Origin: Alphaproteobacteria bacterium
GTDB lineage: Bacteria > Pseudomonadota > Alphaproteobacteria > UBA7887
Direction: 5' to 3'
NCBI GenBank assembly: GCA_965200095.1
Contig: OZ241350.1
Span: 1,912,215 to 1,976,214 of the forward strand
Length of the DNA stretch: 64,000 nt
Part shown: piece after piece, positions 1-64,000 of the stretch
Layout of the letters: the number at the start of each line of letters is the position of its first letter
Position numbering within the stretch: the stretch's first letter is position 1
Translations under genes and position numbers: made by a program
Notes under the pieces: model-generated
Database searches by the model: none
What the model was told of the DNA's origin: nothing
What the model saw: only the letters and a program-made list of their open reading frames with translations

Positions 1-578
1 AAGAGCGCGAAATGGGCGCTGATGAACGGCGCGTTGTGGTAGAGCGGCCCGGGGTTGAGGACGCAGCCGTTCGCCGGCATGTCGAGGAACCACTCCGCGG
101 GGTCGATGGCGGCCGGACTCTCGTCGACGATGATCTTGGGGCGCCCCGTCGACCCGCCGCTCGACATCGCCTTCCAGTGGCGCGCGACCCGGACCGGCGG
201 CGGCGAGTCGTCGCAGCCGTCGCCGTCGAGCGCGGCGACGGGGACGCCGCCTTCTCCGACGACCATGCGCGGCCGCGCGAGGTCGAGGATCGCGCGCATC
301 TCGGCGGCCGGCGTGCGCGCCGAAACGACATGCGGGGTGGCGCCGAGTTTCCAGAGCGCGAAACAGGCGAGATGGAAGCCGAGGCCGTTGGGCAGTGCGA
401 GCGTGACGAAATCCCCCTCCCGGACGCCGCGGGCGGCGAGGGCGTGGGCGAGGCGGTTGGCGCGGCGCTCGAGGCCGCCCCAGGAAAGCGCGCCGTCGGG
501 GTAGATCAGGCAGGTTGCGTCGGCGCCCAGGGTTTCGGCGTATCGCGCCGGCGCGCAGGCCAGGGGAAGCAGAGACAT
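1..578 (-). CDS. AMP-dependent synthetase/ligase (acyl-CoA synthetase family), N-terminal part; 3' end lies beyond the window start
   Basis: Reverse-strand translation from ATG at ~578 reads MSLLPLACAPARYAETLGADATCLIYPDGALSW... and reaches the AMP-binding signature SSGGSTGRPK near position ~170. The ORF track does not list it because it has no stop codon inside the window. Confidence 0.6.
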   Translation of the reverse strand, partial: MSLLPLACAPARYAETLGADATCLIYPDGALSWGGLERRANRLAHALAARGVREGDFVTLALPNGLGFHLACFALWKLGATPHVVSARTPAAEMRAILDLARPRMVVGEGGVPVAALDGDGCDDSPPPVRVARHWKAMSSGGSTGRPKIIVDESPAAIDPAEWFLDMPANGCVLNPGPLYHNAPFISAHFAL

Positions 579-687
579 CCGGGAGTCCCTTCCGCGCTTC
601 TGTCGCTGCCGGCCCGCCGCGGGAGACTTGCGCAGGCGGCGCCCGTTCGCCGATAGTGCGCGGTTCCCGTAACACGAAAGGCGCGCG

Positions 688-1575
688 ATGTCCTCTTTGT
701 CTCCCCTGTCCCCGGCGTCTCCGGCCGCTCCGGGGTTTCCCGCGGTCGGGCCCGATCCCTCCGCCGTTCCCGAGTCGGTGCGGACCGAGGTCCTGTTCAC
801 GGTCGATACGGGCGAGACGCCCGTGGCGCTGGTGCGGCGGCCCGGCGCCGGGCCGGACGAGCGTTCGGGCCGGTTCGAGGCGCGCGAGATCGAGGTCCGC
901 GACGGGCGGCCCATTGCCGACCGGCTGGAGCTCGACCGGCACGGCTTCGTCCTTCGGGAAGCGGAAACGGCGGTCGGCGACTTCGCCGACGACGAGGAGG
1001 TGCGCCGCGTCTATTACCCCGAAACGACGGCGCTGGTCGCGCGCGAGACCGGGGCGTCGACGGTGCTGGCGTTCGACCACACGCGGCGCATCGACGATAC
1101 GGCGGCGCAGGAGCGGCTGGGGATCCGCGGCCCGGCGCAGTTGATGCACAACGACTTCACCGCGGCCTCCTGCGCGCGGCGGGTGCGCGACCTGCTGCCG
1201 GCGCGAGAGGCGGAACGGCGGCTCGAGGGGCGTTTCGGGTCGGTCAATGTGTGGCGTCCGCTGCGCGGGCCGGTGCGGACCTCGCCCCTGGCGATCTGCG
1301 AATACGACAGCATCTCCGACGGCGACCTGATCGCCGCCGAACGGCGTTACGAAGGGCGGACGGGCACGATCTACCACATGGCGTTCAACCCGGCGCAGCG
1401 CTGGTACTATTTCCCGCGCATGACGCCGGACGAGGCGGTGCTGCTGAAATGCTACGATTCGGCGCCCGATGCGGCGCGCTGGACCGGGCACGGCGCGTTC
1501 CCCGACCCCAATTCGCCTCCCGGCGCGGCGCCGCGCGAGAGCATCGAGGTGCGCACGCTGGTGTTCTGGGACTGA
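688..1575 (+). CDS. hypothetical protein (295 aa)
   Basis: Long ORF with a plausible ATG start and non-repetitive composition. No motif was recognised with confidence. Confidence 0.45.
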   Translation: MSSLSPLSPASPAAPGFPAVGPDPSAVPESVRTEVLFTVDTGETPVALVRRPGAGPDERSGRFEAREIEVRDGRPIADRLELDRHGFVLREAETAVGDFADDEEVRRVYYPETTALVARETGASTVLAFDHTRRIDDTAAQERLGIRGPAQLMHNDFTAASCARRVRDLLPAREAERRLEGRFGSVNVWRPLRGPVRTSPLAICEYDSISDGDLIAAERRYEGRTGTIYHMAFNPAQRWYYFPRMTPDEAVLLKCYDSAPDAARWTGHGAFPDPNSPPGAAPRESIEVRTLVFWD

Positions 1576-1621
1576 GGCCGCCCGCCTCGGCCGGCCCGCC
1601 GCGGCGCCGGGAGGACACGGG

Positions 1622-2431
1622 ATGCGGGCGGCGGCGGTTCCGGTCGCGCTTGCCGTTGTCCTGAGCGGGTTCTCGCCCGCGGAGGAGGGGCGCGCCCATG
1701 ATTTCCGGGTGCAGCCAGAGCGCTACATCGCGGCGCCGGGGGAGACCGTCGGCCTCCGCCTGTTCATCGGCGACGCCTTCGGCGGGCAGCCCTTCCTGCG
1801 GGATCCGAAGCACCTTGCGGAGTTTTTCGTCGTCGGGCCGCGCGGGCGAATGGCGATTCCGGGGCGGCCCAACCGCCTCCGGGTCGGCGAGATCGGCCCG
1901 CTCGACTCCGGGGCGTGGGTCGTCGCCTACCGCAGCAATTTCACGCTGTCGACGATGGAGGCGGAGCGGTTCGACGCATGGCTGCGCAAGGAAGGCTTCG
2001 AGGAGGCGCGCCGGGTCCGCGCGGCGCGCGGCGAGTCGGCGGCGCCCGGACGCGAGGCCTATGCGCGGGCGGCGAAAGCCATCGTCGAAGCGGGAGGCGA
2101 CAGCGCGGGCTACGACGCGGTGCTCGGCCTGCCCCTCGAATTCGTGCCGGAACGCGCGCCGGCGGGGATGCGCCCGGGAGAGGTCTTTACGGTGCGCCTC
2201 CTGCTCGCGGGAGAAGCACTCGCCGACGCGCCGGTGACGGCGTTCGCGGCGGCGGCGCCGGATCGCCCGGTCCGTGCGCGCACCGACTCCGCAGGACGCG
2301 CCGGGTTGACGTTGTCTCATGCCGGCGCCTGGCTCGTGCGGGCGGTGCACATGGCGCCGGCGGCGCCCGGCCGCGACGCCGACTGGGAGAGTCTGTGGGC
2401 GTCGCTGACCTTTTCCGTGCCGGACGGGTGA
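1622..2431 (+). CDS. secreted DUF4198-like periplasmic protein
   Basis: Signal peptide MRAAAVPVALAVVLSGFSPA followed by AHDF at the mature N-terminus, typical of DUF4198. The start was trimmed from ORF 1469..2431 to the ATG at 1622. Confidence 0.5.
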   Translation: MRAAAVPVALAVVLSGFSPAEEGRAHDFRVQPERYIAAPGETVGLRLFIGDAFGGQPFLRDPKHLAEFFVVGPRGRMAIPGRPNRLRVGEIGPLDSGAWVVAYRSNFTLSTMEAERFDAWLRKEGFEEARRVRAARGESAAPGREAYARAAKAIVEAGGDSAGYDAVLGLPLEFVPERAPAGMRPGEVFTVRLLLAGEALADAPVTAFAAAAPDRPVRARTDSAGRAGLTLSHAGAWLVRAVHMAPAAPGRDADWESLWASLTFSVPDG

Positions 2432-2470
2432 GGCGGCGAGGGTTCGCGCGGCCCCCGCCGCGCGAAGGGG

Positions 2471-3160
2471 TCAGATAGGCAGTTCCATTCCCGTCTCGAC
2501 ATGGAGGTCGAAGACGCCTTGCGGCACGCCGTCGGCCGTCTCTTCGTCGAACGCCACGGTGAGCAGGGGGCGCAACTCTTCCGGCACCGAAGTGTACAGG
2601 TTGTCCTTCGCGTTGTATTCGTTGCCGGCGAAATACATCTGCGTGGTGATCGACGGCGAGGTCGCCGGATGGACCTTGAAGTGGATGTGCGGCGGACGGA
2701 TCCACCCGGGCGCGACCGGATAGGCGCCGGGGACGATGGTGCGGATGCGCCAGACGCCGTCGGCGGCGGTGTAGAGGCGGGCGTATCCCTCGAAATTGGG
2801 GTCGAGGGGCTCCGGGTTGGGGTCGCGCGGGTGAAGGTAGCGGCCTTTCGCATTGGCTTGCCAGACATCGATGATGGCGCCGCGCACCGGGTTGCACCGG
2901 CTGTTGAGCACGCGCCCGGCGACCTCGACCACCTCGCCCTCGGCGCGGTTGCGCCGGCCCGGCACGTGGGTCAGGTCCCAGTCGTAATCGTTGATGGCGA
3001 CGGGGAAGAAGGGGCCGTTGACCTGGTACGGGGTCGCTGTGCAGGTGGCGGCGCGCGCTGCTGCGCCGACCGCGAGCGCCCCGGCGCCGGCGGCGGCTCC
3101 GCCGAGCAGCGCCCGCCGCGACAGGCCCTTGCCGTGCTTGTTCATCGAGCTCTCCTCCAT
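2471..3160 (-). CDS. intradiol ring-cleavage dioxygenase (protocatechuate 3,4-dioxygenase beta-like) with Tat signal
   Basis: Twin-arginine motif SRRALLGG. Conserved dioxygenase segments GRVLNSRCNPVRGAIIDVWQANAKGRY and PPHIHFKV. Confidence 0.75.
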   Translation of the reverse strand: MEESSMNKHGKGLSRRALLGGAAAGAGALAVGAAARAATCTATPYQVNGPFFPVAINDYDWDLTHVPGRRNRAEGEVVEVAGRVLNSRCNPVRGAIIDVWQANAKGRYLHPRDPNPEPLDPNFEGYARLYTAADGVWRIRTIVPGAYPVAPGWIRPPHIHFKVHPATSPSITTQMYFAGNEYNAKDNLYTSVPEELRPLLTVAFDEETADGVPQGVFDLHVETGMELPI

Positions 3161-3561
3161 TACGGTTTCCGGGCGTCGGAGGCGGGCATGCTATGGGGCG
3201 AAAGGCGAGAGCGTCAACGCGCTTGCGCGCCGCCCGGCGCGGCGCTATCGTTGCCGTGTGGCAGCGACGGAGCATGCTCCCGGTTTCAACGCCCTCGCCT
3301 GTGCGCGCAAGCTCAAGACGGCCGATGCCGAAGCCGCGCGCACTATCCGCGACGGCCTGGCCACGAAAGCCCGCCTCGATGCGGGTTTCGACAGTTTCGA
3401 AACAGTCTCGACGCGCGTCTTGCCGCTCTCGCGAAACCCCGGCGCGCCGAACGGATATGGGAAATCCGGTTCGGGATAAGGTTCAATCGCGCTCGCGACT
3501 CCCGGGACAGGACCATGGACCGCAGCGGAACGCCGAACCCCCCGACGCCGGACGCTTGCGC

Positions 3562-6500
3562 ATGTTGACGGCGGAAGAACGGGACGGGCTGGTTTCCGAG
3601 CTCGCGTCGCGTCCCGGCCACGAGAAAGTCCGCGCCTTGCTGCACCGGCTTCTCGTTGGCGGCCTCGGCGCCGACAGCAGGGACATCGATTTCGAGAAAC
3701 CGGCGCCGGAAGTGCGCGGGCGCATCGATGCCCTGCTCGGCCGCACGGTGTTCGAGCTGAAGTCCGATCTGAGGCGCGAACGCCGGGACGCCGAAGACGG
3801 CTTGACGCGGTATCTCTCCGAACGCGAGGCCCGAACCGGCGAGAGCTGGGTCGGCATCGCCACGGACGGCGCGGAATTCGTCGTCTTTTCCCTTCGCGGG
3901 GGCCGCGTCGCGGAGATCGGAACGCATCGCGTGGACCCGGAGGCGACGCGGGCTTCGCTGGCCTGGCTGCAAGGCGCGGTCGCTCTCGGCGAAGAGATTT
4001 TGCCCGATCCGATCGCCGTCGAGCGCGAATTCGGACGCGGGAGCCTGGCCGCGAGGCGCGCCCTCGACGGTCTCGGCGATCTGTGGGGCTGTATCGGACA
4101 AACGCCCGAGGCGCGTCTGAAGCGCGAATTGTGGGGCACGCTGCTGGGCCTTGCCTACGGGGCGGAGGTCGGCGACGACGCCCTGTTCCTGCAACACACC
4201 TATCTCGCCATCGTCGCCAAGTCCGTGGCCGGTGCGGCGATGATCGGCGAGCCGCCCCGCGACGCAGCGGCGCTTCTCCACGGCGCTGCGTTTTCCAACC
4301 TCGGCGTCGGCGGCCAAAGCGAGCCCGACTTCTTCGATTGGGTCCTCGCCGCCGGGGACGGACGGGAACTCGTCATGCGGGTCGCGCGGCAGGTCAACCG
4401 GTTCCGCCTGCGCGATATCGAGGTCGACATCCTCAAGGCGCTTTACGAAAGCCTGATCGACCCCGAGACCCGTCACGATCTGGGCGAATACTATACGCCG
4501 GACTGGCTGGCCGCCCGCATGGTCGCGGCCGCCGTGGACGACCCGCTGACGCAGCGTGTCGTGGACCCGGCCTGCGGTTCGGGGACCTTCCTGTTTCACG
4601 CCATGCGGGCCGTTCTCGCCGCGGCCGGCGCTTCGGGGTTGTCGCCGGCGGCTGCGGCGCGGCTCGCGGCCCGGAACGTCGCCGGGATCGATATCCACCC
4701 GGTGGCCGTGATTTTCGCGCGCGTCACCTGTCTGCTCGCGCTCTTGCCGGCGCTGCGCACGGAACACCCGGGCGATATCGCCCTTCCGGTGTGGCTCGGC
4801 GACGCGCTGCAATGGAATCTGGTCCGAAACGGCGGGAACGGGGAACAGCCCGACCTCCTCGCCGGCGACGACGCGCTGGAAATTTTCGTTCCTGCGGTCT
4901 CGCCGAGCGAACCCGTCCCCCAGCGTCTTGACGCAACGACGCTCCGTTTCCCCGCCGCCGTCGCCTCCGAGACAGGACTTTTCGACCGCGTGCTGAACGC
5001 AATGATCGAGTCCGGGATCGAGTCCGGCGCGCGGTCGGAAATAACCTCCGACTTCGCCGCCTGGCTGGGCGCAAACACGACCGTAGCCGCCGACGACAGA
5101 AAAATTCTATGCGCAACCTGGGAGACGATGCGCCGTCTACAAGGAGAAAACCGCGACCACATCTGGGGCTATGTGGCCCGCAACCTTGCCCGGCCCGTAT
5201 GGCTGGCGTCCGAGGCGCAAAAGGCGGACATCGTGATCGGCAATCCGCCCTGGGTCTCGTTCCGTTACATGAGTCGGGATTTTCAGGAGCGCTTCCGCGA
5301 GGAGTGCCGGGCGGCGCAGCTCTGGGTCGGCGGCAAGGTCGCCACCCAGCAAGATCTTTCGGGATATTTCTACCTGCGCGCGACGGCGCTGTATCTGCGT
5401 CGGACGGGGAGGATCGCCCTGGTCATGCCCTATGCGGCGATGTCGCGCCAAGCCTATGCGAAGTTCCGCGAAGGGCCGGTCGCGCGCGCCGGCTGCGTCG
5501 AATCCCGTCTCCGCTTCACGGCGGCGTGGACGTTCGGGCCGGAAGTGTCGCCGCTTTTCCCGGTTCCGAGTTGCGTGCTGTTCGCCGCCCTTCACGACGG
5601 GCGGGAGCCGGCGCCGCTGCCGGCCCGGGTGACCGCCTTCGCGGGCGCGCTCCCGAAACGGGACGCCGACGCCCGGGAAGCGGACGCGAGTTTGATGGAA
5701 GAGGAGACGACGTGGCCGATGGAGGCGTCGGATCGCGGAGGATCCCCTTACCGGAAAAGCTTTCGGAACGGCGCTATTCTGGTTCCCCGGCGCCTGATAC
5801 TGGTGGAACCCGCGCCGTCGCCGGGGAGGCTTCCGCCCAGCCCTGCCTTTCCGCTGGTCCGGGGGAGGGCGGGCAACCTGGACAAGGCGCCCTGGAGGAC
5901 CATAGAGCCGCCGCGGGGCGCGGTAGAGGCGGCGTTCCTGCGCCCCGTGTTGCTCGGCGAATCCATCGCCCCGTTCCGCGTCCTGGCGCCACTGTGCGCG
6001 GTCATTCCGTGGGACGCCGAACGGGAAGAACTGCTGGACTCGGAACAGGCCGCCGGCCGGGGCTATCGGAGGCTCGCGCGCTGGCTCGAACGAACCGAGG
6101 AATTGTGGGAACAGAACAAGCGCAGCACCTTGACGCTTCTCGAACAATGCGACTATTACGGGAAGTTGTCCGGCCAATTCCCCATTGCCCCGATCCGCGT
6201 CGTGTACACGACGGCCGGGACCAATCTCGCGGCGGCGACGGTCCGGGACAAGACCGCGGTAGTCGATAACAGACTCTATTGGGCTGCCGCCGAAAGCCTT
6301 GACGAAGCCAATTATCTCTGCGGCCTTCTGAACAGCGCCGCCGTGCAGGCCGGCGCGGCGCGCTATCAATCTCAAGGTCAGTGGGGCGCACGGGATTTCC
6401 ACAAATACGTCTTCAACCTGCCGATCCCGCGCTACGACGCCGGCGACGCGCTGCATCGCCGGCTGGCGGACGCGGCTGCGACGGCGGCGGAGGTCGCGGA

Positions 6501-6627
6501 CCGGGTTCCCGAAAGGGAAGGCGAGTATTTCACCCGCACGCGCAAGCGCGTCCGCAACGCCCTCGCCGAGCACGGCGTCGCCGCCCGTCTGGAGAAATTG
6601 GCGGTCGAATTGCTTGACAGGGCATAA
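3562..6627 (+). CDS. Type IIG restriction-modification enzyme (MmeI-like; fused PD-(D/E)xK nuclease and N6-adenine DNA methyltransferase, ~1020 aa)
   Basis: N-terminal D...ELK nuclease-like motif (RIDALLGRTVFELKSDL). SAM-binding motif I DPACGSGTFLFHA and catalytic motif IV NPPW (IVIGNPPWVSF) in the central region. Long C-terminal region consistent with a target-recognition domain. Start set at the ATG at 3562; the ORF opens at 3193. Confidence 0.65.
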   Translation: MLTAEERDGLVSELASRPGHEKVRALLHRLLVGGLGADSRDIDFEKPAPEVRGRIDALLGRTVFELKSDLRRERRDAEDGLTRYLSEREARTGESWVGIATDGAEFVVFSLRGGRVAEIGTHRVDPEATRASLAWLQGAVALGEEILPDPIAVEREFGRGSLAARRALDGLGDLWGCIGQTPEARLKRELWGTLLGLAYGAEVGDDALFLQHTYLAIVAKSVAGAAMIGEPPRDAAALLHGAAFSNLGVGGQSEPDFFDWVLAAGDGRELVMRVARQVNRFRLRDIEVDILKALYESLIDPETRHDLGEYYTPDWLAARMVAAAVDDPLTQRVVDPACGSGTFLFHAMRAVLAAAGASGLSPAAAARLAARNVAGIDIHPVAVIFARVTCLLALLPALRTEHPGDIALPVWLGDALQWNLVRNGGNGEQPDLLAGDDALEIFVPAVSPSEPVPQRLDATTLRFPAAVASETGLFDRVLNAMIESGIESGARSEITSDFAAWLGANTTVAADDRKILCATWETMRRLQGENRDHIWGYVARNLARPVWLASEAQKADIVIGNPPWVSFRYMSRDFQERFREECRAAQLWVGGKVATQQDLSGYFYLRATALYLRRTGRIALVMPYAAMSRQAYAKFREGPVARAGCVESRLRFTAAWTFGPEVSPLFPVPSCVLFAALHDGREPAPLPARVTAFAGALPKRDADAREADASLMEEETTWPMEASDRGGSPYRKSFRNGAILVPRRLILVEPAPSPGRLPPSPAFPLVRGRAGNLDKAPWRTIEPPRGAVEAAFLRPVLLGESIAPFRVLAPLCAVIPWDAEREELLDSEQAAGRGYRRLARWLERTEELWEQNKRSTLTLLEQCDYYGKLSGQFPIAPIRVVYTTAGTNLAAATVRDKTAVVDNRLYWAAAESLDEANYLCGLLNSAAVQAGAARYQSQGQWGARDFHKYVFNLPIPRYDAGDALHRRLADAAATAAEVADRVPEREGEYFTRTRKRVRNALAEHGVAARLEKLAVELLDRA

Positions 6628-6699
6628 CGCTTGCAGACTGTGAACGCGCGCTCAACCCGGGACCGAACAACAGCAATCCGGGCGTTCCGCTCCTTGTCA

Positions 6700-6900
6700 G
6701 CGGCGCTCAACGGATGCGTCGAACGCAACAACGGCGCATGGCGATACGAATTCTACGCGACATGGGACATCCCCGACCACGACCTCGATCGAATCAACCG
6801 CCGGATCGACGCCTTCGCCGACGAGTTCAACGACTTCCGACCCCACAACGCCCTCCACGGACAAACACCGAACAGGCGCCTTCAATCCCTCACAGTAACC
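6700..6900 (+). pseudogene. transposase/integrase-core C-terminal remnant (rve-type; IS481/IS3-like)
   Basis: YEFYATWDIPDHDLDRINRRIDAFADEFNDFRPHNALHGQTPN matches the conserved C-terminal end of DDE integrase-core transposases. No upstream catalytic domain is present. Confidence 0.5.
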
Positions 6901-6999
6901 TCTGCGCAAGGCCCGGATTTTTTCGGGGTCCGGTCGCGCCCGGCGGTTGCCTGTTCGGCTCGACTTCCGGCGGCAGCGCGAGGCGCCTCGATTCGATCC

Positions 7000-8090
7000 G
7001 GCTTGTCGTTGTCCGGACATGTTCGTTCCGCGAAAGAGCGTGTGAAGAAATTGAAAGGCTCCACTAATCTTCGTCATTCCCGCGAAAGAACGTGTGAAGA
7101 AATCGGACGGCTATACAAATACTCGTCATTCCCGCGAAAGCGGGAATCCGTTGCGGCGTTTCCGTAATAAAAACGAGCCGATATAGCGGACGGCCGCCTC
7201 CGGATTCCCGCTTTCGCGGGAATGACGAAGTATTATTCGGTGGGTATTGTCTTTACAATGCCGGCGCTTCGGCGATCCGTACGTCACGATGAGAGACGCC
7301 CGATTTCTTCACACGCTCTTTCGCGGGAGTGGCGAAGTATTGTTCCATATGCGTCGTTATGATCTGTCGGTGAGTTCGGGAGCGTCGTAAAAACGCGGGA
7401 ACGCGATCCTGCGGCAAGCGAAACCGGTTATGCAGAGGTCTCACTTCGTCATTCCCGCGAAAGCGGGAATCCGGAGGCGGCCGTCCGCAATACCGGCCCG
7501 GTTTTCTTTGTGGAGACGACGCAACAGATTCCCGCTTTCGCGGGAATGACGAAGAGTAGTAGCGTCTCTCGATTTCTTCACGCACTCCAAAGCGGGAATC
7601 CGGAGCGGCCGCCCGAAAGACTAATCCGCTTTTTTCTTGCGGAAACACTGCGCCGGATTCCCGCTTTCGCGGGAATGACGAGTGTTTGTAACGCTATTCG
7701 ATTTCTTCACACGCTCTTTCGCGGGAATGGCAAGGTATTATTTGGGCGTTGCCGTCCTTCACTACGGTGATTCTTGAGTTATCCAGCCGTCGTAGTGAGA
7801 GACATCCGATTTCTTCACATGTTCGAAAGCGGGAATTACCGATGCAGGGGCCGGATTCTCGCAATTCCGTCACGCATTGTCGTGCGCCGACGGCGGGTTC
7901 GGAAACGCCGTAAAGCGCCGGGAACGCTATCCTGCCGCAGGCGAAACGGGTTATGCAAAGGTCTTGCACAGTCAACGAGACGCCCACAGATCGCCCCACG
8001 CCCCATATGTCGTGAAGCCGCGCGCCCGCTTGCCGGGACCGGGGACGGGCCATAGGGTGCCCCGCAGGGTCGAATCCGTGAGGGAAGGCG
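7000..8090. repeat. cluster of small interspersed palindromic repeats (REP/Correia-like) with core ATTCCCGCGAAAGCGGGAAT
   Basis: Ten or more copies, in both orientations, of the core palindrome and of a second module TCATTCCCGCGAAAGAGCGTGTGAAGAAATCG. There are no credible ORFs; translations such as SFPRKRESV and IPAFAGMT recur as repeat artefacts. Confidence 0.8.
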
Positions 8091-8123
8091 CGACGCGCGA
8101 TGCCGGCGGGCGGGAAGGGAACG

Positions 8124-8552
8124 ATGGCGCAGGCCGAATGCGCGGAGATGCTGCGCCGCGCCGGAATGCGGCGCACGCGCCAGCGTCTGGCGCTCGCGCG
8201 GCTGATCGCCGAGGGCGGCGACCGGCACCTGTCGGCGGAAGCGCTGCACCGCGAAGCGCAGCGCGCCGGATGCGCCGTGTCGGTGGCGACGGTCTACAAC
8301 ACCCTGCACCGTTTCGTCGATGCGGGGCTGTTGCGCGAGATCGCCGTCGCGCCCGGCTGCGTCCGCTTCGATACGAACACCGAGCATCACCATCATTTCT
8401 ACGACGAGGAAACCGGCGCGCTGAGCGATATCCCCGGCGATGCGGTGAGGCTGGAGAAACTGCCCGCGCCGCCGGCGGGGCGCCGGGTCGGGCGGGTCGA
8501 GGTGGTGGTGCGGCTGGTCGGTCGCGACGGGCGCGCGCCGTCTGAATTATAA
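8124..8552 (+). CDS. Fur family transcriptional regulator (PerR/Irr-like)
   Basis: TRQRLALARLIAEGGDRHLSAEALHREAQ...VSVATVYNTLHRFVDAGLL forms a Fur-type winged helix. An HHHH metal-site region follows. Lies upstream of rubrerythrin. Confidence 0.7.
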   Translation: MAQAECAEMLRRAGMRRTRQRLALARLIAEGGDRHLSAEALHREAQRAGCAVSVATVYNTLHRFVDAGLLREIAVAPGCVRFDTNTEHHHHFYDEETGALSDIPGDAVRLEKLPAPPAGRRVGRVEVVVRLVGRDGRAPSEL

Positions 8553-8631
8553 TCGTTCCAAACTATTGACAGGCGGCGGCGGCGCGTCCATATGGGAGGT
8601 CCACCCTGACCGGAACCGGAGGAGGAAACCG

Positions 8632-9048
8632 ATGCCATTGGGCGGCAGCAAGACGGAAGACAACCTGAAGGCGGCGTTCGCGGGGGAGAGCCAGGCGAAC
8701 CGGCGCTACCTGTATTTCGCGCAGAAGGCGGACGTGGAGGGCTACAACGACGTGGCGACCGTGTTCCGCTCCACGGCTGAGGGCGAGACGGGTCACGCCT
8801 TCGGACATCTCGAATATCTGAGCGAAACCGGCGACCCGGCGACCGGCGAGCCGATCGGCGGCACCGACAACAATCTCAAGGCGGCGATCGCCGGGGAGAC
8901 GCACGAATACACCGACATGTATCCCGGCATGGCGCGCACGGCCCGCGAGGAAGGGTTCGAGGAGATCGCGGACTGGTTCGAGACTCTCGCGAAAGCCGAG
9001 AAGTCTCACGCCGGGCGGTTCCGGAGGGCGCTCGACACGCTCGACTAG
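8632..9048 (+). CDS. rbr: rubrerythrin family protein (ferritin-like diiron domain only)
   Basis: [24 protein letters not shown] and a second EXXH-type half ([13 protein letters not shown]). The RBS GGAGGA lies 7 nt upstream of the ATG. Confidence 0.8.
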
Positions 9049-9115
9049 GGGCGACGCCGCGCGGCCGAGAAGCGGCCCCGCGGCAGCGCCTCGCCACGAT
9101 GCGCGAGGTTCGGTC

Positions 9116-10462
9116 ATGGCCGGAGAAGGCGGATTGCGCGCGCCCGAGCGGGTTCCGTTCGCCCGCTCCGACGCCGATTTTCACGATCCGGAGAAGATAG
9201 ACGCCGAACTGCGGCGGGTGTTCGACGTCTGCCACGGCTGTCGCCGCTGTTTCAATCTGTGCGACAGTTTCCCGCGGCTGTTCGACCTGATCGACGAGGC
9301 GCCGACGGGCGAGCTCGATTCGGTGTCGAGCGAAGCGTTCGGGCCGGTGGTCGATGCGTGCACGCTGTGCGACATGTGCTTCATGGTCAGCTGCCCCTAT
9401 GTGCCGCCGCACGAGTTCAACATCGACTTCCCGCATCTGATGTTGCGCCATCGGTCGGCGGCGCTGGCGCGCGGCGAGGCGGGCTTCGCCGACCGCGAGC
9501 TGGCGAAAACCGACCGCAACGGGCGGCTTGCCGGCGCGGTCGCGCCGGCGGCGAACTGGGCGAGCGCGACGGGGAACCGTCTGACCCGCCCGCTCCTCGA
9601 CAAGGCCGCCGGCGTCCACCCGGAGGCGTCGCTGCCGAAATTCCACTTCCGGACGTTCGTCCGGCGCGCGCGGAAGACGAGGGAAGAACCGGCGCAGGCG
9701 CCCGCGCAGGGGCGGCGGGCGGCGCTCTTCGCGACCTGTTTCGTGAACTACAACGAGCCGGGGATCGGCGAGGCGGCGCTCGCGGTGCTGCGGCGCAACG
9801 GCGTGGACGCGACTGTGGCGTATCCCGGCTGCTGCGGGATGCCCAAACTGGAATTGGGCGATTTCGACGATGTGGAGGCGCGGGCGCGGCGCACGGCGGC
9901 GGCCCTGGAGCCGTTGCTCGACGAGGGACGCGAGATCGTGGCGCTCGTGCCGAGCTGCGCGTTGATGCTGAAGAAGGAATGGCCGCTGATCGCGCCCGAC
10001 GACGCGGCGGTGGCGCGGCTGGCGGCGCACACGCGCGACATCTGCGAATACGTCGTGGACATCGCCGGCAGGGAAGGGCTGGCCGGGGGGCTGCGTCCGC
10101 TGGAGGGGGGCATAGCGGTGCATCTCGCGTGCCATGCGCGGGCGCAGAACATCGGGCCGAAGGCGGTGGAGATGCTGCGCCTGATCCCCGACAGCGACAT
10201 CGAGGTTATCGAGCGCTGTTCGGGCCACGGCGGTTCGTGGGGCGTCAAGACCCGCTATTTCGAGACGGCGCTGAAGGTGGGGCGCCCGGCGGCGCGCAAG
10301 GCGCTCGCGGCGGGGAAGGCGTGGCTGGTTTCGGAATGTCCGCTCGCCGGCGAGCATCTCCGCCAGGGGATGGAGCGGCTGGCGGACTCGCCGCCGGCGG
10401 TGGAGCGGGCGCGCCACCCCATCGAGTTGCTGGCGCGCGCTTACGGCGACGGAGCCGCATGA
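9116..10462 (+). CDS. (Fe-S)-binding oxidoreductase with cysteine-rich CCG domains (GlpC/HdrD-like)
   Basis: CHGCRRCFNLCDSFP and CTLCDMCFMVSCP ferredoxin-like cysteine motifs. CCG-type motifs PGCCGMP and ACHARAQ in the C-terminal half. Confidence 0.7.
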   Translation: MAGEGGLRAPERVPFARSDADFHDPEKIDAELRRVFDVCHGCRRCFNLCDSFPRLFDLIDEAPTGELDSVSSEAFGPVVDACTLCDMCFMVSCPYVPPHEFNIDFPHLMLRHRSAALARGEAGFADRELAKTDRNGRLAGAVAPAANWASATGNRLTRPLLDKAAGVHPEASLPKFHFRTFVRRARKTREEPAQAPAQGRRAALFATCFVNYNEPGIGEAALAVLRRNGVDATVAYPGCCGMPKLELGDFDDVEARARRTAAALEPLLDEGREIVALVPSCALMLKKEWPLIAPDDAAVARLAAHTRDICEYVVDIAGREGLAGGLRPLEGGIAVHLACHARAQNIGPKAVEMLRLIPDSDIEVIERCSGHGGSWGVKTRYFETALKVGRPAARKALAAGKAWLVSECPLAGEHLRQGMERLADSPPAVERARHPIELLARAYGDGAA

Positions 10463-11049
10463 TGCCCGCACGGCTGCTGACGCGCGCCGACGTGATGGCG
10501 ATGGAGGACTATGCGGAAGTGCGTCGCGAAAAACGGCGGGCGCTGTCGGCGCTGCGCCGCCTGCGCCGGGTGGAAGTGGGTCCGCACGCCTCGCTGAGTT
10601 TCGAGAACCGCGAGACGGTGTGGATGCAGGTTCACGAGATGCTTTATGTGGAGCGCGGCGGCGAGGCGCAGATCGCCGACGAGCTCGCGGCCTACAACCC
10701 CCTGATCCCGCGCGGGAGCGAGCTGGTGGCGACGCTGATGTTCGAGATCGACGAACCGCGGCGCCGGGCGGCGTTCCTCGGTTCGGCAGGCGGGATCGAA
10801 CGCACTGTGGCGCTGCATATCGGCGACCTGGCGGCGCCGGCGGCGCCGGAAGGGGACATTGAGCGCACGACGGCGGCGGGCAAGGCTTCGGCGGTGCACT
10901 TCCTGCGCTTCGCCCTGACGCCGGACCGGATATCGGCGTTTCGCGACCCGGCGCAGAAGGTCACGGCAGCTATCGCGCATCCGGCCTACGACCATGCCGC
11001 GACGCTCGGCGCCGCCGCGCGCCGGTCGCTGGCCGCCGATCTGGATTGA
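10459..11049 (+). CDS. DUF3501 family protein
   Basis: Start overlaps the upstream stop (ATGA). The rubrerythrin/(Fe-S) CCG protein/DUF3501 arrangement is a conserved cluster. Confidence 0.55.
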   Translation: MMPARLLTRADVMAMEDYAEVRREKRRALSALRRLRRVEVGPHASLSFENRETVWMQVHEMLYVERGGEAQIADELAAYNPLIPRGSELVATLMFEIDEPRRRAAFLGSAGGIERTVALHIGDLAAPAAPEGDIERTTAAGKASAVHFLRFALTPDRISAFRDPAQKVTAAIAHPAYDHAATLGAAARRSLAADLD

Positions 11050-11087
11050 CCGCCGCCGGTCCGAAGGCGGCGCGCGAGGAGGACGCC

Positions 11088-11570
11088 ATGAAGATCGAGG
11101 GGCTGCATCACAACGCTTACCGTTGCCGCGATTCCGAGGAGACGCGGGCGTTCTACGAAGATTTCCTCGGCCTTCCGCTCGCCGAGGCGCTGCCCATCGG
11201 CAAGACCGCGACGGGGCGCCGGGCGCAGGTGTTGCATACGTTCTACCGGATGGGGGACGGCTCGTTTCTGGCGTTTTTCGAGGCGCCCGATGAGCCGTTC
11301 GAGTTCAGGGAACAGCGCGATTTCGACCTGCATATTGCGCTCGAAGTGTCCGGGGGCGACCTGAAAACGGCGTTGCGCAAGGCGCGGGGGGAGGGGATCG
11401 AGGTCCGCGGCCCCACCGACCACGGCGCCATCGAGTCGATCTATCTGCGCGACCCGAACGGCTATGTCATCGAACTGTGCGCCCGGCGGCCGGGTTCCGG
11501 CGGGCCGGAGGCGCCGGCCGGACGGGCGCGGGCGGAGCTCGACGCCTGGCAGGCCGCCAAGGCGGCCTGA
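11088..11570 (+). CDS. VOC (glyoxalase/bleomycin-resistance/dioxygenase) family protein
   Basis: MKIEGLHHNAYRCRDSEETRAFYEDFLGL is a typical VOC N-terminus. Confidence 0.6.
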   Translation: MKIEGLHHNAYRCRDSEETRAFYEDFLGLPLAEALPIGKTATGRRAQVLHTFYRMGDGSFLAFFEAPDEPFEFREQRDFDLHIALEVSGGDLKTALRKARGEGIEVRGPTDHGAIESIYLRDPNGYVIELCARRPGSGGPEAPAGRARAELDAWQAAKAA

Positions 11571-11574
11571 CGCG

Positions 11575-12285
11575 CTACCGCTCGGGAGGAGTGTGGTCGC
11601 CGATGCGGAAGTCCGGCTTGCGGGCCCGTTCCGGGAAATAGAACCAGTCGCGGTCGAAGCGTTCGCCCTGCGCCTCGTCGTAAAGCTGAACGACGGTGAG
11701 AAACCCCTGGGGGTCGACGACTTCCCAGTTCCGCAGGGCGAGCGGCCGCTCGGTGAACACCATGGTCACCGAGCCCTCGTCGGGCGCTTCCTTGTCCCGG
11801 ATGGTGAGGCGCAGCGTCGGTCGCTGCTCTCCGACGCCGTTCACGAGTACGTGTCCATCGCGGCGCTCCACGCCGCTCACGAGCACGTCCTCGAACAGGT
11901 CCACGTTTTCGGCGAGCAGGAAGCGGAAGGGGCCGACCCCGATGGGAATGTGACTCACCTGGTCGAAATCGGCGTCGAAATAGACGAGCCACGTCCCGTC
12001 GGCGACGAGGAGCAGTTCGGTGGGAGGGGAGTATTCGATCCGCGCGAGGCCGGGCCGCCACAACCACAACAGCCCCCTTTCGAGGCTGCCGTCATGATTG
12101 GTCTGGAGGAAACGCGCGCGGACCGTGGGCAGTTCGTCGAGATAGTGCTGCACCTCGTGGATGGTCTGGGCGTCGGGGAAGCTCCAGCGCTGCGGCTGCA
12201 GCTCCTGCGCGGCGGCGGGGGAGAGGGCGGCGACCGCGAGGGCGGCGGCCCCCGGCAGCCAGCGGACGAAAGGCGCGACGGTCAT
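11575..12285 (-). CDS. lolA: outer-membrane lipoprotein carrier protein LolA
   Basis: Signal peptide, then ARFLQTNHDGSLERGLLWLWRPGLARIEYSPPTELLLVADGTWLVYFD, which fits the LolA fold signature. Lies downstream of ftsK, the conserved ftsK-lolA order. Confidence 0.65.
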   Translation of the reverse strand: MTVAPFVRWLPGAAALAVAALSPAAAQELQPQRWSFPDAQTIHEVQHYLDELPTVRARFLQTNHDGSLERGLLWLWRPGLARIEYSPPTELLLVADGTWLVYFDADFDQVSHIPIGVGPFRFLLAENVDLFEDVLVSGVERRDGHVLVNGVGEQRPTLRLTIRDKEAPDEGSVTMVFTERPLALRNWEVVDPQGFLTVVQLYDEAQGERFDRDWFYFPERARKPDFRIGDHTPPER

Positions 12286-12385
12286 GGCGCTGCATATGCC
12301 TTGCCGCGCGCGCCGACGCAAGGGAACTGCGGCTCTCATTACGGCGGCGGACGCTTCCCCTTAAGCGCCGGGGCGCGCGGGGCGG

Positions 12386-14815
12386 TCAGGCGTCGCCGCC
12401 GGGGTCGGGGAGGAGCACCTCGCGCTTGCCGACATGGTTGGCGCGGCCGACCATGCCTTCGGATTCCATGCGCTCGATGATCTTCGCGGCGCGGTTGTAG
12501 CCGATGGACAGGTGGCGCTGGATGAAACTGGTGGACGCCTTGCGCTCGCGCGCAACGAGGGCGACGGCGCGGTCGAACAGATCGTCGCCCGACGAGCCCT
12601 CGCCGCCGGCGGCGGCGTCGGAGGAGTCGCCTTCGGCGTCCTCGGTGATCGAATCGAGATAGTCGGGCGCGCCCTGTTCGCGCAGGCGGTCGGCCACGGC
12701 CTCGACCTCCTCGTCGGCGACGAAGGGGCCGTGCACCCGCGCCGTTTTGCCGCCGCCGGCCATGTAGAGCATGTCGCCCATGCCGAGCAGCTGCTCGGCG
12801 CCCTGTTCGCCGAGAATGGTCCGGCTGTCGATCTTGGAGGTGACCTGAAAACTGATCCGGGTCGGCAGGTTGGCCTTGATGGTCCCGGTGATGACATCGA
12901 CCGAGGGCCGCTGGGTGGCGACGATGAGATGGATGCCCGCGGCGCGCGCCTTCTGGGCGAGGCTCTGGATCGCGACCTCGATATCCTTGCCGGCGACGAG
13001 CATGAGGTCCGCGACCTCGTCGACGACAACGACGATATAGGGCAGGGGCGTCATGTCGAAGGGCTGGGACTCGTACACGGGGCGGCCGGTTTCGGGGTCG
13101 AAGCCGGTCTGGACGGTGCGTTCGAGGGTCTCGCCGCGCGCCGCCGCGTCGCCGATGCGCCGGTTGTAGCCGGCGATGTTGCGCACGTTGAGATGGGACA
13201 TGAGGCGGTAGCGCGCGTTCATTTCCTTGACCGCCCACTTCAGCGCGACGACCGCTTTCGCGGGGTCCGTGACGACCGGGTGCAGGAGGTGCGGGATGTC
13301 GTCGTAGACCGACAGTTCGAGCATTTTCGGGTCGATCATGATCATCCGGCACTGCTCCGGGCGGAGACGGTAGAGCAGCGACAGGATCATGCTGTTCACG
13401 GCGACCGACTTGCCGGAGCCGGTGGTCCCGGCGATCAGCAGGTGGGGCATGCGCCCGAGATCGGCGACGACCGGCGTCCCCGAAATGTCCTTGCCCAGGA
13501 CGATGGGGAGCGCGGCGTCCTTGCGCGCATATTCGGGCGCCGCAAGCAGACCCCGCAGATAGACGATCTCGCGGTGTTCGTTGGGCAGTTCGATGCCGAT
13601 GGCGTTGCGCCCCGGTATGACGGCGACGCGGGCCGAAACCGCGCTCATCGAACGCGCGATGTCGTCGGCGAGGGCGACGACCCGCGCGGCGCGGGTGCCG
13701 GGCGCCGGTTCGAGCTCGTAGCGGGTGACGACGGGGCCGTGGCTCACACGCACGATGTCGCCGCGCACGCCGAAGTCGCGCAGCACGCCGCCGAGCGCTT
13801 CGGCGTTGCGCGCGAGCGTTTCCTCGCCGGGGCCGGAGTCCGCCTCTCCCCCGCCCTCGGCCAGAAGATCGAGCGGCGGCAACCGGAACTCCGTTTCGCG
13901 TTCCCGGCGCGCGCCGGCGTCCGTAGCGGCGGCGGGCGTTTGCAGTGGCGGCGCTTCGTTAGCGACGGGCGCGGGCGCAGCGTCGGGTCCGGCCGCCGGA
14001 GGCTCGAAAATCTCGACCTCGACCTCGCGTGCGTCGGGGATGTCGACGATGGGCGGCTCCGTAACCGGCGCCGGGGTCGCCTGAGGCCAGACTTCGATTT
14101 GCGCTATCGGCGCCCTGGGCGCCGCTGCGGGTTCCGCCGCGGGGGGCGCTATGGGCAATGCGTCGCGTCGCTGCCGCGCGCGCCGGTACGCCCATACGGC
14201 GGCGCTGTGCGGCGGCGCCGCCACGCCGGCGGCGATCCGGCGCCATTCGCGGCGCGACAGCGCCGTGGCGAGAGCGGCGGCGCCGAGCCCGGCCGCCAGC
14301 ACGGGAAGCATGACGAGAATGCGGGGCAGGCCGATGTCGTTCGCGAGGACGGCGAGGCGCGCCGCAAGCAAGCTCCCGACGAGGCCGCCGGCGCCGCCCG
14401 GCGCCGGCCACCGGGCGGACGGCAGCGCGAGCGCGAGCGCCGCCGGCAGAACGAGAAGCGCCGCCGCCAGGGCGGTGAAACGGAGCCACGGATCGTCGAG
14501 GCGGGCATGACGCCACAACCGCCAGCCCCACGCGAAAACGACGGCGGGCAGCACGGCGGCGGCGGCGCCGAAACTTTGCAGCGCGAGGTCCGCGCCCCAG
14601 GCGCCGCCGCGGCCGAGCCAGTTGGCGGCGGCGTCGCCGCTCGCGGTGTTCCAGGAGGGGTCCGCCGGGTCGTAGGACAACAGCGCCGCCAGCCCGAGCG
14701 TGGCGCCGACCGCCAGGCCGATGCCGGACGCGTCGACGGCGCGGCGGCGAATGCGTTCGCCGAGTCCGGCGGGCAAAAGAGGGACCTTGCGCGGGTTCGC
14801 CGTTCGAGTCGTCAC
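12386..14815 (-). CDS. ftsK: DNA translocase FtsK
   Basis: N-terminal TM segments. Pro/Ala-rich linker. Motor domain with Walker A GTTGSGKS and [12 protein letters not shown]-terminal winged-helix domain. GTG start after AGGAGG. Confidence 0.9.
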
Positions 14816-14826
14816 CGGAAACCTCC

Positions 14827-16014
14827 TCACAGGACGGCCGCGACGCGCGACAACGCCGCGTCGACGACCGACGGTTCGTGCACCAACGCCATACGAATAT
14901 AGGACGCGCCGGGGTCCTGTCTCCGGCGCCCGATCGCGCGGCTGAGATAGCTGCCGGGCATGACCTTGACGCCGGCCTCGGCCCACAGACGTCGGGCGGC
15001 GGCCTCGCCGTCGCCGACATCGAGCCACAGGTAGAAGCCGCCGTCGGGCCGGTAAAAGCCGCAACGCCCGGCGAGATGGCGCGCCGCGATGTCGAATTTG
15101 CGGCGGTAGAGCGCGCGGCTGCGCTCCACATGCGCCTCGTCGCGCCACAGCGCCGCCGCGGCGGCCATGACGGGAAGGGGACTCGCGCCCCCGCTATAGC
15201 CGCGCAGCCGTGCGTAATCGGCCATCAGCCGCGCGTCGCCGGCGATGAAACCCGAGCGCAGCCCCGGCGCGTTCGAGCGTTTCGACAGCGAATGGAACGC
15301 CAGGACGCGGTCGAAACCGTCGTCGCGGCAAACCTCGAAAACGCCCGGTGGCGGGGCGGCGGAGTAGATGTCGCCGTAGCAGGCGTCGACGGCGAGTACG
15401 AAATCGTGTCGTCGGGCAAGGGCGACGAGCCGGCGCAGATAGTCGAGACTGGCCACCGCGCCCTGCGGGTTTGCGGGGCTGCACAGATAGGCGAGCGCGG
15501 CGCGGCGCAACAGCGAGTCCGGAAGGGCCTCGAAATCCGGCAGGAAGCCGTTTTCGGCTGTCGCGGAAAGGAACACGGGTTCGGCCCCGGCGAGGACCGC
15601 GGCGCCGGCATAGACCTGATAGAACGGGTTGGGCATGAGCACCGCGGGGCGTTCGCCGCCGACGGCGCCGGGAACCGCAAGCAGCGCAACGGTGAACAGC
15701 GCCTCTCGCGTGCCGTTGCAGGGCAGGATATGAGCGTCGGGGTCGACGCTCTCCCCGGGCAGGGCGTAGCGGCGGACGAGCCATTCGGCGCAAGCGGCGC
15801 GCAGGTCGGCAGTTCCGGGAGTGGGCGGATAGCGGCCCCAGCCGGCGGCGTTGGCGGCGAGCGTTTCCGCCACGAGTCCGGGGACGGGATGCCGGGGTTC
15901 GCCGATCGACATGACGACGGGTTCGACATCGGGCGGCGGCGCCGCGCCGTCGAGGAGCGCGGCGAGACGCCGGAACGGGTAGTCGCGGAGCGCCGCCAGA
16001 CGGTCGTTGATCAT
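14827..16014 (-). CDS. class I/II PLP-dependent aminotransferase
   Basis: [18 protein letters not shown]-terminus and the [18 protein letters not shown]-lysine region. The ORF-track N-terminal extension to 16320 is a translation of repeat elements. Confidence 0.75.
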
Positions 16015-16059
16015 CGTGGGGGCCCCGGCGTTCCCGCCCCCCGATCGGGCGAAGGGATC

Positions 16060-16320
16060 AAAACATCTCGCTATTCTCCATCGTTCCCGCGAAAAAGAGT
16101 GTGAAGAAATCGAACGGCCATACAAATACTCGTCATTCCCGCGAAAGCGGGAATCCATTGCGGCGTTTCCGCAAGAATAAAGACGAATTAGTCTTTCGGA
16201 TGTCCGCTCTGGATTCCCGCTTTCGCGGGAATGACGAAGAGCAGTGCGATCGCTCGATTTCTTCACACGCTCTTTCGCGGGAATGACGAAGTGAGGCGAG
16301 TTTATCCAGTCCCCTCGCAC
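16060..16320. repeat. second cluster of the ATTCCCGCGAAAGCGGGAAT palindromic repeat family
   Basis: Nearly identical to the 7075-7330 element pair, in direct and inverted copies. Confidence 0.8.
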
Positions 16321-16476
16321 ATTATTTCACGGCAATGCCGTCGACTGTCCCTCCGGCCCGATTTCTCCACACACCCTTTCGCGGGAACGAGAGAGTTCCA
16401 GGGTTTCACGGCTTCGGTCTTCCGGCGCGCGGCCTTTTTGCGCCCGTCCCGGTCGCCGGGCGCGCTGCGCATCCTT

Positions 16477-17874
16477 CTACGGCGTGCGGGCGCCCGACGC
16501 AAGCGCGCCCGGAACGGCGCGGCGGTTTCGGACCAGCGCTTTTTCGATCGCCGCGCCGACGCGCAGCAGGCGCGCGTCGTCGCCCGCCGGCGCCATCGCC
16601 ATCAGACCCGCAGGGCCGCCGTCGCAGGGCAGGGTGAGGGCGCAGCACGGCAGCACATTGCCGATGCGGGTGTTGCGCAGGGCCAGGGCGTTGGCGCGCG
16701 CATAGGCGTCGCGGTCGTCGCGCAACGCAGCGAGCGGCGGCGGCAGGATCGGCGAGGTGGGCGCGAGCACCGCATCGAACGCCGCCATGCGGCGATACAG
16801 GGCGGGCGCGAGGCGACGCGCCGCGGCGCGCGCGGTCTCGATGTCGGCGGCGCTCATGGCGCGGCCCTGATGGAAGCGGGCGAGCACATCGGGGTCGATG
16901 TCCGCCGGGCGCCCGTCGATGAATTCGCGCCACTGGACATAGCCTTCGGCGGTGACGATGCCGCCGTGACTGTCGAGGCAGGAGTCGATTTCGGCGAATT
17001 CGGGAACCGCGCCGCGCTCCACGGCGGCGCCGGCCGCGGCGAGCGCCGCGATGGCGTTCTCGACGGCGTCCGCAATGGCGGGGTCGATCGAATCCCACAC
17101 CCTGCCCGTCGCGACGAGAAGCCTGAGCCCGTCCGGCGCCGCCTGCGCGAGGTCGATGGCGGGGCGCGCCGCGAGCACGGCGAAGAGCGCCGCCGCATCC
17201 GCTGTGTCGACGCACAGGGGGCCGACGGTGTCGAGCGTCGGCGACAGCGGGAGGACCCCCTCGGTGGGGATGGCGCCGAAAGAGGTCTTGAGGCCGACGA
17301 GGCCGTTCCACGCCGCCGGAATGCGCACCGAACCGCCGGTGTCGGACCCGACGGCGGCGGCGGCCAGGCGGCGCGCGACCGAGAGCGCGGCGCCGCTGGA
17401 CGACCCGCCCGGGGCGCGCGGCGCGTCGGTGGCGACGGCGTTCGGCGGCGTGCCCGTTACCGGGTTGACGCCGATGCCGCCGAGAGCGAATTGCACGGTG
17501 TTCGTCTTGCCGAGGCAGACGAGACCGGCGCGGGCGCCGCGCGCCACGACCTCCGCATCGCGGTCGGGGACTCTCCCCGCAAGCAACGGCGTGCCCATTT
17601 CGGTCGCGCAGCCGGCGGTATCGAAAATGTCCTTCCACGAAACCGGCACGCCGTCGAGGCGGCTGGCGCGGCGCCCCTCGGCGGCGCGGCCGGCGGCCGC
17701 TTCGGCTTCCGCCTCGGCGCGGTCGCGGGTCGTGCGCAGAAAGACGATGCGGTCCGGGTCTTGCGCGTCGATGCGGTCGAAATAGCGGGCGCACAGGTCG
17801 CGCGGGTCGACCTCGCCGCGGGCGATGGCGTCGCCCTGCGCGCAGGCGGTGAGTGTGTGCCAGTCCGGGGTCAT
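16477..17874 (-). CDS. amidase (amidase-signature family)
   Basis: GGSSSGAALSVA and GSDTGGSVRIPAAWNGLVGLKTSFG signature. Confidence 0.8.
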   Translation of the reverse strand: MTPDWHTLTACAQGDAIARGEVDPRDLCARYFDRIDAQDPDRIVFLRTTRDRAEAEAEAAAGRAAEGRRASRLDGVPVSWKDIFDTAGCATEMGTPLLAGRVPDRDAEVVARGARAGLVCLGKTNTVQFALGGIGVNPVTGTPPNAVATDAPRAPGGSSSGAALSVARRLAAAAVGSDTGGSVRIPAAWNGLVGLKTSFGAIPTEGVLPLSPTLDTVGPLCVDTADAAALFAVLAARPAIDLAQAAPDGLRLLVATGRVWDSIDPAIADAVENAIAALAAAGAAVERGAVPEFAEIDSCLDSHGGIVTAEGYVQWREFIDGRPADIDPDVLARFHQGRAMSAADIETARAAARRLAPALYRRMAAFDAVLAPTSPILPPPLAALRDDRDAYARANALALRNTRIGNVLPCCALTLPCDGGPAGLMAMAPAGDDARLLRVGAAIEKALVRNRRAVPGALASGARTP

Positions 17875-17923
17875 GGGGGCGCAGCGTAGCGTCGGCGGCG
17901 GCCGCGCGCTACACGCCTTGCCG

Positions 17924-18853
17924 TCAGGCTTCGGCGCCGCGCAACAGCTTGTCGGCGAGGCCGGTTATGAGCGGCGCGTGGGCGACGCGACTCCGCCAGC
18001 GCTCCGGGATGCCGTCCAGACCCCAAAAGGCGCCGGCGATCTGGCCGTAGATGGCGGCGGTGGTGTCCGCGTCGTTGCCCAGATTGGCGGCGAGCAGGCA
18101 TCCATGCTCGAAATTCTCCGCCCGGGCGAACGCCCACAGCGCCGCCTCCAGGGACTTCACGACATAGCCGGAACCGACGATCTCCGGCGGCTGCCGGCGC
18201 AGGAAGGAGCCGCCCGCGACCTCGTCGACCTCCGCGCACAGCGGCGTTCGCTCCCAAATTCCGGGGGCGGGGGCATAACGCGGCGAAAGCAACTCGTCCT
18301 TCGTCGCGCCGTTTGCGGCGCCGACGAGCAACCCGCCGAAATAGCGGCAGGCGTCGATGCAGGTTTCCGCGCCGTGCGTCGTGCGCGAACTGTCCCCGCT
18401 CAGACCGATGGCGCGTTCCGCGTCCGCCGCGAAGAACAGCGGGACCGGCGCGAGCCGCATGAGACTTCCGTTTCCGGCGGAATGCGGGTCCGCGACGCCG
18501 GCGAGCGGGTCGCCGGTCCTCCGGTAACGCGTCAGCGAGGCCAGCGTCGTGGCGCCGATGTCGAAACACGCGCCGGTGCTGCTCAAATGACCGTCCCGCT
18601 GCCAGCGGACGTAGCGGTCCATCTGGTCCGCGGGGTCGAACCCGCCGCATTCGGACAGGCTTTCCGCCAGACACAGCGCCATCGATGTGTCGTCGGTCCA
18701 CTCGCCGGGACGCAGGTCGAACGGCCCGCCTCCGACCATGTCGGAGAGGGGTTCGAAACTGCCCGGACGCTTGAACTCCAGCGTTGTGCCCACCGCATCG
18801 CCGGTCGCCAGCCCCATCAGGCAGCCGCGCCAGCGTTCTCGTCGCCGGATCAT
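17924..18853 (-). CDS. ADP-ribosylglycohydrolase family protein (DraG-like)
   Basis: GLATGDAVGTTLEF, GEWTDDTSMALCL and GNDADTTAAIYGQIAGA motifs. The start was trimmed from ORF 17924..19525 to MIRRRERW. Confidence 0.7.
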   Translation of the reverse strand: MIRRRERWRGCLMGLATGDAVGTTLEFKRPGSFEPLSDMVGGGPFDLRPGEWTDDTSMALCLAESLSECGGFDPADQMDRYVRWQRDGHLSSTGACFDIGATTLASLTRYRRTGDPLAGVADPHSAGNGSLMRLAPVPLFFAADAERAIGLSGDSSRTTHGAETCIDACRYFGGLLVGAANGATKDELLSPRYAPAPGIWERTPLCAEVDEVAGGSFLRRQPPEIVGSGYVVKSLEAALWAFARAENFEHGCLLAANLGNDADTTAAIYGQIAGAFWGLDGIPERWRSRVAHAPLITGLADKLLRGAEA

Positions 18854-19337
18854 CGCTTGCCTCCCCGCATCGTCGCGTCCTCGCACCGGCGCAGAATATA
18901 CTTTCCCGCTCCGGAGTTTGCGGCGAGCGCGGCCGGATGCGCGATTTCGGACACGCCCGCGACAAGATCCGAAGCCCCGCCGGTCCTTCCCGCCCGGACC
19001 CGCGCCGGCGGGCCGGACGGCGCCCGACGATGACGCCCATGCGCCCGATGCCGCCCATTGGGCACAGGAAGCGGTTCGCCTTCTTCGGCGAGGTCGACGA
19101 ACGGACCGACTCCGGCGCGTTTCGGCGCCGTTGCCTTCACGGCGGACGATTGGTCGTCCAGGTCCCGCGGATACTCGCCTCGAAACGGTTCTTGCGGTGC
19201 GCCGCCATGTCCATGAGAACCCGGCGAAGGCTTTCAATGCGGCGCGGCGGACAGGTGGCGATGGTCGCCGAGAGGAAATTTGCGCCGCCGCCGTATAATG
19301 AAAACCGCCGGTCGTCCGCCGGCGCGGGGGAGCGAGA

Positions 19338-20114
19338 ATGGCGTTCGTCGAAGTCGCCGATGCCGACGGGGTCCGCACGGTCACGCTGAACCGGCCCGCG
19401 GCGCGCAATGCTGTCCATGCCGCCATGCGCGCCGAAATTCGCGCCGCCCTCGCGACGGTCGACGACGACCCCGCCATTCGCGCCGTCGTCGTGACCGGCG
19501 CCGGAGCGGCGTTCTGCGCCGGCAACGACCTCGCGGAAACGCGCAGCCTCGACGCCGCGAACTGCGCCGCCTGGGTGGAGGACCTGCGGCGCCATCACGA
19601 CGCGGTCCGCAACCTCGACAAACCCTGCGTCGCCGCCGTCAACGGCGTCGCCGCCGGCGCCGGATTGCAGATCGCGCTGCTCTGCGACCTGCGCCTCGGC
19701 CAGCCCGCGACGCTCATCGGCCAGCCGGAAATCAATGTCGGCCTCGCCAGCGTCATCGGCGTGCAATTGATGGAACTCGCACTCGGCCACGCCCGCACGC
19801 AGGACCTCGCGCTTTCCGGCCGTCTCGTCGCCGCCGAAGAGGCGCTGCGGATCGGCCTCCTGAACCGCATCCACCCCGCCGACGCGCTGCTGCGGGAGGC
19901 GGCGGGCGCGGCGCGCTTCCTTGCCGACCGCCCGCCCAACGCCTTCCGTCTGTCGAAGCGCCGATTGCGCGAAATGACCCGCGCCGCCTACGAATCCGCC
20001 TTCGAAGCCGCTCTCCGACTTCAGCGCGAGGCCTATGAAAGCGGCGAGCCGCAAGCCGTCATGGCGCGCTTTTTCGACCGTCGGAAGCGGGAAGGGGAGT
20101 CGGCTCGACCCTGA
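19338..20114 (+). CDS. enoyl-CoA hydratase/isomerase family protein
   Basis: Crotonase-fold motifs VVTGAGAAFCAGNDL and AAVNGVAAGAGLQIALLCDLR. Confidence 0.8.
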   Translation: MAFVEVADADGVRTVTLNRPAARNAVHAAMRAEIRAALATVDDDPAIRAVVVTGAGAAFCAGNDLAETRSLDAANCAAWVEDLRRHHDAVRNLDKPCVAAVNGVAAGAGLQIALLCDLRLGQPATLIGQPEINVGLASVIGVQLMELALGHARTQDLALSGRLVAAEEALRIGLLNRIHPADALLREAAGAARFLADRPPNAFRLSKRRLREMTRAAYESAFEAALRLQREAYESGEPQAVMARFFDRRKREGESARP

Positions 20115-22194
20115 CCAGAGCGTCGAGCGCCACCGCGCCCCGCGGCAAGACCCGCAACGGATTGATGTCGAGTTCGGCGACGTGGGGGCAGGCGAGAGCG
20201 AGATCGGAAAGCGCCAGCAACACGTCGGCCGCCGCCGCGACATCGACCGCCGGTCGGCCGCGGGCGCCGGCGAGGAGGGGGTAGCCCCGCAACCTCTCGA
20301 TCATCGCCCGGGCCGATTCCCCGTCGAGCGGCGGGACGCCGAGCGCGGTGTCGTCCAGCGCCTCGGCGAAAACGCCGCCCATGCCGACGAGGACGACCGG
20401 CCCGAATACCGGGTCGCGGACGATCCCGGCGATGGTCTCTACCCCGTCGGGCGCCGTCTCGTAGACCCCGCAGCCGGCGATGTCGGCCTGCGGCGCTGCG
20501 CGGCGCGCATTGCCCACGGTTTCGGCGAACGCCGCCCTCACGGCGTCCGCATCGCCGAGTCCGGTCGCCACGGCGCCCGCTTCGGTCTTGTGCGCCAGGT
20601 CGGGGGAGTCGACTTTCAGCACCACGGGGTAGCCCAGCTTCTCCGCCGCCGCGACCGCTGCGTCGGCGTCCGCCGCCAGCGCGCCCGCCGCTACGGGAAC
20701 GCCCGCCGCCGCCACGACCTCGCGTGAACGCCACTCCGACAGGACTCCGCGCGCCGCCCCCGCGAGCGCCGCCGCCGCCGCCGCGGGGCGGGGCTCGCGC
20801 CGGCCCCCGCGACGCTGCCCGCGCGCATAGGAAACCAGCGCATGGGCGGCCGCGACCGCGGCCGCCGGGTCTCTCATGCAGGGGATGCCGCGCTCGCGCA
20901 ACAGCGGCGGCCCGCCGGGGTCGCCATGCATCCACGCGACGATCAGCGGCTTGTCGTTGAGGCGGTTGGCCGCGTCCATCTCGTCGACCAGTTCGGGCGC
21001 GTTGAGCTTCTGCACGCCGAAGAAAGCCAGAGTGATGTCGACATTGTCGTCGCGGACGATATGCGCGAGGTGCGACCCCACGGCGCTCGCATCGGTCAAC
21101 GCCTGGAGCGTGAAGTCCACCGGGTTCCTCGGCGAGGCGAAATCGAACAATTTGTCCGCGATGGCGTCGACCGTCGCGTCGCCGAGCTGCGCGAGGCGCA
21201 GCGAACGCGCTTGCAGCCGGTCGGCGCCGAACACCCCGAGACCGCCCGAATTGGTGAGGATGCCCACCCGGTCGCCCGCCGCCGTCCCCGTGCACAGGGC
21301 GAACGCTTCCACGGCGTCGAGCAGTTCGTCGATGGTGTCGACCTCGACGACGCCCCACTGCGCGAGCGCGGCGCGGTAGATATCGTAGGCGCCCGCCAGG
21401 GCGCCGGTGTGCGAGGCCGCCGCCGCGGCGCTTTCGGCGCTCCGCCCCACCTTGAGCAATACGACAGGCTTGTCGTGCTCCCGCGCCACGCGGGCGGCTT
21501 CGGCGAGCTTGCGCCCGTCGCGCACCCCCTCCAGATAGCCGGCGACGACGCGGATCCGGGGATCCCGCGCCATGAACGCCAGCACGTCGGAGAAGTCGAC
21601 CACCGCCTCGTTGCCGGTGCTTACGACATAGCCGATCCCGACATCGCGCTCCTTGAGCGCGGCGGCGAGGATCCCGGTGAACAGCCCGCTCTGGCTGACG
21701 AAGCCGACCGGCCCGCAGCGCAGCCCGGGGTCCGCCAGCGCGGAATTGAAATTGGCCTGAACCTTGTCGAGGAGGTTGGTCACGCCCTGGCAGTTCGGCC
21801 CGCAGACGAGAGTGCCTTCGCGTTCGGCGAGCGCCGCGAGTTCCGCTTCCAGAGCCTGTCCGGTCTCGCCGGTCTCGCGGAAGCCGCTGGTGTAGATCGT
21901 CACCGCGGGCACGCCCGCCGCCTGGCAGTCGCGCAACGAGTCGAGGACGCCGGCGGCGGGGATGGCGATCACCGCCATGTCCGGGGCTGCGGGAATGTCG
22001 CGCACGCGGGCGTAGCAGGGCGCGCCGTCGATCTCGCTGTGGCGCGGGTTGACGGCGTGAACCGGGCCCGGGAACCCGAACCGGCGCAGCCAGGCGAAGG
22101 GGCGGCCGCCGATGCGGTTCGGGTCGGGCGTCGCGCCGACCACCGCGATCGAGCGCGGCTTGAGCAGCGGCCGCAGATCGCGCAGCGCGCTCAT
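20059..22194 (-). CDS. acetate--CoA ligase (ADP-forming) / NDP-forming acyl-CoA synthetase family protein (711 aa)
   Basis: CoA-binding N-terminus SIAVVGATPDPNRIGG. A succinyl-CoA-synthetase-like alpha domain, then an ATP-grasp region. The start was trimmed from ORF 20059..23067 to MSALRDLRPLLKP. Confidence 0.8.
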   Translation of the reverse strand: MSALRDLRPLLKPRSIAVVGATPDPNRIGGRPFAWLRRFGFPGPVHAVNPRHSEIDGAPCYARVRDIPAAPDMAVIAIPAAGVLDSLRDCQAAGVPAVTIYTSGFRETGETGQALEAELAALAEREGTLVCGPNCQGVTNLLDKVQANFNSALADPGLRCGPVGFVSQSGLFTGILAAALKERDVGIGYVVSTGNEAVVDFSDVLAFMARDPRIRVVAGYLEGVRDGRKLAEAARVAREHDKPVVLLKVGRSAESAAAAASHTGALAGAYDIYRAALAQWGVVEVDTIDELLDAVEAFALCTGTAAGDRVGILTNSGGLGVFGADRLQARSLRLAQLGDATVDAIADKLFDFASPRNPVDFTLQALTDASAVGSHLAHIVRDDNVDITLAFFGVQKLNAPELVDEMDAANRLNDKPLIVAWMHGDPGGPPLLRERGIPCMRDPAAAVAAAHALVSYARGQRRGGRREPRPAAAAAALAGAARGVLSEWRSREVVAAAGVPVAAGALAADADAAVAAAEKLGYPVVLKVDSPDLAHKTEAGAVATGLGDADAVRAAFAETVGNARRAAPQADIAGCGVYETAPDGVETIAGIVRDPVFGPVVLVGMGGVFAEALDDTALGVPPLDGESARAMIERLRGYPLLAGARGRPAVDVAAAADVLLALSDLALACPHVAELDINPLRVLPRGAVALDALVRVEPTPLPASDGRKSAP

Positions 22195-22322
22195 GACGCT
22201 CCCCGACGTCGCGTTTTCCGTGCCGTTCCGCAGATCATGGCGCGCCGGAACCTGCCGCACCGCCGGGCGGCTGTCCAGCGCGCCCTTGAACGGCAATTCT
22301 CGTTTTGGCGACGGCAAAGGCC

Positions 22323-22350
22323 CTTGAAACGCCGCGTCGGCGCCCCATAT
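22323..22350 (+). promoter_or_regulatory. sigma-32 (RpoH) heat-shock promoter
   Basis: CTTGAAA, 13 nt, then CCCCATAT. This matches the sigma32 consensus CTTGAAA-N13-15-CCCCATNT, about 100 nt upstream of hsp20. Confidence 0.55.
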
Positions 22351-22356
22351 GCGTCC

Positions 22357-22446
22357 CGTCGCCGGATGCCGCATCAGGGTCCGGCGGCGACGCCGGGCCG
22401 CGCAACAGCGGGCCCATAACGCATATTGCTCGATGGAGGATATGAC
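22357..22446 (+). promoter_or_regulatory. ROSE-like RNA-thermometer 5' UTR
   Basis: A terminal hairpin CAUAUU(G)CUC-GAUG-GAGGAUAUG at 22422-22445 sequesters the SD GGAGGA. It has a UUGCU motif and a single bulged G, the hallmark of ROSE elements. Confidence 0.45.
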
Positions 22447-22908
22447 ATGCGAGCCTTCGACCTCTCCCCCCTGTTCCGGACCAGCGTCGGCTTCGACCGC
22501 CTCAACCGGATGATGGACGACCTGCAGAACTGGGATTCCGCGCCGAGCTTCCCGCCCTACAACATCGAGAAGCTGAGCGAAGACGCCTACCGGATCAGCA
22601 TGGCGGTGGCCGGGTTCCGGGAGCCGGACCTCGACATCGCGGTGAAGAACAACGTGCTGACGGTGACCGGCCGCATCGCCGAGAACGCGTCGGACGAAAC
22701 CCGCTATCTCCACCGCGGCATCGCGTCGCGGGCGTTCGAACGCCGCTTCCAGCTCGCCGAGCACATCGACGTGACCGGCGCACGGCTCGAACACGGGTTG
22801 CTCCACGTCGATCTGGTGCGCCTGGTGCCCGAGGCGCTGAAGCCGCGCAAGATCGCCATCGGCGGCGCGGCGACGCGCGAGGCGCTCGAGGCCGACAAGG
22901 CCGCGTAG
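22447..22908 (+). CDS. Hsp20/alpha-crystallin family small heat-shock protein (IbpA-like)
   Basis: Alpha-crystallin-domain sequence PPYNIEKLSEDAYRISMAVAGFREPDLDIAVKNNVLTVTG. Confidence 0.8.
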   Translation: MRAFDLSPLFRTSVGFDRLNRMMDDLQNWDSAPSFPPYNIEKLSEDAYRISMAVAGFREPDLDIAVKNNVLTVTGRIAENASDETRYLHRGIASRAFERRFQLAEHIDVTGARLEHGLLHVDLVRLVPEALKPRKIAIGGAATREALEADKAA

Positions 22909-22935
22909 TCCGCAGGCGTTTCCCCGGATATTCAG

Positions 22936-22963
22936 GCGTCGCCCCCGCGGGCGGCGCCTTTCC
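22936..22963. terminator. possible bidirectional hairpin terminator between convergent hsp20 and lolD
   Basis: GC hairpin GTCGCCCCCGCGGGCGGC followed by CCTTTCC. Confidence 0.3.
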
Positions 22964-22966
22964 GCG

Positions 22967-23656
22967 TCAGGGCGCCTCGCTTGCGGCGAGGCGCCCGTCG
23001 CGCAGCGTCGCGATACGGTCCGCCCGCCGCGCGATTTCGGCGTTGTGGGTCGCGACCAGCACCGCAAGGCCGTCTTCCCGCGCCAGGCGCAGCAATTCTT
23101 CGAACACGCGCTCCGACGTCGCGGGGTCGAGATTGCCCGTCGGTTCGTCGGCGAGAAGGACGCGCGGCCGGTTCGCCAGGGCGCGGACCACCGCCACCCG
23201 CTGCTGTTCCCCCCCGGAGAGCTGGCCCGGGCGATGGTCGCGGCGGTCGGCGAGGCCCACCCGCTCCAGCAGGGCCCGCGCGCGCCCGCGCGCTTCGGCC
23301 CGGCGCCGCCGCGCCACCATCTGCGGGAGCATGACGTTCTCTTCCGCCGAGAATTCGGGCAGCAGGTGATGGAACTGATACACGAAGCCCAGCCGGTTGC
23401 GACGGATCGCCGTGCGTTCGGCGTCGCTCAGGCCGCCGCACGCCCGCCCGGCGATCTCCACCTCGCCGGCGTCGGCGCGCTCGAGCAGCCCGGCAATGTG
23501 CAACAGGGTGGATTTCCCCGAACCCGACGGCCCGACCAGGGACACCGTCTCGCCGGCGGAAACCGAAAGAGACGCGCCGCACAGCACTGCGAGGCGCCGC
23601 CCGCCCTGGACGAAATGCCGCTCGATCCCCGCAAAGCGCAGACTCGCGTCACTCAT
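22967..23656 (-). CDS. lolD: lipoprotein-releasing ABC transporter ATP-binding protein LolD
   Basis: Walker [18 protein letters not shown] signature and Walker [12 protein letters not shown]. Confidence 0.8.
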
Positions 23657-24902
23657 GGCGCAGCGCCTCGACCGGGTCGAGCCGGGCCGCGCGCCACGCC
23701 GGATAGAGCGTCGCGAGGAACGACAGGGCGAGACTCATCGCCCCGATGGCGACGACTTCGCGGAGGTCGACAGAGGCCGGAAGCCGCGACAGATAGTAGA
23801 TTTCCGGGGAGAAGGTCTCGGCGCCCAGCGCGCGCTCCACGAATTCCTGGATCGCCTGGATGTTGGCCGCGAACAACAGGCCCAGCGCGAGTCCCGAGAG
23901 GGTGCCCGCAACCCCGATCGCCGCGCCGGCCAGGACGAAGATGCGCAGGATCGCGCCGCGCGGCGCGCCCATCGTGCGCAGGATCGCGATGCCCTTGCCC
24001 TTGTCGTGCACCAGCATGACCAGACTCGCGACGATGTTGAACGCCGCGATCAACACGATGAGAGTCAGGATCAGGAACATGACGTTGCGCTCGACCGCGA
24101 GCGCGTTTTGCAAATGGCCGTAACGCGATTGCCATGCCGACGCGCGGCCCCGCGGCCCCACGACTTCCGCGATGCGCAGCGCCGCGCGGTCCGCCGCGTC
24201 CGGGTCTTCCACGAAGACCTCGATCGCGTTCACCCGTTCCGGCAGCCGGAAATGCCGCTGCGCCGGCGCGAGCGGCATCAGCACCAGCAAGCGGTCGTAT
24301 TCCGACATGTCGAGATGGAACGTGCCCAGCACCGGATAGGCGCGGGCCCGCGGGATGTGCCCGACGACCGTGGCGCGGCTTTCCGGCGAGATCAGCGTCG
24401 CCGAATCGCCCGGGCCGAGGCCCAGCCGGTTCGCCAGCCCGCGGCCGAGAAGCACGCCGTCGCCGTCGCCGAAGGCCGCCAGCGCCTCCGGCCGGTCGAT
24501 GGCGTCCGCAAGCGCGGCGCGGGCGGCGAGGTCTTGCGCCGACACGCCGCGGACGAGCGCGCCCGCCGTCGCGCGCCCCGTGGCGACCATGACCTGCGCC
24601 TCCACTTGCGGCGTTGCCGCGACGACGCCGTCGACGGAGAGAATCTCGTCCGCGAGGGCGCGGAAATCGGCGATCCCTTCGCCCGCCCGCTCGCCATGGA
24701 CCGTCACGTGACCGTTGATGTTGAGCAGGCGGCTCAACAATTCGATGCGGAAGCCGTTCATCACCGACATGACGACGATCAACACGCCAACGCCGAGTGC
24801 GATGCCGACCAGAGAGAAACCGGCGACGACCGAAATGAAGCCTTCGCGCCGCCGCGCGCGCAGATAGCGCCACGCGATCCAGCGCTCGAACGCCGACAGC
24901 AC
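23649..24902 (-). CDS. lolC: lipoprotein-releasing ABC transporter permease LolC/LolE (FtsX-like)
   Basis: [39 protein letters not shown]-terminus with 4-TM FtsX architecture. The gene end overlaps the lolD start. Confidence 0.8.
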
Positions 24903-24906
24903 CGGT

Positions 24907-26238
24907 TCAGCCGCGCAGACGCGCGACAGCCGCCTCCGGCGGCAGGTTCTCGACCTCTCCCGAGCGCCGCGACCGCAATTCGACGACGCCCCTCGCGAGG
25001 CCCCGCGGCCCGACGACGAGCCGCCACGGCAAGCCGATGAGATCGGCTGTCGCGAATTTCACGCCGGCGCGCTCGTCGCGGTCGTCGACGAGCACGGAAA
25101 CGCCCGCCGCCGCCAGTTCGGAGACCAGCGATTCGCACGCTTCGGCGCATGCCGCGTCGCCGGCCTTGATGTTGATCGCGCCGACCTTGAAGGGGGCCAC
25201 GCTTTCGGGCCACACGATGCCCGCATCGTCGTGCGACGCCTCGACGATGGCGCCCACCAGCCGCGAGACGCCGATGCCGTAGGAGCCCATCTCGACATCG
25301 ACGGGCTCGCCGTCCGGTCCCGCAACCCGGGCGCCGAGGGCCGACGAGTATTTGGCGCCGAAATAGAAGATGTGGCCGACCTCGATACCGCGCGCCCGGG
25401 TGCGATGTTCGGGGGCGAGCGCCGCGAACGCCGCCTCGTCGTGCCGTTCGTCCGCCGCCGCGTAAAACGCCGTGTAGCGGTCGACAAGTGGTTGAAGGTC
25501 GGAGCCGTAGTCCACCTCGCCGGGCGCGCCGAGCTCGAGCAGGCGCGAATCGCAATGCACCTCGCTTTCGCCGGTTTCGGCGAGGACGGCGAATTCGTGG
25601 CTCATGTCGCCGCCAATCGGTCCGGCGTCGGCGCGCATCGGCACGGCCTTCAGCCCCAGCCGCGCGAAGGTCCGCAGGTAGGCGACGAACATGCGGTTGT
25701 AGGACCGCCGCGCGCCGGCGACATCGAGATCGAAGGAATAATTGTCCTTCATCAGAAATTCGCGTCCGCGCATGACCCCGAAACGCGGGCGCACCTCGTC
25801 GCGGAACTTCCACTGAATCTGATACAGGTTCTTCGGCAAGTCACGATAGCTGCGCACGGTATGGCGGAATATGTCGGTGACAACCTCCTCATGCGTCGGC
25901 CCGAACACCATGTCGCGGTCATGGCGGTCGGCGAAGCGCAGCATCTCGCGGCCGTAATCGTCGTAGCGCCCGCTTTCGCGCCACAGATCCGCCGGCTGGA
26001 CGGCCGGCATGAGCATCTCCTGGCACCCGGCGGCGTCCATCTCGTCGCGCACGATGCGTTCGACGTTGCGCAGGACGGCGTGCCCGAACGGCAGCCAGCT
26101 GTAAATTCCAGCGCTCGACCGGTGGATCATGCCGGCCCGCAGCATCAGCCGGTGCGACGCCGTCTGCGCCTCCGCCGGCGTTTCCTTCAGCGTCGGCAGA
26201 AAATAACCGGAGAGCCGCGCAATGCGCGCTTTCGACAT
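24907..26238 (-). CDS. proS: proline--tRNA ligase (alphaproteobacterial short type)
   Basis: [32 protein letters not shown]-terminus and class II aaRS motifs. Confidence 0.9.
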
Positions 26239-26510
26239 GTCGCGTCGCCCCCGCCGTCGGTCGCTTGCCGCCCGCGGTTCCGGCGAACCGGAAAGGGAGG
26301 CCGCCGCACTCTATGAAAGCGCCCCGGCCGTGGCAACGGACTGTCCCGGTTCGCCGGCGACGCTCGCTACGGCGATGGACGTCGCTCCCGGGGGGCGACC
26401 GCGACCGGTTCGCTGCGCCGTAGCGAAGGCCATCGCCGGATGCTTGCGGACGTGGCGGCGCGCAACCGGGGATGATACAGGTCATCGGCGCCTGCGCAGG
26501 GGAAACCGCG

Positions 26511-26981
26511 ATGTCGGATATCGACTACGAAGCCGCGACGCTGACCATCCGCGAATGGACGCTATGGGTTGCCGCTGCGTCGCTGGTCGTTTCCGCCGTC
26601 GTCGGCGGTCTCCAGTGTTTTCTTATCTGGCGCGGTCTTGTCATCATGCGCCGCGCTGCCGACACGCGCGACCGGGCGCTTGAGAACCAGCGCCGCGAAT
26701 CCGACCAGCGCCACGCCGAAGCCATGAAGGCGGGCGCGGAACGCCATGCCGAAGCCATGCAGGCCAGCTCCGACGCCATGAAGGCCGGCGCCGAACGCCA
26801 CGCCGAGGCCATGAAGGCGAGCGCCGACGCCATGAAGGCCGGCGCCGAACGCCACGCCGAGAACATGGCGGCGCTCGGGGCGCAATCCCGCGCCCTCGAC
26901 GCTCTCATCGAGGGGCATCGCGCGCAGACCGCCAGCCTCGAAACCCTGATCGAACGCACCGCGCCGGGGGCGGGCCGGTAA
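26511..26981 (+). CDS. membrane-anchored repeat protein (N-terminal TM, then 11-residue AMKAGAERHAE repeats), copy 1
   Basis: MSDIDYEAATLTIREW, then TM segment LWVAAASLVVSAVVGGLQCFLIW, then HAEAMKAGAER-type repeats. No family recognised. Confidence 0.5.
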   Translation: MSDIDYEAATLTIREWTLWVAAASLVVSAVVGGLQCFLIWRGLVIMRRAADTRDRALENQRRESDQRHAEAMKAGAERHAEAMQASSDAMKAGAERHAEAMKASADAMKAGAERHAENMAALGAQSRALDALIEGHRAQTASLETLIERTAPGAGR

Positions 26982-27338
26982 CCGGAGCGGCCGGCCGCGC
27001 CATTGTCGAATCCGCGCGTCGCCAGGCGGATTCCGGGTGCGACGATGTCGGCGCGCAAGGCGGCAGCGCCCGTGTCGAGGTCCGTCTCTGTGGCGAGCGC
27101 GTCGAACGGAAGCCGCTCCGTTCATGCGACGACAGCCCGAGGGTCGCCGGCAAGCCGGTGCGCCCGCGTTCGGGAACGGAGCCGGCGGCGCTCGCTACGG
27201 CGATGGACGTCGCTCCCGGGGGGCGACCGCGACCGGTTCGCTGCGCCGTAGCGAAGGCCATCGCCGGATGCTTGCGGACGTGGCGGCGCGCAACCGGGGA
27301 TGATACAGGTCATCGGCGCCTGCGCAGGGGAAACCGCG

Positions 27339-27863
27339 ATGTCGGATATCGACTACGAAGCCGCGACGCTGACCATCCGCGAGTGGACGCTGTGGGTCGC
27401 CGCTGCGTCGCTGGTCGTTTCCGCCGTCGTCGGCGGTCTCCAGTGTTTTCTTATCTGGCGCGGTCTCGTCATCATGCGCCGCGCTGCCGACACGCGCGAC
27501 CGGGCGCTTGAGAACCAGCGCCGCGAATCCGACCAGCGCCACGCCGAAGCCATGAGGGCCGGCGCGGAACGCCACGCCGAAGCCATGAAGGCCAGCTCCG
27601 ACGCCATGAAGGCCGGCGCGGAACGCCACGCCGAAGCCATGCAGGCGAGCGCCGACGCCATGAAGGCCGGCGCCGAACGCCATGCCGAAGCCATGCAGGC
27701 GAGCGCCGACGCCATGAAGGCCGGCGCCGAACGCCACGCCGAGAACATGGCGGCGCTCGGAGCGCAATCCCGCGCGCTCGACGCTCTCATCGAGGGGAAC
27801 CGCGCGCAGACCGCCAGCCTCGAAACCCTGATCGAACGCACCGCGCCGGGAGCGAGCCGGTAA
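27339..27863 (+). CDS. membrane-anchored repeat protein, copy 2 (one extra repeat block)
   Basis: Near-identical paralog of 26511..26981 with an additional RHAEAMQASADAMKAGAE block. Confidence 0.5.
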   Translation: MSDIDYEAATLTIREWTLWVAAASLVVSAVVGGLQCFLIWRGLVIMRRAADTRDRALENQRRESDQRHAEAMRAGAERHAEAMKASSDAMKAGAERHAEAMQASADAMKAGAERHAEAMQASADAMKAGAERHAENMAALGAQSRALDALIEGNRAQTASLETLIERTAPGASR

Positions 27864-27908
27864 CCGGAGCGATCGGCCGCGCCATCGTCAAGCCCGCGCC
27901 GGCGCCAT

Positions 27909-28000
27909 CGGCAATTCTCATTTTGGCCCATGGCGCCGCGGCGGGTTGGTTGCGGTCGCTCCCAGGGGGCAACGTCCATCGCCAAAACGAGAATCGATGC
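27909..28000. mobile_element. MITE-like element with terminal inverted repeats GGCAATTCTCATTTTGGC / GCCAAAACGAGAATCG
   Basis: Same family as the element at 56383-56465. A partial copy lies at 22289-22310 and a right-end copy at 28151-28167. Confidence 0.55.
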
Positions 28001-28189
28001 GCCGCCATGTCAAGGCCGGCGCGGGTCGGCGAGACGCCCCCGCATCCGCCGGGGCAGGCTCGCTCCCGAGGATAACCGAAGCCGATCCGCCGTGTCGCAG
28101 TAAAGCCCGTCGCCGGATGCTCATCGAGCTGGAGGCGCGTCGCCGCAGCCCGAAACGAGAATCGCCGCAACCCCGGGGCGTCGGGCGGC

Positions 28190-29446
28190 TCAGGTCGCCG
28201 GGCGGACCAGAACGTGTCGCTTGCGGCCCGCCGATAATTTGATCGTCCCGTCCGCCGAAACGTCCGCATCGCTCACCGTCCGCTCTTCCGACGCGATCGC
28301 GACGCCGTTCACGCGGGCGCCGCCGCCGCGGATCAGGCGCCGCGCCTCGGCGTTCGACGCGCACAGGCCGGCGATGCGGAAGAGCCGGAAGGCGGTCACG
28401 CCGGCCGCGAGTTCGGCCCGGTCCACGGCGACCGAGGGGAGGGCGTCGCCATGCGCGCCGTCGTCGAACGTCCGCCGCGCCGTTTCCGCCGCCGCCCGCG
28501 CCGCGTCCGCGCCGTGGCGCAAGGTCGTCGCCGCGTCGGCGAGGGTTTTCTTGGCCTCGTTGATCTCGCGTCCCTCCAGCCGCTCGAGCTGCGCGATCTC
28601 CTCAAGCGGCAGGTCGGTGAACAGGCGCAGGAAGCGGCCCACGTCGGAATCCTCGGTGTTGCGCCAGAACTGCCAGTAGTCCCAGGGCGACAGGCGGTCG
28701 GCGTTGAGCCATACGGCGCCCTCGGCCGTCTTGCCCATCTTGGCGCCGGAAGCGGTCTCGATCAGCGGCGCCGTAAGGCCGAACAGCGCCCGGCCGTCGA
28801 CCCGTCTCGCGAGTTCGACGCCGGCGACGATGTTCCCCCACTGGTCCGACCCGCCCATCTGCAGCACGCAGCCGCGCCGCCGCGCCAGTTCGAGGAAATC
28901 GTAAGCCTGGAGCACCATATAGTTGAATTCGAGGAAACTGAGCGGCTGTTCGCGGTCGAGACGCCGCTTCACCGAGTCCGACGCCAACATGCGGTTGACC
29001 GAGAAGAACCGCCCGTAATCGCGCAAAAAATCAAGATAATCCAGATTCGCAAGCCAGTCCGCATTATCGACCAGAACGGCGTCCGACGGCCCGTCTCCGA
29101 ATTTCAGAAACGACTCGAATATCCCCTGTATAGAGCGTTTGTTCTTTTCGATAATTTCGTCGGACAGCATCTGCCGCGACGAATCGCGCCCCGACGGGTC
29201 GCCGATCCGCGTGGTGCCGCCGCCGAGCAGCACGATCGGCTTGTGGCCGGTCTGTTGCAGCCGCCGCAGAAGCATGATCTGCACCAGGCTGCCGACGTGG
29301 AGGCTGTCGGCGGTGGCGTCGAATCCGATATATGCGGTGATCGCCCCGTCGGCGGCGGCGCGGTCCAGGGAGTCGATATGGGTGCACTGATGCACATACC
29401 CCCGCGCCGTCAGCGCGCGGAGGAACGCGGATCGCGGTTCGGGCAT
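28190..29446 (-). CDS. tyrS: tyrosine--tRNA ligase
   Basis: HVGSL (HIGH-type) and KMGKT (KMSKS) motifs. C-terminal S4-like domain. Confidence 0.9.
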
Positions 29447-29520
29447 GGTCCGGCTTCGGCAGGGGGCGGGCGCGCGCCGGTTAGCACGCCGCGGCGGCGC
29501 CCGGCAACCGGGAGCGACAG

Positions 29521-30648
29521 GTGATCCGGGCGATCGGGCTGATGAGCGGGACTTCGGCCGACGGGGTGGACGCCGCCGCCGTCGAGACCGACGGGCGGGG
29601 CCGCGTCGTTCGCGGCCCGTGGCTCACGGTCGCCTACGACTCCGCCCTCCGCCGCCGCCTGCAGGCGCTCGACCCCGGCAACGCCGCCGCCCTGCGCGCC
29701 GTGGAGAGCGACATGACCGAGGTCCACATCGCCGCCGTCGCCTCGCTGTCGGCGCGCCTCGACCGTCCGGCGTCGGTTGTCGGCTTCCACGGCCACACGG
29801 TCCATCACGACCCGGACCGCGGAGTCACGCGGCAGATCGGCGACGCGGCGCGGCTGGCGGCGGCGTGCGGAGTCGATGTCGTCGCCGATTTCCGCAGCGC
29901 CGATATCGCCGCAGGCGGGCAGGGCGCGCCGCTTGCGCCGCTTTATCACGCGGCGCTTGCCGCCGGTCTCGAAAAGCCTATCGCAGTCCTCAATCTCGGC
30001 GGCGTCGCCAATGTGACCTGGCTCGACGGCGCGCCGTCCCCCGACGCCGGAGCGGGGGACATCCGCGCCTTCGACACCGGCCCCGGCAATGCGCTGCTCG
30101 ACGACTGGGCGCAACGCCGCACCGGCGCGCCCCTGGACCGCGACGGGCGGCTCGCCGCCGCCGGCGCCGTCGACGAAAGCCGCCTCGGGGCGCTGATGGC
30201 CGACCCCTGGTTCGCGACGCCGCCGCCGAAATCGCTCGACCGCAACCGTTTCGCCCCGCGCGCCGCCCGCGCCCTCGACGGGCTTTCGCCGGCCGACGGC
30301 GCGGCGACCCTCGTGGCGTTCACCGCCGCCGCCGTCGCCGCCGCGCGCGACCGTCTGCCGCGGGCGCCGGCACGGTGGCTGGCGTGCGGCGGCGGGCGGC
30401 GCAACCCGGTGTTGATGGAGGCGCTCCGTCGCCGCCTCGGCGCCCCTGTGGATCCCGTCGAGGCGGTGGGATGGGAAGGCGACGCGCTGGAGGCTCAGGC
30501 CTTCGCCTGGCTCGCCGTGCGCAGCCTTCGCGGCCTGCCTCTCAGCCTGCCGGACACCACCGGCGTCGCCGCGCCCTGCCGCGGCGGACGGACTTTCCCG
30601 GCCCCTCAGCCGGCGGCCGGAAGCGCGTCCAGACGCTCCCGCACATAG
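29521..30648 (+). CDS. anmK: anhydro-N-acetylmuramic acid kinase
   Basis: [20 protein letters not shown]-terminal signature. Confidence 0.85.
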
Positions 30649-31262
30649 CCTCCGACGAGCGCCGCGAGCGTGTCGAGTTCGCCTTCGAAGAAATGGTCCG
30701 CGGTCTCCACGAGACGGTGGTCGATCTCCACGCCGCGCTGGCGCGACAGCCGATCCGCGAGTTCCTTCACCGTCTCCGCCGGGACGACGGTATCGGCGGC
30801 GCCGTGGACGATCTGGCCCGATACGGGGCAGGGGGCGAGAAACGAGAAGTCGTGTGTGTTGGCCGGCGGCGCGACGGCCACGAAGCCGCCGACCTCCGGC
30901 CGCCGCATGAGCAGCTGCATGGCGATCCACGAACCGAACGAGAAACCGCCGATCCAGCAGGCGCGCGCGTCCGGGTTGTGGCCCTGGAGCCAGTCCAGCG
31001 CCGAGGCGGCGTCGCTCAACTCCCCCACGCCTTCGTCGTAGCGCCCCTCGCTCCGCCCGACGCCGCGGAAATTGAAGCGCAACGCCGAAAAGCCCAGCCG
31101 CGCGAAGACGCGGAACAGCGTATAGACGACCTTGTTGTTCATGCTGCCGCCATATTGCGGATGGGGGTGCAGCAGCAGCGCGACCGGCGGGTGGTCCGGC
31201 CCGCCGTGCTGGTAGCGGCCTTCCAGCCGCCCTTCCGGGCCATTGAAAACGATCTCGGGCAC
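30606..31262 (-). CDS. alpha/beta-fold hydrolase
   Basis: GFSFGSW nucleophile-elbow-like motif. Its 3' end overlaps anmK by ~43 nt (convergent). Confidence 0.55.
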   Translation of the reverse strand: MPEIVFNGPEGRLEGRYQHGGPDHPPVALLLHPHPQYGGSMNNKVVYTLFRVFARLGFSALRFNFRGVGRSEGRYDEGVGELSDAASALDWLQGHNPDARACWIGGFSFGSWIAMQLLMRRPEVGGFVAVAPPANTHDFSFLAPCPVSGQIVHGAADTVVPAETVKELADRLSRQRGVEIDHRLVETADHFFEGELDTLAALVGGYVRERLDALPAAG

Positions 31263-31503
31263 GCGGCGCCTCCAGCGGTCGTTTCCCGGCGCGGGGCCTT
31301 CGCGACGCCTCCCGGGGCGTTACGTCCGAGTATGGGACTCGGATTAGGGCGCCCCTTGTCGCGCCGGCGGGCAGTCGCCCGGTTGACTCTCACGCTCGGG
31401 AATAATATATGCGCGGCATGACGAAGGACGCGACGATCCCGCGCCGCGCCTCGCCCGGTCGCGCGAGGCGCCGCCTTCATAGCACGACCGGCGCGGCCTG
31501 ACC

Positions 31504-32229
31504 ATGTTCGCGCGCATGGCGGAGGATATACGGACAATCATGGCGCACGATCCGGCCGCGCGTTCGCGGCTCGAGGTGGCGCTCTGCTATCCGGGGTTTC
31601 ACGCGGTCATCCTCTACCGCTTCGCGCATTTCCTGTGGCGGCGCCGGCTCAAGCTGGCGGGCCGTTTCGTGTCCCATGTCGGGCGTTTCCTCACCGGCAT
31701 CGAGATCCATCCCGGCGCGGCGATCGGGCGCCGCCTGTTCGTCGATCACGGCATGGGCGTCGTCGTCGGCGGCACTGCGGTCGTCGGCGACGATGTCACG
31801 CTCTATCAGGGGGTGACCCTGGGCGGCACGTCGCTGGAGCGCGGCGTCAAGCGCCACCCGACCCTCGAGGACGGCGTCATCGTCGGCGCGGGGGCGAGCG
31901 TGCTGGGGCCGTTCTCGGTGGGGAAGGGCGCGCGTATCGGCGCCAATGCGGTCGTCGTCGCTGAGGTCGCGCCGGGGGCGACAGTGGTCGGCATCCCTGC
32001 GAAACCGCTGGGCGGGCCGCGCAAGGCGGCGCGCAACGACGACGACTTCCTCGCCTACGGAACCCCCGACAAGATGCCGGACCCGGTCGCCCGCGGCCTC
32101 GAGGGGCTGCTCGACAAGGTCACCGAACTCACGGCGCGCGTGAAGGCGCTGGAAGCCGCGCGCGACGCGCCGGCGCCCGGGTTCGACGGCGACCGGCCCG
32201 CCGAAGGGCGCGAGGAGCGCGCGTCGTGA
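31504..32229 (+). CDS. cysE: serine O-acetyltransferase
   Basis: [34 protein letters not shown]-terminus and left-handed beta-helix hexapeptide repeats. Confidence 0.85.
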
Positions 32230-32714
32230 AACTGGGCGCCAGGGGGCGCTACGCCGTCATGGCGATGGTCGACCTCGCGTCCGAGAGCGGCGACGCCCCG
32301 GTCGCCCTGTCGGAGATCGCCGGGCGGCAGGAGATCTCGCTCCCCTATCTCGAACAACTGTTCCGCAAACTGCGCCAGGGCGGCCTCGTCGGCAGCGTGC
32401 GCGGCCCCGGCGGCGGTTACGTCCTGGTCCGGGCGGCGGACGAAATCCGTATCGCGGACATTATTTTCGCGGTCGACGAGCCGGTCCGCGCGACCCGCTG
32501 CGCGCCGGGGTCGGGAAGCGGCTGCAAGAGCGATTCCAGCCGCTGCCTCACCCACGACCTGTGGGCGGAGCTCGGCAATCAGATTTGCCTGTTCCTCAGC
32601 GCCGTCACGCTGGCGGACGTATGCGACCGCCGGGTTCTGGGGATCAGCGGTTTCGCCTACCCGCCGCGCCGCCGGCCCGGCGCCGAGGAAACCCGCGGAG
32701 CGGGCGCGCCATGA
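32226..32714 (+). CDS. iscR: Rrf2 family transcriptional regulator IscR
   Basis: [18 protein letters not shown], plus three cysteines in C-x5-C-x5-C-type spacing. First gene of the isc cluster. Confidence 0.8.
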
Positions 32715-33835
32715 CCGGTCCCGCCTACTGCGACTACAACGCCGGCGCGCCGGTCCGGCCCGCCGTCGCGGAGGAAGTCGCGCGCGCCCTGACCGCCGGC
32801 GGCAATCCGTCCTCCGTGCACGCGGTCGGACGCGCCGCGCGCGCCACGGTCGAGACCGCGCGCGAAAGGGTGGCCCGGCTGGTCGGCGCGCCCCCGGAGC
32901 GGGTGGTCTTCGTCGGCGGCGGGACCGAGGCCAACAATCTCGCCCTTGCGGGAATCGCCCATGCGTCGGTCGTCGTCTCGGCGATCGAGCACGAGTCCGT
33001 GCTCGCCGCGGCTCCCGAAGCCGCGCGGGTCGCGCCGCGCGGCGACGGACGGGTGGACCTCGCGGCGCTCGAGGAGGCGCTGGCGCGGGCGGCCGCGCCC
33101 GCCCTCGTCGCGGTCATGCTGGCGAACAACGAGACGGGGGTTGTCCAGCCCGTCGCGGAGGCGGCGCGTCTCGCCCGCGCATACGGCGCGCGCGCGCATT
33201 GCGACGCCGTCCAGGCGCCGGGCCGCATCGCCGTCGACATGACGGCGCTCGGCGTCGACTCGCTCAGCCTGTCGGCGCACAAGATCGGCGGTCCGCAAGG
33301 CGTCGGCGCGCTGGTCCTCGGCGACGGCGTGGCCGTGGCGCCGCTGCTGCGCGGCGGCGGCCAGGAGCGCCGGCGGCGCGCCGGCACCGAGAACGTCGCC
33401 GCCATTGCCGGGTTCGGCGTCGCCGCGCATGAGGCGCGGGACAGCGGCGGCGAGGCGCTCCGCGCGACCGCGTTGCGCGACCGCTTCGAACGCGAGCTCC
33501 GGGCGCGCATCCCCGAGGCCGCGGTCCATGGCGGGGAGGGGCCGCGTCTGGGCAACACGAGCTGCGTCGGCCTGCCGGGCGTCGCGGCCGAGCTGCAGGT
33601 CATCGCCTGCGACCTCGCCGGGGTCGCCGTCAGCGCCGGAGCGGCGTGCAGTTCGGGCAAGGTGGCGGCGAGTCACGTGCTGCGCGCCATGGGGGTCGGC
33701 GAGCGCGCCGCCGGCGAGGCGATCAGGGTGAGTTTCGGCTGGGCGAGCCGCGACGACGATGTCGATCGCCTATGCGCGGCCCTGTTCGCCCTGTATGAAC
33801 GCGGACGCGCCCGGCGGATGGCGCGCGCCGCATGA
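32711..33835 (+). CDS. cysteine desulfurase (NifS-like, class V aminotransferase)
   Basis: PLP-lysine [16 protein letters not shown] and [11 protein letters not shown]. This is the first of two tandem desulfurases. Confidence 0.8.
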
Positions 33836-33848
33836 GAACGGCTGGAGA

Positions 33849-35093
33849 ATGGCAATGACCGTATCGCGCGGCGGAAGCAACATCACGCTCCCGATCTATC
33901 TCGACAACCAGGCGACCACGCCGGTGGACCCGCGCGTGCTCGACGCGATGATGCCCTATTTCAGGGAGAAATTCGGCAATCCCCATTCGCGCAGCCATGC
34001 CTATGGATGGGAAGTCGAGGAGGCCGTCGAGGAAGCGCGCGCCCGGGTCGCGGCGATCGTCGGCGCCGACCCGAAGGAGATCGTCTTCACCTCCGGGGCG
34101 ACCGAATCCAACAATCTGGCGATCAAGGGCGTCGCGCATTTCTACGGCGACCGCAAGCGGCACATCGTCACCGTGCTCACCGAGCACAAATGCGTGCTCG
34201 ACTCCTGCCGGCACCTCCAGCAGGAGGGCTTCGAGATCGACTATCTGCCGGTCCGGCCCAACGGGTTGATCGACCTCGACCGGCTGAACGACGCGATCGG
34301 CGAGCGCACGGCGCTGGTTTCGGTCATGGGGGTCAACAACGAGATCGGGGTCATCCAGCCGCTCGCCGAGATCGGCGCCCTGTGCCGCGAGCGCGGCGTG
34401 TTCTTCCACAGCGACTGCGCTCAGGCGGTCGGCAAAATCCCGCTCGACGTCAATGAGATGAACATCGACCTCATGAGCATCTCCGGGCACAAGGTCTACG
34501 GCCCCATGGGCGTCGGCGCGCTTTATGTCCGCCGCCGCCCGCGGGTGCGCCTGCGGGCGCTCATCGACGGCGGCGGGCAGGAGCGCGGGATGCGTTCGGG
34601 CACCCTGCCGGCGCCCCTCTGTATCGGCCTCGGCGCCGCCTGCCGCATCGCCCGGGACGAAATGCCGGCGGAGACCGAACGGGTGCGCATGCTGGCGCGG
34701 CGTCTGAACGACGGCATCGTGGGCCGCCTCGACGAGGTGATCCTCAACGGAGACGCCGAATGCCGCGTCGCCGGCAACCTCAATCTCAGTTTCTCCTGCG
34801 TCGAGGGGGAATCGCTGATGATGGCGATCAAGGACCTCGCGGTGTCGTCGGGCTCGGCCTGCACCTCGGCGTCTCTCGAACCGTCCTACGTGCTGCGGGC
34901 GCTCGGCGTCGACGAGGAGCTCGCGCACACCTCCATCCGCTTCGGCATCGGGCGCTTCAACACCGAGGCCGAGATCGACTACGCCATCGACACCATCTGC
35001 GAGAACGTCGGCAAACTGCGCGACATGAGTCCGCTGTGGGAGATGGTGAAGGACGGCGTCGACCTGAAATCGGTCCGATGGACGGACCATTAG
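33849..35093 (+). CDS. iscS: cysteine desulfurase IscS
   Basis: [42 protein letters not shown] and SSGSACTS active-site loop. Confidence 0.9.
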
Positions 35094-35145
35094 GCTGTGC
35101 GGGGAGACCCGCCGCGGCAGGAACCACGCAAGGAGGCAGTCGGAT

Positions 35146-35547
35146 ATGGCGTATAACGACAAGGTGATCGAGCACTATGAGAACCCGCGCAATGTGGGGT
35201 CGCTCGACAAGACGGACCGGCAGGTGGGCACCGGCCTGGTCGGCGCGCCGGCCTGCGGCGACGTGATGAAGTTGCAGATCAGGGTCGGCGACGACGGCGT
35301 GATCGAGGACGCCAGGTTCAAGACCTTCGGCTGCGGTTCGGCCATCGCCTCGAGTTCGCTGGCCACGGAATGGATCAAGGGCAAGTCGGTCGCCGACGCG
35401 GCGGAGATCAGGAACACGCACATCGCCGAGCACCTGTCGCTGCCGCCCGTCAAGATCCATTGCTCGGTTCTCGCCGAGGACGCAATCAAGGCGGCGATCG
35501 CCGACTATCGCACCAAGCAGGCGGACCTGTCGCCGGATGCCGACTGA
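35146..35547 (+). CDS. iscU: Fe-S cluster assembly scaffold IscU
   Basis: YNDKVIEHYENPRNVGSL, GAPACGDVMKLQ and LPPVKIHCSVLAEDAIKAAI. Confidence 0.9.
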   Translation: MAYNDKVIEHYENPRNVGSLDKTDRQVGTGLVGAPACGDVMKLQIRVGDDGVIEDARFKTFGCGSAIASSSLATEWIKGKSVADAAEIRNTHIAEHLSLPPVKIHCSVLAEDAIKAAIADYRTKQADLSPDAD

Positions 35548-35605
35548 CCCGATGCCGGCGCAGTCGAAGGCGGTCCGGGCGGCGCCGGCGCGCGCACGTC
35601 CGCCG

Positions 35606-35929
35606 ATGGTGCGGCTGACCGACGCGGCCGCCGACCGCATCCGCCATCTGCTCGCGCGGCGGGGCAGGGATTCGGCGGGCATTCGCGTCGGCGTGCGTCA
35701 CGCCGGCTGTTCGGGACTCGCCTACAACCTCGAATATGCCGACTCGGTGGGGCCGTTCGACGAAGTGGTGGAAGACAAGGGGGTGACGGTGCTCATCGAC
35801 CCGAAGGCGGTGATGTTTCTCATCGGCGCCGAGATGGATTTCGTCGAGGAAAGATTGCGCGCCGGCTTCACCTTCAACAACCCGAACGTCAAGGGCGAAT
35901 GCGGCTGCGGCGAATCGTTCCACGTGTAG
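35606..35929 (+). CDS. iscA: iron-sulfur cluster insertion protein IscA/ErpA family
   Basis: MVRLTDAAADRIRHLL... and C-terminal GECGCGESFHV. The start is uncertain: the ORF opens at 35537, and 35552 is an alternative. Confidence 0.8.
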   Translation: MVRLTDAAADRIRHLLARRGRDSAGIRVGVRHAGCSGLAYNLEYADSVGPFDEVVEDKGVTVLIDPKAVMFLIGAEMDFVEERLRAGFTFNNPNVKGECGCGESFHV

Positions 35930-35951
35930 GCGCGCCGCTTCCCGTCGCACG

Positions 35952-36581
35952 ATGACCGCAACCTCGCGCCCTGCGGCGACTCCCGCCCGCTGCCGGTCGT
36001 GCAAGGGGCGGCGGGACCCGGACGCCGCCTTCTGCGGCGTCTGCGGCGCCGTGCAGCCGCCGGGGCCCGCCGACCATTTCGCGCGCCTCGGCCTCGCGCG
36101 CGGATTCGCCGTCGACACCGCCGACCTCGAGCGGCGCTATTTCGCCCTTCAACGCAAGCTCCACCCGGACCGCTTCGCCGGCCGTCCGGCGACCGAGCGC
36201 GCGCTGTCGATGCAGCATTCGACGGCGCTCAACGAGGCTTACGGCGTGCTCGCGGACCCGCTGCGCCGCGCCGAATATCTGCTGTCGCTGCTCGGCGTGA
36301 CCGTCAATGCCGAGACCGGCAATCGCGCCACCGACCCGGAGGTCCTCGCCGAGGCGATGGAGGACCGCGAGGCGGCCATGGAGGCGGGGGATACCGCCGC
36401 CGTGGACCGGCTGGCGGCCGGCGCGAAGGAGCGCCGCGCCGCCTGCGAGGACGAGCTCGCCCGATCTTTCGCGGCGGAGGACGCCGAAGCCGCCGCCCGT
36501 CTCGCGACGCGGCTGAAATATCTCGACGCTCTCGCCGGCGAGTTGCGCGCGCGGCGCCGTATCGTCGCCGAAGCCGTCTGA
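35952..36581 (+). CDS. hscB: Fe-S protein assembly co-chaperone HscB with N-terminal Cys4 extension
   Basis: J-domain region ALQRKLHPDRFAG. An N-terminal CRSC...CGVCG tetracysteine precedes it. Confidence 0.75.
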   Translation: MTATSRPAATPARCRSCKGRRDPDAAFCGVCGAVQPPGPADHFARLGLARGFAVDTADLERRYFALQRKLHPDRFAGRPATERALSMQHSTALNEAYGVLADPLRRAEYLLSLLGVTVNAETGNRATDPEVLAEAMEDREAAMEAGDTAAVDRLAAGAKERRAACEDELARSFAAEDAEAAARLATRLKYLDALAGELRARRRIVAEAV

Positions 36582-36586
36582 CGCCG

Positions 36587-38452
36587 ATGCTGCTCGACAT
36601 CCACGAACCCGGTCATGAACCGGCCCCGGCGCCCTCGCCCGCTGTCGGCATCGACCTGGGCACCACCAATTCGGTCGTCGCGACGGCGCGCAACGGGGTG
36701 TCCGAAGTGCTGCGCGACCCGCAGGGCGCCGCCCTCGTCCCGTCGGTCGTCGCCTACGGTGCCGGCGCGCCTGTCGTCGGCGCCGCGGCGCTCGACCCGG
36801 TGGACCGGGGCGCCGGCGAAGCCGGCGAAACCGTCTCCTCGATCAAGCGCCTCATGGGGCGCGGGGCGGAAGACATCGCCGCGCTGGCGGGGAGTTTGCC
36901 CTACCGGGTGCTGCCCGGCGACGGCATGGCGCGCCTTGAGGTGGGCGGGCGCGCGCTCACGCCGGTGGAGATTTCGGCCGACATCCTGCGCGCCCTGCGC
37001 GCCCGCGCCGAGACGGCGCTCGGCGAGGAGGTGACGAAGGCCGTCGTGACCGTGCCGGCCTATTTCGACGATGCGGCGCGCACCGCGACCCGCGACGCCG
37101 CGCGCCTCGCGGGGCTCGAAGCGCTGCGTCTGGTGAGCGAACCCACCGCCGCCGCGCTCGCTTACGGCCTCGACAAGGCGGCGGAGGGCCTCTACGCGGT
37201 TTTCGATCTCGGCGGCGGCACGTTCGACGTCTCGGTCCTGCGACTCGAAAAGGGCGTTTTCCAGGTGCTCGCCACAGGCGGCGATGCGGCGCTGGGGGGG
37301 GACGATTTCGACCGCGCGCTCGCCGCTCATCTGCTTGCCGCGCGCGGCGTGGCGGAGGGCGCGCTGGACGAAGCCGAGGTCAAATCCGTCCTGCTGTCCG
37401 CGCGCCGCGCCAAGGAGTCTCTCAGCGTCGGGGAGCGGGCGACGGTGGCGCTGCCGGACGGCGGCGCAGCGGAGATCGACCGCGCGACATTCGAAAGCCT
37501 GATCGCGCCGCTGGTCGAGCGCGCCATCGGCATTTGCGCCTCGGTGCTCGAGGACGCCGACCTCCCGCGCGAGGCGCTTGAGGGCGTGGTGCTCGTCGGC
37601 GGCGCGACGCGCGTTCCTCTGGTCGCCGCCCGCGTCGCGGCGCTGTTCGGGCGCGCCCCGCTCTCCGACATAGACCCCGACGAGGTCGTCGCGCGCGGCG
37701 CCGCATTGCAGGCGGAAGCGCTGACGGCGGGTTCCGATACGCTGCTGCTCGACGTAACGCCGCTTTCCCTCGGCATCGAGACGATGGGCGGGTTGTTCGA
37801 GAGGATCGTCCCGCGCAACACCCCGATACCCGCCGCCCGGGCGCAGGATTTCACGACGTATAGCGATGGCCAGACCGGAATGAGCGTCCATGTGCTGCAA
37901 GGCGAGCGCGAAACGGTCGACCTGAACCGCTCGCTGGCGCGCTTCGAACTGACGGGGATCCCGCCCATGGTCGCGGGGGCGGCGCGTATTCGCGTCACCT
38001 TCGCGGTCGACGCCGACGGCCTCCTGACCGTCGGCGCGCGGGAGGAAACGACGGGGACCGAAAGCGCCGTCGAAGTGAAGCCGTCTTACGGTCTGACCGA
38101 CGGCGAGATCGAACGGATGCTCTACGACAGCATGGAGCACGCGCGCGACGACGCGACGCGACGTCTGCTCGCCGAGTCGCGCGTTGCGGCGGAACGCATG
38201 GTCGCCGCAACCCGCGCCGCGCTCGCCGCCGACGCAAGCCTGCTCGCGGCGGGCGAGGGGCGGCGCATCGGGGCCGCCATCGACGAACTCGAACGCGCCG
38301 TCGCCGGCGACGACCGCGGCCTCATCGAAGCGCTGACGACAGCGCTGGACGACACCGCGAGACCTTTCGCACAGAAGCGCATGGACCGGTCGATCGCCGC
38401 CGCCCTCGAAGGCCGCGACATCGCGTCCGTCGACGCCAGTCTCGGAGGCTGA
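36587..38452 (+). CDS. hscA: Fe-S protein assembly chaperone HscA (Hsp70 family)
   Basis: [12 protein letters not shown] and [10 protein letters not shown] Hsp70 signatures. The start was trimmed from ORF 35999..38452 to MLLDIHEP. Confidence 0.9.
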
Positions 38453-38454
38453 CG

Positions 38455-38787
38455 GTGCCGCGGGTTACCTTTGTCACTGCGGACGGGGAACGCCGCGACA
38501 TCGACGCGGCGGAGGGCCAGACGATCCTCGAAATCGCCCACCGCAACGGCATCGATCTCGAGGGCGCCTGCGAAGGAGCGCTCGCCTGTTCGACCTGTCA
38601 CGTCATCGTCGACCCGGCGTTTTACGACCGTCTCGGCGAACCCTCGGAGGACGAGGAAGACATGCTCGATCTCGCTTTCGGGCTGACGCACACATCGCGC
38701 CTCGGCTGCCAGATCACCGTCACCGGGGCGCTGGACGGGATCGTCCTCACGCTGCCGGCGGCGACGCGCAACGTCATGCTGGGATGA
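38455..38787 (+). CDS. fdx: ISC-system [2Fe-2S] ferredoxin
   Basis: [14 protein letters not shown] ... LGCQI cysteine ligands. Confidence 0.85.
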
Positions 38788-38803
38788 GCGGGGGGAGGGA
38801 GCG

Positions 38804-38998
38804 ATGAAGTGGACCGACGTATACGACATCGCCATCGAATTGGAGGAGCGCCATCCCGAGGCGGACAACGTCAACCTGCGCTTCACCGATTTGCACCGCT
38901 GGGTCGTCGGGCTTCCCGGCTTCGACGACGACCCCGAACGCTCCAACGAGAAGATACTGGAGGCCATACAGATGGCGTGGATCGAGGAGCGGGACTGA
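38804..38998 (+). CDS. iscX: Fe-S assembly protein IscX
   Basis: 64-aa acidic protein MKWTDVYDIAIELEERHPE, positioned after fdx. Confidence 0.7.
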   Translation: MKWTDVYDIAIELEERHPEADNVNLRFTDLHRWVVGLPGFDDDPERSNEKILEAIQMAWIEERD

Positions 38999-39005
38999 CC
39001 GCGCC

Positions 39006-39971
39006 ATGCCCGCCGTCCTGCGCATGCCCGAGTCGCGCTTCGCGTCGCTTCCGGGCTATCCCTTCGCGCCTCGCTGGCTCGAGGAGACGGCGGGGTTTCC
39101 CGGCGCCCGCATCCATTACGTGGACGAAACCCCGGTCGCGGCGAAGCCCGAAACCGTGCTCTGCCTCCACGGCCATCCCACCTGGAGCTACCTGTTCCGG
39201 CGCATGATCCCGCGCCTCGTCGCGGCCGGCTACCGCACCGTCGCCCCCGACCTGCCGGGGTTCGGGAAATCGGACAAGCCCGTCGACGAATCGCTGTTCA
39301 CCGCGGGTTCGCTGCGCGCCTCGGTCGTGGACCTCATCGAACGCCTCGACCTTCAGGACATCGTCGTCATGGGCCACGACTGGGGCGGGACTCTGGCGCT
39401 GACCCTGCCGCACGCCGTCCCGCAGCGCATCGCCGGGCTGGCGGTCATGAACTGCGTCTTGCCGACGGGGGACCGGCGCCTGCCCGAAGGCGCGCTCGGC
39501 TGGCGCGCCTACAATGCCGACAACCCGGACCTGAACGTGCCGGGATTGATGGCGAAGGCGAACCGGATACTCACCTTCGGCGAGTGCCGGGCCTATGGCG
39601 CCCCGTTCCCGGACGCCGCGCACAAGGCCGCGGTGCGCGCCCTGCCGGCGCTGCTGTCCGAAGACCGCGACGCTCCCGGGGCGGCGCTGCTGCGCGAGGC
39701 GCGCGACTGGCTCGCCGGGTCGTGGAACGGCGCCTCGCAGATCGTCTGGGGTATGCGCGACCCCGTGTACGGCCATTCCGTGCTGCGCCGCCTTCACGCT
39801 CTCCTGCCCGCTTCGCCGAAACCGCTGACCCTTGAACATGCCGGTCATTTCACGCCCGAATGGGGAGACGAGTTCGTCCTCGGGGCGATGGAGTCGATAG
39901 CCGCGCAGATCGCCGCACGGCGCACCGCCGAAGCGGCGGGCGAAGGGGAGGGCGCTCATGCCTCCGCATGA
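39006..39971 (+). CDS. haloalkane dehalogenase-like alpha/beta hydrolase
   Basis: HGHPTWSYLFRRMIPRLVAAGYRTVAPDLPGFGKSDKP and nucleophile motif GHDWGG. Confidence 0.65.
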   Translation: MPAVLRMPESRFASLPGYPFAPRWLEETAGFPGARIHYVDETPVAAKPETVLCLHGHPTWSYLFRRMIPRLVAAGYRTVAPDLPGFGKSDKPVDESLFTAGSLRASVVDLIERLDLQDIVVMGHDWGGTLALTLPHAVPQRIAGLAVMNCVLPTGDRRLPEGALGWRAYNADNPDLNVPGLMAKANRILTFGECRAYGAPFPDAAHKAAVRALPALLSEDRDAPGAALLREARDWLAGSWNGASQIVWGMRDPVYGHSVLRRLHALLPASPKPLTLEHAGHFTPEWGDEFVLGAMESIAAQIAARRTAEAAGEGEGAHASA

Positions 39972-40641
39972 CGACGCATCGCTGTTCGCGCGCCTCCGCG
40001 CCTCGTGCGCGAAAGAATGGCGCGCCTATTGCCGTCATCGCTTCGTCGCCGGCATCGCCGACGGCAGCCTGCCGGAAGGCGCGTTCCGCCATTACCTCGT
40101 TCAGGACTATCTGTTCCTGATCCAGTTCGCCCGCGCTTATGCGCTCGCGGCGTACAAGGCGGACAGGGTAGAAGACATGCGCGCCGCCGCGACCACGCTT
40201 TCCGGCATTCTCGATACCGAAATGGGCCTGCATGTCCGCTATTGCGGAGAATGGGGACTCGACGAGGCGGAGATGGCGGCGACCCCGGAAGCGCTGGAGA
40301 CCGTCGCCTACACCCGCTTCGCGCTGGATTGCGGCCAGGCCGGCGATCTGCTCGATCTGCTCGTCGTCCTCGCGCCCTGCGTCGTGGGCTATGGCGAGAT
40401 CGGCCGGCGCCTCGGCGCCGACCCGGCAACGAAGCGCGAGGGCAACCCCTATGCGGGCTGGATCGAAACCTACGCCGCCGCCGACTACCGGGCGGTTGCC
40501 GACGGCGCGCGCGCGCAGCTCGACCGTCTCGCGGACAGGTCCGGCGCCGCGGCCCGTTTCCCGCGCCTGAGTGCGCTCTTCGCCCAGGCCACCCGGCTGG
40601 AGATCGGCTTCTGGGACATGGGCTGGGCGGCGGGCCGATGA
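39958..40641 (+). CDS. tenA: TenA family thiaminase II / aminopyrimidine aminohydrolase
   Basis: FRHYLVQDYLFLIQFARAYALAAYKA is a typical TenA helix. Catalytic Cys context VLAPCVVGYGEIG. Confidence 0.7.
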   Translation: MPPHDDASLFARLRASCAKEWRAYCRHRFVAGIADGSLPEGAFRHYLVQDYLFLIQFARAYALAAYKADRVEDMRAAATTLSGILDTEMGLHVRYCGEWGLDEAEMAATPEALETVAYTRFALDCGQAGDLLDLLVVLAPCVVGYGEIGRRLGADPATKREGNPYAGWIETYAAADYRAVADGARAQLDRLADRSGAAARFPRLSALFAQATRLEIGFWDMGWAAGR

Positions 40642-40836
40642 GGGAGCGGCGCCAGGGCATGGTTTCCCAATTTGTGGCGTGGCGTGCTTGACACGCCGTA
40701 TGATCGGCAATAGCCTGTGCGCGATTGGATAAATGTCCGACAGTCGTCGGGTCGTTACATGTATCTTGAACGGTTGCCCGACCACGCGACGGCAATGTGT
40801 CGATGCGTTCGCCGAAAAATAATGATGGAGGAGAAA

Positions 40837-41705
40837 ATGTCGAAGAAATCCAAGAAAGGTCCTGTCGTAGTATCGGTGATCAACCTTAAGGGCGGGGTTG
40901 GAAAAACAACGGTCGCGGCACTGCTGGCGAGGCATATCGCGAGGGAAAATTTGAATGTGCTGGCTGTGGATTTGGACCCGCAAGCAAATTTGAGTCAAGC
41001 TCTTATGACTGAAAGCGAGTACATCCAATTTATGCATAATAGAGAACCCTAACCATTGTGGAGCTCTTTAATGACTACATACCGCCGTCTCGTGACCGAG
41101 AGGCTCCTACTCGTTTGGACGACGACAAAATCGTGAAATCGGTAGGGTATGGAGAAAGACTGCACCTTATTCCGTCAAGATTTGATTTCTCCGATAATTT
41201 AATCTGTTCGAATAGCGTCGATGCCAGAATTTTTGCGAAATTCATTTCCAGAACCCCTAAAAATATGGACCTCGTCCTGATCGACTGTGCACCGACCGAG
41301 TCGATAATCACCAAAGCCGCCTATCATGCATCCCGTTACATCCTGCTTCCGGTGCGAACCGAATTTCTCTCGACCATTGGATTTCCCCTGTTGAATGAAT
41401 CTTTGAAGAAATTCAGATCCAACAATCCCGGCCATGATATCGATGTATGTGGCGTCCTGATCAATAACAGTAGAACAAGTGGATCTCCACGGGGGCCCCA
41501 TCATGATGATTCCCTGAACGACATCCGACAGAAGGCTGAAGAGTACGGCTGGCCGGTAATGGAAGAGCAGATGTTTCATTCCGACGGATACCCGAAGTTG
41601 ATGAAAGAGGAGTATCCTCATCATGTTGGAAATTCTTGGTATGAATTCCCGCCAATCGCCGAGGAATTTATGAAAACGGTCGGACTGTCTTCGCGGAGGA
41701 AGTGA
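40837..41705 (+). pseudogene. ParA/MinD-like ATPase interrupted by a frameshift and in-frame stop (TAA at 41048-41050)
   Basis: The N-terminal ORF has the deviant Walker A VINLKGGVGKTT and DLDPQANLS. The downstream ORF, in another frame, continues with LIPSRFDFSD and Walker B DLVLIDCAP. The region is low-GC relative to its flanks. Confidence 0.6.
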
Positions 41706-41707
41706 TC

Positions 41708-42190
41708 ATGCAGCGCGACACCCTGCGGAAATTGCTTTCCACCCTCATCGACGATTGCGGGTACGACGCGGTTCGTAAGTCCGTGGAAGCCCTCGATCCC
41801 GGAGCGGCGAGCGCCCGTGCTCCGCGAGGGGCGATTGATAAGAGAAGAGGAAGGCCGCGGGCGAAATTGACGGCGGTTGCCGTAGTGGATTCTTTGGGTA
41901 TTTCGGACGCGGAAAAGAAAGATGCGCTGATGGTTCTTGCACACAAATACGATGCGAAGGAATTTATGCCGAACATCAACCATATCCGTGCTTTCGTGGA
42001 GCGGGAAGGGGTTGACGTTTCCTGTGTCAGATCGAGACAACAGGCTACACATACGGTGTTCAGAAACCTGGGGAATTGGGAAACACGAAAATTGCAGGAA
42101 TTGGAGACGAGGGGCGCGTACGGTCGCCCGAAATCGCTTTCCGTTATCGCCGGCGCTATCGAATCCGTCGGGAGGCAAAATCGCCTTTAA
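41708..42190 (+). CDS. hypothetical protein (160 aa) with AT-hook-like KRRGRPRAK motif, translationally coupled to the ParA-like gene
   Basis: ATG lies 3 nt after the ParA-like stop, preceded by GGAGGAAG. No recognised family. Confidence 0.4.
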   Translation: MQRDTLRKLLSTLIDDCGYDAVRKSVEALDPGAASARAPRGAIDKRRGRPRAKLTAVAVVDSLGISDAEKKDALMVLAHKYDAKEFMPNINHIRAFVEREGVDVSCVRSRQQATHTVFRNLGNWETRKLQELETRGAYGRPKSLSVIAGAIESVGRQNRL

Positions 42191-42205
42191 TTTTTCCCGA
42201 CGCGC

Positions 42206-43384
42206 CTATGGGCTGCCCCCGCCGGTCTTGCGATAGGGCGAGAACTCGCGCTCCACGGTTTCGATCTCCCAATCGACGTGACGACGTTCGTGTTCGAGGT
42301 AATCGGCGACGGCATCGCGGAATCGGCTGTCGACGATCCAGTGCGCGCTGTAGGTCCGCCGCGGCATGTAGCCGCGCTGGACCTTGTGCGGCCCTTGCGC
42401 GCCGGCCTCCACCCATTCGAGGCCGCGTTCGATGGCGAAATCGATGGCGCGGTAATAGCACGCCTCGAAATGCAGGAAGTCGTGGCGCTCAATGCACCCC
42501 CAATGGCGCCCGAACAACGCGTTGTCGCCGATCAGGTTCAGCGCGCCCGCGATGTAGCGCCCGTCGCGCCGACACATCGCCAGCGCCACCCGGTCGGCGA
42601 GACGCTCGTGCAACAGTCCGAAAAAGGCGCGGTTGAGATAGGGCGCGCCCCATTTGCGCCGCCCGGTGTCCATATAGAAACGGTGGAAGGCGTCCCAATG
42701 CTCCGGGCGCAGCGCGTCGCCGGTCAGCATCTCGATATCGATGCCGGACGCCCGGACGCCGGCGCGCTCGCGGCGGATGGTCTTGCGTTTGCGCGAATTG
42801 AGCGTCGCCAGGAAGTCGTCGAAACACCCGTAGCCGCGGTTGCGCCAGTGGAACTGCTCGCCGGTGCGCTGAAGGAACCCCGCTTCGCCGAGAGCGCGCC
42901 ACTCCGCCTCCGTGGGGAAGGTGACGTGGAGCGACGACACGCCGATGCGCCCCGCAATTTGGACAGCGGCCGAAATCAGCAGCCGCCGCGCATGGGCCGG
43001 GTCCTGTCCGGGCGCCGTCAGCAGGCGGCCTCCGGTCACCGGCGTGAACGGCGCCGAGCACTGGAGTTTGGGGTAGTAGCAGCCCCCCGCGCGTTCGAAG
43101 GCGTCGGCCCAGCCGTGGTCGAACACATATTCGCCGTAGGAATGGTTCTTGAGATAGAGCGGCATCGCCGCGACGAGCGCGCCCGCCGCGTCCTCGACGA
43201 CGATGTGCTGCGGCAGCCACCCCGTCTCGGCCGAACAACAGCCGCTCTCCTCCAGCGCGTCGAGGAAGGCATGGCTCACGAACGGGTTGCGGGCGCCGTC
43301 CAGGCGGTCCCACGAGGCGGCTTCCAGCTCGCCGAGGCGCGTCAGCGTCCGGGCGGCGTAGCGCGGTTCGGGGCAGGGGGGCAC
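42206..43384 (-). CDS. GNAT-fold acyltransferase (COG3146 / FemAB-like, PF04339 family)
   Basis: About 390 aa; the call rests on overall similarity by recall, not on a specific motif. Moderate confidence. Confidence 0.55.
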   Translation of the reverse strand: MPPCPEPRYAARTLTRLGELEAASWDRLDGARNPFVSHAFLDALEESGCCSAETGWLPQHIVVEDAAGALVAAMPLYLKNHSYGEYVFDHGWADAFERAGGCYYPKLQCSAPFTPVTGGRLLTAPGQDPAHARRLLISAAVQIAGRIGVSSLHVTFPTEAEWRALGEAGFLQRTGEQFHWRNRGYGCFDDFLATLNSRKRKTIRRERAGVRASGIDIEMLTGDALRPEHWDAFHRFYMDTGRRKWGAPYLNRAFFGLLHERLADRVALAMCRRDGRYIAGALNLIGDNALFGRHWGCIERHDFLHFEACYYRAIDFAIERGLEWVEAGAQGPHKVQRGYMPRRTYSAHWIVDSRFRDAVADYLEHERRHVDWEIETVEREFSPYRKTGGGSP

Positions 43385-43406
43385 GCGGCGAAAAGGGGCG
43401 GGGCCC

Positions 43407-44813
43407 CTACGCGGCGCCGGACAGGCCTTCCCGCGCCAGTTCGTCGGCGAACGCCGACAGACCCCGCCCGAATTTGTCGACCATTTCCTCGACGTCGTCT
43501 TCCGAAACGATCAGGGGCGGGGAGAAGCAGACCGTGTTGATCATGCCGCGGCAGATCATCCCCGCGTCCAGCAGGCGGTTCGCCAGACGCGCCGCGATGT
43601 TGCGCTCTGCGTCGAAGGGGACCTTCCGTTCCTTGTCGGCGACGAGTTCGATCCCCGCCATCAGGCCGAGCCCGCGCACCTCTCCCACCAGCGGATGGTC
43701 GGAGAACGCTTCGCGCAGCCGCCGCTGGAAGCAGGTCTCCATCCGCGCCGCGTGCTCCACCAGGCCTTCGCGCTGCATGATTTCGATGGTCTTGAGACCG
43801 GCCGCCGCGGCGACGGGGTGGCCGCCATAGGTATAGCCGTGGGCGAACGGCCCGGTTTCCGGCGAGCCGTCCCTCAGCACCCGCCAGACCTTCTCGGAGA
43901 CGACCGCCGCCGACATGGGCACATAGGCGCTGGTCAGCCCCTTGGCGATGGAGACCATGTCGGGTTCGAGGCCGAAACGCTCGCAGCCGAACCAGCGCCC
44001 GAGCCGCCCGAAACCGCAGATGACCTCGTCGACGATGAACAGGATGTCGTGCCTGGCGAGGACCAGCTGAATCTCGTCGAAATAGCCTTCGGGCGGCGGC
44101 ACCGCGCCGCCGGCGCCCATCACCGGCTCGGCGATGAACGCGGCGCAGGTTTCCGGTCCTTCCTTCTCGATCAGCGCTTCCAGGTCGGCTGCGAGGCGAC
44201 GCGAGAATTCGCGTTCGCTCATGCCCGGCTCCGCCTCCCAATAATGGTGCGGCGCGCCGGTATGCACGAAATCCGCGAGCGGCAGGTTGAACGACCGGTG
44301 CAGGTGCGGCAGGCCGGTCATGCTTGCCGCGGCGACCGTCACGCCGTGATAGCCGCGCCGCCGCGATATGATCTTCCGCTTCCCGGGCTTGCCCCTCAGA
44401 TGGTTGTAATACCACGCGATTTTGACCTGCGTGTCGTTCGCTTCCGACCCCGAATTGCAGAAGAAGACCTTGCTCATGCTGGCCGGCATCAGGCTCAGAA
44501 CCCGGTCGGCGAGGCGTATCGCCGGCTCCTGCGACATCGAGAAGAACAGGTGGTAATAGGCGAGCTTCCGCGCCTGCTCCGCGATGGCCTCGGCCATCTC
44601 CTCGCGCCCGTAACCGATATTGACGCACCACAGACCGCCCATGGCGTCGATGTAGCGCTTGCCGTGGATGTCCTCGACATGCGCGCCTTTCGCGCCGGCG
44701 ACCACCAGAGGCCCCTCGCGCAGGTGGTCGGCGAGAGACGTATAGGGGTGCAGCAGCGACTGCCGGTCCATCTCCTCGAGCGACAGATTGCGCGCGATTT
44801 CGCCTGGGCTCAT
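43407..44813 (-). CDS. class III (omega) aminotransferase
   Basis: FFCNSGSEANDTQVK, IAEPVMGAGGAVPPPEGYF and PLP-lysine region DEVICGFGRLG ... SIAKGLTS. Confidence 0.85.
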   Translation of the reverse strand: MSPGEIARNLSLEEMDRQSLLHPYTSLADHLREGPLVVAGAKGAHVEDIHGKRYIDAMGGLWCVNIGYGREEMAEAIAEQARKLAYYHLFFSMSQEPAIRLADRVLSLMPASMSKVFFCNSGSEANDTQVKIAWYYNHLRGKPGKRKIISRRRGYHGVTVAAASMTGLPHLHRSFNLPLADFVHTGAPHHYWEAEPGMSEREFSRRLAADLEALIEKEGPETCAAFIAEPVMGAGGAVPPPEGYFDEIQLVLARHDILFIVDEVICGFGRLGRWFGCERFGLEPDMVSIAKGLTSAYVPMSAAVVSEKVWRVLRDGSPETGPFAHGYTYGGHPVAAAAGLKTIEIMQREGLVEHAARMETCFQRRLREAFSDHPLVGEVRGLGLMAGIELVADKERKVPFDAERNIAARLANRLLDAGMICRGMINTVCFSPPLIVSEDDVEEMVDKFGRGLSAFADELAREGLSGAA

Positions 44814-44843
44814 GGCAAGCCTCCCAAAGCGCCCGGAGCGGCG

Positions 44844-45311
44844 CTAGCCGATTTCGAAAATACCGTCGACCTCGACGGCCACGCCGCGCGGCAGCGACCC
44901 CGCGCCGACCGCGAAGCGCGCGTGCCGCCCGGCGTCGCCGAACACCGACACCATCAAATCCGAAGCTCCGTCGGCGACCTCGGGATGCCGGGCGAACGAC
45001 TCCGTCGCGTTGACGAACACGCCCAGTTTGACGCAACGCCGGACGCGGTCGAGATCGCCGCCGCATGCCGCCTTCAACTGCGCGATCAGGTTGAGGCCGC
45101 ACAGGCGCGCAGCTTCCTGCCCGACGCTTGCGTCGAACTCCGCCCCGACCTTGCCGATATGCCGAATCTTCCCCTCGTCGAAGGGGATCTGCCCGGCGAT
45201 GAAAACGAGCGACCCGGCGACCGTGAAGGGGATGTAGTTCGCCGCCGGAGTCGACGGCTCCGGCAGCGCGATACCCAGTTCCGCCAGCTTCTTCTCGACC
45301 CGTCCCGACAT
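44844..45311 (-). CDS. ridA: RidA family protein (YjgF/reactive-intermediate deaminase)
   Basis: The start was trimmed to MSGRVEKKLAELGIALPEP; RidA-like C-terminal region RFAVGAGSLPRGVAVEVDGIFE. Confidence 0.7.
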   Translation of the reverse strand: MSGRVEKKLAELGIALPEPSTPAANYIPFTVAGSLVFIAGQIPFDEGKIRHIGKVGAEFDASVGQEAARLCGLNLIAQLKAACGGDLDRVRRCVKLGVFVNATESFARHPEVADGASDLMVSVFGDAGRHARFAVGAGSLPRGVAVEVDGIFEIG

Positions 45312-45661
45312 GTCCCGTTTCCCGTCCCGCTTTCGTCTCCCCAGCATAGGGGCGGGCGGGCGGCGGCGAAAGCGCAATTCGCCGTCCGCCGTCGATAACG
45401 AAGGATACGGTTGCCCCATGCGCCGCGGGAGCTGTCCGTTTCCGGATCGCCGTCCGGCTTTCCGGTGATGCGCCGCACGGGCCAGCGCGGGGCGACACGC
45501 AAGCGCGACAGCGTCTCTCTGTGTCTCGCATGTGTCCGAACCGGGTCGGCGGGGCGTTGAACTCGCCGCGAAATTCGATTACCGGTTCCGGCGTCGGGAG
45601 ACGGGAGGGAATGCGACGATGATTATGAGCCTCGCGCCGCGCGCGTCCGGATCGTCGAAAT

Positions 45662-45689
45662 CCCCCCCCCCCCCCCCCCCCCCCCCCCC
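45662..45689. repeat. poly-C homopolymer (~28 nt) 26 nt upstream of the adhesin-A start codon
   Basis: Read directly: t + 28 c + g. Confidence 0.9.
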
Positions 45690-45715
45690 GCGCCGGTCGA
45701 TGGGGCGCGGCAAGG

Positions 45716-48700
45716 ATGATCCGCCGGGCCTGCGGGCTGCTGGCGCTGGCCTTCCTCGCCGCCGCGGCTCTTGCCGTCTTCCCTCGCACGGCAGAGGCGG
45801 TGTGCACCGTTAACGCCGCCACGTCGACCGAGGTAAATTTCAGAGCCTCGGCGATAACCTCCAGTTCAATCACGTTTTCGTGGAATCGGCCGTCATGCGC
45901 CAGCGGCGCCGTCTCATGGCGTGTTACCGGGGCCACCCTGACCGGCGGCGGCAACTGCTGCAGTCATGTGTATGCAGACGGTGGGACCATTTCCTCTTCG
46001 ACCGCGTCCGCGCTTGGATGGACGAAGACCGGGCTGAACGCCAATACGACCTACCACTGGCGGGTGCGTATCGACCAGCCGATCACCGAGCGATCCGACT
46101 TCTTCCCCCATAATGCCCGACTGAGCGTCACGACCAAACAGGCGTCGCCGGGGACTCCGGGCGGCGTGACGGTGACGCCGGGGGTAGGCCAGCTCGCCGT
46201 CTCCTGGACCGCCGCAACCAATGCCGGCGGCTACAAGGTGCAGTGGAAATCCGGTTCGCAAGCTTACGACGCCGCGCGTCAGGCGACAGTCGGCAGCGGA
46301 ACGAGCCACACCATTACGAGCCTGACCGCGGGGACCGTATACACCGTGCGGGTCATCGCGACGCGGACCAACGCCGACGACGGACCCGCCTCCGCAGAGC
46401 GGACCGGAACGCCCAAATACTCGCCGCCGGGGACTCCGGGCGGCGTGACAGTGACGCCGGGGGTAGGCCAGCTCGCCGTCTCCTGGACCGCCGCAACCAA
46501 TGCCGGCGGCTACAAGGTGCAGTGGAAGTCCGGCGCGCAGGCTTACGACGCCGCGCGTCAGGCGACAGTCGGCAGCGGAACGAGCCACACCATTACGAGC
46601 CTGACCGCGGGGACCGCATACACCGTGCGGGTCATCGCTACGCGGACCAACGCCGACGACGGACCCGCCTCCGCAGAGCGAACCGGAACCCCGAAGGCTG
46701 CGCCGCCGGGGACTCCGGGCGGCGTGACGGTGACGCCGGGGGTGGGCCAGCTCGCCGTCTCCTGGACCGCCGCAACCAATGCCGGCGGCTACAAGGTGCA
46801 GTGGAAATCCGGTTCGCAAGCATACGACGCCGCGCGTCAGGCGACAGTCGGGAGCGGAACGAGCCATGCTATTACCGGCCTCACCGCAGGGACCGAATAC
46901 ACCGTCCGGGTCATCGCGACGCGGAGCAATGCCGACGACGGACCCGCCTCCGCAGAGCGAACCGGAACCCCGAAGGCTGCGCCGCCGGGGACTCCGGGCG
47001 GCGTAACGGTGACGCCGGGAGTGGGCCAGCTTGCCGTCTCCTGGACCGCCGCGGCCAATGCCGACGGCTACAAGGTGCAGTGGAAATCCGGCTCGCAGAC
47101 TTACGACGCCGCGCGTCAGGCGACAGTCGGCAGCGGAACGAGCCACGCCATTACCGGCTTGAGCGCGGGGACCGAATACGCCGTGCGGGTCGTCGCGACG
47201 CGAAGCAATGCCGACGACGGACCCGCCTCCGCAGAGCGAACCGGAACGCCGAGGGCCGCGCCGTCGGGGGCGCCGGGCGGTGTGACGGTGACGCCGGGGG
47301 CGGGCCGGCTCGCCGTCTCCTGGACCGCCGTGACCGGCGCCGACGGCTACAAGGTGCAGTGGAAATCCGGCGCGCAGACTTACGATGCCGCGCGTCAGGC
47401 GACAGTCGGCGGCAGCACGAGCCACACTATCACCGGCCTCGCCGCGGGAACCGAATACACCGTGCGGGTCATCGCGACGCGAACCGACGCCGACGACGGA
47501 CCCGCCTCCGCAGAGCGAACCGGAACGCCCAAACAATCGCCGCCGGGGGCGCCGGGCGACGTAACGGTGACGCCGGAGGTGGGCCGGCTCGCCGTCTCCT
47601 GGACCGCCGCGACCGATGCCGACGGCTACAAGGTGCAGTGGAAATCCGGCTCGCAGACTTACGACGCCGCGCGTCAGGCGACGGTCGGCAGCGGAACGAG
47701 CCATGCCATTACCGGTCTGACCGCGGGGACCGAATACACCGTGCGGGTCATCGCGACGCGCAGCAACGCCGACGACGGACCCGCCTCCACAGAGCAAACC
47801 GGAACGCCGACGACAGGCAGGATCGATCTGTCGGCGCCGACTCTCGCCGTGACGGCGGGCGGCGCCGGGGAGACCTACACGGTGGTTCTGGGCGCAGCGC
47901 CGGATGGCGACGTCACCGTCGCAATAGCGAGCGACAACGGCGATGTGACGGCGACTCCCGACAGCCTCTCCTTCACGGCGTCGGACTGGAGCGCGCCGCA
48001 GACGGTGACGTTAACTGCGGCGGCGGACGATGACGGCTACGCCGATATGGCGTCGCTGACGCATACGGCGTCGGGCGGCGGTTACGACGGGGTGACGGGG
48101 ACGCTGCCCGTGGCGGTGACGGGCGACAGCAAGGTGAGGGTGGGCGGCGCGGGCGAGACGGTCTACCGGATCCGCGGTCGGACGGTGACGGTGGCGGTGA
48201 TGCCCGGCACGCCGGCGGGCATTGAGATCGACCTTGCGGACCTGCCCGAAGCGCCTTCGGGCGAGGCTCTGACGCTGACCTTCGCGCCTGTGGCGTCTCC
48301 GGCGGCGAGCGACGCTTTCGCCTTCGGGCCGCCGGAGTCGCGGACCGTTGTGGATGTGACGGTGACGGCGGGGCGCGTTTCGTCTCCGGGTCTGCGTCTG
48401 TGCCTTCCGGTTGCGGATGCGGCGCGGGATGCGGCGCGGGGTCGTCCGTTGCTGTTGCTGCGTTACGACGGCAGCGCCTGGGGCGCGGTCGCCGGGTCTG
48501 CGGCGAGCGCGGACGGGTCGCTTGTGTGCGCCGATGGCGTGTCGTCGTTTTCGCCGTTTGCGGTTGGGTATGCGGACACGGCGCCGTCGTTTGCGGCGGA
48601 TGCGGCCATCGCGGCGCTGGCGTTCACGGCGGGCGAGGCCATTGAGCCTGTGACCTTGCCTGCGGCGACGGGGGGCGACGGGACGTTCTACGAGCTGGGT

Positions 48701-50269
48701 CCGCGGCCATTGGCGCTGCCGCCGGGTCTGGATATCGACGATGCGACGCGGGTTCTTTCGGGGACGCCGACGGAGGCGTTCGCGCAGCGTCGCTACACAT
48801 GGACGGCGACGGACATCGACGGGGAGAGCGATACGCTGTCGTTCACGATGGAGGTGCTGCCGGCGCTTGCGGCGGCGCGGGAGCGTTTGCGGGCGGTGAA
48901 CGAGTCGGTTCTGCCGGAGTTGTCGCGGGCGATGTGGGGGAGCGTCATCGATGCGCTGACGGGGCGCCTTGAGAGCGCGGGTCTTTCGGTCGGCGACGGC
49001 GCGGGCGTCGCGGCGTCGGGTCTTGCGGGGGCTTCGGAGTTCCTGCGGTCGAACGATGGCGCGCCTGGGGCGGGTTCTGGTTCGTGGCGGGAGTTGCTGG
49101 CGGGCGAATCCTTCGTGCTGGGCGTGGGTTCGGAAGCGGGCGGCGGCGGCGGCGGTTCGCCGGTAATGGTCTGGGGTTCGGGGGACTGGCGCAAACTGTC
49201 GCTGGACGATGCGGTTCTGGACTGGTCCGGGGAGTTGCTCTCGGCGCATGCGGGGGTGGATGCGCGGCTTGGCGGGAGTGTTCGCGGCGGCGTTGCGGCG
49301 TCATGGTTCGAGAGTGAGATCGACTACACGGATCGCAGCGGCGAGGCGGCGGTTTCGGGCGTTCACGAGAGCCGGCTGCCGGCGGTGCATCCCTGGGCGG
49401 GGTGGTTCGGCTCGGACGGCTCGCGTCTGTGGGGGGTGCTGGGCTATGGCGAGGGCGAGGTCGAGATAGCGGATGCGGACCTTGCGGAGCGTTTCGGGGT
49501 CCAGAAGAGCGACAGCGCGTTTCTGGCGGCGGCGGCGGGGGGTTCGGTTCCGGTTGCGTCGTCCGGCGTGTTTGCGCTTGCGCTGAAGGGTTCGGGGGAG
49601 GCGACGCGCTATTCGGTGGAGGACAACGGCGCGGCGATTGCGGCGGTGTCTGTGGACACGCAGCGGTTGCGGCTGTCTGCGACGGGCAGCCGGCGCTGGG
49701 TTCTGGCGGACGGCGGGACGCTTACGCCGTCGCTGGAGGCGGGGGCGCGCTGGGACGGCGGCGACGGGGAGACGGGCGCAGGCGTGGAGTTGGGGGGCGG
49801 CGTGGAGTGGACGCTTCCGTCGCATGGCCTGGCGGTTGCGGCGCGGGGCCGGACGCTGGCGGCCCATGCGGGCGCTGCGGAGGAATGGGGCGTGTCGGGT
49901 TCGGCGCGGCTTTCGCCGCCCGGCGGGCGCGGTCTGTCTCTGGCGCTGTCGCCGCGCTGGGGGGCTTCGGACAGCGGCCTGTCGCGTCTGTGGGACGAGG
50001 GCGTTGCGGGGCGCGGGTCTCCGGTCGGCGGAAGCGACGCGGGCGCGGCGGGTCTGGAGGCGGAGTTGGGCTACGGGTTCCGCGAGGGGGCCGGTCTGCT
50101 GACGCCGTCTGCGGGGTTCGGCTACGGGGACGGCGGCGCGCGGCGCTGGCTGGTGGGAACGCGGTTCGAGCTCGGCCCGGCGCTTGCGGTCTCGGTGGCG
50201 ACCGAACGCCGCGACGGCGCCGCCGACGCCGGACACGCCCTCCGCATCGACCTGCGCATGAACTGGTAG
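45716..50269 (+). CDS. giant secreted repeat protein A (1517 aa): signal peptide, 7 FN3-like domains, Calx-beta/cadherin-like and He_PIG-like domains, C-terminal autotransporter-like beta-barrel
   Basis: Signal peptide MIRRACGLLALAFLAAAALAVFPRTAEA. FN3-like units of ~93 aa ending YTVRVIATR. Calx-like segment VTVAIASDNGDVTATPDSLSFTASDW. Helical linker LPALAAARERLRAVNESVLPEL. C-terminus LRIDLRMNW shows an alternating hydrophobic pattern and a terminal Trp. Confidence 0.8.
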   Translation: MIRRACGLLALAFLAAAALAVFPRTAEAVCTVNAATSTEVNFRASAITSSSITFSWNRPSCASGAVSWRVTGATLTGGGNCCSHVYADGGTISSSTASALGWTKTGLNANTTYHWRVRIDQPITERSDFFPHNARLSVTTKQASPGTPGGVTVTPGVGQLAVSWTAATNAGGYKVQWKSGSQAYDAARQATVGSGTSHTITSLTAGTVYTVRVIATRTNADDGPASAERTGTPKYSPPGTPGGVTVTPGVGQLAVSWTAATNAGGYKVQWKSGAQAYDAARQATVGSGTSHTITSLTAGTAYTVRVIATRTNADDGPASAERTGTPKAAPPGTPGGVTVTPGVGQLAVSWTAATNAGGYKVQWKSGSQAYDAARQATVGSGTSHAITGLTAGTEYTVRVIATRSNADDGPASAERTGTPKAAPPGTPGGVTVTPGVGQLAVSWTAAANADGYKVQWKSGSQTYDAARQATVGSGTSHAITGLSAGTEYAVRVVATRSNADDGPASAERTGTPRAAPSGAPGGVTVTPGAGRLAVSWTAVTGADGYKVQWKSGAQTYDAARQATVGGSTSHTITGLAAGTEYTVRVIATRTDADDGPASAERTGTPKQSPPGAPGDVTVTPEVGRLAVSWTAATDADGYKVQWKSGSQTYDAARQATVGSGTSHAITGLTAGTEYTVRVIATRSNADDGPASTEQTGTPTTGRIDLSAPTLAVTAGGAGETYTVVLGAAPDGDVTVAIASDNGDVTATPDSLSFTASDWSAPQTVTLTAAADDDGYADMASLTHTASGGGYDGVTGTLPVAVTGDSKVRVGGAGETVYRIRGRTVTVAVMPGTPAGIEIDLADLPEAPSGEALTLTFAPVASPAASDAFAFGPPESRTVVDVTVTAGRVSSPGLRLCLPVADAARDAARGRPLLLLRYDGSAWGAVAGSAASADGSLVCADGVSSFSPFAVGYADTAPSFAADAAIAALAFTAGEAIEPVTLPAATGGDGTFYELGPRPLALPPGLDIDDATRVLSGTPTEAFAQRRYTWTATDIDGESDTLSFTMEVLPALAAARERLRAVNESVLPELSRAMWGSVIDALTGRLESAGLSVGDGAGVAASGLAGASEFLRSNDGAPGAGSGSWRELLAGESFVLGVGSEAGGGGGGSPVMVWGSGDWRKLSLDDAVLDWSGELLSAHAGVDARLGGSVRGGVAASWFESEIDYTDRSGEAAVSGVHESRLPAVHPWAGWFGSDGSRLWGVLGYGEGEVEIADADLAERFGVQKSDSAFLAAAAGGSVPVASSGVFALALKGSGEATRYSVEDNGAAIAAVSVDTQRLRLSATGSRRWVLADGGTLTPSLEAGARWDGGDGETGAGVELGGGVEWTLPSHGLAVAARGRTLAAHAGAAEEWGVSGSARLSPPGGRGLSLALSPRWGASDSGLSRLWDEGVAGRGSPVGGSDAGAAGLEAELGYGFREGAGLLTPSAGFGYGDGGARRWLVGTRFELGPALAVSVATERRDGAADAGHALRIDLRMNW
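46141..47820 (+). repeat. six near-perfect 279-bp tandem repeats (one FN3-like domain each) inside adhesin A
   Basis: Repeat starts at about 46147, 46426, 46705, 46984, 47263 and 47542. Identity drifts only slightly between copies. Confidence 0.85.
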
Positions 50270-50344
50270 CGACCGGCGCGCGCGGCGACGGCGCGGGTGC
50301 GCGATACGACCGACGGGAAATCGAGGCGGCGCCGGGCGCGCGCC

Positions 50345-50614
50345 CTACACGACGCCGAACAGGCGCGCGGCCATCGCCAGAACGATCGCGAACATGAAGC
50401 CGAGCACCCACTTGACGGCCCACAATTCCGCCTTGACGGCGCCGATGTCACCCTTGAGTTCGGCTCTGAGTTCGGCGATGTCGCCCTTGGTGGCGACGCC
50501 CTCGCTCACCGCCTTGCGCACGGTTATGGCGATGGCCTTGGCTTGCGGCTCGGGCAGACCCGTGCGGGTCAAGGCCTCGGCCGCCTCCAGCGTGTCGAAC
50601 AACTCAGTGGACAT
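50345..50614 (-). CDS. DUF1640-like coiled-coil protein with C-terminal TM anchor, copy 1 (89 aa; two 11-mer repeats)
   Basis: MSTELFDTLEAAEALTRTGLPEPQAKAIAITVRKAV ... KGDIAELRAELKGDIGAVKAEL ... WVLGFMFAIVLAMAARLFGVV matches the DUF1640 N-terminus, 11-mer repeats and terminal TM. The start was trimmed from ORF 50345..50683. Confidence 0.6.
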   Translation of the reverse strand: MSTELFDTLEAAEALTRTGLPEPQAKAIAITVRKAVSEGVATKGDIAELRAELKGDIGAVKAELWAVKWVLGFMFAIVLAMAARLFGVV

Positions 50615-50644
50615 GCCGCGTCTTCTACGCCCGGTATCGGGGAC

Positions 50645-50673
50645 TGTCAAGCCGCCTGCGCTCACGGCGCAGG
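50645..50673 (-). promoter_or_regulatory. candidate promoter (-35 TTGACA) with an abutting inverted-repeat operator CCTGCGCTCACGGCGCAGG upstream of DUF1640 copy 1
   Basis: On the minus strand: palindrome, TTGACA, 17 nt, TAGAAG, 7 nt, ATG. There is no SD. Repeated upstream of copies 2 and 3. Confidence 0.4.
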
Positions 50674-50990
50674 GCAATCGCACTTGGGCGTCATTTTGGG
50701 TTGGGGTTTAGGGGTTTTGGTTGAGCGGATCGTGTCGAGGAGGAAGTTGTTGTCCCATCCGGCGCGCTTGAGTTTTCCTCGCATGGCGTCTTTTCCGGGT
50801 TCGATGCGCGCGACGTTCAGGGCCATGCGGCGCAGCAGTGCGAGGTTCTCCGGCCCATTCCCGGTGCGGTTGCGCTGCCGATCCTCGTTCATGGTCACGT
50901 CCAATACCCAATGCAACGAGTTCCCGATCGCCCAATGGCCGCGCACCGCGTGCCGGAAGCGCTCCGGGGAGAGTTCGGCGCCCATGATGT
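50662..50990 (-). pseudogene. ISAs1/IS4-like transposase C-terminal fragment
   Basis: HWAIGNSLHWVLDVTMNEDRQRNRTGNGPENLALLRRMALN matches the conserved DDE-transposase C-terminus. The upstream catalytic part is missing. Confidence 0.5.
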
Positions 50991-51387
50991 AGTAGCGCGT
51001 CTCGGTTGTCGTCCCGGTTCGGGTCTCGATGCGCCCGCGGCTGCCGTAGGTGTCTCGATGGCGCCGTCGGCCCGCATCCCCTGCGCCGGGCTGTCCGGGT
51101 AGAGTTTCGAGTCTCCTCTCACGGTCGCCCGTGCCCCCTGTTTCCATGATGGCGCTTGCGATGGCGACGCCGCTATCGGTCGGTCATGGAAATCGGGCGG
51201 CGGTTGCTTTCCGGCAGCGTCCGGGTTGCCGTAGCGAACGGCGTTGTCGATGCGTCTTGACATGCGGTCGAAATCGGGTTACCGGTGCGGGCCATAATTC
51301 ATGAAGGTGGGGGCGATGGATGTCGGTAATCTCTCGGCCGGAACGCGGCGGCGAACCGGACGCCGGTTTACGATGTCGCCCCTGAAT

Positions 51388-51405
51388 CCCCCCCCCCCCC
51401 CCCCC
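51388..51405. repeat. poly-C homopolymer (18 nt) inside the 5' end of the adhesin-B reading frame
   Basis: ccc + cccccccccc + ccccc, read directly. Confidence 0.9.
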
Positions 51406-51428
51406 GCGCCTTCGTCGCGGCGGCGTGG

Positions 51429-54400
51429 TTGGCTTTTCTGTTCGTCGCAGCGGCGCAGCCGGCCGTCGCGGCGGAGTGGATCCATAGCCCGTCTCCGGCG
51501 ATCCTGTATAAAAGCAGCCTGAATAACGCGCAAGTTTATTTGGCGCTGGATGGAAACTCGCCCCGTTTCAAAGTCACCAGCGATCTGAATACAAACAGAA
51601 GCACCTGGTTCGCCTTGTCGGGCGTCCCCAGCGGGGTCACTCTCTCGGTCAGCGCCGTTGTCGGTCAAACCTCGCCGCATCAGGGCGCCTTGTTGACGTT
51701 GAGCTATAGCGGCAATTTCACCAGCGACTGGGTCCTTACGATCACGGTCCCTTCGGCGGCCTTCTTCACAAGGGCGCGCCAGGTGGTCTACACGATCCCG
51801 GTGCAGACGGACAATACGAAAAGCCTGTGGACGGGGGCAGTATCGGGCCAGGCGACGGAAGCCGGGGGACAGGCGACGTTCCCGGTGCGGCTGCGGGCGG
51901 CGCCTTCGCAGGACGTAACCGTGACGGTAACGAGCCGGGATACGGGCGAGGGCTCGGTATCGCCGTCCACGCTCACCTTCAGCTCTTCGAATTGGCACAC
52001 GCCGCAGACTGTGACGGTGACCGGCGTGGACGATAACGTGGACGACGGCACTCAAAACTGGAACGTCCGCCTCGATCCGTCGAGCGCCGATACGACCTAT
52101 AACGGCCTGACGAACGTGGACGTGGCGGTAACCACCACGGACAATGACGCCCTACCGACGGCGACGCTGTCGCTGAGCCAGTCTTCGATTTCCGAGAACG
52201 GCGGTTCTGCGACAGTGACCGCGGCGCTCTCGCATCCGTCGAGTGGGGCGACGGCGCTGACGGTGGCGGCTTCGCCGGGTTCGGGGACGGATTTCACACA
52301 GACGGGAACGACGCTGAACATCGCTGCGGGGGCGACGAGCAGCACCGGAACGGTGACCATCGCAGCAACCAACAATAGCGTCGACGCGCCGGACAAGAGC
52401 GTGACGGTCTCGGCGACGGCGAGCGGGGCCAGCAACGTCGCGAACCCGTCGTCGGTGACGCTGACGCTGACGGACGACGAGGCGGCGCCGACGGCGACGC
52501 TGGCGTTGTCGAACAATTCGATTCCGGAGAACGGCGGGACATCGACGGTGAGCGCGACGCTGTCGCACGCCTCCAGCGCGTCTTCGACGATCACCGTTTC
52601 GACGGGGACGGGGTTCACCCTGGGTTCGGCGACGACGTTGAATATCGCGGCGGGAGCGACGAGCAGCAGCGGGACGGTGACGCTCACGGCGGATAACGAC
52701 AACGTGCATTCGGGAGACCGGTCGGTCACGGTGACGGGTTCGATGGCGAACACCCAGGGCGCGGGTTCCGTGACGGGGGCTTCGTTGACGATCGAGGAAG
52801 ACGAGGCGTTGCCGACGGCGACGCTGGCGTTGTCGCGTTCGAGCATCGACGAGAGCGGGGCGGACGGCGGTTCGACGGTGACCGCCGGCCTGAGCGGCGC
52901 GTCGAGCGAAGCGACGGTGCTGACGGTGTCGACGTCTCCGGGCGCCGACACGGTCGCAGGCGACTTCACGCAGTCGGGAACGGTGCTGACCATTGCGGCG
53001 GGGGAGACGTCCAGCACCGGCGCGGTGACGATCGCGGCCGTGGACAACGATGCCGACACGCCGAACAAGAGCGTGACGGTCTCGGCGACGGCGGCCGGAG
53101 GCAACGGCGTCGCGGATCCGTCCCCCCTGACGCTGACAGTGACGGACGATGAGGGGCCGCCGACGGTGACGCTGTCGCTGTCGCCGCCGTCGATCGACGA
53201 GAACGGGGGCGTGACGCGGGTGTCGGCGACGCTCTCGCGCCCGTCGGCCGTGGAGACGACGGTAACGGTGTCGGCGTCCCCGGGCGCTGACGCGGTTGCA
53301 GGCGACTTCGCCCTGAGTTCGAACAAGACGCTGACCATCGCCGCGGGAGCGACGACCGGCGCCGGAACGGTGACGATCGCGGCCGTGGACAATGATGTCG
53401 ACGCGCCGGACAAGAGCGTGACGGTTTCGGGCGCGGCGTCGAACGCTGTGGCCGAGGCTGCCGGGCAGACCGTGGCCGTGACCGGAGCGACGCTGACGGT
53501 GACGGACGACGACGAGACGGGGATGCTCATCGCGCCGTCGTCGCTCGTCGCGGAAGCGGGCGGCGCCGGGACGGAGTACACGGTCGTACTCGCCAGCGAG
53601 CCCGTCGGCGACGTGACGGTGGCGATAGCGAGCGACTCGGCGGAAGTGACGGTCAGCCCCGACAGTCTTGTCTTCACGGCGTCGGACTGGAGCGCGCCGC
53701 AGACGGTGACGTTAACCGCAGCGGCGGACGATGACGGTTACGCCGATGCGGCGTCGCTGACGCATACGGCGTCGGGCGGCGGTTACGACGGGGTGACGGG
53801 GACGCTGCCCGTGGCGGTGACGGGCGACAGCAAGGTGAGGGTGGGCGGCGCGGGCGAGACGGTTTACCGGATCCGCGGTCGGACGGTGACGGTGGCGGTG
53901 ATGCCCGGCACGCCGGCGGGCATTGAGATCGACCTTGCGGACCTGCCCGAAGCGCCTTCGGGCGAGGCTCTGACGCTGACCTTCGCGCCTGTGGCGTCTC
54001 CGGCGGCGAGCGACGCTTTCGCCTTCGGGCCGCCGGAGTCGCGGACCGTTGTGGATGTGACGGTGACGGCGGGGCGCGTTTCGTCTCCGGGTCTGCGTCT
54101 GTGCCTTCCGGTTGCGGATGCGGCGCGGGATGCGGCGCGGGGTCGTCCGTTGCTGTTGCTGCGTTACAACGGCGACGCCTGGGGCGCGGTCGCCGGGTCT
54201 GCGGCGAGCGCGGACGGGTCGCTTGTGTGCGCCGATGGCGTGTCGTCGTTTTCGCCGTTTGCGGTTGGGTATGCGGACACGGCGCCGTCGTTTGCGGCGG
54301 ATGCGGCCATCGCGGCGCTGGCGTTCACGGCGGGCGAGGCCATTGAGCCTGTGACCCTGCCTGCGGCGACGGGGGGCGACTGGACGATCCACGAGCTGGG

Positions 54401-55970
54401 TCCCCGGCCATTGGCGCTGCCGCCGGGTCTGGGTTTCGACCGTGACACGCGGGTTCTTTCGGGGACTCCGACGGAGGCGTTCGCGCAGCGTCGCTACACA
54501 TGGACGGCGACGGACATCGATGGGGAGAGCGATACGCTGTCGTTCACGATGGAGGTGCTGCCGGCGCTTGCGGCGGCGCGGGAGCGTTTGCGGGCGGTGA
54601 ACGAGTCGGTTCTGCCGGAGTTGTCGCGGGCGATGTGGGGGAGCGTCATCGATGCGCTGACGGGGCGCCTTGAGAGCGCGGGTCTTTCGGTCGGCGACGG
54701 CGCGGGCGTCGCGGCGTCGGGTCTTGCGGGGGCTTCGGAGTTCCTGCGGTCGAACGATGGCGCGCCTGGGGCGGGTTCTGGTTCGTGGCGGGAGTTGCTG
54801 GCGGGCGAATCCTTCGTGCTGGGCGTGGGTTCGGAAGCGGGCGGCGGCGGCGGCGGTTCGCCGGTAATGGTCTGGGGTTCGGGGGACTGGCGCAAACTGT
54901 CGCTGGACGATGCGGTTCTGGACTGGTCCGGGGAGTTGCTCTCGGCGCATGCGGGGGTGGATGCGCGGCTTGGCGGGAGTGTTCGCGGCGGCGTTGCGGC
55001 GTCATGGTTCGAGAGTGAGATCGACTACACGGATCGCAGCGGCGAGGCGGCGGTTTCGGGCGTTCACGAGAGCCGGCTGCCGGCGGTGCATCCCTGGGCG
55101 GGGTGGTTCGGCTCGGACGGCTCGCGTCTGTGGGGGGTGCTGGGCTATGGCGAGGGCGAGGTCGAGATAGCGGATGCGGACCTTGCGGAGCGTTTCGGGG
55201 TCCAGAAGAGCGACAGCGCGTTTCTGGCGGCGGCGGCGGGGGGTTCGGTTCCGGTTGCGTCGTCCGGCGTGTTTGCGCTTGCGCTGAAGGGTTCGGGGGA
55301 GGCGACGCGCTATTCGGTGGAGGACAACGGCGCGGCGATTGCGGCGGTGTCTGTGGACACGCAGCGGTTGCGGCTGTCTGCGACGGGCAGCCGGCGCTGG
55401 GTTCTGGCGGACGGCGGGACGCTTACGCCGTCGCTGGAGGCGGGGGCGCGCTGGGACGGCGGCGACGGGGAGACGGGCGCAGGCGTGGAGTTGGGGGGCG
55501 GCGTGGAGTGGACGCTTCCGTCGCATGGCCTGGCGGTTGCGGCGCGGGGCCGGACGCTGGCGGCCCATGCGGGCGCTGCGGAGGAATGGGGCGTGTCGGG
55601 TTCGGCGCGGCTTTCGCCGCCCGGCGGGCGCGGTCTGTCTCTGGCGCTGTCGCCGCGCTGGGGGGCTTCGGACAGCGGCCTGTCGCGTCTGTGGGACGAG
55701 GGCGTTGCGGGGCGCGGGTCTCCGGTCGGCGGAAGCGACGCGGGCGCGGCGGGTCTGGAGGCGGAGTTGGGCTACGGGTTCCGCGAGGGGGCCGGTCTGC
55801 TGACGCCGTCTGCGGGGTTCGGCTACGGGGACGGCGGCGCGCGGCGCTGGCTGGTGGGAACGCGGTTCGACCTCGGCCCGGCGCTTGCGGTCTCGGTGGC
55901 GACCGAACGCCGCGACGGCGCCGCCGACGCCGGACACGCCCTCCGCATCGACCTGCGCATGAACTGGTAG
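51429..55970 (+). CDS. giant secreted repeat protein B (about 1513 aa from TTG): 5 Calx-beta-like domains plus the shared Calx/He_PIG/linker/beta-barrel module; apparently phase-OFF
   Basis: Calx-beta-like units [25 protein letters not shown]...NIAAGATSSTGTVTIAA...DKSVTVSATA. The last ~900 aa are near-identical to protein A and end LRIDLRMNW. The in-frame ORF begins only at TTG 51429, in the middle of a signal-peptide h-region. The ATG at 51373 (MSPLN-polyP) is out of frame by one C. Confidence 0.75.
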   Translation: MAFLFVAAAQPAVAAEWIHSPSPAILYKSSLNNAQVYLALDGNSPRFKVTSDLNTNRSTWFALSGVPSGVTLSVSAVVGQTSPHQGALLTLSYSGNFTSDWVLTITVPSAAFFTRARQVVYTIPVQTDNTKSLWTGAVSGQATEAGGQATFPVRLRAAPSQDVTVTVTSRDTGEGSVSPSTLTFSSSNWHTPQTVTVTGVDDNVDDGTQNWNVRLDPSSADTTYNGLTNVDVAVTTTDNDALPTATLSLSQSSISENGGSATVTAALSHPSSGATALTVAASPGSGTDFTQTGTTLNIAAGATSSTGTVTIAATNNSVDAPDKSVTVSATASGASNVANPSSVTLTLTDDEAAPTATLALSNNSIPENGGTSTVSATLSHASSASSTITVSTGTGFTLGSATTLNIAAGATSSSGTVTLTADNDNVHSGDRSVTVTGSMANTQGAGSVTGASLTIEEDEALPTATLALSRSSIDESGADGGSTVTAGLSGASSEATVLTVSTSPGADTVAGDFTQSGTVLTIAAGETSSTGAVTIAAVDNDADTPNKSVTVSATAAGGNGVADPSPLTLTVTDDEGPPTVTLSLSPPSIDENGGVTRVSATLSRPSAVETTVTVSASPGADAVAGDFALSSNKTLTIAAGATTGAGTVTIAAVDNDVDAPDKSVTVSGAASNAVAEAAGQTVAVTGATLTVTDDDETGMLIAPSSLVAEAGGAGTEYTVVLASEPVGDVTVAIASDSAEVTVSPDSLVFTASDWSAPQTVTLTAAADDDGYADAASLTHTASGGGYDGVTGTLPVAVTGDSKVRVGGAGETVYRIRGRTVTVAVMPGTPAGIEIDLADLPEAPSGEALTLTFAPVASPAASDAFAFGPPESRTVVDVTVTAGRVSSPGLRLCLPVADAARDAARGRPLLLLRYNGDAWGAVAGSAASADGSLVCADGVSSFSPFAVGYADTAPSFAADAAIAALAFTAGEAIEPVTLPAATGGDWTIHELGPRPLALPPGLGFDRDTRVLSGTPTEAFAQRRYTWTATDIDGESDTLSFTMEVLPALAAARERLRAVNESVLPELSRAMWGSVIDALTGRLESAGLSVGDGAGVAASGLAGASEFLRSNDGAPGAGSGSWRELLAGESFVLGVGSEAGGGGGGSPVMVWGSGDWRKLSLDDAVLDWSGELLSAHAGVDARLGGSVRGGVAASWFESEIDYTDRSGEAAVSGVHESRLPAVHPWAGWFGSDGSRLWGVLGYGEGEVEIADADLAERFGVQKSDSAFLAAAAGGSVPVASSGVFALALKGSGEATRYSVEDNGAAIAAVSVDTQRLRLSATGSRRWVLADGGTLTPSLEAGARWDGGDGETGAGVELGGGVEWTLPSHGLAVAARGRTLAAHAGAAEEWGVSGSARLSPPGGRGLSLALSPRWGASDSGLSRLWDEGVAGRGSPVGGSDAGAAGLEAELGYGFREGAGLLTPSAGFGYGDGGARRWLVGTRFDLGPALAVSVATERRDGAADAGHALRIDLRMNW

Positions 55971-56390
55971 CGGCCGACCCGCAAGGCGGGTGTGCGATAC
56001 GACCGACGGGAAATCGATGCGGCGCCGGGCGCGCGCCCTACACGACGCCGAACAGGCGCGCGGCCATCGCCAGAACGATCGCGAACATGAAGCCGAGCAC
56101 CCACTTGACGGCCCACAATTCCGCCTTGACGGCGCCGATGTCACCCTTGAGTTCGGCCCTGAGTTCGGCGATGTCGCCCTTGAGTTCGGCTCTGAGTTCG
56201 CTGATGTCGCCCTTGGTGGCGACGCCCTCGCTCACCGCCTTGCGCACGGTTATGGCGATGGCCTTGGCTTGCGGCTCGGGCAGACCCGTGCGGGTCAAGG
56301 CCTCGGCCGCCTCCAGCGTGTCGAACAACTCAGTGGACATGCCGCGTCTTCTACGCCCGGTATCGGGGACTGTCAAGCCGCCAGCAATTC
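53670..56390. repeat. segmental duplication copy 2
   Basis: See 47970-50690. Confidence 0.85.
56038..56340 (-). CDS. DUF1640-like protein, copy 2 (100 aa; three 11-mer repeats)
   Basis: Same N- and C-termini as copy 1. Has KGDISELRAELKGDIAELRAELKGDIGAVKAEL. Confidence 0.6.
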   Translation of the reverse strand: MSTELFDTLEAAEALTRTGLPEPQAKAIAITVRKAVSEGVATKGDISELRAELKGDIAELRAELKGDIGAVKAELWAVKWVLGFMFAIVLAMAARLFGVV

Positions 56391-56465
56391 TCATTTTGGC
56401 CCATAGCGATGCGGCGGACCTGTCGCTCCCAGGAAGGCGCGTCCATCGCCATAATGAGAATCGCC
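56383..56465. mobile_element. 83-bp MITE-like insertion flanked by an 11-bp target-site duplication GTCAAGCCGCC
   Basis: AGCAATTCTCATTTTGGCC...CCATAATGAGAATCGCC has inverted termini. It splits the promoter/operator sequence that is intact upstream of copy 1. The direct repeat GTCAAGCCGCC is at 56372-56382 and 56467-56477. Confidence 0.65.
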
Positions 56466-56569
56466 GGTCAAGCCGCCTGCGCTCCCGGCGCAGGGCAATC
56501 GACCCGCAAGGCGGCGGCGCGGTGTGCGATACGACCGACGGGAAATCGAGGCGGCGCCGGGCGCGCGCC

Positions 56570-56980
56570 CTACACGACGCCGAACAGACGCGCGGCCATC
56601 GCCAGAATGATCGCGAACATGAAGCCGAGCACCCACTTGACGGCCCACAATTCCGCCTTGACGGCGCCGACCTCACCCCTGAGTTCGCCGATGTCGCCCT
56701 TGAGTTCGCCGATGTCGCCCTTGAGTTCGGTTCTGAGTTCGCCGATGTCGCCCTTGAGTTCGGTTCTGAGCTCGCCGATGTCACCCTTGAGTTCGGCCCT
56801 GAGCTCGCCGATATCGCCCTTGAGTTCGGTTCTGAGCTCGCCGACATCGCTCTTCGTGGCAACGCCCTCGCTCACCGCCTTGCGCACGGTTATGGCGATG
56901 GCCTTGGCTTGCGGCTCGGGCAGACCGGCGCGGGTCAAGGCCTCGGCCGCCTCCATGGTGTCGAACGACGTAGCGGACAT
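56570..56980 (-). CDS. DUF1640-like protein, copy 3 (136 aa; about seven 11-mer and 8-mer repeats)
   Basis: MSATSFDTMEAAEALTRAGLPEPQAKAIAITVRKAV, then GELRTELKGDI repeated with 33-bp DNA periodicity, then the same TM tail. Confidence 0.6.
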   Translation of the reverse strand: MSATSFDTMEAAEALTRAGLPEPQAKAIAITVRKAVSEGVATKSDVGELRTELKGDIGELRAELKGDIGELRTELKGDIGELRTELKGDIGELKGDIGELRGEVGAVKAELWAVKWVLGFMFAIILAMAARLFGVV

Positions 56981-57388
56981 GCCGCTTCGTCTACCCCCGG
57001 CATCGGAGACTGTCAAGCCGCTTGCGCTCCCGGCGGTTCCCGTCGCGGCGACCGGCGCCGCTCGCCGCATCCGGCAGGCGTCGGCGCGGCAGGCGGGCGC
57101 CCCGGCCGAACCGCCGGATTTTTTCACGCGGTCCTTCGCAGAACGAGCATATCGGAGCAACGACAACCCGTATCGAACCGGGGCGCCCGCTCATCCTGTC
57201 GTCGTCTCGCGACACCGCCGGAAGTCCGCTCGAACAGGCGAGCGCCGGGCCGTGACCGGCCCCCCCCCGAAAAATCCGGGCGTTATGCAGGAGTTCCGAC
57301 GCGCAATTCGCTCCCGGCTTGCGCCGGCGGCGAACGCCGCTATGCTGCGCGTTCTCCGATGCGGAAGCGACCCGCAAAAGGCATCCCC

Positions 57389-58207
57389 ATGACGACGCGC
57401 GCGCGCCGGCCGGCCGCCGGAATCCTTTGTCTGGCGGCGTTTAGCGCAGTTTCCGTCCACCACGCCGCGGCGGTCGAGCTGCGTCCGCACCGCGCCCTTT
57501 ACGACCTCGGCCTCGCGGCCGCCCGCGACGGGTCGTCGATCACGGCGTTGCGCGGCGAAATGGCGCTCGAATGGGCCGACGCCTGCGAAGGCTGGACAGT
57601 GTCGCAGAATATCCGCATGGACATCGCGAACCGCAGCGGCGCGTCCTTCCAGAACGTCATCTCCTTTTCGAGCTACGAGACCAAATCGGGCGACCGCTTT
57701 CGCTTCAGCATGAAGTGGGGCGCGGCGGGAGACCGCGTCGAGGAATATGTCGGATACGCCGAACCCGGACGCGCGGTTTTCACCGTGCCCGACGGCGAGT
57801 CGATGCCCCTCCCCGAGGGGACGATGTTCCCCACCGATCACATGTTTCTCCTCGTCGATGCGGCGGCGGCCGGCAGGTCGCGCCTGACGCGGACGGTGTT
57901 CGGCGGCACCGGCCCGGACAGCCTGAACGAGGTCACCGCGTTCATCGGCGCCGAGGTCCCCTCCGGAACGCCGCTCGCGACGCGCGGCGACGAGGGCGCG
58001 GTATTGCGCGAGGTTGCGGAACTGCGTTCCTGGCCGGTGTCGCTGGCTTATTTCCCGTTCGAATCGAACGCGCCGGAGCCGGATTTCGAAGCGATCTTCC
58101 GCCTTGTCGAAAACGGCGTTGCGGCGTCGGTAATCCTCGACTATGGCGAGTTCGCCATGAATGCGGAGCTCACGGAGATCGAGTTCTTCCCGCCTCCGGC
58201 GTGCTGA
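57389..58207 (+). CDS. periplasmic protein, possibly DUF1849/EipB-like (272 aa)
   Basis: Signal peptide MTTRARRPAAGILCLAAFSAVSVHHAAA. Assigned by recalled similarity to alphaproteobacterial envelope-integrity proteins. Confidence 0.4.
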   Translation: MTTRARRPAAGILCLAAFSAVSVHHAAAVELRPHRALYDLGLAAARDGSSITALRGEMALEWADACEGWTVSQNIRMDIANRSGASFQNVISFSSYETKSGDRFRFSMKWGAAGDRVEEYVGYAEPGRAVFTVPDGESMPLPEGTMFPTDHMFLLVDAAAAGRSRLTRTVFGGTGPDSLNEVTAFIGAEVPSGTPLATRGDEGAVLREVAELRSWPVSLAYFPFESNAPEPDFEAIFRLVENGVAASVILDYGEFAMNAELTEIEFFPPPAC

Positions 58208-59381
58208 ACGCAGCGTCCGGAGTTCCATCGAGCATGTCCGCCGGCTCGGCTTCGCCTGCGGGGCTGAGTTTCTGAACGCCGACGCCCAGCAGGCGGTAGC
58301 GCGTTCCGTCCGCCTCCCTCCGCAGCAACCGGCGGCCGGCGGCGGCGATGACCTCGGCGCGCCGGGTCGCCGCCGACAGCGTCGCCGAGCGCGTCCGCAG
58401 GCGGAAATCCCCCGTCTTGAGCTTGATGACCACGCATTGCCCCGCCAGACCGCCGCGCGCCAGACGCCGGGCGACGCGCCCGCAAAGCCCGGCCAGGACC
58501 GTCTCCAGGACGGCCGCATCGCCGGTATCGCTGTCGAAAGTGGTCTCGCAAGAGACGCTTTTCGTCTCGCCGCGCGGCTCCACCCGTCGGTCGTCCTCAC
58601 CCGCCGCGTAAGCGGCGAGCTGCCGCCCGATGCTCCCGTAGCGCCGCGCCAGTTCGTCCGCGCTCCGTCCCTGGAGCTGGGCGACGACGCCGATGCCGTC
58701 GCGTTGCAGGCGGCGGGCGAGGGACGGGCCGACGCCCCATAGTTTGCGCACCGGCAGGGGGGCGAGAAAATCGCGCGCCCCGGCGCGACCGATGACCGAG
58801 AACCCCCGCGGCTTGTCGATGTCCGATGCGAGTTTGGCCAGCAACTTGTTGTAACTCAGCCCGATCGACACGGTGATCCCCAGCTCGTTTTCGACGCGGC
58901 GGGAGAATTCGTCGAGGCGTTCGGCGGCGCCGCCCGTGGCGGCGAAGTCGAGATAGGCCTCATCGATGGAGACCGGCTGCACCTGCGCCCCGACGCTGCG
59001 CATGAGGGCGCGGACCTCGGCCCCGACGGCGCGGTATTTCGACATGTCGGGCGGCAGCACGATGGCGTCCGGGCAGGCGGCGAGCGCCCTGAACATCGGC
59101 ATCGCCGAACCGACGCCGTAGAGGCGGGCCACGTAACACGCGGTGCTGACGACGCCGCGGCGCCCGCCGCCGACGATCACCGGCTTGTCCCGCAGTTCGG
59201 GCCTGTCGCGTTTCTCGACCGCCGCATAAAACGCATCGCAATCGACGTGCGCCACTTCGAGCGACGCGAGTTCGGCGTGAGCGACGACGCGCGGGCTGCC
59301 GCAGTTCCCGCACCGGCCGGCCGGCGCATCGGCGCCGAAAGCCCCGCAATCGCGGCACAACCGGTCCGTCGCGCCCGTCAT
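58170..59381 (-). CDS. dinB: DNA polymerase IV (Y-family) with N-terminal zinc-ribbon extension
   Basis: VDCDAFYAAVEKRDRPELRDKPVIVGG and SIDEAYLD catalytic motifs. N-terminal CRDCG...CGNCG. Confidence 0.85.
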   Translation of the reverse strand: MTGATDRLCRDCGAFGADAPAGRCGNCGSPRVVAHAELASLEVAHVDCDAFYAAVEKRDRPELRDKPVIVGGGRRGVVSTACYVARLYGVGSAMPMFRALAACPDAIVLPPDMSKYRAVGAEVRALMRSVGAQVQPVSIDEAYLDFAATGGAAERLDEFSRRVENELGITVSIGLSYNKLLAKLASDIDKPRGFSVIGRAGARDFLAPLPVRKLWGVGPSLARRLQRDGIGVVAQLQGRSADELARRYGSIGRQLAAYAAGEDDRRVEPRGETKSVSCETTFDSDTGDAAVLETVLAGLCGRVARRLARGGLAGQCVVIKLKTGDFRLRTRSATLSAATRRAEVIAAAGRRLLRREADGTRYRLLGVGVQKLSPAGEAEPADMLDGTPDAAFSTPEAGRTRSP

Positions 59382-59396
59382 CGCGCGCCCGGCGGG

Positions 59397-60083
59397 TCAA
59401 TACCCGGCGGCCGACAATTCCGCCTCGATGATCGCCCGGGCGCCGGGCCAGTCGTCGACCCGGTGATGGCTGTCGATCGCCTCCGGCTTCAGCAGTCGGG
59501 CGAGGCGGCTGTCGGCGACCATGTGCAGGCGACGCACCGCGTTCGCGTGTTCGGCGACCGACTTATGGTGCGTCGGCGCGTCGTCGATGAAGAACACCGG
59601 GGCCTCGACGCGGGTCGCCAGGGCCTGCACCGCCGGTCCCTTCGGACCCTCGTTCGAGATCAACGGGTAGTCCATCCCGGACAGTTCGAGCGCCCGCGAA
59701 CGCTCCGGCCGCCGGGTGTGGGGAAGGTTGCTCAACACCACGATCTGCGCCCGCCGGTTCAGCGTCGCGAGCGACTCCGACGCTCCGGGCGCCGCGTCCA
59801 TAATCGCGGTCCGGGCGTCGAAGAACCCGTCGAGCAGGCGCTTCGTCGTGTCCCAATCCACCGCTTCGGGATCGCCGCGACGGCGGATGTTTCCGAGGAG
59901 CGCGTAGGACGACCAGTCGAAGTAATGCTCGTGTTCGTCCAGGTATCGTTCGAAATCGGCCATGAACACGAACAGCACTTCGTCGGCGTCGGTGACGATC
60001 AGCGGCCGGCGCGCCTCGATCGGCAACGCCTCGATCTGTTCGAAGACGTCCGGCGCCGCGGGGCAGGGGGCTCCCTGCGCCAT
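59397..60083 (-). CDS. HAD-like hydrolase family protein (hypothetical)
   Basis: IVTDADEVL (DxDxV motif I-like) and a later FIDD. Confidence 0.4.
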   Translation of the reverse strand: MAQGAPCPAAPDVFEQIEALPIEARRPLIVTDADEVLFVFMADFERYLDEHEHYFDWSSYALLGNIRRRGDPEAVDWDTTKRLLDGFFDARTAIMDAAPGASESLATLNRRAQIVVLSNLPHTRRPERSRALELSGMDYPLISNEGPKGPAVQALATRVEAPVFFIDDAPTHHKSVAEHANAVRRLHMVADSRLARLLKPEAIDSHHRVDDWPGARAIIEAELSAAGY

Positions 60084-60086
60084 GCG

Positions 60087-61385
60087 TCAGAAATCCTTGA
60101 CGAAATACAGGACGCCGGCGACCGCGAGAACCCACATGGCGGGGTGCGTTTCGCCCGCTTTGCCGGCGGCGGCCTTCGCCGCGATCCAGGCGATGAAGCC
60201 GACGGCGATGCCGGTCGCGATACTGAAGGTGAACGGCATGACGACCGCAACCAGCACCGCGGGGCCGTATTCGCTCGCATCTTCCCAGTCGATGTCCTTG
60301 AGGCCGCGCGCGAAGGAGAGGGCGACGAAGACCAGCGCCGGCGCCGTCGCCCAGGCCGGCACGGCCTTCGCGAAAGGCGCCAGGAAGAGGCACAGGAGGA
60401 ACAGGCCGGCGCAGGCGAGCGCGGTCAATCCCGTGCGCCCGCCCTCGCGCACGCCCGCGCCGCTTTCGATATAGCTCGTCGTCGAGCTCGTCCCGAGCAG
60501 CGCGCCTGCCGTCGTCGCGACCGAGTCGGCGAACACCGCGCGCCGGATCCCGTCGATCGAGCCGTCCTCCCGGGTCTTTCCCGCCAGCCCGCCGACGGCG
60601 GTCAGGGTCCCCGCAGTATCGAAAAAGTCCACGAACAGGAACGTCAGCACCACGACGACAAGACCGAGCTCGAACACCGCGCCGAGATCGAGCGCGAGGA
60701 AGGTCGGCGCAACGCTCGGAGGCAGCCACTCGCCGCCGCCCCACGTCGTTTCGCCCACGATCAGGCCGAAGACGGTAAGCGCGACGATGGCGATCACGAT
60801 GGCGCCCGGAACCCGTCGCGCGTCGAGCATGAGTATCGCGACGAAACCCAGGCAGGCGAGGGCCGCCGCGGAAGAGGTGAGGTCGCCGAGCGCCACCAGG
60901 GTGGCCGGGTTGTCGACCACGATCCCCGCGTTCTTCAGACCGATGAGCGCCAGGAAGAAGCCGATCCCCGCGGCGATGCCCAGGCGCAGACTCATCGGCA
61001 TGGCTTCGATGAGCCACCGGCGCAGCCCGCTCGCGCTCAGGGCGATGAACAGCACGCCCGAACAGAACACCGCGCCCAGAGCCGCCTGCCAGGTGTAGCC
61101 CATGCCGAGGACCACGCCGTATGCGAAGAAGGCGTTCAGCCCCATCCCCGGCGCCAGCGCCACCGGCCAATTCGCCAGCAGGCCCATAAGCGCCGTGGCG
61201 AGCGCGGCGATCAGGACGGTCGCCGTGAACACGGCTCCGAAATCCATACCCGCCGCCGACAGGATGCCCGGATTGACGACGACGATATAGGCCATCGTCA
61301 GGAAGGTGGCCGCGCCGGCGACGAGCTCGCCCCGCACGGTGGCGCCGTTTTCCCTGAGCTTGAACAAGCGGTCGAGAAGTTCCAC
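60087..61385 (-). CDS. NCS2 family purine permease (AzgA-like adenine/guanine/hypoxanthine transporter)
   Basis: MELLDRLFKLRENGATVRGELVAGAATFLTMAYIVVVNPGIL is the characteristic AzgA N-terminus. About 12 TM segments. Confidence 0.8.
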   Translation of the reverse strand: MELLDRLFKLRENGATVRGELVAGAATFLTMAYIVVVNPGILSAAGMDFGAVFTATVLIAALATALMGLLANWPVALAPGMGLNAFFAYGVVLGMGYTWQAALGAVFCSGVLFIALSASGLRRWLIEAMPMSLRLGIAAGIGFFLALIGLKNAGIVVDNPATLVALGDLTSSAAALACLGFVAILMLDARRVPGAIVIAIVALTVFGLIVGETTWGGGEWLPPSVAPTFLALDLGAVFELGLVVVVLTFLFVDFFDTAGTLTAVGGLAGKTREDGSIDGIRRAVFADSVATTAGALLGTSSTTSYIESGAGVREGGRTGLTALACAGLFLLCLFLAPFAKAVPAWATAPALVFVALSFARGLKDIDWEDASEYGPAVLVAVVMPFTFSIATGIAVGFIAWIAAKAAAGKAGETHPAMWVLAVAGVLYFVKDF

Positions 61386-61558
61386 GGTTCGCTCCCCTTG
61401 GAAACGCCGGTTGCCCGAACGGCGACTCTACCCTCCGGCGGCGCCCTTGCGAACCCGCCGCCGTCGCATATCCGCGACGAAAGCGCCGACGGCGGCCGGC
61501 TATTATGATGGCCGGCGTCATGACCGATACCCGCACGAACCCGGCGCGTGAAGCGGCT

Positions 61559-63505
61559 ATGTCCGAGGTGCTTTGGCGCCCCGACGAGGCGCGCGTCGAC
61601 GCCGCGGCGATGACCGCCTTCCGCGCCGCCGTCGAGGCGAGGTGGAGCGTGAGCCTGCCGGACTACGCTGCGTTGCACCGCTGGTCGGTCGCCTGCCGGG
61701 AACGTTTCTGGCTGACGCTGTGGGATTTCTGCGGCGTCGTCGGCGAACGCCGGGGGGAGACCGTTCTGGCCGACCGCGACGCCATGCCGGGGGCGCGCTG
61801 GTTTCCGGACGCGCGCCTGAACTACGCCGAGAACCTCCTGCAACGGCGCGACGGCGGCGACGCCCTGGTGTTTCGGGGCGAGGGGGGCGCGCGGCGACGC
61901 ATGAGCTGGCGCGAGCTGCGCGATTCGGTGTCGCGCGCGGCCCGGGCGCTGCGCGCCCTCGGCGTCGGCCGCGGCGACCGCGTGGCGGCATGTCTCCCGA
62001 ACATGCCGGAAACCGCCGTCGCCATGCTCGCGACATCGAGCATCGGAGCGGTGTGGTCGTCATGCTCTCCGGATTTCGGCGCCCCCGCGGTCCTCGACCG
62101 TTTCGGGCAGATCGCGCCGAAGGCGCTGATCGGATGCGACGGCTACCGCTACAACGGCAAGCGTCACGATGCGCGCGCGCGGCTGGCCGACATCGCCGCC
62201 GCTCTTCCCGGTCGCCCCCCCGTTATCGTCGCCGCTTACGACGAGCCGGAAACGCCGCCCGCCGGCGCGACAACATGGGAAGACTGGCTCGCCCCGTTCG
62301 CCCCCGGCGAGATCGAATTCGACCGCCTGCCGTTCGACCACCCGCTGGCGATCCTGTTCTCCTCCGGGACCACCGGCGCGCCCAAGGGCATCGTGCACAG
62401 CGCCGGCGGCGTGCTGCTCAAGCATCTGTGCGAACACCGCCTGCATGGCGACGTCAACCCGGACGACCGGATGTTCTTCTTCACCACCTGCGGATGGATG
62501 ATGTGGAACTGGCTGCTGAGCGGACTCGCCTCCGGGGCGACGCTGCTGCTCTACGACGGGTCGCCGTTCCATCCCGACGGGAATGTCCTGTTCGACTACG
62601 CCGACGCCGAGGGCATGACCCATTTCGGAACCTCGGCCCGGTTCATCGAGGCGTTGGCGAAGGCGGAGTTGCGGCCCGCCGACACCCACCGACTGGCCGA
62701 GTTGCGGGTTATGTTTTCCACCGGGTCGCCGCTGGCCCCGGCCGGTTTCGATTACATATACGACGCGGTGAAACGCGACCTCTGCGTGGCCTCGATCTCC
62801 GGCGGCACCGACATCGTCGGTTGTTTCGCGCTCGGCAACCCGACCCTTCCCGTGCGGCGCGGGGAGTTGCAATGCCCGGCGCTCGGCATGGCGACCGAGG
62901 TCCGGAACGACGCCGGCGCCGCGGTCGCGGGCGAGAAGGGCGAACTGGTCTGCGCGAAGCCGTTTCCCTCGATGCCGGTCGGCTTCTGGAACGACACCGA
63001 CGGAGCCCGCTACCGCGCCGCCTATTTCGAGCGTTACCCCGGAGTGTGGCGCCACGGCGACTATGCCGAAACCACCGCCGCCGGAGGCCTGATAATTCAC
63101 GGCCGCTCCGACGCGGTGCTGAACCCCGGAGGCGTGAGGATCGGCACGTCGGAAATCTACCGCGAGGTCGAGGCCGTGCCCGAGGTCGTCGAATCCGTCG
63201 TCATCGGCCAGGAGTGGCGAGGCGACGTGCGGGTCGTGCTCTTCGTCGTTCTGCGCGAGGGACTCACGCTCGACGATGCGCTGTCGGCGCGCATTTCAGA
63301 ACGGCTGCGCGTCCACGCCAGCCCGCGGCATGCGCCGTCGAAGATCGTTCAGGTCGCCGCTGTCCCGCGCACGCGCAGCGGCAAGCTCGTGGAGCTCGCG
63401 GTCCGCGATGTCGTCCACGGGCGCCCCGCGGTCAATCGCGGCGCCCTTGAGGATCCGGCGGTCCTCGACCTCTATCGCGACATCCCGGCGCTTTCCGAAG
63501 CGTAA
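61559..63505 (+). CDS. aacS: acetoacetate--CoA ligase (acetoacetyl-CoA synthetase)
   Basis: EVLWRPDEARVDAAAMTAFR and ARWFPDARLNYAENLL N-terminal signatures. AMP-binding motif FSSGTTGAPKGIVHS. The start could also be the upstream ATG at 61505 or 61520. Confidence 0.85.
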   Translation: MSEVLWRPDEARVDAAAMTAFRAAVEARWSVSLPDYAALHRWSVACRERFWLTLWDFCGVVGERRGETVLADRDAMPGARWFPDARLNYAENLLQRRDGGDALVFRGEGGARRRMSWRELRDSVSRAARALRALGVGRGDRVAACLPNMPETAVAMLATSSIGAVWSSCSPDFGAPAVLDRFGQIAPKALIGCDGYRYNGKRHDARARLADIAAALPGRPPVIVAAYDEPETPPAGATTWEDWLAPFAPGEIEFDRLPFDHPLAILFSSGTTGAPKGIVHSAGGVLLKHLCEHRLHGDVNPDDRMFFFTTCGWMMWNWLLSGLASGATLLLYDGSPFHPDGNVLFDYADAEGMTHFGTSARFIEALAKAELRPADTHRLAELRVMFSTGSPLAPAGFDYIYDAVKRDLCVASISGGTDIVGCFALGNPTLPVRRGELQCPALGMATEVRNDAGAAVAGEKGELVCAKPFPSMPVGFWNDTDGARYRAAYFERYPGVWRHGDYAETTAAGGLIIHGRSDAVLNPGGVRIGTSEIYREVEAVPEVVESVVIGQEWRGDVRVVLFVVLREGLTLDDALSARISERLRVHASPRHAPSKIVQVAAVPRTRSGKLVELAVRDVVHGRPAVNRGALEDPAVLDLYRDIPALSEA

Positions 63506-63578
63506 GGCGCGGCGGAAACCGCTGCCCGTCGGTTGCTCCGTCGGGCGAGGGCGCACAGCGCAGCGAGCGAAAAGCGTG

Positions 63579-64000
63579 TCATGAGCGCTCTCCGTGGCGA
63601 AGGTCGGGCCGCAGACCGCGCCAGTTCGTCGGCGGATGCGCGCGCACCGCCTCCTCGTTCACGTCGGCCCCCCAGCCGGGCCCGTCGGGGATTATGAGAT
63701 GTCCGTCTTCGACGACCGGCGGCGCGGTCACCAGATCGTCCTTCCACGGCACATCGTCGATGTCGATCTCCATGATGCGCACATTGGGGAGCGCGGCGCA
63801 GAAATGCGCGCTCATCAGCGTCGACAGGTGCCCATAGAAATTGTGCGGCGCCACGTTGATCTCGTACGCCTCGGCCATGTGCGCGATCTTCACGCTTTCC
63901 GCCAGCCCGTTCCACGGCACGTCGACGATAGCCACGTCCATCGCGCGGTTCTCGAAGAAGGGGCGGAACTGCCGCCGCGTGAACAGCGATTCGCAGCTCG
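63579..64000 (-). CDS. enolase-superfamily (mandelate racemase/muconate lactonizing enzyme-like) protein, C-terminal part; 5' end beyond the window
   Basis: MAEAYEINVAPHNFYGHLSTLMSAHFCAALPNVRIMEID is a typical MR/MLE C-terminal barrel region. The reading frame stays open to position 64000. Confidence 0.6.
   Translation of the reverse strand, partial: SCESLFTRRQFRPFFENRAMDVAIVDVPWNGLAESVKIAHMAEAYEINVAPHNFYGHLSTLMSAHFCAALPNVRIMEIDIDDVPWKDDLVTAPPVVEDGHLIIPDGPGWGADVNEEAVRAHPPTNWRGLRPDLRHGERS

Follow-up and report, generated by a model that had tools for sequence, protein, structure and literature searches.

A predicted self-sufficient single-chain Type IIG restriction-modification enzyme encoded by a stand-alone gene in an alphaproteobacterial genome

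MmeI and DrdV are described enzymes whose domain layout resembles that of the gene product reported here. [quoted passage not shown] DrdV from Deinococcus radiodurans (PDB 7LO5/7LVV) is a Type IIL enzyme. Companion MTases have also been described for monomeric Type IIG enzymes, and the Eco57I, BpuSI and BseRI systems have one or two of them (PMC3874165). [quoted passage not shown] In a 64-kb stretch of alphaproteobacterial DNA (the window), a restriction-modification (RM) gene was analyzed whose product most probably (a probability of roughly 80%) is a self-sufficient single-chain Type IIG RM enzyme in the Type IIL style, with no companion methylase. The gene belongs to an ordinary kind of anti-phage defence and is not a new kind of system.

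ORF calling placed the gene in an open frame from 3193 to 6627 on the forward strand, with the stop codon TAA at 6625-6627. Two observations led to the ATG at 3562 being taken as the start codon: the extension at 3193-3561 showed a non-coding codon-position composition (GC2 of 0.69, exceeding GC3 of 0.68), and the homologues were 1015-1021 residues long. The product of 1021 residues agreed with the single polypeptide of about 1020 residues in the original prediction. The dN/dS of the whole gene against its syntenic orthologue was 0.28, and the gene is under purifying selection. No sigma-70 promoter or convincing terminator was found flanking the gene, where the counts were similar to those expected from shuffled sequences, and an Rfam search of the whole window returned no RNA family. 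A 17-codon upstream ORF overlapping the start codon was considered and rejected, since the M-L-T start itself generates the overlapping TGA and the ORF was missing from L003, L009 and L011. The features of the RM unit and its downstream flank were as follows.

3489-3561, forward strand: 5' leader of 73 bp that travels with the RM gene
3562-6627, forward strand: intact gene for the predicted 1021-residue single-chain Type IIG/IIL-like RM enzyme
3562-3996, forward strand: N-terminal PD-(D/E)xK nuclease domain, residues 1-145, assigned from the predicted fold and conservation
3997-4401, forward strand: all-helical connector, residues 146-280, with helices at 150-278 in the AlphaFold model
4402-5481, forward strand: γ-class N6-adenine DNA MTase domain, residues 281-640
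4792-5166, forward strand: family-specific insert of about 125 residues, residues 411-535, between MTase strands 3 and 4
5482-6624, forward strand: C-terminal TRD of about 380 residues, residues 641-1021, including a TaqI_C-type “LNS” element at 6316-6339
6664-6879, forward strand: degenerate C-terminal remnant of an rve-type (IS481/IS3-like) transposase, outside the RM unit
7028-7970, no strand assigned: REP/BIME-like palindromic repeat cluster with the core ATTCCCGCGAAAGCGGGAAT, an independent feature

The AlphaFold model (pLDDT 88, pTM 0.75) was obtained from a run on 61 diverse sequences, an earlier run on 32 close homologues having reached a pLDDT of only 59. It revealed a layout of nuclease, helical connector, Rossmann MTase and TRD. 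The pLDDT exceeded 90 across most of residues 1-140, which formed an α-α-β-β-β-α-β-β-β-α topology with the catalytic candidates E45 (3694-3696), D56 (3727-3729) and E65-L-K67 (3754-3762) on strands 1-3. Among the 61 sequences, which shared 29-76% identity, D56 and E65 were invariant and K67 and E45 were at least 90% conserved; Y84 and D102-G103 were also invariant. The dN/dS of the nuclease domain was 0.20, and its conservation equaled that of the TRD. The N-terminus of the window protein alone matched no Pfam nuclease model significantly (best Tox-REase-9, E = 0.039), and the case for a nuclease rests on the family as a whole. In the family, 19 of 32 N-termini weakly matched MmeI_N (best 7e-5) and 6 of 32 matched HSDR_N, and the NucS nuclease gave a weak profile match in which the ExK residues were aligned.

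Two Pfam models recognized the MTase domain with scores that exceeded their cutoffs, N6_Mtase at 50.3 bits and Eco57I at 37.4 bits, and the protein matched the PADLOC model REase_MTase_IIG at 1.2e-73. Motif I, DPACGSGTFL, was located at 4564-4593 within VVDPACGSGTFL (4558-4593), D377 was the acidic residue of motif II, and motif IV, NPPW, was located at 5242-5253 as part of GNPPW. These two motifs and the D...ELK of the nuclease were all found where the original prediction had placed them, and its long C-terminal putative TRD was supported too. The Eco57I model was stretched, its positions 2-150 extending across residues 372-636, which contain the insert of about 125 residues. Within the protein, conservation was lowest in the insert (26% mean pairwise identity), which also evolved fastest and was the region most affected by apparent recombination; its pLDDT fell below 50 at residues 422-435, and it showed the strongest divergence from the syntenic relative L008 (dS 0.47). 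The TRD diverged gradually along with the rest of the protein and was not swapped. Neither a Pfam scan nor the AlphaFold model showed an ATPase or helicase domain, and the 135-residue connector sits between nuclease and MTase, which distinguishes the protein from the Type ISP enzymes. A nuclease, a γ-class N6-adenine MTase and a TRD are combined on one chain, as in Type IIG enzymes.

Comparison with MmeI showed an identical domain order in a stand-alone gene, and the nuclease residues were arranged as D-X8-ExK with an upstream Glu, resembling E51...D70-X9-E80-x-K82 of MmeI (PMC2731913), so that E45, D56, E65 and K67 are the equivalent residues. These likenesses, together with the weak MmeI_N matches, would fit true membership of the MmeI family, whose enzymes cut 20/18 and share the MmeI TRD code; in a Pfam scan of nine members of the present family, several also exceeded the MmeI_Mtase cutoff (P0128 with 41.7, P0253 with 31.8 and P0236 with 29.8 bits). 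The window protein itself scored 25.0 bits against the MmeI_Mtase cutoff of 27, the other four MmeI models (MmeI_N, MmeI_hel, MmeI_TRD and MmeI_C) were silent, and the family profile matched MmeI (E = 8e-5) across only about 80 residues. In fold searches, which were whole-chain and dominated by the MTase, the protein was equally far from DrdV, MmeI, PglX, CamA and LlaBIII. Because the MmeI models of Pfam were absent or below threshold and the structural distance to these other proteins was the same, the description “MmeI-like” in the original prediction holds for the architecture only, and true membership of the MmeI family is very improbable. The connector layout matched that of DrdV and MmeI (bioRxiv 10.1101/2021.01.06.425610), while the structural-alignment identity to DrdV was only 12-16% and the sequence similarity was restricted to the MTase core (E = 1.3e-8). 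The D-to-ExK spacing was 8 residues here and 14 in DrdV, and DrdV does not have the insert before motif IV. A different reading, that the protein mainly acts as a solitary DNA adenine MTase in epigenetic regulation with a vestigial or inactive nuclease, would agree with the public annotation of homologues merely as “N-6 DNA methylase”, with the gene being chromosomally fixed at the same locus in a pair of related genomes and with the N-terminus that matched no nuclease model on its own. The confident PD-(D/E)xK core, its low dN/dS and TRD-like conservation, and catalytic residues that stayed invariant or almost invariant while identity in the family fell to about 30% argue against a plain MTase, and we regard this reading as improbable.

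The gene could instead encode a Type IIG enzyme of the Eco57I, BpuSI or BseRI style, whose own methylation modifies only one strand and whose host is protected by a separate MTase elsewhere. The Eco57I methylase match above cutoff and the precedent of companion MTases (PMC3874165) are in line with this, as is a 38% identical homologue on a Rhizobium plasmid, which bears “restriction endonuclease BseRI” as an unverified label and has a gene for a 945-residue MTase-like protein behind it. A RES toxin follows this MTase-like protein, which includes a fused antitoxin domain of the Xre/MbcA/ParS type and, unlike M.BseRI, no m4C-γ fusion; it is part of a RES/Xre toxin-antitoxin module. No MTase gene recurred as a neighbor across 80 homologous loci (±8 kb), and homologues were solitary on complete plasmids of 13.7 kb and 24 kb that carry no other MTase. 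A literature search on plasmid pCGR2 turned up nothing relevant. Within the 64-kb window, no second MTase, BREX or DISARM gene was detected, a check that also used the Pfam labels of genes in the syntenic L008, and this bears out the original prediction that no such partner lies nearby. The absence of a linked companion MTase from the window, the 80 loci and the small plasmids is as in Type IIL systems and sets the locus apart from the Eco57I and BseRI systems, and dependence on a separate MTase is unlikely. It was also considered whether the protein might be a PglX-like or MAD2-like MTase/specificity subunit belonging to BREX or another multi-gene defence system, with the other genes beyond the window, since weak matches to PglX and MAD2 models were obtained and PglX was among the top structural matches. 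The BREX and MADS models of NCBIfam scored 15-41 bits (15-35 bits for PglX of BREX-1, 2, 5 and 6) against cutoffs of 400-900, and they matched only the region of MTase motif I. PglX-type proteins do not have the conserved PD-ExK N-terminus seen here (PMC2731913). PglZ, BrxC, BrxL and a helicase were absent from the window and did not recur in the 80 loci, where no recurring partner gene or neighbor cluster of any kind was seen, and the solitary plasmid homologues point the same way. Since the BREX models reached at most 35 bits and no partner recurred, the protein is not assigned to PglX, and a role as a BREX-type subunit is hardly credible. The original prediction of a one-polypeptide Type IIG enzyme encoded by a solitary gene was retained, as an enzyme of the Type IIL style.

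In the syntenic relative L008 (95-96% DNA identity), the RM gene occupies the same site and Fur follows about 260 bp downstream of it. The position of the gene in this lineage, flanked by a dioxygenase gene and fur, predates the divergence from this relative. Immediately downstream of the RM gene, the transposase remnant announced by the original prediction was recovered: residues 23-80 of the 6631 frame (nucleotides 6697-6870) matched the last 56 positions of rve_3 (E = 3.8e-10), only the C-terminal ends of IS481/IS3 models were matched, and residues 12-83 were about 40% identical to the C-termini of transposases. The repeat cluster was also present, although it spans about 0.95 kb (about 7028-7970) rather than the predicted 1.1 kb. 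The palindrome ATTCCCGCGAAAGCGGGAAT occurred in 5 copies of alternating orientation, where 0 were expected. Repeats of this family were seen again elsewhere in the window (16071-16390) and in L008 (39-186). The first 50 bp or so of the remnant were common to L008, in which the rest of it was absent; the region of the window from about 6717 to 8025, comprising most of the transposase stump and the repeats, was missing there. Because L008 keeps the RM gene in this position while lacking the repeats and most of the stump, the repeat cluster is uninformative on how the gene was acquired. When metagenome contigs were searched via Fur for an empty site, all relatives recovered had at most 58% identity and were too distant to define one.

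Horizontal acquisition, which the original prediction had proposed partly from the repeats, is well supported for the family on other grounds. Full-length homologues number in the thousands, and 73 of 80 homologous loci were uninterrupted, with about 9% frameshifted or interrupted. Homologues with 66-67% identity were found in metagenome-assembled genomes of Entotheonella, Binatia and Thalassobaculaceae, while many alphaproteobacterial copies were only 43-50% identical, and the genomic contexts of homologues differed between genomes. The GC3 of the RM gene was 0.81, compared with 0.87 ± 0.018 for host genes. The locus L007 carries an 87% identical homologue in an unrelated genomic context, where the 73-bp leader was 93% identical and the similarity ended upstream of it. 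The cross-phylum distribution, the differing contexts, the low GC3 and the relocated unit of gene and leader together argue for transfer of the family; the RM ORF and its leader of about 73 bp form a small mobile unit that has spread across phyla. To our knowledge, no member of the family has been biochemically characterized. It is possible, if doubtful, that the family forms a distinct Type IIL lineage of more than 1000 sequence clusters from several phyla, defined by the subdomain of about 125 residues between MTase motifs III and IV. This subdomain could set a new cleavage geometry or mode of oligomerization, or serve as a decoy surface for anti-restriction proteins of phages, and the lineage could supply new recognition specificities.

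By analogy with DrdV and MmeI (bioRxiv 10.1101/2021.01.06.425610; PMC2731913), the C-terminal TRD would bind a short, probably asymmetric DNA sequence, and the γ-class MTase would use S-adenosylmethionine to flip and N6-methylate one adenine of that site in the host's DNA. If several unmethylated sites are brought together, for example on phage or plasmid DNA entering the cell, the enzymes may oligomerize via their helical connectors, and the PD-(D/E)xK domain (E45, D56, E65 and K67, Mg2+-dependent) would then cut the DNA a fixed distance away from the site.

The label “MmeI” is best read as a Type IIG/IIL architecture in a separate family, and the neighboring repeat cluster should not be taken as evidence of acquisition. 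The finding opens no new biological question. For enzymology, it points to a large family whose members need one gene and no partners and are easy to clone, and which could give new specificities or cut distances, as the MmeI family has done before for the restriction-enzyme toolbox. For the host, the gene would provide an extra barrier against phages and plasmids and is the likely origin of an m6A motif in its methylome.

The RM gene lay within a longer open reading frame of the window. The segment at 3193-3561 had the codon-position composition of non-coding DNA (GC2 0.69, GC3 0.68), and from the ATG at 3562 onward the composition was that of coding sequence (GC1/2/3 0.72/0.51/0.81). Because of this non-coding composition upstream and the lengths of the homologues (1015-1021 aa), the gene was assigned to 3562-6627, with 1021 aa and a TAA stop codon. 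The features of the locus were as follows.

3193-6627, forward strand: open reading frame containing the RM gene
3562-6627, forward strand: RM gene, candidate Type IIG/IIL restriction-modification enzyme
3511-3568: 17-codon upstream ORF, MDRSGTPNPPTPDACAC
4792-5166: putative inserted subdomain of the RM protein, aa 411-535
from 6631: frame with the transposase stump
about 7028-7970: dense palindromic repeats (REP cluster), core ATTCCCGCGAAAGCGGGAAT

The TGA of the small upstream ORF overlapped the RM start (ATGTTGA). Among the homologous loci, L007 and L008 retained this ORF, L001 had a similar one, and L003, L009, and L011 lacked it; it is probably incidental.

All motifs named in the original prediction (D...ELK, DPACGSGTFL, and NPPW) were found in the RM protein, namely the nuclease motif D56 ... 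E65-L-K67, the methyltransferase motif VVDPACGSGTFL at aa 333-344, and GNPPW with NPPW at aa 561-564. In an alignment of 61 family members (29-76% identity), D56, E65, Y84, and D102-G103 were invariant, as were the methyltransferase residues D335, G339-S340-G341, D377, and N561/P563/W564, and E45 and K67 were at least 90% conserved. An AlphaFold model of poor quality (pLDDT 59) came from an alignment of close homologues, and a good one (pLDDT 88.1, pTM 0.75) from a diverse alignment. In the latter, the N-terminal domain was ordered a-a-b-b-b-a-b-b-b-a and carried E45 on strand 1, D56 on strand 2, and E65/K67 on strand 3, the same arrangement as the PD-(D/E)xK residues E51/D70/E80/K82 of MmeI (PMC2731913). 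This domain led into a connector made up entirely of helices (aa 146-280), followed by a Rossmann methyltransferase and a beta-rich C-terminal domain with long helices at its end. Individual Pfam scans of the first 150 aa from 32 family members gave weak matches to MmeI_N in 19 (best 7e-5) and to HSDR_N in 6, along with scattered matches to other PD-(D/E)xK families; the N-terminus of the window protein itself matched only Tox-REase-9 (E 0.039). Among PDB sequences, the N-terminal family profile matched NucS alone (E 0.29), a nuclease whose ExK motif aligned with that of the family. Conservation and the predicted fold together indicate a genuine nuclease domain maintained by selection, which removes the refuting condition set in the original prediction, a plain methyltransferase lacking such a domain. 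The dN/dS against the orthologue in L008, a syntenic relative, was 0.28 for the whole gene and 0.20 for the nuclease domain, and the gene is under purifying selection. The ORF was intact, and 73 of 80 homologous loci were uninterrupted. The disrupted loci (about 9%; L058, L063, L073, L077, L081, L086, and L087) carried frameshifts, an in-frame stop (L073), or an insertion of about 4.7 kb near aa 900 (L077, 10634-15316), consistent with occasional gene decay or MAG assembly errors.

The RM protein matched the Pfam models N6_Mtase (50.3 bits) and Eco57I methylase (37.4 bits) above cutoff, and the top PADLOC model was Type IIG REase-MTase (1.2e-73), which aligned with aa 238-637 only. The sequence profile reached relatives in the PDB through the methyltransferase core only, and in Foldseek PglX, MmeI, CamA, BseCI, BpuSI, and DrdV shared a narrow E-value band, with a low global TM (0.2-0.3) because domain orientations differ.

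Solved enzymes compared with the RM protein: E-value of the PDB profile match, then the two values of the comparison with solved enzymes
CamA: 7e-11; 13.2, 243
Type I HsdM: about 4e-10
DrdV: 1e-8; 13.4, 398
BsaXI: 3e-8
PglX: 1e-7; 12.9, 408
MmeI: 8e-5; 13.1, 355
M.BseCI: 14.3, 226
LlaBIII: 12.6, 442
BpuSI: 11.6, 198

These comparisons place the protein in the broad gamma-methyltransferase/TRD class with the Type IIG/IIL domain order. The description "MmeI-like" therefore suited the architecture but not the closer affiliation: MmeI_Mtase scored 25.0 bits, below its cutoff of 27, MmeI_N, MmeI_hel, MmeI_TRD, and MmeI_C of Pfam had no match in the protein, and it was no nearer to MmeI than to DrdV, PglX, or a Type ISP enzyme. 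A BREX assignment fared no better, as the BREX PglX and MADS MAD2 models gave 15-41 bits against cutoffs of 400-900. DrdV came closest in size and layout, being a 1029-aa protein ordered nuclease-connector-MTase-TRD that lacks a companion methyltransferase (bioRxiv 10.1101/2021.01.06.425610).

Across 80 genome loci, all ORFs up to 8 kb from the RM gene on either side were clustered, with a minimum length of 100 aa. Clusters present in more than 12 loci consisted solely of shadow ORFs that overlapped the RM gene or lay at its very edges; the largest truly separate cluster occurred in 12 of 80, and no recurring methyltransferase, helicase, or BREX neighbour was found among them. The neighbours in three homologous loci on long contigs were all different, and the other window genes were housekeeping genes (dioxygenase, Fur, rubrerythrin, FtsK, amidase, CoA ligases, aminoacyl-tRNA synthetase, and aminotransferases) and two giant surface proteins. 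Two complete plasmids of small size, pDK5 of Rhodococcus (13.7 kb) and pCGR2 of C. glutamicum (24 kb), carried lone full-length relatives at 35-46% identity. Together with the architecture, this upheld the prediction of a stand-alone Type IIG enzyme. A collinear Rhizobium plasmid homologue (38%) was labelled "restriction endonuclease BseRI". Following it on the Rhizobium sp. Q54 plasmid (L004, 9428-12846) was a 945-aa MmeI_Mtase/Eco57I-like protein, rejected as a companion since its C-terminal Xre/MbcA/ParS antitoxin domain and the RES-domain toxin directly after it mark a separate module; this methyltransferase-antitoxin fusion is unusual.

The giant proteins were encoded in tandem on the forward strand (45716-50269 and 51429-55970; 1517 and 1513 aa), the second with LapA and Calx-beta matches. 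Their C-terminal 810 aa or so were 96% identical and their N-terminal halves unrelated; judged by sequence, they look like recently duplicated or recombining adhesin-type surface proteins with swapped passenger regions.

The proposed transposase remnant downstream was genuine: the frame from 6631 aligned with the final 56 positions of rve_3 (E 3.8e-10), and IS481/IS3 transposase models matched it with their C-terminal ends alone. In the REP cluster, the core occurred five times in alternating orientation against 0 expected. The reading of these repeats as a sign of gene acquisition was not supported by L008, which has the gene at the same site without them. Its homologue (5859-8912) encodes a 92% identical protein, the DNA on either side is collinear at 95-96% identity, and both loci share the order dioxygenase, RM gene, Fur, rubrerythrin, CCG protein, DUF3501, glyoxalase, and LolA. 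In L008, Fur starts about 260 bp past the RM stop, and about 95 bp stand in place of window positions 6717-8025 or so; thus, the repeats and the bulk of the stump belong to an indel that has nothing to do with how the gene arrived. The 90 bp or so after the stop common to both loci already lie inside the transposase-like frame, so an IS remnant abutted the gene in their common ancestor, and L008 probably lost the rest. L007, with its 87% homologue in an unrelated context, shared only the 73 bp directly upstream of the ATG, and no downstream similarity was found in the roughly 100 bp of contig left there; the relocated unit was thus essentially the ORF with a short leader. Proteins flanking the gene in the window and L008 were 99-100% identical (dS 0.03-0.08), against only 92% for the RM protein. 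The dS of the gene was mosaic (about 0.19 for aa 1-280, 0.47 for aa 411-535, and 0.04-0.07 for aa 536-830), a pattern more like partial replacement through recombination with a divergent allele than like fast evolution along the whole gene.

The REP/BIME-like family also formed a second window cluster (16071-16390, two copies at 16135-16232) and occurred in L008 (39-186) and L028 (7707-7738). In L028, a MAG labelled Binatia, the palindrome preceded the RM homologue by about 260 bp, an unexpected finding in another phylum that may reflect mis-binning or shared mobile DNA. Within the first cluster, two segments of about 90-170 bp (families D2 and D6; 72-76% identity) recurred between 7275-7441 and 7781-7964 at a spacing of 506-523 bp, so it grew partly by segmental duplication of about 0.5 kb. 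The stretch from the stump to the first palindromes (6902-7030) was 68% similar to 57141-57290 on the opposite strand, about 50 kb off, and may be another dispersed repeat.

Horizontal mobility of the RM gene was nevertheless supported by its distribution and composition. Copies in Candidatus Entotheonella, Binatia, and Thalassobaculaceae MAGs were 66-67% identical and those in Chloroflexota 47-52%, many alphaproteobacterial copies were just 43-50% identical, and the GC3 was 0.81 against 0.87 +/- 0.018 for host genes. Entotheonella is a sponge symbiont, which may point to gene exchange in a common habitat.

If the enzyme works like DrdV and MmeI (bioRxiv 10.1101/2021.01.06.425610, PMC2731913), the TRD would bind a short asymmetric site, and the methyltransferase with SAM would methylate one adenine on host DNA. 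On unmethylated sites of foreign DNA, enzyme molecules would assemble via their connectors, and the PD-(D/E)xK domains would then cut at a fixed distance from the site.

The putative inserted subdomain set the family apart. Motifs I (aa 335) and IV (aa 561) were about 220 residues apart, and positions 2-150 of the Pfam Eco57I model were stretched across aa 372-636, which argues for an insertion of about 125 aa between motifs III and IV. Within the protein, conservation was lowest here (mean pairwise identity 26%), and aa 422-435 of the subdomain, described as disordered, formed the only sizeable low-confidence loop of the first 700 residues in the AlphaFold model. Among 8000 candidates scored, 3839 matched at E<=1e-5, and the best 120 clusters showed 64-92% identity over 100% of the length. 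In an exhaustive representative library, 6265 sequences matched at E<=1e-3, 1263 of them at E<=1e-30, and collinearity with the RM protein over about 1000 aa held for matches as low as about 31% identity. Judging from these searches, the family is very large. It is apparently uncharacterised; that it forms a Type IIL lineage of its own, with a separate function for the inserted subdomain, is a tentative and rather doubtful proposal.

Follow-up and report, generated by a model that had tools for sequence, protein, structure and literature searches.

ParA/MinD ATPases are a general bacterial engine for positioning DNA and large cargos, and to our knowledge every new adaptor family described for them so far has led to a new cargo or a new use. 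Type Ib partition loci (ParF/ParG of TP228, ParA/ParB of pB171 and delta/omega of pSM19035) encode a deviant Walker A ATPase without an N-terminal HTH and, directly downstream and translationally coupled to it, a small basic partner. Partners of the ParG/ParB type have a flexible tail that activates the ATPase. Integrative islands (Soj of PAPI-1 and ICEclc-type elements) have ParA/Soj genes at their ends, adjacent to a tyrosine recombinase and the repeat of an attachment site; islands of this kind span tens of kilobases and carry transfer genes. Orphan ParA/MinD pairs (McdA/McdB, PpfA/TlpT, ParC/ParP) consist of a chromosomal ATPase and a small partner with a basic disordered segment, both genes being under purifying selection. 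Such pairs lie next to the genes of their cargo, in carboxysome and chemotaxis operons, and are inherited vertically. The two-gene cassette described here shares features with each of these systems and departs from each of them.

The cassette was found in a window of 64,000 nucleotides, the whole stretch of DNA that was analyzed, from contig OZ241350.1 of an Alphaproteobacteria bacterium. Its location is chromosomal, with tenA on one side and a FemAB-like gene on the other, and Pfam matches to both flanking genes (Table 1) agree with a preliminary description of the window, made from the sequence alone, that had placed it between tenA and a GNAT-like gene. The same description had singled out the segment as a low-GC islet unlike its surroundings, which the measurements bear out. 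GC is 0.504 over positions 40660-42200 and 0.699 for the remaining window. The profile runs at 0.43-0.57 over 40650-42200 and at 0.65-0.75 to the left and right, and 500-nt intervals inside the islet fall as far as 5 standard deviations below the window mean (0.695, s.d. 0.047). GC3 is likewise lower in the ATPase (0.53) and partner (0.61) genes than in tenA (0.83) and the FemAB-like gene (0.87). The non-coding leader in which the GC drop begins is conserved in the loci that occupy the same site (L001, L010 and L110), and no conservation was detected against cassettes at other sites. At the 3′ end, the putative terminator hairpin is 15 nt away from the convergent FemAB-like gene. Repeats in 40500-42400 did not rise above chance-level 10-14-mers and formed no centromere-like array. 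Neither an integrase nor flanking repeats of at least 13 nt were detected around the window cassette, a search for tRNA genes found none, and the whole window gave no match in Rfam. An empty version of the site was sought by scanning JGI metagenomes with the FemAB-like protein as query; this returned 80 loci, none of them above 66% identity and none with an adjacent tenA.

Table 1 Coordinates of the islet features and of the host genes on either side of it.
Feature	Position	Strand	Basis or remark
tenA (TENA/THI-4 family), left flanking host gene, outside the islet	39958..40641	+	Pfam TENA_THI-4, 4e-46; GC3 0.83
Non-coding 5′ leader of the islet, start of the GC drop	40660..40836	+	Composition profile
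ATPase, N-terminal fragment, 71 codons, NLKGGVGKTT and DLDPQ motifs	40837..41052	+	ATG 40837 to TAA 41050-41052
Lesion, 2-nt AA insertion, CCCT[AA]CCATT	41051..41052	+	Alignment with the intact L010 allele
ATPase, remainder, residues ~72-288 in shifted frame, Walker B-like LIDCAPTES	41053..41705	+	Stop TGA 41703-41705
Shine-Dalgarno GGAGGAAG of the partner, inside the 3′ end of the ATPase gene	41695..41702	+	Sequence reading; 6-13 nt upstream of the ATG
Partner gene, 160 aa, intact	41708..42190	+	ATG 41708, 2 nt past the ATPase stop
AT-hook-like basic motif KRRGRPRAK, in the predicted disordered linker	41840..41866	+	Residues 45-53
Terminator-like hairpin and T-run, overlapping the partner stop codon	42171..42198	+	Consensus scan, pattern match only
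FemAB_like / GNAT Acetyltransf_6 gene, right flanking host gene, outside the islet	42206..43384	-	Pfam FemAB_like, 1.3e-160; GC3 0.87

The upstream gene had been proposed to be a ParA/MinD-like ATPase, and its motifs and profile matches place it in the ParA/MinD (deviant Walker A, SIMIBI) superfamily. The deviant Walker A motif with its signature lysine occupies codons 16-25 and is kept in all homologues. Homologues of the ATPase form at least 3,600 clusters. The repaired protein matches Pfam AAA_31 (1.9e-28; 100 bits, cut-off 27) and CbiA (4.7e-17; 62.6 bits, cut-off 25.4), as well as the ParA-like PHROG_164 (7e-37). Its closest solved relatives are Soj, an archaeal ParA and delta (2oze), and ParF (4dzz) is also detectable, so that two type Ib proteins are among them. 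However, for the NCBIfam equivalog model ParA_partition it reaches only 73.7 of the 180 bits that the cut-off demands, and the RepA, SopA and PrgP models remain far under theirs. The first in-frame start in the list of open reading frames is a GTG at 40717; we assigned the start of the ATPase to the ATG at 40837.

In the window this gene is broken. The frameshift that had been located at about 41040-41060 proved to be an insertion of two nucleotides by which the TAA stop codon is generated. The shifted frame opens at about 41053, its first start codon being the GTG at 41058. An intact 288-residue allele (P0012) occupies the same site in L010, on a contig that is 99% identical, and reads HNREP-S-IVELF across the junction; used as a tblastn query, it matched 41043-41702 at 98.6% identity. 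The two alleles differ by 7 synonymous and 0 non-synonymous substitutions. An error of sequencing or assembly, with the gene intact in the organism, would fit the existence of this closely similar intact allele, and the preliminary description had envisaged that resequencing might restore the frame. We regard such an error as extremely improbable. L110, which comes from a separate assembly and a distinguishable strain (99.38% identity, with a different codon of the GAG/GAA pair next to the lesion), has the insertion as well. The lesion lies outside any homopolymer and is no homopolymer slip. Because L110 carries the same insertion, we count it as a real and, from the sequence comparison, recent polymorphism, with the intact allele coexisting in the population. 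A programmed frameshift was also considered and rejected: for translation to continue, the ribosome would have to shift by -1 or +2 at CCC-TAA, where no slippery heptamer is found, and the allele of L010 is just 2 bases shorter. A single polypeptide containing both the Walker A and the Walker B regions is thus encoded in L010 and not in the window, where the 71-residue fragment is cut off. Read from the sequence, the ATPase of the window has been inactivated very recently, leaving the partner as the one intact protein of the pair that can be produced; the ATPase is a recent pseudogene, and the partner gene probably still functions.

The partner is a genuine, newly described family of basic, helical proteins. 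Its coupling to the ATPase gene, proposed earlier from the short spacing and the ribosome binding site, recurs as a short stop-to-start spacing in homologous loci, and its homologues form 502 clusters at E≤1e-3 (at least 500 at 50% identity). No match was found in Pfam, NCBIfam, PADLOC, PHROG or the PDB, RefSeq labels the protein “hypothetical protein”, and a screen of long homologues for fused Pfam domains found none. A Phage-MuB_C match in one member (6e-6) and a sub-threshold prok_STING match in another were treated as noise. In one homologue, P0252, the C-terminus is extended by a segment with a PIN-like appearance on visual inspection. An AlphaFold2 model calculated from a 100-sequence alignment (pLDDT 88.8, compared to 54.5 from a 12-sequence alignment) predicts an all-helical protein in which a helical hairpin at the N-terminus is followed by a basic disordered linker and, at the C-terminus, by a domain of six helices. 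The predicted fold is neither RHH nor ParB-like, and no relative was found among solved or viral structures. The protein had been introduced as containing an AT-hook. A motif with the RGRP core and basic flanks is indeed present in the linker of the window partner, but it does not define the family: among 100 aligned members, only 3 have the [RK]G[RK]P core, whereas 94 have a basic linker (pI>8); that of the S. meliloti member is non-basic. The basic linker, together with a median pI of 9.7 across the family, is as expected of an adaptor that binds DNA or stimulates an ATPase.

We compared about 18 independent chromosomal sites. At all but one of them, a partner homologue directly follows a member of the ATPase subfamily or its remnant; the sole exception is L009, where no ATPase was found. 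The pairing holds across homologues with ATPase identities from 46% to 99%, and the two proteins diverge together, an ATPase identity of 65% corresponding to about 50% in the partner and 46% to 25%. The carriers include Nitrospira, Nitrospinota, Alpha- and Gammaproteobacteria and Thermodesulfobacteriota, at least five phyla in all, with the cassette at different chromosomal sites. Many of them are sponge symbionts, including named ones (PMC5649159). Cassette GC ranges from 0.42 to 0.55 and host GC from 0.46 to 0.70, the cassette lying under its host at almost every site. These comparisons mark the islet as foreign, low-GC, horizontally acquired DNA and fit the earlier suggestion of a two-gene cassette, ATPase plus partner, of foreign origin. 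The pair shares with McdA/McdB, PpfA/TlpT and ParC/ParP a chromosomal ATPase, a small partner with a basic disordered segment and purifying selection on both genes. Unlike them, it has no constant neighbor, is compositionally foreign and crosses phyla, and the untargeted searches made here revealed no relationship of its partner to their adaptors in sequence or fold.

Most copies stand alone among housekeeping genes and lack an integrase; for this reason no excising element is evident. A few loci retain traces of one. In L014, direct repeats of 104 nt (at 5286 and 7555) enclose a unit of 2.3 kb that comprises a fragment of a tyrosine recombinase together with the ATPase and partner genes. L024 and L011 retain about 75 nt of the 3′ end of an L014-type integrase upstream of the ATPase, and in L029 a tyrosine recombinase is encoded 1.5 kb upstream. 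Flanking repeats were sought at all sites and found at L014 only. An integron cassette was considered and set aside, as inspection of the 104-nt repeats of L014 and of hairpins in L001 revealed no attC core GTTRRRY. The arrangement of L014, with the integrase remnants of L011 and L024 and the integrase near L029, resembles that of the ParA/Soj genes in PAPI-1 and ICEclc-type islands. In contrast to those islands, the L014 unit is only 2.3 kb long, most copies, including that of the window, are bare two-gene islets, and the partner belongs to a different family.

A decaying remnant of a type Ib-like partition locus from a plasmid or ICE, without present chromosomal function, had been one of the original suggestions. 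The membership of the ATPase in the ParA family, the small basic partner, the type Ib gene order and the integrases of L014 and L029 are all in keeping with it, as are the independent disruptions of the ATPase at many sites and the premature stop in the L005 partner (below). Translational coupling and the absence of an N-terminal HTH are further features shared with type Ib loci. Against this, the pair is present in 1 of the 72,556 plasmids of PLSDB, a 1.4-Mb megaplasmid, and in 0 of the viral contigs searched, so that homologues are not always plasmid-borne. Plasmid ParAs are at most 31% identical to the ATPase, which also falls far short of the ParA_partition cut-off, and the cassette differs from type Ib loci in its all-helical partner, neither RHH nor ParB-like as predicted, and in having no array of centromere repeats. 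Selection weighs further against a remnant. At fixed chromosomal sites, with dS up to 0.8, dN/dS ranges from 0.12 to 0.26 in the ATPase and from 0.14 to 0.29 in the partner, and it is still 0.27 for the partner between L001 and L005, whose common ATPase is destroyed. These ratios indicate that both genes are under purifying selection, a pattern that is not neutral decay. We therefore consider a partition remnant distinctly unlikely, and the selection estimates already largely refute it.

Loss of the ATPase has nevertheless been frequent. The gene is frameshifted in the window, L019 and L021, interrupted by nonsense mutations in L015 and L018, and deleted or replaced in L001/L005, L017, L027 and L028. 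The partner has a premature stop in L005. At least 10 loss events affect the ATPase and about 2 the partner, a roughly fivefold difference that is not significant (approximately p=0.14 by hand) given gene sizes of 1.8:1 and the ascertainment bias of finding loci with the partner as query. We accordingly rejected preferential ATPase loss as a sign of toxicity. The difference would otherwise be expected if the ATPase were the toxic component of a toxin-antitoxin-like addiction module, in which one product is harmful and the other neutralizes it, and a small, tightly coupled gene pair that is found by itself at unrelated locations, with horizontal spread and a patchy distribution, would suit such a module. 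Yet the partner remains under purifying selection where the ATPase is gone (dN/dS 0.27), while an orphan antitoxin should drift, and no toxin of the ParA class is known to us. An addiction module is consequently quite improbable.

Several copies have genes of defence systems as neighbors. On S. meliloti pSymA, the cassette directly adjoins SIR2-HerA (PADLOC, 4e-201 and 3e-291), FRG and VapBC; in L014, it lies beside a repeat-bounded segment with UzuA (8e-57); in L115, GmrSD is directly downstream; and in L112, MmeI-type restriction-modification genes are found within 6 kb. The pair might accordingly be a defence system against phages or other mobile elements, the ATPase acting as an NTP-dependent switch or sensor on DNA and the partner as effector or specificity subunit, and would have spread by horizontal transfer among bacteria of the phage-rich sponge habitat. 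Its distribution is defence-like, being patchy, cross-phylum and low in GC, with polymorphism for presence, absence and inactivation within populations; the PIN-like appearance of the P0252 extension would also suit this role, and sponge symbionts are reported to be enriched in defence functions (PMC5649159). However, neither protein has a recognizable effector domain such as a nuclease, NADase or pore. Against PADLOC-DB v2, neither gave a full-length match, and the one match of the ATPase, to PDC-M28B (1.3e-8), is limited to the P-loop (residues 5-60). Housekeeping genes are the neighbors at most sites, and three or four adjacent cases among about 18 are weak evidence, defence genes being so common in these genomes. 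The literature searched yielded no specific account of a ParA-like defence system or of a ParA cassette from sponges. We consider a defence role unlikely, though it deserves to be weighed.

Taken together, we tentatively favor, at somewhat short of an even chance, the interpretation that the islet is a self-contained, mobile two-gene module of a ParA ATPase and an adaptor that positions or segregates some cargo. The ATPase would act as an ATP-dependent dimer bound to a surface, most likely DNA. The partner would serve as adaptor and activator, holding the cargo via its basic linker or C-terminal domain and stimulating ATP hydrolysis, and the pair would position or segregate something. By analogy with the ParA/MinD systems that have been studied, we infer the interaction of ATPase and partner, DNA binding, the existence of a cargo and the biological role. 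The module probably arose from small integrative elements with the order integrase-ATPase-partner, and its cargo may be the DNA of the integrative element itself. Some observations run counter to this interpretation. No centromere-like repeats were found near the cassette, and flanking repeats occur at L014 only. The N-terminus of the partner is a confidently predicted helix and not a flexible tail of the ParG/ParB type. Long purifying selection at fixed sites is also unlike what pure maintenance of an element would predict once it is immobile.

The SIR2-HerA, Uzume and GmrSD neighborhoods are an equal fit to a defence role. It is conceivable, albeit unlikely, that the pair is instead a new mobile conflict system in unrelated sponge symbionts, acting in phage or plasmid defence or in element exclusion and not in segregation, and that the partner has a function independent of the ATPase. 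Such a function would account for the conservation of the partner after loss of the ATPase. In that case, functional constraints or counter-selection on the ATPase would lie behind both the persistently low GC of the cassette and the clustering of independent lesions at codons 71-78.

The pair resembles a minimal mobile unit, 1.5 kb in length, of foreign GC in most hosts, and selected yet repeatedly lost. Resolving its role would bring to light a ParA-driven system or a conflict system of a new kind, and would also supply a marker with which gene flow in sponge microbiomes could be followed.

Composition sets the islet apart from the sequence around it. The composition profile gives a GC content of 0.43-0.57 across the islet against 0.65-0.75 on either side, and the islet as a whole has a GC content of 0.504 compared with 0.699 for the remainder of the window; the lowest 500-nt windows in the whole 64 kb are those of the islet, down to 5 sd under the mean. 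GC3 is 0.53 in the ParA/MinD-class ATPase gene and 0.61 in its downstream partner gene, whereas the two flanking genes have values of 0.83 and 0.87. The low-GC islet of the preliminary description is thus borne out, as is its tightly coupled gene pair, with the partner starting 2 nt past the ATPase stop. Elsewhere in the window, a second lower-GC stretch (0.55), with a truncated rve_3 integrase-core fragment (3.8e-10) and several repeats (translation ...SSFPRKRESV...), is probably IS debris or REP-like elements. The window also has a 1144-aa gene whose domains (N6_Mtase, Eco57I and MmeI_Mtase, with a GNPPW motif) make it a putative type IIG/IIL-like restriction-modification or BREX-PglX-like methyltransferase.

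Features of the window and of cassette loci in other contigs (L numbers), with coordinates
Feature	Locus	Coordinates	Remarks
Low-GC islet	window	~40660-42200	
tenA, flanking gene	window		Pfam 4e-46
FemAB_like/GNAT, flanking gene	window		Pfam 1e-160
ATPase, first ORF	window	ATG 40837 to TAA 41050-41052	encodes MSKKSKKGPVVVSVINLKGGVGKTT...
ATPase, remainder, other frame	window	up to TGA 41703-41705	
Partner gene	window	start ATG 41708	160 aa; preceded by GGAGGAAG
ATPase codons 71-78	window	41047-41080	EPSIVELFNGY
GAG-to-TAG in ATPase	L015	~7350	
1-nt A insertion in ATPase	L019	~7358	
ATPase replacement	L001	6880-7550	
ATPase replacement	L005	1-700	
ATPase-partner fusion	L027	7659-8507	Ca. Spongiihabitans
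Repeat-delimited segments	L014	1275-7658	
P-loop protein	L014	2986-5283	
P-loop protein	L008	189-2501	
Pair and neighbours	L029	6282-14255	S. meliloti T073 pSymA
Methyltransferase-like gene	window	3193-6627	
Second lower-GC stretch	window	6631-8000	

The ATPase of the window is frameshifted, as the preliminary description had it. In L010, a metagenomic contig covering the same chromosomal site with 99% identical DNA, the ATPase is intact (P0012, 288 aa), and the sole length difference is a 2-nt insertion in the window (CCCT[AA]CCATT, compared with CCCT--CCATT in L010), which itself produces the TAA stop. Neither a homopolymer slip nor a slippery site is present at the insertion. The same insertion, with the same split into 71 aa and 215 aa, was found in L110, assembled independently from a strain that can be told apart by its sequence (99.38% identity, adjacent codon different), which excludes a sequencing error. 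The frameshift is a genuine and recent polymorphism. Insertion aside, a comparison of the window ATPase with the intact allele shows seven synonymous and no non-synonymous changes; the gene was therefore strongly constrained until very recently. The window copy is a fresh pseudogene, with its ATPase just lost, followed by an intact partner.

Over longer distances, same-site orthologues have a dN/dS of 0.12-0.26 in the ATPase and of 0.14-0.29 in the partner, with dS up to 0.8. Between the window and L001, another relative at this site, dS is 0.36 in the partner and 0.26 in the flank; thus, the islet has long been inherited vertically here without GC amelioration. Cassette GC lies at 0.42-0.55 whatever the host GC, and is unameliorated at the window/L001 site over a dS of ~0.3. 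This persistent low GC may reflect a compositional constraint, such as binding of AT-rich DNA by the partner, or silencing.

In L001 and in L005, also at this site and with partners 87-90% identical to that of the window, ~1.1 kb of unrelated DNA has taken the place of the middle part of the ATPase, and the L005 partner also has a premature stop. Between these two loci, with the destroyed ATPase in common, the partner retains a dN/dS of 0.27 (23 synonymous and 22 non-synonymous changes), and this persistence suggests an ATPase-independent function of the partner. Two ORFs lie in the replacement, one of 187 aa that begins like a signal peptide and another that runs into the ATPase C-terminus as a fusion. 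Neither matched Pfam or PHROG, and a long hairpin, GGAATAYGGGAA..TTCG..TTCCC..TTCCCACGT, stands at the head of each unit. ATPase disruption has occurred independently many times, by frameshift (window/L110, L019, L021), nonsense mutation (L015, L018), or deletion, replacement or fusion (L001/L005, L017, L027, L028). In L027, an internal deletion fuses the first ~105 ATPase residues in frame to the complete partner domain as a chimeric ORF of 282 aa. Three of the five point lesions (the window/L110 insertion and those of L015 and L019) fall within codons 71-78, ~30 nt (p=0.019 by simulation for three of five inside eight codons), and may mark a hotspot or a coincidence.

A partner homolog lies 2-20 nt after the ATPase or its remnant at nearly all of ~18 independent chromosomal sites, including loci found via the ATPase alone (ATPase identity 46-66%); L009 is the exception, its partner having no detectable ATPase remnant in front of it. 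ATPase and partner form a unit. Hosts include Nitrospira and Albidovulum bins of the sponge Aplysina aerophoba (PMC5649159), Nitrospinota, Gamma- and Alphaproteobacteria, Thermodesulfobacteriota, Ca. Spongiihabitans, Ca. Porisulfidus and an Ianthella symbiont, with one copy on a Sinorhizobium meliloti megaplasmid. Cassette GC stays at 0.42-0.55 while host GC spans 0.46-0.70, and the genes on either side, mostly housekeeping, are different at each site. The pairing and the low GC relative to the host uphold the earlier suggestion of an uncharacterised foreign two-gene cassette. The alternative offered with it, a decaying plasmid-derived partition module or neutral remnant, is contradicted by purifying selection on both genes and by the near absence of the pair from plasmids (1 of 72,556 in PLSDB, where distant partner queries returned the same single record or no match). 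None of the viral contigs searched carried the cassette, and the identity of phage and plasmid ParAs to the ATPase does not exceed 31%. The cassette is foreign and mobile, yet neither plasmid- nor phage-borne.

The ATPase has a deviant Walker A with the signature lysine, DLDPQ and LIDCAPTES motifs, and matched AAA_31 and CbiA above threshold as well as a ParA-like PHROG. Since it falls far under every NCBIfam equivalog cut-off (ParA_partition 73.7 against 180) and its detectable solved relatives (Soj, archaeal ParA, delta, PF-32, ParF) align mostly via the P-loop region, it forms a distinct ParA subfamily. Homologs are abundant (3,614 matches at E<1e-10, numerous at 52-68% identity over the full length), many of them on Mb-sized chromosomes.

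For the partner, a word-seeded search returned only 11 clusters; a profile run exhaustively against 1.84 billion representatives recovered 502 (E<=1e-3), of which 177 reached E<=1e-10, most of them with 160-210 aa. No member has a consistent Pfam match, NCBIfam, PADLOC, PHROG and PDB sequences gave none, and the RefSeq member is labeled 'hypothetical protein'. An AF2 model from a 100-sequence alignment (pLDDT 88.8) places a helical hairpin at the N-terminus (3-29), followed by a linker of lower confidence (30-55) and a C-terminal domain of six helices. The family is basic (median pI 9.7), with a basic linker in 94 of 100 members. The AT-hook noted earlier does exist in the window protein (KRRGRPRAK), but only 3 of 100 members have the [RK]G[RK]P core and the linker of the S. 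meliloti protein is non-basic, so the AT-hook is a trait of the window's lineage and not of the family. In one representative, P0252 (451 aa), the C-terminus is extended by ~280 aa, and by eye the extension resembles a PIN domain, with IFFDTNVL close to its beginning and TCDRGY close to its end; this is a single case, under Pfam thresholds.

Some neighborhoods hint at the origin and role of the pair. In L014, a 2.3-kb segment comprising a tyrosine-recombinase fragment, ATPase and partner is bounded by 104-nt direct repeats; the repeat occurs three times (80-99% identity) and marks off two neighboring segments, of which the first holds UzuA (Uzume defence, 8e-57), an ORF of 67 aa and a P-loop protein of 766 aa. 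The arrangement resembles that of tandem insertions into a single attachment site. No flanking repeats, direct or inverted, were detected at the remaining sites, the window among them. L024 and L011, neither of which holds an integrase, keep the final ~75 nt of the integrase ORF of L014 in front of their ATPase gene, and the ancestral unit in this subclade was probably int-ATPase-partner. An uncharacterised P-loop protein of ~770 aa (GTTGAGKTT) lies directly upstream of the cassette in both L014 and the unrelated contig L008 (40% identity), with marginal Pfam and PADLOC matches only. The S. meliloti locus resembles a defence island, with a tyrosine recombinase and a VapBC-like PIN/Phd pair to one side of the cassette and, to the other, SIR2-HerA (PADLOC 4e-201 and 3e-291) together with an FRG protein. 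In L115, the partner has GmrSD downstream, and L112 carries R-M genes close by. The main rival reading, a role in conflict or defence, is compatible with these neighborhoods and with the evolutionary behavior of the cassette, but the pair matched no defence model and has no effector domain. A toxin-antitoxin reading of the pair is weak.

The class to which the ATPase belongs is very well known, and its subfamily is new; neither the partner family nor the two-gene cassette as such has been described, as judged by every library searched. Taken together, the best-supported reading is that of a self-contained module of mobile, integrative-element origin, comprising a ParA-type ATPase and a putative cognate adaptor, which would act as other ParA/partner pairs do.

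Follow-up and report, generated by a model that had tools for sequence, protein, structure and literature searches.

Repeat-based phase variation is textbook biology for a few cultured pathogens, among them Neisseria, Haemophilus, Campylobacter, Bordetella and Bartonella. In the Neisseria genes nalP and ausI the tracts are about 8-14 nt long, and in Neisseria opa CTCTT repeats occupy the signal-peptide coding region of about 11 paralogues. In Bordetella fim2 and fim3, as well as in Neisseria opc and porA, a poly-C/G tract lies between or beside the -35 and -10 elements. The repeats of Haemophilus influenzae lic1 and lic2 are located downstream of several start codons in different frames, and expression is strong, weak or absent. 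The nalP and ausI tracts are poly-C and lie in coding regions (PMC5472700), and homopolymers at 5' ends act as general switches (PMC2831843). In the alphaproteobacterium Bartonella, the adhesin gene badE carries mononucleotide repeats of about 9-11 nt early in the ORF, for which switching was shown experimentally, with length changes that sweep during host passage (PMC11466379).

The locus described here lies in a 64-kb stretch of DNA (the window) from an uncultured marine alphaproteobacterium. A preliminary description of the sequence had placed a poly-C tract of about 28 nt, the longest homopolymer of the window, 26 nt 5' of ATG 45716 of a surface-protein gene (gene A) and a C18 tract in a paralogue (gene B); all of this proved correct. 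The tract before gene A consists of exactly 28 C (C28; 45662-45689, plus strand), flanked by T 45661 and G 45690, and 26 nt separate it from ATG 45716. The next-longest homopolymers are C18 at 51388-51405, C9 at 57260-57268 and G8 at 37294-37301; except for the single C9, no other C run is longer than 7 nt, and runs of at least 10 nt are confined to the 5' ends of A and B, both autotransporter genes. From base composition (C = 0.337), 2.6e-9 runs of at least 28 C and 1.4e-4 runs of at least 18 C are expected in 64 kb. C28 is far above chance and long enough to slip, as is characteristic of a contingency locus. Every sequencing platform has an error large enough to affect the exact count of a 28-nt homopolymer, and the present frame state of gene A is therefore uncertain.

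Gene A (45716-50269, plus strand) encodes a 1517-aa classical autotransporter with seven fn3 repeats (Pfam, 5.7e-59), a He_PIG Ig-like domain and a C-terminal beta-barrel. The barrel domain PF03797 matches the last 350 aa (49217-50266) at E = 4e-7, its 30.5 bits exceeding the cut-off of 26, and is present in many homologues; the protein ends in ...RMNW. The signal peptide had been described as complete from ATG 45716, and indeed the 1517-codon ORF opens with a textbook Sec-type sequence, MIRRACGLLALAFLAAAALAVFPRTAEA (45716-45799, plus strand; read by eye from the translation), which has RR in its n-region, a hydrophobic core and AEA followed by V. Thus, A combines the PF03797 beta-barrel of type Va autotransporters with an N-terminal Sec signal peptide, assigned by eye, and a large passenger. 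The main frame of gene B (51408-55970, plus strand) encodes an autotransporter whose passenger is Calx-beta/LapA-like and whose C-terminal module is that of A. This common 3' module (47832-50659 and 53533-56385, plus strand) is 96% identical over 2862 nt by blastn and ends at an IS remnant, and the C-terminal 713 aa of the two proteins are 98.6% identical. Between the genes lies a transposase (DDE_Tnp_1) remnant (50662-51144, minus strand; Pfam 4.1e-5). The family is large, with 2017 cluster representatives at E <= 1e-30 and at least nine paralogues in one genome. An exact look-up of protein A returned no record, and neither a protein search with its N-terminus nor JGI metagenome scans, one with the conserved 26-mer that follows the tract and one with the N-terminal domain of A, gave matches; a protein search with the N-terminus of B, which apparently returns only proteins not much longer than the query, found Calx-beta fragments only and no B allele.

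Gene A shares with nalP and ausI the classical autotransporter architecture, a coding-strand poly-C near the 5' end and, as we infer here, an ON/OFF frameshift through slipped-strand mispairing. Unlike in nalP and ausI, the tract is much longer and precedes the signal peptide, lying in a leader with its own Shine-Dalgarno sequence and start codon (SD-ATG), gene A has an internal start overlapped by a stop codon, and the host, for which switching is predicted from sequence, is an uncultured marine alphaproteobacterium and not a human pathogen. As in opa, multiple paralogues encode outer-membrane adhesins, and the repeat of each copy lies in a part of the ORF that is removed on export, so that repeat length affects the frame only and not the mature protein, and the copies can switch in combination. 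The opa repeat is, however, a pentamer and the proteins are small beta-barrels, compared to a homopolymer and giant autotransporters here. Bartonella badE is likewise an alphaproteobacterial adhesin of the autotransporter superfamily with a homopolymer in the first part of the reading frame, but it is trimeric (type Vc) and has no described separate leader ORF, whereas A is classical (Va).

The preliminary description had called the tract slippage-prone and proposed a comparison with homologous loci, and this comparison bears the claim out: the same site is occupied, the length varies and the flanks are conserved. The allele of gene A in another assembly (L052) is 93% identical overall and carries C17, compared to C28 here. 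Its flanks (62 nt before and 64 nt after the tract) differ from those of the window by 1 mismatch in 126 nt and are better conserved than the gene with its 7% divergence. The orthologous loci L001 and L020, about 97% identical to each other, have C18 and C9, respectively, and the syntenic locus L002 (91-93% nt identity) has C12. Polymorphic length among close relatives (C28/C17; C18/C9) within conserved flanks is the pattern of a contingency locus. Because relatives carry the tract at very different lengths, it is most likely a slippage-prone on/off switch, and since it is real and length-variable among close relatives, it is rightly classed under phase variation. In independent genomes, no fewer than 12 further members of the family have C12-C30 at the same kind of position; a tract of this length lies between an SD-ATG and the signal peptide in L012, L013, L014, L015, L018, L024, L025, L030, L033, L042, L051, L053 and L054, and this layout holds for most family members with a captured 5' end (9 of 17 among the genome loci). 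All tracts at family 5' ends are C on the sense strand, never G, and across related loci totalling about 1 Mb the majority of long runs lie at autotransporter-family 5' ends, again on the sense strand.

Could such a tract be without any regulatory role, as a by-product of mutation (runaway expansion, for example under weak mismatch repair), a mark of pseudogene decay or an assembly artefact? At present the upstream ATG is out of frame in both window genes and in most relatives, the ORFs of the family members L020, L025 and L030 are broken, and lengths of 24-30 nt are far above the needs of a switch, all of which would fit this explanation. It is opposed by the restriction of runs of at least 10 nt in 64 kb to the 5' ends of two autotransporter genes, by the same sense-strand concentration in the related loci, by flanks that are conserved beyond the gene itself, and by the giant ORFs of 1,500-6,000 codons that stay open downstream of the tracts. 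Moreover, independent assemblies made by different methods have the tract at the same site, and an artefact of assembly was rejected as its source on this ground. We consider it very improbable that the tract has no role.

The region upstream of the tract contains a predicted promoter (45557-45585, plus strand) with a -35-like TTGAAC (45557-45562), a 17-nt spacer and a -10-like TACCGG (45580-45585); about 105 nt separate its -35-like box from the tract. An equivalent arrangement (TTGAC[A]/TTGAnn, N17-18) is found in eight related loci, including B, L001, L020, L002, L012, L015 and L052, with the -35 box 59-71 nt upstream of an upstream SD-ATG. A scan of 45300-45800 for a strict sigma-70 consensus and for terminators gave no match. 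The geometry suggests that the tract is within the transcript of gene A. Next comes the SD sequence GGGAGGGA (45603-45610, plus strand), identical in L052 and L002, which is spaced 8 nt from ATG 45619 and whose anti-SD duplex of -10.8 kcal/mol is the strongest of the region; the upstream ATGs score between -7.8 and -10.8 kcal/mol. For ATG 45716, the preliminary description had named AAGGA as the ribosome binding site. AAGG is present at 45712-45715, but it abuts the start codon (45716-45718) with a spacing of 0 and pairs weakly, at -4.7 kcal/mol. On this basis the leader upstream of gene A is probably translated. In the C28 frame, three-frame translation gives a leader ORF (45619-45813, plus strand) that reads MIMSLAPRASGSSKS-P9-RRSMGRGKDD...VHR, terminates at TAA 45811-45813 and shares the first 98 nt of gene A in a different frame; the polyproline-encoding upstream frame mentioned in the earlier account thus exists as a peptide from ATG 45619. 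ATG 45619 and ATG 45716 are 97 nt apart and one base out of frame, and fusion requires C27 or C30. The tract stands between SD-ATG 45619 and the signal-peptide ORF, a position in which its length would alter expression. The ATG 45716 with its complete signal peptide could also act independently of the leader. An 870-codon minus-strand ORF across the tract (43342-45954) was dismissed as a high-G+C shadow ORF, which overlaps real aminotransferase and YjgF genes in other frames.

Gene B has a similar layout. Its predicted promoter (51257-51285, plus strand) comprises TTGACA (51257-51262), N17 and TACCGG (51280-51285), and its leader ORF in the C18 frame (51316-51522, plus strand) begins at ATG 51316 behind the SD AAGGTGGGGG (-7.8 kcal/mol), ends at TGA 51520-51522 and is out of frame with the main ORF. 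The C18 tract (51388-51405, plus strand) would, as C19 or C16, join ATG 51316/51373 to the signal peptide RAFVAAAWLAFLFVAAAQPAVA followed by AEW. Neither ATG nor GTG occurs from the end of this tract to the hydrophobic core of the signal peptide, and the sole start-like codon, TTG 51429, is within the core; the corresponding interval of L013 likewise contains neither. Therefore, the tract must be within the ORF in B and L013.

These data bear on an alternative in which the tract lies in a promoter or untranslated leader and its length tunes transcription initiation (by spacer geometry or activator phasing) or access to the ribosome binding site at ATG 45716, the frame being irrelevant. The complete signal peptide that opens just 26 nt past the tract is compatible with this, as is the good SD and start codon downstream of the tract in L012, L015, L024 and L025, where the tract could sit in a uORF or 5' UTR and not in the protein's own ORF. 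A poly-C upstream of a surface-protein gene is also what fim2/fim3, opc and porA have; unlike in those genes, the tract is not between or beside the -35 and -10 elements, as judged on the predicted promoter, because about 105 nt and an SD-ATG separate the tract from the conserved promoter-like element upstream. No -10-like hexamer was found in the G+C-rich 26 nt between C28 and ATG 45716, nor does any such element fit there. In the minimum-free-energy fold, the first part of the tract is paired with the G-rich SD region upstream of it, but the leader RNA fold is not more stable than that of shuffled sequences (z = +1.85), and a one-base change in a 28-nt run would hardly affect RNA pairing. 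Because of this z-score a structured riboregulator in the leader was rejected, and an Rfam scan of 45200-51700 gave just one sub-threshold chance match. In addition, allele lengths of 9, 17, 18 and 28 nt are hard to fit to any spacer optimum, and a promoter or UTR element does not account for B and L013, which have no start codon after the tract. We regard this alternative as unlikely. Of the preliminary view, phase variation at initiation rather than by frameshifting, the phase variation stands with the varying length; the promoter-spacer or UTR mechanism is disfavoured by the distant box, by SD-ATG 45619 preceding the tract and by the missing later start in B and L013.

We hypothesize instead that C28, a simple-sequence repeat, is hypermutable, that it forms the core of a contingency locus and lies within a translated 5' leader, and that its length sets the reading frame into A; we hold this to be probable. 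Transcription would probably start about 25-35 nt before ATG 45619, from the promoter some 105 nt upstream of the tract. Ribosomes would load at ATG 45619 behind the SD GGGAGGGA and translate the tract into polyproline, poly-C giving the proline codon CCC in every frame. Slipped-strand mispairing in replication, supported by the allele comparison, would alter the tract length and thereby shift the frame in which leader ribosomes arrive at the signal-peptide ORF. At lengths of 0 mod 3 (C27, C30), an in-frame fusion would give A a 32-aa polyproline-containing N-terminal extension, which signal peptidase would remove together with the signal peptide, and the gene would be ON. At 2 mod 3 (C26, C29; C17 in L052), the leader would end at the third-frame TGA that overlaps the start of gene A in ATGA (45716-45719, plus strand), and termination-reinitiation would leave the gene ON or low; this is the least certain step. 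At 1 mod 3 (the present C28), the leader would run 98 nt out of frame into A, only the internal ATG with its weak SD would be left, and the gene would probably be OFF or low. Paralogue B (C18), without an internal start, would be a plain in-ORF switch that is currently OFF. A run of 28 nt may also slip in transcription or translation, blurring clean ON/OFF states. The proposed three expression states, not two, from several start codons and a 5' repeat recall lic1 and lic2 of H. influenzae. Unlike here, the lic repeat is a tetranucleotide, the alternative starts are all upstream of it, and there is no stop/start overlap.

At each locus of the family, a leader with an SD-ATG runs into the tract, and the upstream ATG is in frame through the tract in six members (L014, L015, L018, L025, L053 and L054), whose ORFs are open for 584 to 6192 codons. 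The N-terminal extension that the preliminary description had considered an awkward 30-aa addition is in fact the usual layout of the family. The fused frame occurs in 6-7 of about 20 loci, with fused, coupled and other frames at about 1:1:1; as this is the random one-third, it gives no support for selection of any frame. The NTGA stop/start overlap at the main start is weakly enriched over a background of 43% A at +4 in neighbouring genes and is missing in L001. An initially striking enrichment weakened once this background was measured, and the overlap is kept as a low-confidence part of the model.

The strand bias of the tracts invites a further explanation, that of an attenuator. The poly(C) RNA would be a Rho-loading (Rut) site shielded by EF-P-dependent stalling at polyproline: a ribosome on the tract would let RNA polymerase proceed, whereas an untranslated or quickly vacated tract would recruit Rho and terminate transcription. 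Tract length would grade the effect, and the frame would matter mainly through the stop site of the leader ribosome. A pure DNA-slippage frame switch needs no bias towards sense-strand C, and Rut sites are unstructured and C>G-biased, poly(C) fits their composition, and tight Rho binding is possible for RNAs of about 30 nt (PMC12360218). The SD-ATG leader into the tract at every locus, with a strong SD in gene A, recalls the established uORF-dependent Rho attenuators tnaC, speFL, corL and Bordetella cruR (PMC12360218) and the Rho-dependent polarity after frameshifts reported for siaD (Lavitola 1999, as cited in PMC3025981), which likewise have a short translated leader beside C-rich RNA. Unlike the tract considered here, tnaC, speFL, corL and cruR respond to a ligand and lack a hypermutable tract; a role of Rho at gene A is hypothetical. 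The strand bias could, on the other hand, have arisen because a 5' cassette was inherited from a common ancestor or because polyPro is preferred to polyGly, and attenuation leaves the missing post-tract start codon in B and L013 unexplained. It is also compatible with the frame switch as an added layer, not as its replacement. Taken as the explanation of the tract, attenuation seems to us improbable.

Could one tract do several of these things? A bolder and doubtful reading is that of an element with combined functions, which would slip at three levels and, in addition, work as RNA. Its DNA length would be set by replication slippage, RNA polymerase could slip on the single-base hybrid, tRNA-Pro could frameshift on CCC-C, and Rho would find an ideal loading site in the RNA tract, which would be shielded solely during the EF-P-assisted passage of a ribosome over the polyproline. 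With the ATGA, the result would be a three-state, leaky translational rheostat with built-in transcriptional polarity. This would explain why the sense-strand tracts are all C and never G and why they have grown to 24-30 nt. If true, such an element would spare cells the transcription of adhesin genes of 4.5-20 kb when OFF.

Whichever layer is involved, gene callers mis-start or truncate these autotransporter genes at the tract, and the ON/OFF state read from an assembly hinges on an error-prone homopolymer count. In a literature search, we found no description of repeat-mediated phase variation in sponge or marine symbiont genomes. A sponge origin of the present DNA is a guess suggested by the accompanying taxa, MAGs of Binatia, Nitrospirales, Dehalococcoidia and Acidimicrobiia. 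Here, the logic known from cultured pathogens appears in high-G+C marine Alphaproteobacteria that are known only from metagenome assemblies, and the family concerned, giant autotransporter adhesins whose passengers are built of fn3, Calx-beta and Ig-like modules, is very large. With many paralogues per genome, each with its own tract, the subset of giant adhesins on display would vary within a population. Provided that the tracts switch, such stochastic surface variation would point to strong fluctuating selection on display, for example by host, grazers or phages. If the combined element is real, dozens of giant fn3/Calx-beta adhesin paralogues that carry it would provide uncultured host-associated marine bacteria with a bet-hedging surface display.

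The window has a G+C content of 69%, and its longest homopolymer is a run of exactly 28 cytosines (C28) on the sense strand of gene A, at 45662-45689. As the preliminary description stated, this tract lies 26 nt upstream of ATG 45716, which opens a 1517-codon ORF with a clear and complete signal peptide at its start. The letters of the ribosome binding site AAGGA named there are present, but no spacer separates AAGG (45712-45715) from the ATG. A second tract, C18 (51388-51405), precedes gene B; the other long runs are C9 (57260-57268) and G8 (37294-37301), and all remaining C runs measure 7 nt or less. C28 and C18 are not due to chance: for 64 kb of this base composition, the expected number of runs is 2.6e-9 for C≥28 and 1.4e-4 for C≥18. 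The tract is real, and in the window it is restricted to the 5' ends of both autotransporter genes. The C9 run is intergenic, about 120 nt 5' of the EipB-like gene (57389-58204), and is also length-variable, being C4 in the syntenic metagenome scaffold L002 within surrounding sequence that is 89% identical.

Gene A (45716-50269) is a classical autotransporter: it encodes seven fn3 repeats and an Ig-like He_PIG domain, and its last 350 residues match the Pfam autotransporter beta-domain PF03797 with 30.5 bits (cut-off 26). The main frame of gene B runs from directly 3' of the C18 tract to 55970 and carries a Calx-beta/LapA-like passenger, unlike that of A. The N-terminal passengers are unrelated, and the genes have in common a 2.86-kb 3' module (47832-50659 in A, 53533-56385 in B; 96% identity over 2862 nt) made up of the passenger end, the beta-barrel and a 3' flank of about 390 nt; their last 713 residues are 98.6% identical. 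A boundary of the module copy adjoins a minus-strand transposase remnant (50662-51144) that sits between A and B. The flanking genes, in the order FemAB-like, class III aminotransferase, YjgF-like, autotransporters, EipB-like and DinB-type polymerase, are syntenic with L002 at 91-93% nucleotide identity, and L002 has one autotransporter there. The shared module, the single gene of L002 and an allele of gene A located elsewhere (L052) suggest, by sequence comparison, that paralogues have undergone modular shuffling or gene conversion. Further off, a 1144-aa fused N6-methylase/Eco57I-type restriction-modification gene (3193-6627) adjoins a low-G+C stretch (0.595; 6001-8000), and a second such stretch (0.564; 40001-42000) holds a ParA-like AAA_31 gene; both stretches may be acquired islands.

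Related loci from other assemblies (numbered L001 to L054) carry the tract at the same site with different lengths. The L052 allele, 93% identical overall to gene A in another genomic neighbourhood, has C17, and the matching site of L002 has C12. L001 and L020, which are orthologous to A in its N-terminal part and come from genomes about 97% identical to each other, have C18 and C9, respectively, and the sequence after the tract is again CCGGTCGATGGGGCGCGGC(A/G)AGGATG. The tract flanks are better kept than the gene, as L052 differs from the window at 1 of 126 positions (62 nt 5' and 64 nt 3'), against about 9 expected at 7% divergence. An assembly artefact is ruled out, since the lengths 9, 17, 18 and 28 at one site come from independent assemblies made by differing methods; judged from these sequences, the spread indicates a hypermutable tract. 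Length variation among close relatives, conserved flanks and recurrence across the family uphold phase variation as the category that had been proposed.

The close relatives share a 5' order of -35-like box, 17-18 nt spacer, Shine-Dalgarno (SD) sequence with start codon, leader, tract and signal peptide, the leader being a short ORF that reads from this upstream start into the tract. The start codon has a strong SD and lies 59-71 nt 3' of the box; the leader spans 4-40 codons before the tract, which is usually followed by GCGC, 0-25 codons and the signal peptide. The box reads CTTGACAGG in B, L001, L020, L012, L015 and L018, and TTGAAC, TTGATC or TTGACC in A, L002 and L052. In gene A the elements are TTGAAC (45557-45562), TACCGG (45580-45585), GGGAGGGA (45603-45610) and ATG 45619. 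Because a strict sigma-70 scan of 45300-45800 found no promoter, it is their conservation that points to one. The leader RNA showed neither unusual structure nor a match to an Rfam family. Predicted SD/anti-SD pairing at the upstream start is -10.8 kcal/mol in A and L002, -10.2 in L001 and L020, -8.9 in L012, -8.6 in L015, -8.3 in L025 and -7.8 in B (ATG 51316), and -4.7 kcal/mol at the internal ATG 45716 of A. A three-codon mini-ORF (ATG CGA CGA TGA) starts at 45611-45613, 1 nt past the SD, and overlaps ATG 45619; it is probably non-functional because its ATG is ACG in L052.

What does a change in tract length do to translation? In gene A, ATG 45619 precedes the tract by 43 nt. At lengths of 0 mod 3 (C27, C30) the leader is in frame with MIRRACGLL..., which it extends by 32 residues (MIMSLAPRASGSSKS-P9-RAGRWGAAR); at 2 mod 3 (C26, C29, and C17 in L052) it stops at TGA 45717-45719, overlapping ATG 45716 (ATGA); and at 1 mod 3, the present C28, it extends 40 codons beyond the tract, crosses the gene A start out of frame and ends at TAA 45811-45813. 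From the tract to the hydrophobic core (RAFVAAAWLAFLFVAAAQPAVA/AEW), the main frame of gene B contains neither ATG nor GTG, and the sole start-like codon after the tract, TTG 51429, lies within this core. C19 or C16 would put ATG 51316 and ATG 51373 in the main frame, while at C18 the leader terminates at TGA 51520-51522. With no post-tract start and an out-of-frame leader, B would therefore be an in-ORF switch. At the tract lengths of this assembly, gene A (C28) is predicted to be in an OFF or low state, and so is gene B (C18); the prediction depends on homopolymer counts, which are unreliable on any sequencing platform.

The preliminary description had preferred a variable promoter spacer or UTR length to frameshifting. 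This mechanism is probably wrong, since a strong SD-ATG precedes the tract and B, like L013, has no start codon after it; a translational frame switch fits the evidence better. We propose that the transcript would begin 5' of ATG 45619 and that the leader would be translated, so that tract length would set the frame in which ribosomes arrive at the signal-peptide ORF. In the fused state, the added N-terminal residues would belong to the signal peptide and be cut off on export, which would explain how variable polyproline is tolerated. Reinitiation at ATGA would be the least secure step. From the upstream ATG, the frame leads through the tract into the giant ORF in L014, L015, L018, L025, L053 and L054. 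By contrast, a good SD and start codon lie past the tract in L012, L015, L024 and L025, and in these four the tract may be within a uORF. Fused, stop-at-start and other states are roughly equal in number among about 20 loci, as expected either for assemblies sampling a switching population or for random frames. An NTGA stop/start overlap occurs in A, L052, L020, L015, L018, L025, L030, L033, L042, L049, L050 and L051 (TGATG in L047); the enrichment is weak (p about 0.01-0.03, loci not independent), because 43% of 30 neighbouring genes have A at +4. In L002 (4964-5000), the leader ORF past C12 ends at a TGA overlapping an ATG (ATGA); translation from this ATG would yield a good signal peptide (MRLPRG-LLLAALAAL...), but one base out of the main-ORF frame. 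The offset possibly lies at a GGGG run (4986-4989), and a second frameshift, gene decay or an error in the assembly could account for it.

The family defined by the shared C-terminal module comprises 2017 cluster representatives (E <= 1e-30), and one genome has 9 or more paralogues. Scanning species-representative genomes gave 44 loci, most in complete metagenome-assembled chromosomes labelled Alphaproteobacteria; many family genes are longer than 4000 codons, which places their 5' ends beyond the DNA examined. The tract is present in most loci with a captured 5' end (9/17 among genome loci), with C22 in L012, C19 in L013, C20 in L014, C15 in L015, C16 in L018 and L030, C18 in L024, C30 in L025, C14 in L033 and L042, and C13 in L051. 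The distant members L053 and L054 have C24 ahead of genes of 4385 and 6192 codons, and L047, L048, L049, L050 and several non-alphaproteobacterial loci have C6 only or no tract. The longest tract seen, L025 5755-5784 (G30 on the plus strand and C30 in the orientation of the gene), lies ahead of a secreted repeat protein of another type (MSTRTLAATLAPGLLLALALWAGHAPA/Q...), whose glycine/threonine-rich repeats are beta-helix-like, and tracts are therefore not restricted to one passenger type. Poly-G also occurs about 50 nt past an autotransporter stop codon in L014 (G18, 12203-12220) and L025 (G14, 12183-12196), where on the opposite strand it comes after a small SD-ATG ORF (MQTFSLPRHN...). The main ORF is interrupted in L020 (OZ241357.1; 211 codons open past the tract), L025 and L030, and some paralogues may be decaying or carry additional frameshifts.

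In the Neisseria opa family, many paralogues carry repeats where their signal peptides are encoded, which makes it the closest analogue in logic to the present locus. Coding-region poly-C switches the Neisseria autotransporter genes nalP and ausI ON and OFF (PMC5472700), mononucleotide repeats early in the ORF of the Bartonella adhesin badE sweep during host passage (PMC11466379), and 5' homopolymers have been proposed as a general inactivation device (PMC2831843). The present locus is most likely a new instance of a known principle, joining the 5'-repeat switches of the nalP/ausI, badE and opa kind. It differs from these in its very long tracts (up to C28-C30), in the leader with its own SD-ATG ahead of an otherwise complete signal peptide, and in its host group of uncultured marine bacteria; our literature search found no paper on repeat-mediated phase variation in uncultured marine bacterial genomes.

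Every listed family tract is C on the sense strand. Because a switch by DNA slippage alone needs no strand bias, this exclusivity suggests a possible role of poly(C) RNA or polyproline. Rut sites consist of unstructured RNA with a C>G bias (PMC12360218), and a putative, optional layer would be Rho loading on exposed poly(C), or EF-P-dependent slowing. The combined reading of slippage, Rho and polyproline, if true, would raise the interest of the locus.

Follow-up and report, generated by a model that had tools for sequence, protein, structure and literature searches.

To our knowledge, classical autotransporters are understood almost entirely through proteins with beta-helical passengers and 12-strand barrels, where folding of the helix outside the cell drives secretion. 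A beta-helical passenger is typical of type Va but not obligatory, EstA being an exception. Examples of phase-variable or recombining loci are the poly-C tract of the Bordetella fim promoter, the poly-C/G tracts of Neisseria opc and porA, and gene conversion between Helicobacter babA and babB. Homopolymers of 12-30 C are known from contingency loci to be highly slippage-prone. In inverse autotransporters, secretion is thought to be driven by the sequential folding of Ig-like domains (PMC6555100).

We analyzed two giant genes, A and B, in a 64,000-nucleotide stretch of alphaproteobacterial DNA (contig OZ241350.1), referred to here as the window. They are probably paralogues in a very large, uncharacterised branch of autotransporters, encoding adhesins made of Ig-like chains, with a homogenised translocation unit and expression switched by poly-C tracts. 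None of the ORFs, the repeats, the shared module and the poly-C tracts is there by chance (Table 1). From N- to C-terminus, each protein would consist of a Sec signal peptide, Ig-like beta-sandwich domains arranged in a chain, a conserved three-domain stalk (a Calx-like domain, an unnamed sandwich and He_PIG), a 39-residue helix and an outer-membrane barrel related to PF03797. The distal part of the predicted chain is formed by seven FN3 domains in A, and by a tip domain, one Calx-beta domain and four LapA-type repeats in B.

Table 1. Features of the A/B locus, in positions of the window
Feature	Position	Strand	Remarks
Poly-C tract, 28 C	45662..45689	+	26 nt upstream of the ATG of A
Gene A (ORF A)	45716..50269	+	1517 aa; signal peptide, seven FN3, three Ig-like stalk domains, helix, beta-barrel
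Putative Sec signal peptide of A (MIRRACGLLALAFLAAAALAVFPRTAEA)	45716..45799	+	Predicted by reading the translation
First FN3-like domain of A	45800..46145	+	Divergent, cysteine-rich, distal tip; fn3 27.8 bits (cutoff 25); Pur_ac_phosph_N 26.7 bits
FN3 tandem array of A	46146..47819	+	Six 279-bp units, one 93-aa FN3 domain per unit
Stalk domain 1, Calx-beta-like sandwich	47813..48127	+	aa 700-804; shared module starts here
Duplicated/converted segment, copy 1	47855..50656	+	C-terminal module of A, intergenic stretch, small downstream gene; blastn and identity map
Stalk domain 2, beta-sandwich	48128..48595	+	aa 805-960; no Pfam family
Stalk domain 3, He_PIG (cadherin-like Ig)	48596..48859	+	Adjoins helix
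Difference-free stretch, 1,349 bp	48821..50169	+	Equals 54522-55870 of copy 2; helix and whole barrel (identity map)
Alpha-helical linker, 39 residues	48863..48979	+	aa 1050-1088; AF2 helix, model residues 11-49, pLDDT 90-94
Gly/Ala-rich segment, ~60 aa	48980..49162	+	From helix to first long strand; AF2 pLDDT 34-67
C-terminal beta-barrel region, 368 aa	49163..50266	+	Beta-signal-like end LRIDLRMNW
CCDC90-like/DUF1640 gene, copy 1	50345..50614	-	89 aa, C-terminal TM helix; PF07798 21.7 bits, below threshold
DDE transposase remnant	50665..51147	-	C-terminal part only, between A and B; PF01609 23.9 bits (cutoff 23), profile 117-199 of 200
Poly-C tract, 18 C	51388..51405	+	Between ATG 51373 and signal-peptide core of B
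Gene B (ORF B)	51429..55970	+	Open frame of 1513 aa from TTG
Distal N-terminal domain of B, ~115 aa	51474..51851	+	No Pfam match
Calx-beta domain of B	51852..52136	+	PF03160 34.5 bits (cutoff 27), aa 142-236
Four LapA-type (Calx-like) repeats of B	52152..53531	+	~110-120 aa each
Duplicated/converted segment, copy 2	53556..56382	+	C-terminal module of B (barrel 54864-55967) and CCDC90-like copy 2
CCDC90-like gene, copy 2	56038..56340	-	One additional 33-bp unit
CCDC90-like gene, copy 3	56570..56983	-	~Five 33-bp units; PF07798 36.6 bits, above threshold

Pfam reported seven fn3 stretches (196.7 bits) and a He_PIG domain in protein A, the number of FN3 domains read from the sequence in the first-pass annotation. 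That annotation also described the array as six near-perfect 279-bp repeats. TRF gave the same count and period (6.0 copies of period 279, 90% matches, 46146-47808), but the six units are only 85.7-94.6% identical in pairwise comparison, with in-register identical runs of 25-77 bp. Variation in the size of the array had been expected from recombination; no copy-number variation was found, and the single orthologue recovered, at locus L051, has the same six units. For the distal end of A, no match was obtained at E<=1e-10 using the first 145 aa as a homologue query, in a metagenome scan with the N-terminal domain, or by exact-sequence look-up of the protein.

For B, five Calx-beta repeats had been proposed, but Pfam instead gives one Calx-beta domain, four LapA-type repeats and an N-terminal stretch of ~115 aa that belongs to no family. 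PF20579 (LapA) scores 41.9 bits for the whole protein and 15-27 bits for each repeat, each just under the Pfam threshold. The DNA of these repeats is 73-88% identical among themselves and 74-75% identical to the repeats of the gene at the syntenic locus L049. By eye, the N-terminal domain of B looks similar to a portion of the L049 protein's passenger. FN3, Calx-beta, LapA-type, He_PIG and other sandwiches together account for the whole passenger and stalk of both proteins, in agreement with the earlier view that the passengers are Ig-like rather than beta-helical. That this is unusual for classical autotransporters also agrees with the type V reviews consulted, in which no Ig-like passenger is given for type Va.

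In their C-terminal parts the two proteins are nearly the same. BLASTP of residues 705-1517 of A against 700-1513 of B showed 785 of 814 residues to be identical (96%); the near-identity noted at first pass is thus borne out, for a module shorter than the ~900 aa then suggested. Both proteins end in ...HALRIDLRMNW, and the common LRIDLRMNW terminus with its alternating hydrophobic residues, as described earlier, is seen in the translations. At the DNA level, blastn of 47855-50489 against 53556-56182 gave 97.4% identity over 2,638 bp, with 54 mismatches and 10 gaps. The duplicated DNA runs ~390 bp past the end of each gene (to 50656 and 56382) and takes in a small minus-strand gene. An assembly artefact, in which a repeat has been collapsed or falsely duplicated, would be in line with the 1.35-kb stretch of perfect identity, but is extremely improbable: the copies differ in passengers and flanks, the mismatches and gaps form a graded 5′ boundary and mosaic patches, the transposase remnant separates the copies, and both passenger types are present in the independent assemblies of L049 and L051.

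The module DNA of A and B is 97.6% identical, compared with 93.2% between A and its L051 orthologue and 81.5% between B and the syntenic L049 gene. Across the 1,349-bp stretch in which the two genes do not differ, their identity to L051 is only 89-97%. In the opening 200 columns of the module, A agrees with L051 at 94% but with B at only 79%. The pattern fits gene conversion or concerted evolution: the two genes agree at 98-100%, the match of A to its own orthologue is no better than 93%, and the shared module has a gradual 5′ boundary. In one relative, L049, a single gene occupies the locus between yjgF and eipB; in another, L051, the A cassette (window 45391-50294, 93%) is found elsewhere on the chromosome. 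These comparisons show that passengers have been swapped among family members, that gene conversion or a very recent duplication has homogenised the translocation units of the two genes within the genome, and that the tandem pair is confined to this lineage. A recent segmental duplication had been put forward for the module; the homogenisation is indeed recent, but its gene-conversion-like pattern does not fit one clean duplication.

The assignment of the C-terminal region to the autotransporter barrels comes from PF03797, which scored above its cutoff of 26 but marginally (29.3 bits for a 460-aa tail and 30.3 bits for a 395-aa tail) and was unlisted in the Pfam output for full-length A and B. 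Among relatives, 23 of 37 matched this family, with a best E of 2.7e-11. The AF2 model shows a helix followed by a barrel, with a pLDDT of 77 overall and 85-97 over the first ten strands. DSSP on this model predicts 18 long strands and one short strand over the 368 aa, a count taken from the DSSP listing and not from 3D coordinates. The region is ~115 aa (~45%) longer than the canonical one (~250 aa, 12 strands), and the Gly/Ala-rich segment of ~60 aa preceding it is absent from canonical autotransporters. Because of this difference in length and strand number, and because the 60-aa segment is modelled at low confidence, canonical type Va geometry is not established. The autotransporter-like barrel end recognized at first pass is supported by the PF03797 score, while the canonical 12-strand type may not hold.

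With the barrel as query, phmmer and profile searches of PDB sequences returned only spurious matches (TbiB1, antibody heavy chains), and the A1 profile matched only passenger domains in the PDB. Profile or pairwise sequence searches against PDB autotransporters gave no match, which counts against the assignment. Using hhalign, the family barrel profile aligned with the EspP beta-domain (a query sequence identical to 2QOM) with a probability of 1%. Barrel matches by Foldseek in the PDB were weak and non-discriminating, and an NCBIfam search gave no useful match.

It is possible, though short of likely, that the C-terminal domain descends from autotransporters but forms an enlarged barrel (~18 strands) with a distinct function, which would make it a new type V subclass. 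The long helix, together with the 60-aa linker, would plug its wider pore, and the pore would be adapted to export or anchor Ig-like chains. The 18 long DSSP strands are separated by short turns, and the first rises from the periplasm while the last returns to it, which is the right parity. The first ten strands use positions 5-205 of the 255 in PF03797, leaving 162 residues where ~50 would be expected, and 72 of 84 homologues, like the best 150 representatives, have the full region of ~395 aa conserved. Accretion of hairpins is hinted at by a weak match (E 0.004) between the final 79 aa and a hairpin inside PF03797 (profile positions 114-145), but no internal duplication was detected when hhalign was used to align the six or seven strands at the end with the initial eleven. 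Against an enlarged barrel, the additional strands are modelled with a pLDDT of only 65-85, Foldseek aligns the model with 18-strand porins at low TM-scores (0.32-0.34), and a 12-strand barrel could carry these strands as a cap or excursion. A broader proposal, which we regard as somewhat doubtful, is that an autotransporter-derived barrel of ~18 strands, a plug helix and an extra linker define a type V subclass dedicated to Ig-like chains, serving poly-C-switched, gene-converting adhesin repertoires in uncultured, probably host-associated marine bacteria.

If A and B follow the type V paradigm, BAM would insert the barrel after Sec export by way of the C-terminal aromatic beta-signal, the helix would end up in the pore, and the passenger would be threaded outward from its C-terminus to its N-terminus. 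Secretion could then be driven, as in inverse autotransporters, by Ig-like domains folding sequentially outside, He_PIG first. The expected product is a rod of ~10-11 domains with a variable tip, acting as an adhesin. Alternatively, the barrel might serve only as an outer-membrane anchor, with the Ig chain remaining periplasmic or being exported otherwise, for example by type I secretion in the manner of LapA. Repeats of the LapA-domain and Calx-beta kinds are a usual feature of giant type I secreted adhesins, and the barrel is atypical for type Va. We nevertheless consider such an anchor improbable: the proteins have predicted N-terminal signal peptides of the Sec type, Pfam shows neither RTX repeats nor a C-terminal type I signal, the neighbours are housekeeping genes with no secretion genes nearby, and a barrel at the extreme C-terminus with an aromatic last residue and a long helix before it is the autotransporter layout.

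A poly-C tract lies at the 5′ end of both genes. Tracts of at least 11 C number 23 in 1.09 Mb (the family loci and the window), and directly 3′ of 12 distinct tracts in the family loci a giant ORF begins with a signal-peptide-like segment. At the position of the A tract the assemblies have 28 C (window), 17 C (L051) and 12 C (L049), a comparison of homopolymer lengths, which are error-prone in long-read assemblies. The true start of B is likely ATG 51373, upstream of its tract. From this ATG, a tract of 16 or 19 C gives the reading MSPLN-Pn-RAFVAAAWLAFLFVAAAQPAVA|AEW, and only at these two lengths does B have a full predicted signal peptide in its translation; the 18 C as assembled are out of frame. 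For A, the upstream ATG 45619 is in frame only with 27 or 30 C, and as assembled the upstream-ATG reading frames of A, B and the L049 gene are all out of frame with their ORFs. A metagenome scan with the exact pattern around the poly-C gave no match, and Rfam and tRNA scans were empty.

The long 5′ tracts would be expected to slip during replication, and such slippage could switch each paralogue on and off stochastically. Because the upstream-ATG frames are out of frame and the ATG of A itself lies 3′ of the tract, the tracts may act transcriptionally, translationally or not at all. It is rather unlikely that they are simply tolerated 5′-UTR or poly-proline features of a GC-rich genome and that A and B are ordinary constitutive paralogues. 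With its ATG and complete signal peptide downstream of the tract, A is translatable at any tract length, the frame of the tracts relative to upstream ATGs is inconsistent, and no sigma-70-like promoter was detected in a sigma-70 scan. These points are countered by the slippage-prone length of the tracts (12-30 C), by their recurrence at this place in 12 or more family genes of several genomes, and by the differing lengths among orthologues. Moreover, there is no ATG or GTG between the tract of B and its signal-peptide core, so that the frame is set by tract length.

The family to which A and B belong is large. Word-indexed searching gave 439 homologues, and representative clusters at 50% identity numbered 6,411, 5,066 and 1,538 at E<=1e-3, E<=1e-10 and E<=1e-30, respectively. 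Among the 150 matches listed, nearly all end at, or a few residues from, the C-terminus of proteins that reach at least 7,149 aa. We located 48 family loci in MAGs of Alpha- and Gammaproteobacteria, Nitrospirales, Binatia and others, ten of them in one genome; the related MAGs may come from sponge symbionts. Passengers of other members contain Calx-beta domains, or seven He_PIG domains with Big_9 and Cadherin_5, or are unrecognised. To speak of a variable adhesin system rather than two ordinary genes, as the first-pass annotation did, was an overstatement, as A and B are two paralogues in a huge multigene family. Literature searches for this architecture, for autotransporter barrels of larger size and for phase variation by homopolymers among sponge symbionts brought up no paper.

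A cluster count above 5,000, proteins of up to 7,149 aa, passengers made only of Ig-like modules and a beta-domain ~45% longer than the canonical one set this family apart from the classical picture of autotransporters. If its members are secreted in the type V way, they widen the known range of cargo and provide a natural test of secretion driven by sequential folding; if the barrel is truly enlarged, the family is a new subclass. The family has expanded, to ten or more paralogues per genome, in uncultured Alphaproteobacteria and other phyla. Long poly-C tracts and concerted evolution are hallmarks of variable repertoires for interaction with hosts or surfaces, which are, as far as we know, otherwise found mainly in pathogens.

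Among described systems, the type Va proteins (EspP, Hbp, NalP, AIDA-I and EstA; PF03797) share with A and B a signal peptide, a passenger, a helical linker, a C-terminal barrel with an aromatic end and a Pfam match that exceeds the threshold. They differ from A and B in that the passenger of the latter is a string of Ig-like sandwiches without a beta-helix or an autochaperone-type region, 18 strands are predicted for a barrel region that exceeds theirs by ~115 aa, and a 60-aa linker follows the helix. At the sequence level, neither protein matches any solved translocator. The repeat types PF20579 and PF03160 are shared with Pseudomonas LapA (type I) and staphylococcal SraP, as is the probable role of a long adhesive rod, and He_PIG resembles the cadherin-like modules of SraP in sequence (E 8e-15) and fold. 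In contrast to these adhesins, A and B have a Sec signal and a C-terminal outer-membrane barrel instead of type I secretion or sortase anchoring. Phase-variable outer-membrane protein families are similar to A and B in their 5′ homopolymers, their conserved, gene-converted 3′ parts and their varying exposed parts. The tracts in the family of A and B, however, are unusually long (12-30 nt) and come from uncultured environmental or symbiont MAGs, and their switching is a prediction. The type Ve proteins intimin and invasin also have tandem Ig-like passengers. Their order is the opposite, since in A and B the barrel is C-terminal, the signal peptide adjoins the passenger and there is no periplasmic LysM-type domain, but they provide the best functional analogy for the emergence of the passenger.

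Two neighbouring giant genes on the plus strand, A and B, join different Ig-like passengers (the exported N-terminal part) to a near-identical C-terminal tail. In A, Pfam recognised seven fn3 stretches (196.7 bits), the first being a divergent, cysteine-rich copy, and a He_PIG domain at residues 967–1047. In B, it recognised Calx-beta at residues 142–236 (34.5 bits) and a LapA domain (41.9 bits). Scanning B by pieces resolved a single Calx-beta-like domain plus four repeats of LapA type, each of these slightly below threshold, and the N-terminal ~115 residues matched no family. The first-pass annotation had described such a pair with Ig-like passengers, and this held with corrected figures: the seven FN3 domains in A stood, while the five Calx-beta domains claimed for B did not. 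BLASTP aligned residues 705–1517 of A with 700–1513 of B at 785 identities in 814 positions. The FN3 DNA units, previously called near-perfect repeats, are only 85.7–94.6% identical in pairwise comparison, with in-register identical runs of 25–77 bp in common. G+C content is ~70% across the window, and the many overlapping ORFs in other frames are composition artefacts.

Features of the A/B locus (window coordinates)
Feature	Position	Strand	Description
Poly-C, C28	26 nt upstream of A's ATG		
ORF A	45716–50269	+	1517 aa
FN3 array of A	46146–47819		six 279-bp units
CCDC90-like/DUF1640 small gene, copy 1	50345–50614	-	one 11-aa repeat
DDE transposase remnant, C-terminal part	50665–51147	-	PF01609, profile 117–199 of 200; between A and B
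Poly-C, C18	between ATG 51373 and hydrophobic core of B's signal peptide		
ORF B	51429–55970	+	1513 aa
CCDC90-like/DUF1640 small gene, copy 2	56038–56340	-	two 11-aa repeats
CCDC90-like/DUF1640 small gene, copy 3	56570–56983	-	about five 11-aa repeats

The tail alone matches the Pfam Autotransporter profile PF03797 at 29.3 or 30.3 bits (cutoff 26), and the profile also matches 23 of 37 homologous tails (best E 2.7e-11). Residues 1040–1517 of A were modelled with AlphaFold2 from an alignment of 57 sequences (mean pLDDT 77). The model contains a helix of 39 residues (pLDDT 90–94), a Gly/Ala-rich segment of ~60 residues at low confidence, and 18 long strands with short turns between them plus one disordered 27-residue loop. 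Direct sequence comparison of the family tail with solved translocators gave no support for a relationship. Membership of the type V autotransporters is established at the profile and fold level, and the earlier assignment of an autotransporter-type barrel to the C-terminus was largely right.

The size of this barrel is the part of the finding most worth following. The first 206 residues of the barrel region (~ten strands) take up positions 5–205 of the 255 in PF03797, and the remainder is 162 residues compared with ~50 in the canonical domain. The last 79 residues show a weak resemblance to a hairpin inside the profile (E 0.004); a search for internal duplication within the barrel region found none. 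Foldseek TM-scores of the tail model against 18-strand porins were low. Enlargement to ~18 strands is a reasonable but tentative reading of the model.

At the DNA level, 47855–50489 and 53556–56182 are 97.4% identical over 2,638 bp, and the match runs on to 50656/56382, ~390 bp past the stop codon, where it contains a small minus-strand CCDC90-like gene. Differences between the copies are unevenly distributed: the 5′ edge is graded (20–37% divergence at 47855–48050), small patches lie at 48467–48474 and 48656–48820, none occur over the 1,349 bp of 48821–50169 (helix and whole barrel), and a cluster directly follows the stop codon. The CCDC90-like genes encode a C-terminal TM helix and an 11-aa (33-bp) repeat, KGDIxELRxEL, whose number is clearly variable; copies 1 and 2 travel along with the duplicated tail. 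The transposase remnant is probably the scar of the rearrangement that made the tandem pair.

Loci from two related assemblies bear on the history of the pair. L049 matches the window at 91–93% identity in its flanks, which hold FemAB-like, aminotransferase and YjgF genes to one side and EipB-like and DinB genes to the other; one family gene, with B-like repeats, occupies the syntenic locus. The L051 orthologue of A (93% identity over window 45391–50294) also has these six FN3 units but sits elsewhere on the chromosome, flanked by a DUF3800 and a PBP1A gene. Across the shared module, identity is 97.6% between A and B, 93.2% between A and its L051 orthologue, and just 81.5% between B and its syntenic counterpart in L049; within the first 200 columns, A matches L051 at 94% and B at 79%. 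This pattern is characteristic of gene conversion, or of very recent copying and pasting, acting on the translocation unit within this genome. A and B evolve in concert, and the recent homogenisation claimed for the shared module was largely correct. The tandem pair is specific to this lineage, and calling it a two-gene 'system' was an overstatement.

Homologues of the tail are numerous. None of 439 word-indexed homologues bears a name. When 1.84 billion cluster representatives were searched exhaustively with phmmer, 6,411, 5,066 and 1,538 matched at E ≤ 1e-3, 1e-10 and 1e-30, with proteins of up to 7,149 aa; among the 150 matches listed, almost every alignment reaches the protein C-terminus or stops a few residues short of it. 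A genome scan found 48 family loci, many with open frames >3,800 aa, in MAGs labelled Alphaproteobacteria, Gammaproteobacteria, Arenicellales, Nitrospirales, Binatia, Thalassobaculaceae and others; ten came from a single 3.55-Mb genome. Passengers vary among members: Calx-beta; seven He_PIG with Big_9 and Cadherin_5; or none recognisable over 3,363 aa. The 3,363-aa member at L012 1346–11434, whose passenger has no Pfam match at E ≤ 1e-5, is a large uncharacterised repeat protein.

The ATG of A and its entire signal peptide lie downstream of the poly-C tract. B is read through from the upstream ATG with 16 or 19 C only and is out of frame at the assembled 18 C, a count that shares the uncertainty of homopolymer lengths in assemblies. 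A survey of 1.09 Mb (the window and related loci) found 23 tracts of 11 C or more, of which 12 distinct ones immediately precede, on the 5′ side, a signal-peptide-like segment opening a giant ORF. L049 has a tract at the position of that upstream of A, and orthologous lengths are 28, 17 and 12 C. This recurrence, the length differences and the reading-frame pattern make poly-C switching of expression plausible, backed by comparison between genomes. A third, shorter tract (9 C, 57260–57268) follows the CCDC90-like genes, ahead of an EipB-like ORF. Long poly-G tracts (14–30 nt) in related MAGs (L007 11504–11521; L009 11486–11499 and 5058–5087) immediately follow the 3′ ends of family genes or precede neighbours on the minus strand, so homopolymers in these genomes may not be restricted to family 5′ ends.

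REP/MITE-like palindromic elements with the core TCGTCATTCCCGCGAAAGCGGGAATCC cluster at window 7028–7840 and 16049–16395 and at L051 15024–15721. This element family fills 1.3 kb downstream of the L051 orthologue of A and, given that position, may provide substrates for rearrangement. G+C dips to 0.56–0.60, against a background of 0.70, at 6001–8000, coinciding with the REP-like cluster, and at 40001–42000, where no repeats, tRNA or Rfam match were found. The 1,144-aa product of an ORF at 3193–6627 (+) has N6_Mtase and Eco57I methylase domains and is probably a restriction-modification enzyme of type IIG/IIL.

Following the type V paradigm, Sec export would precede BAM insertion via the aromatic C-terminal beta-signal, the helix would be located in the barrel pore, and the passenger would be threaded out C to N. 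Secretion would be driven by successive extracellular folding of the Ig-like domains, He_PIG first, a proposal that draws on the account of intimin-type passengers in the review PMC6555100. A and B would share a stalk but differ in the tip displayed on it, and expression of each would be stochastic.

Autotransporter reviews and surveys (PMC6555100, PMC9289746, PMC3419190) describe passengers as beta-helical, with EstA as the structural exception, and assign Ig-like passengers to the inverse (type Ve) class; an FN3, Calx or He_PIG passenger on a C-terminal barrel is absent from these three. A wider literature search for an Ig-like passenger with a C-terminal barrel found no description. Several tail homologues are already annotated in databases as combining PF03797 with PF05345, PF00041 or PF03160; the architecture is unstudied rather than unseen. 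Whereas type Va autotransporters typically have a beta-helical passenger, A and B have an Ig-like passenger on a C-terminal barrel. Inverse, intimin-type proteins share the Ig-like passengers of A and B, but the barrel of A and B is C-terminal.
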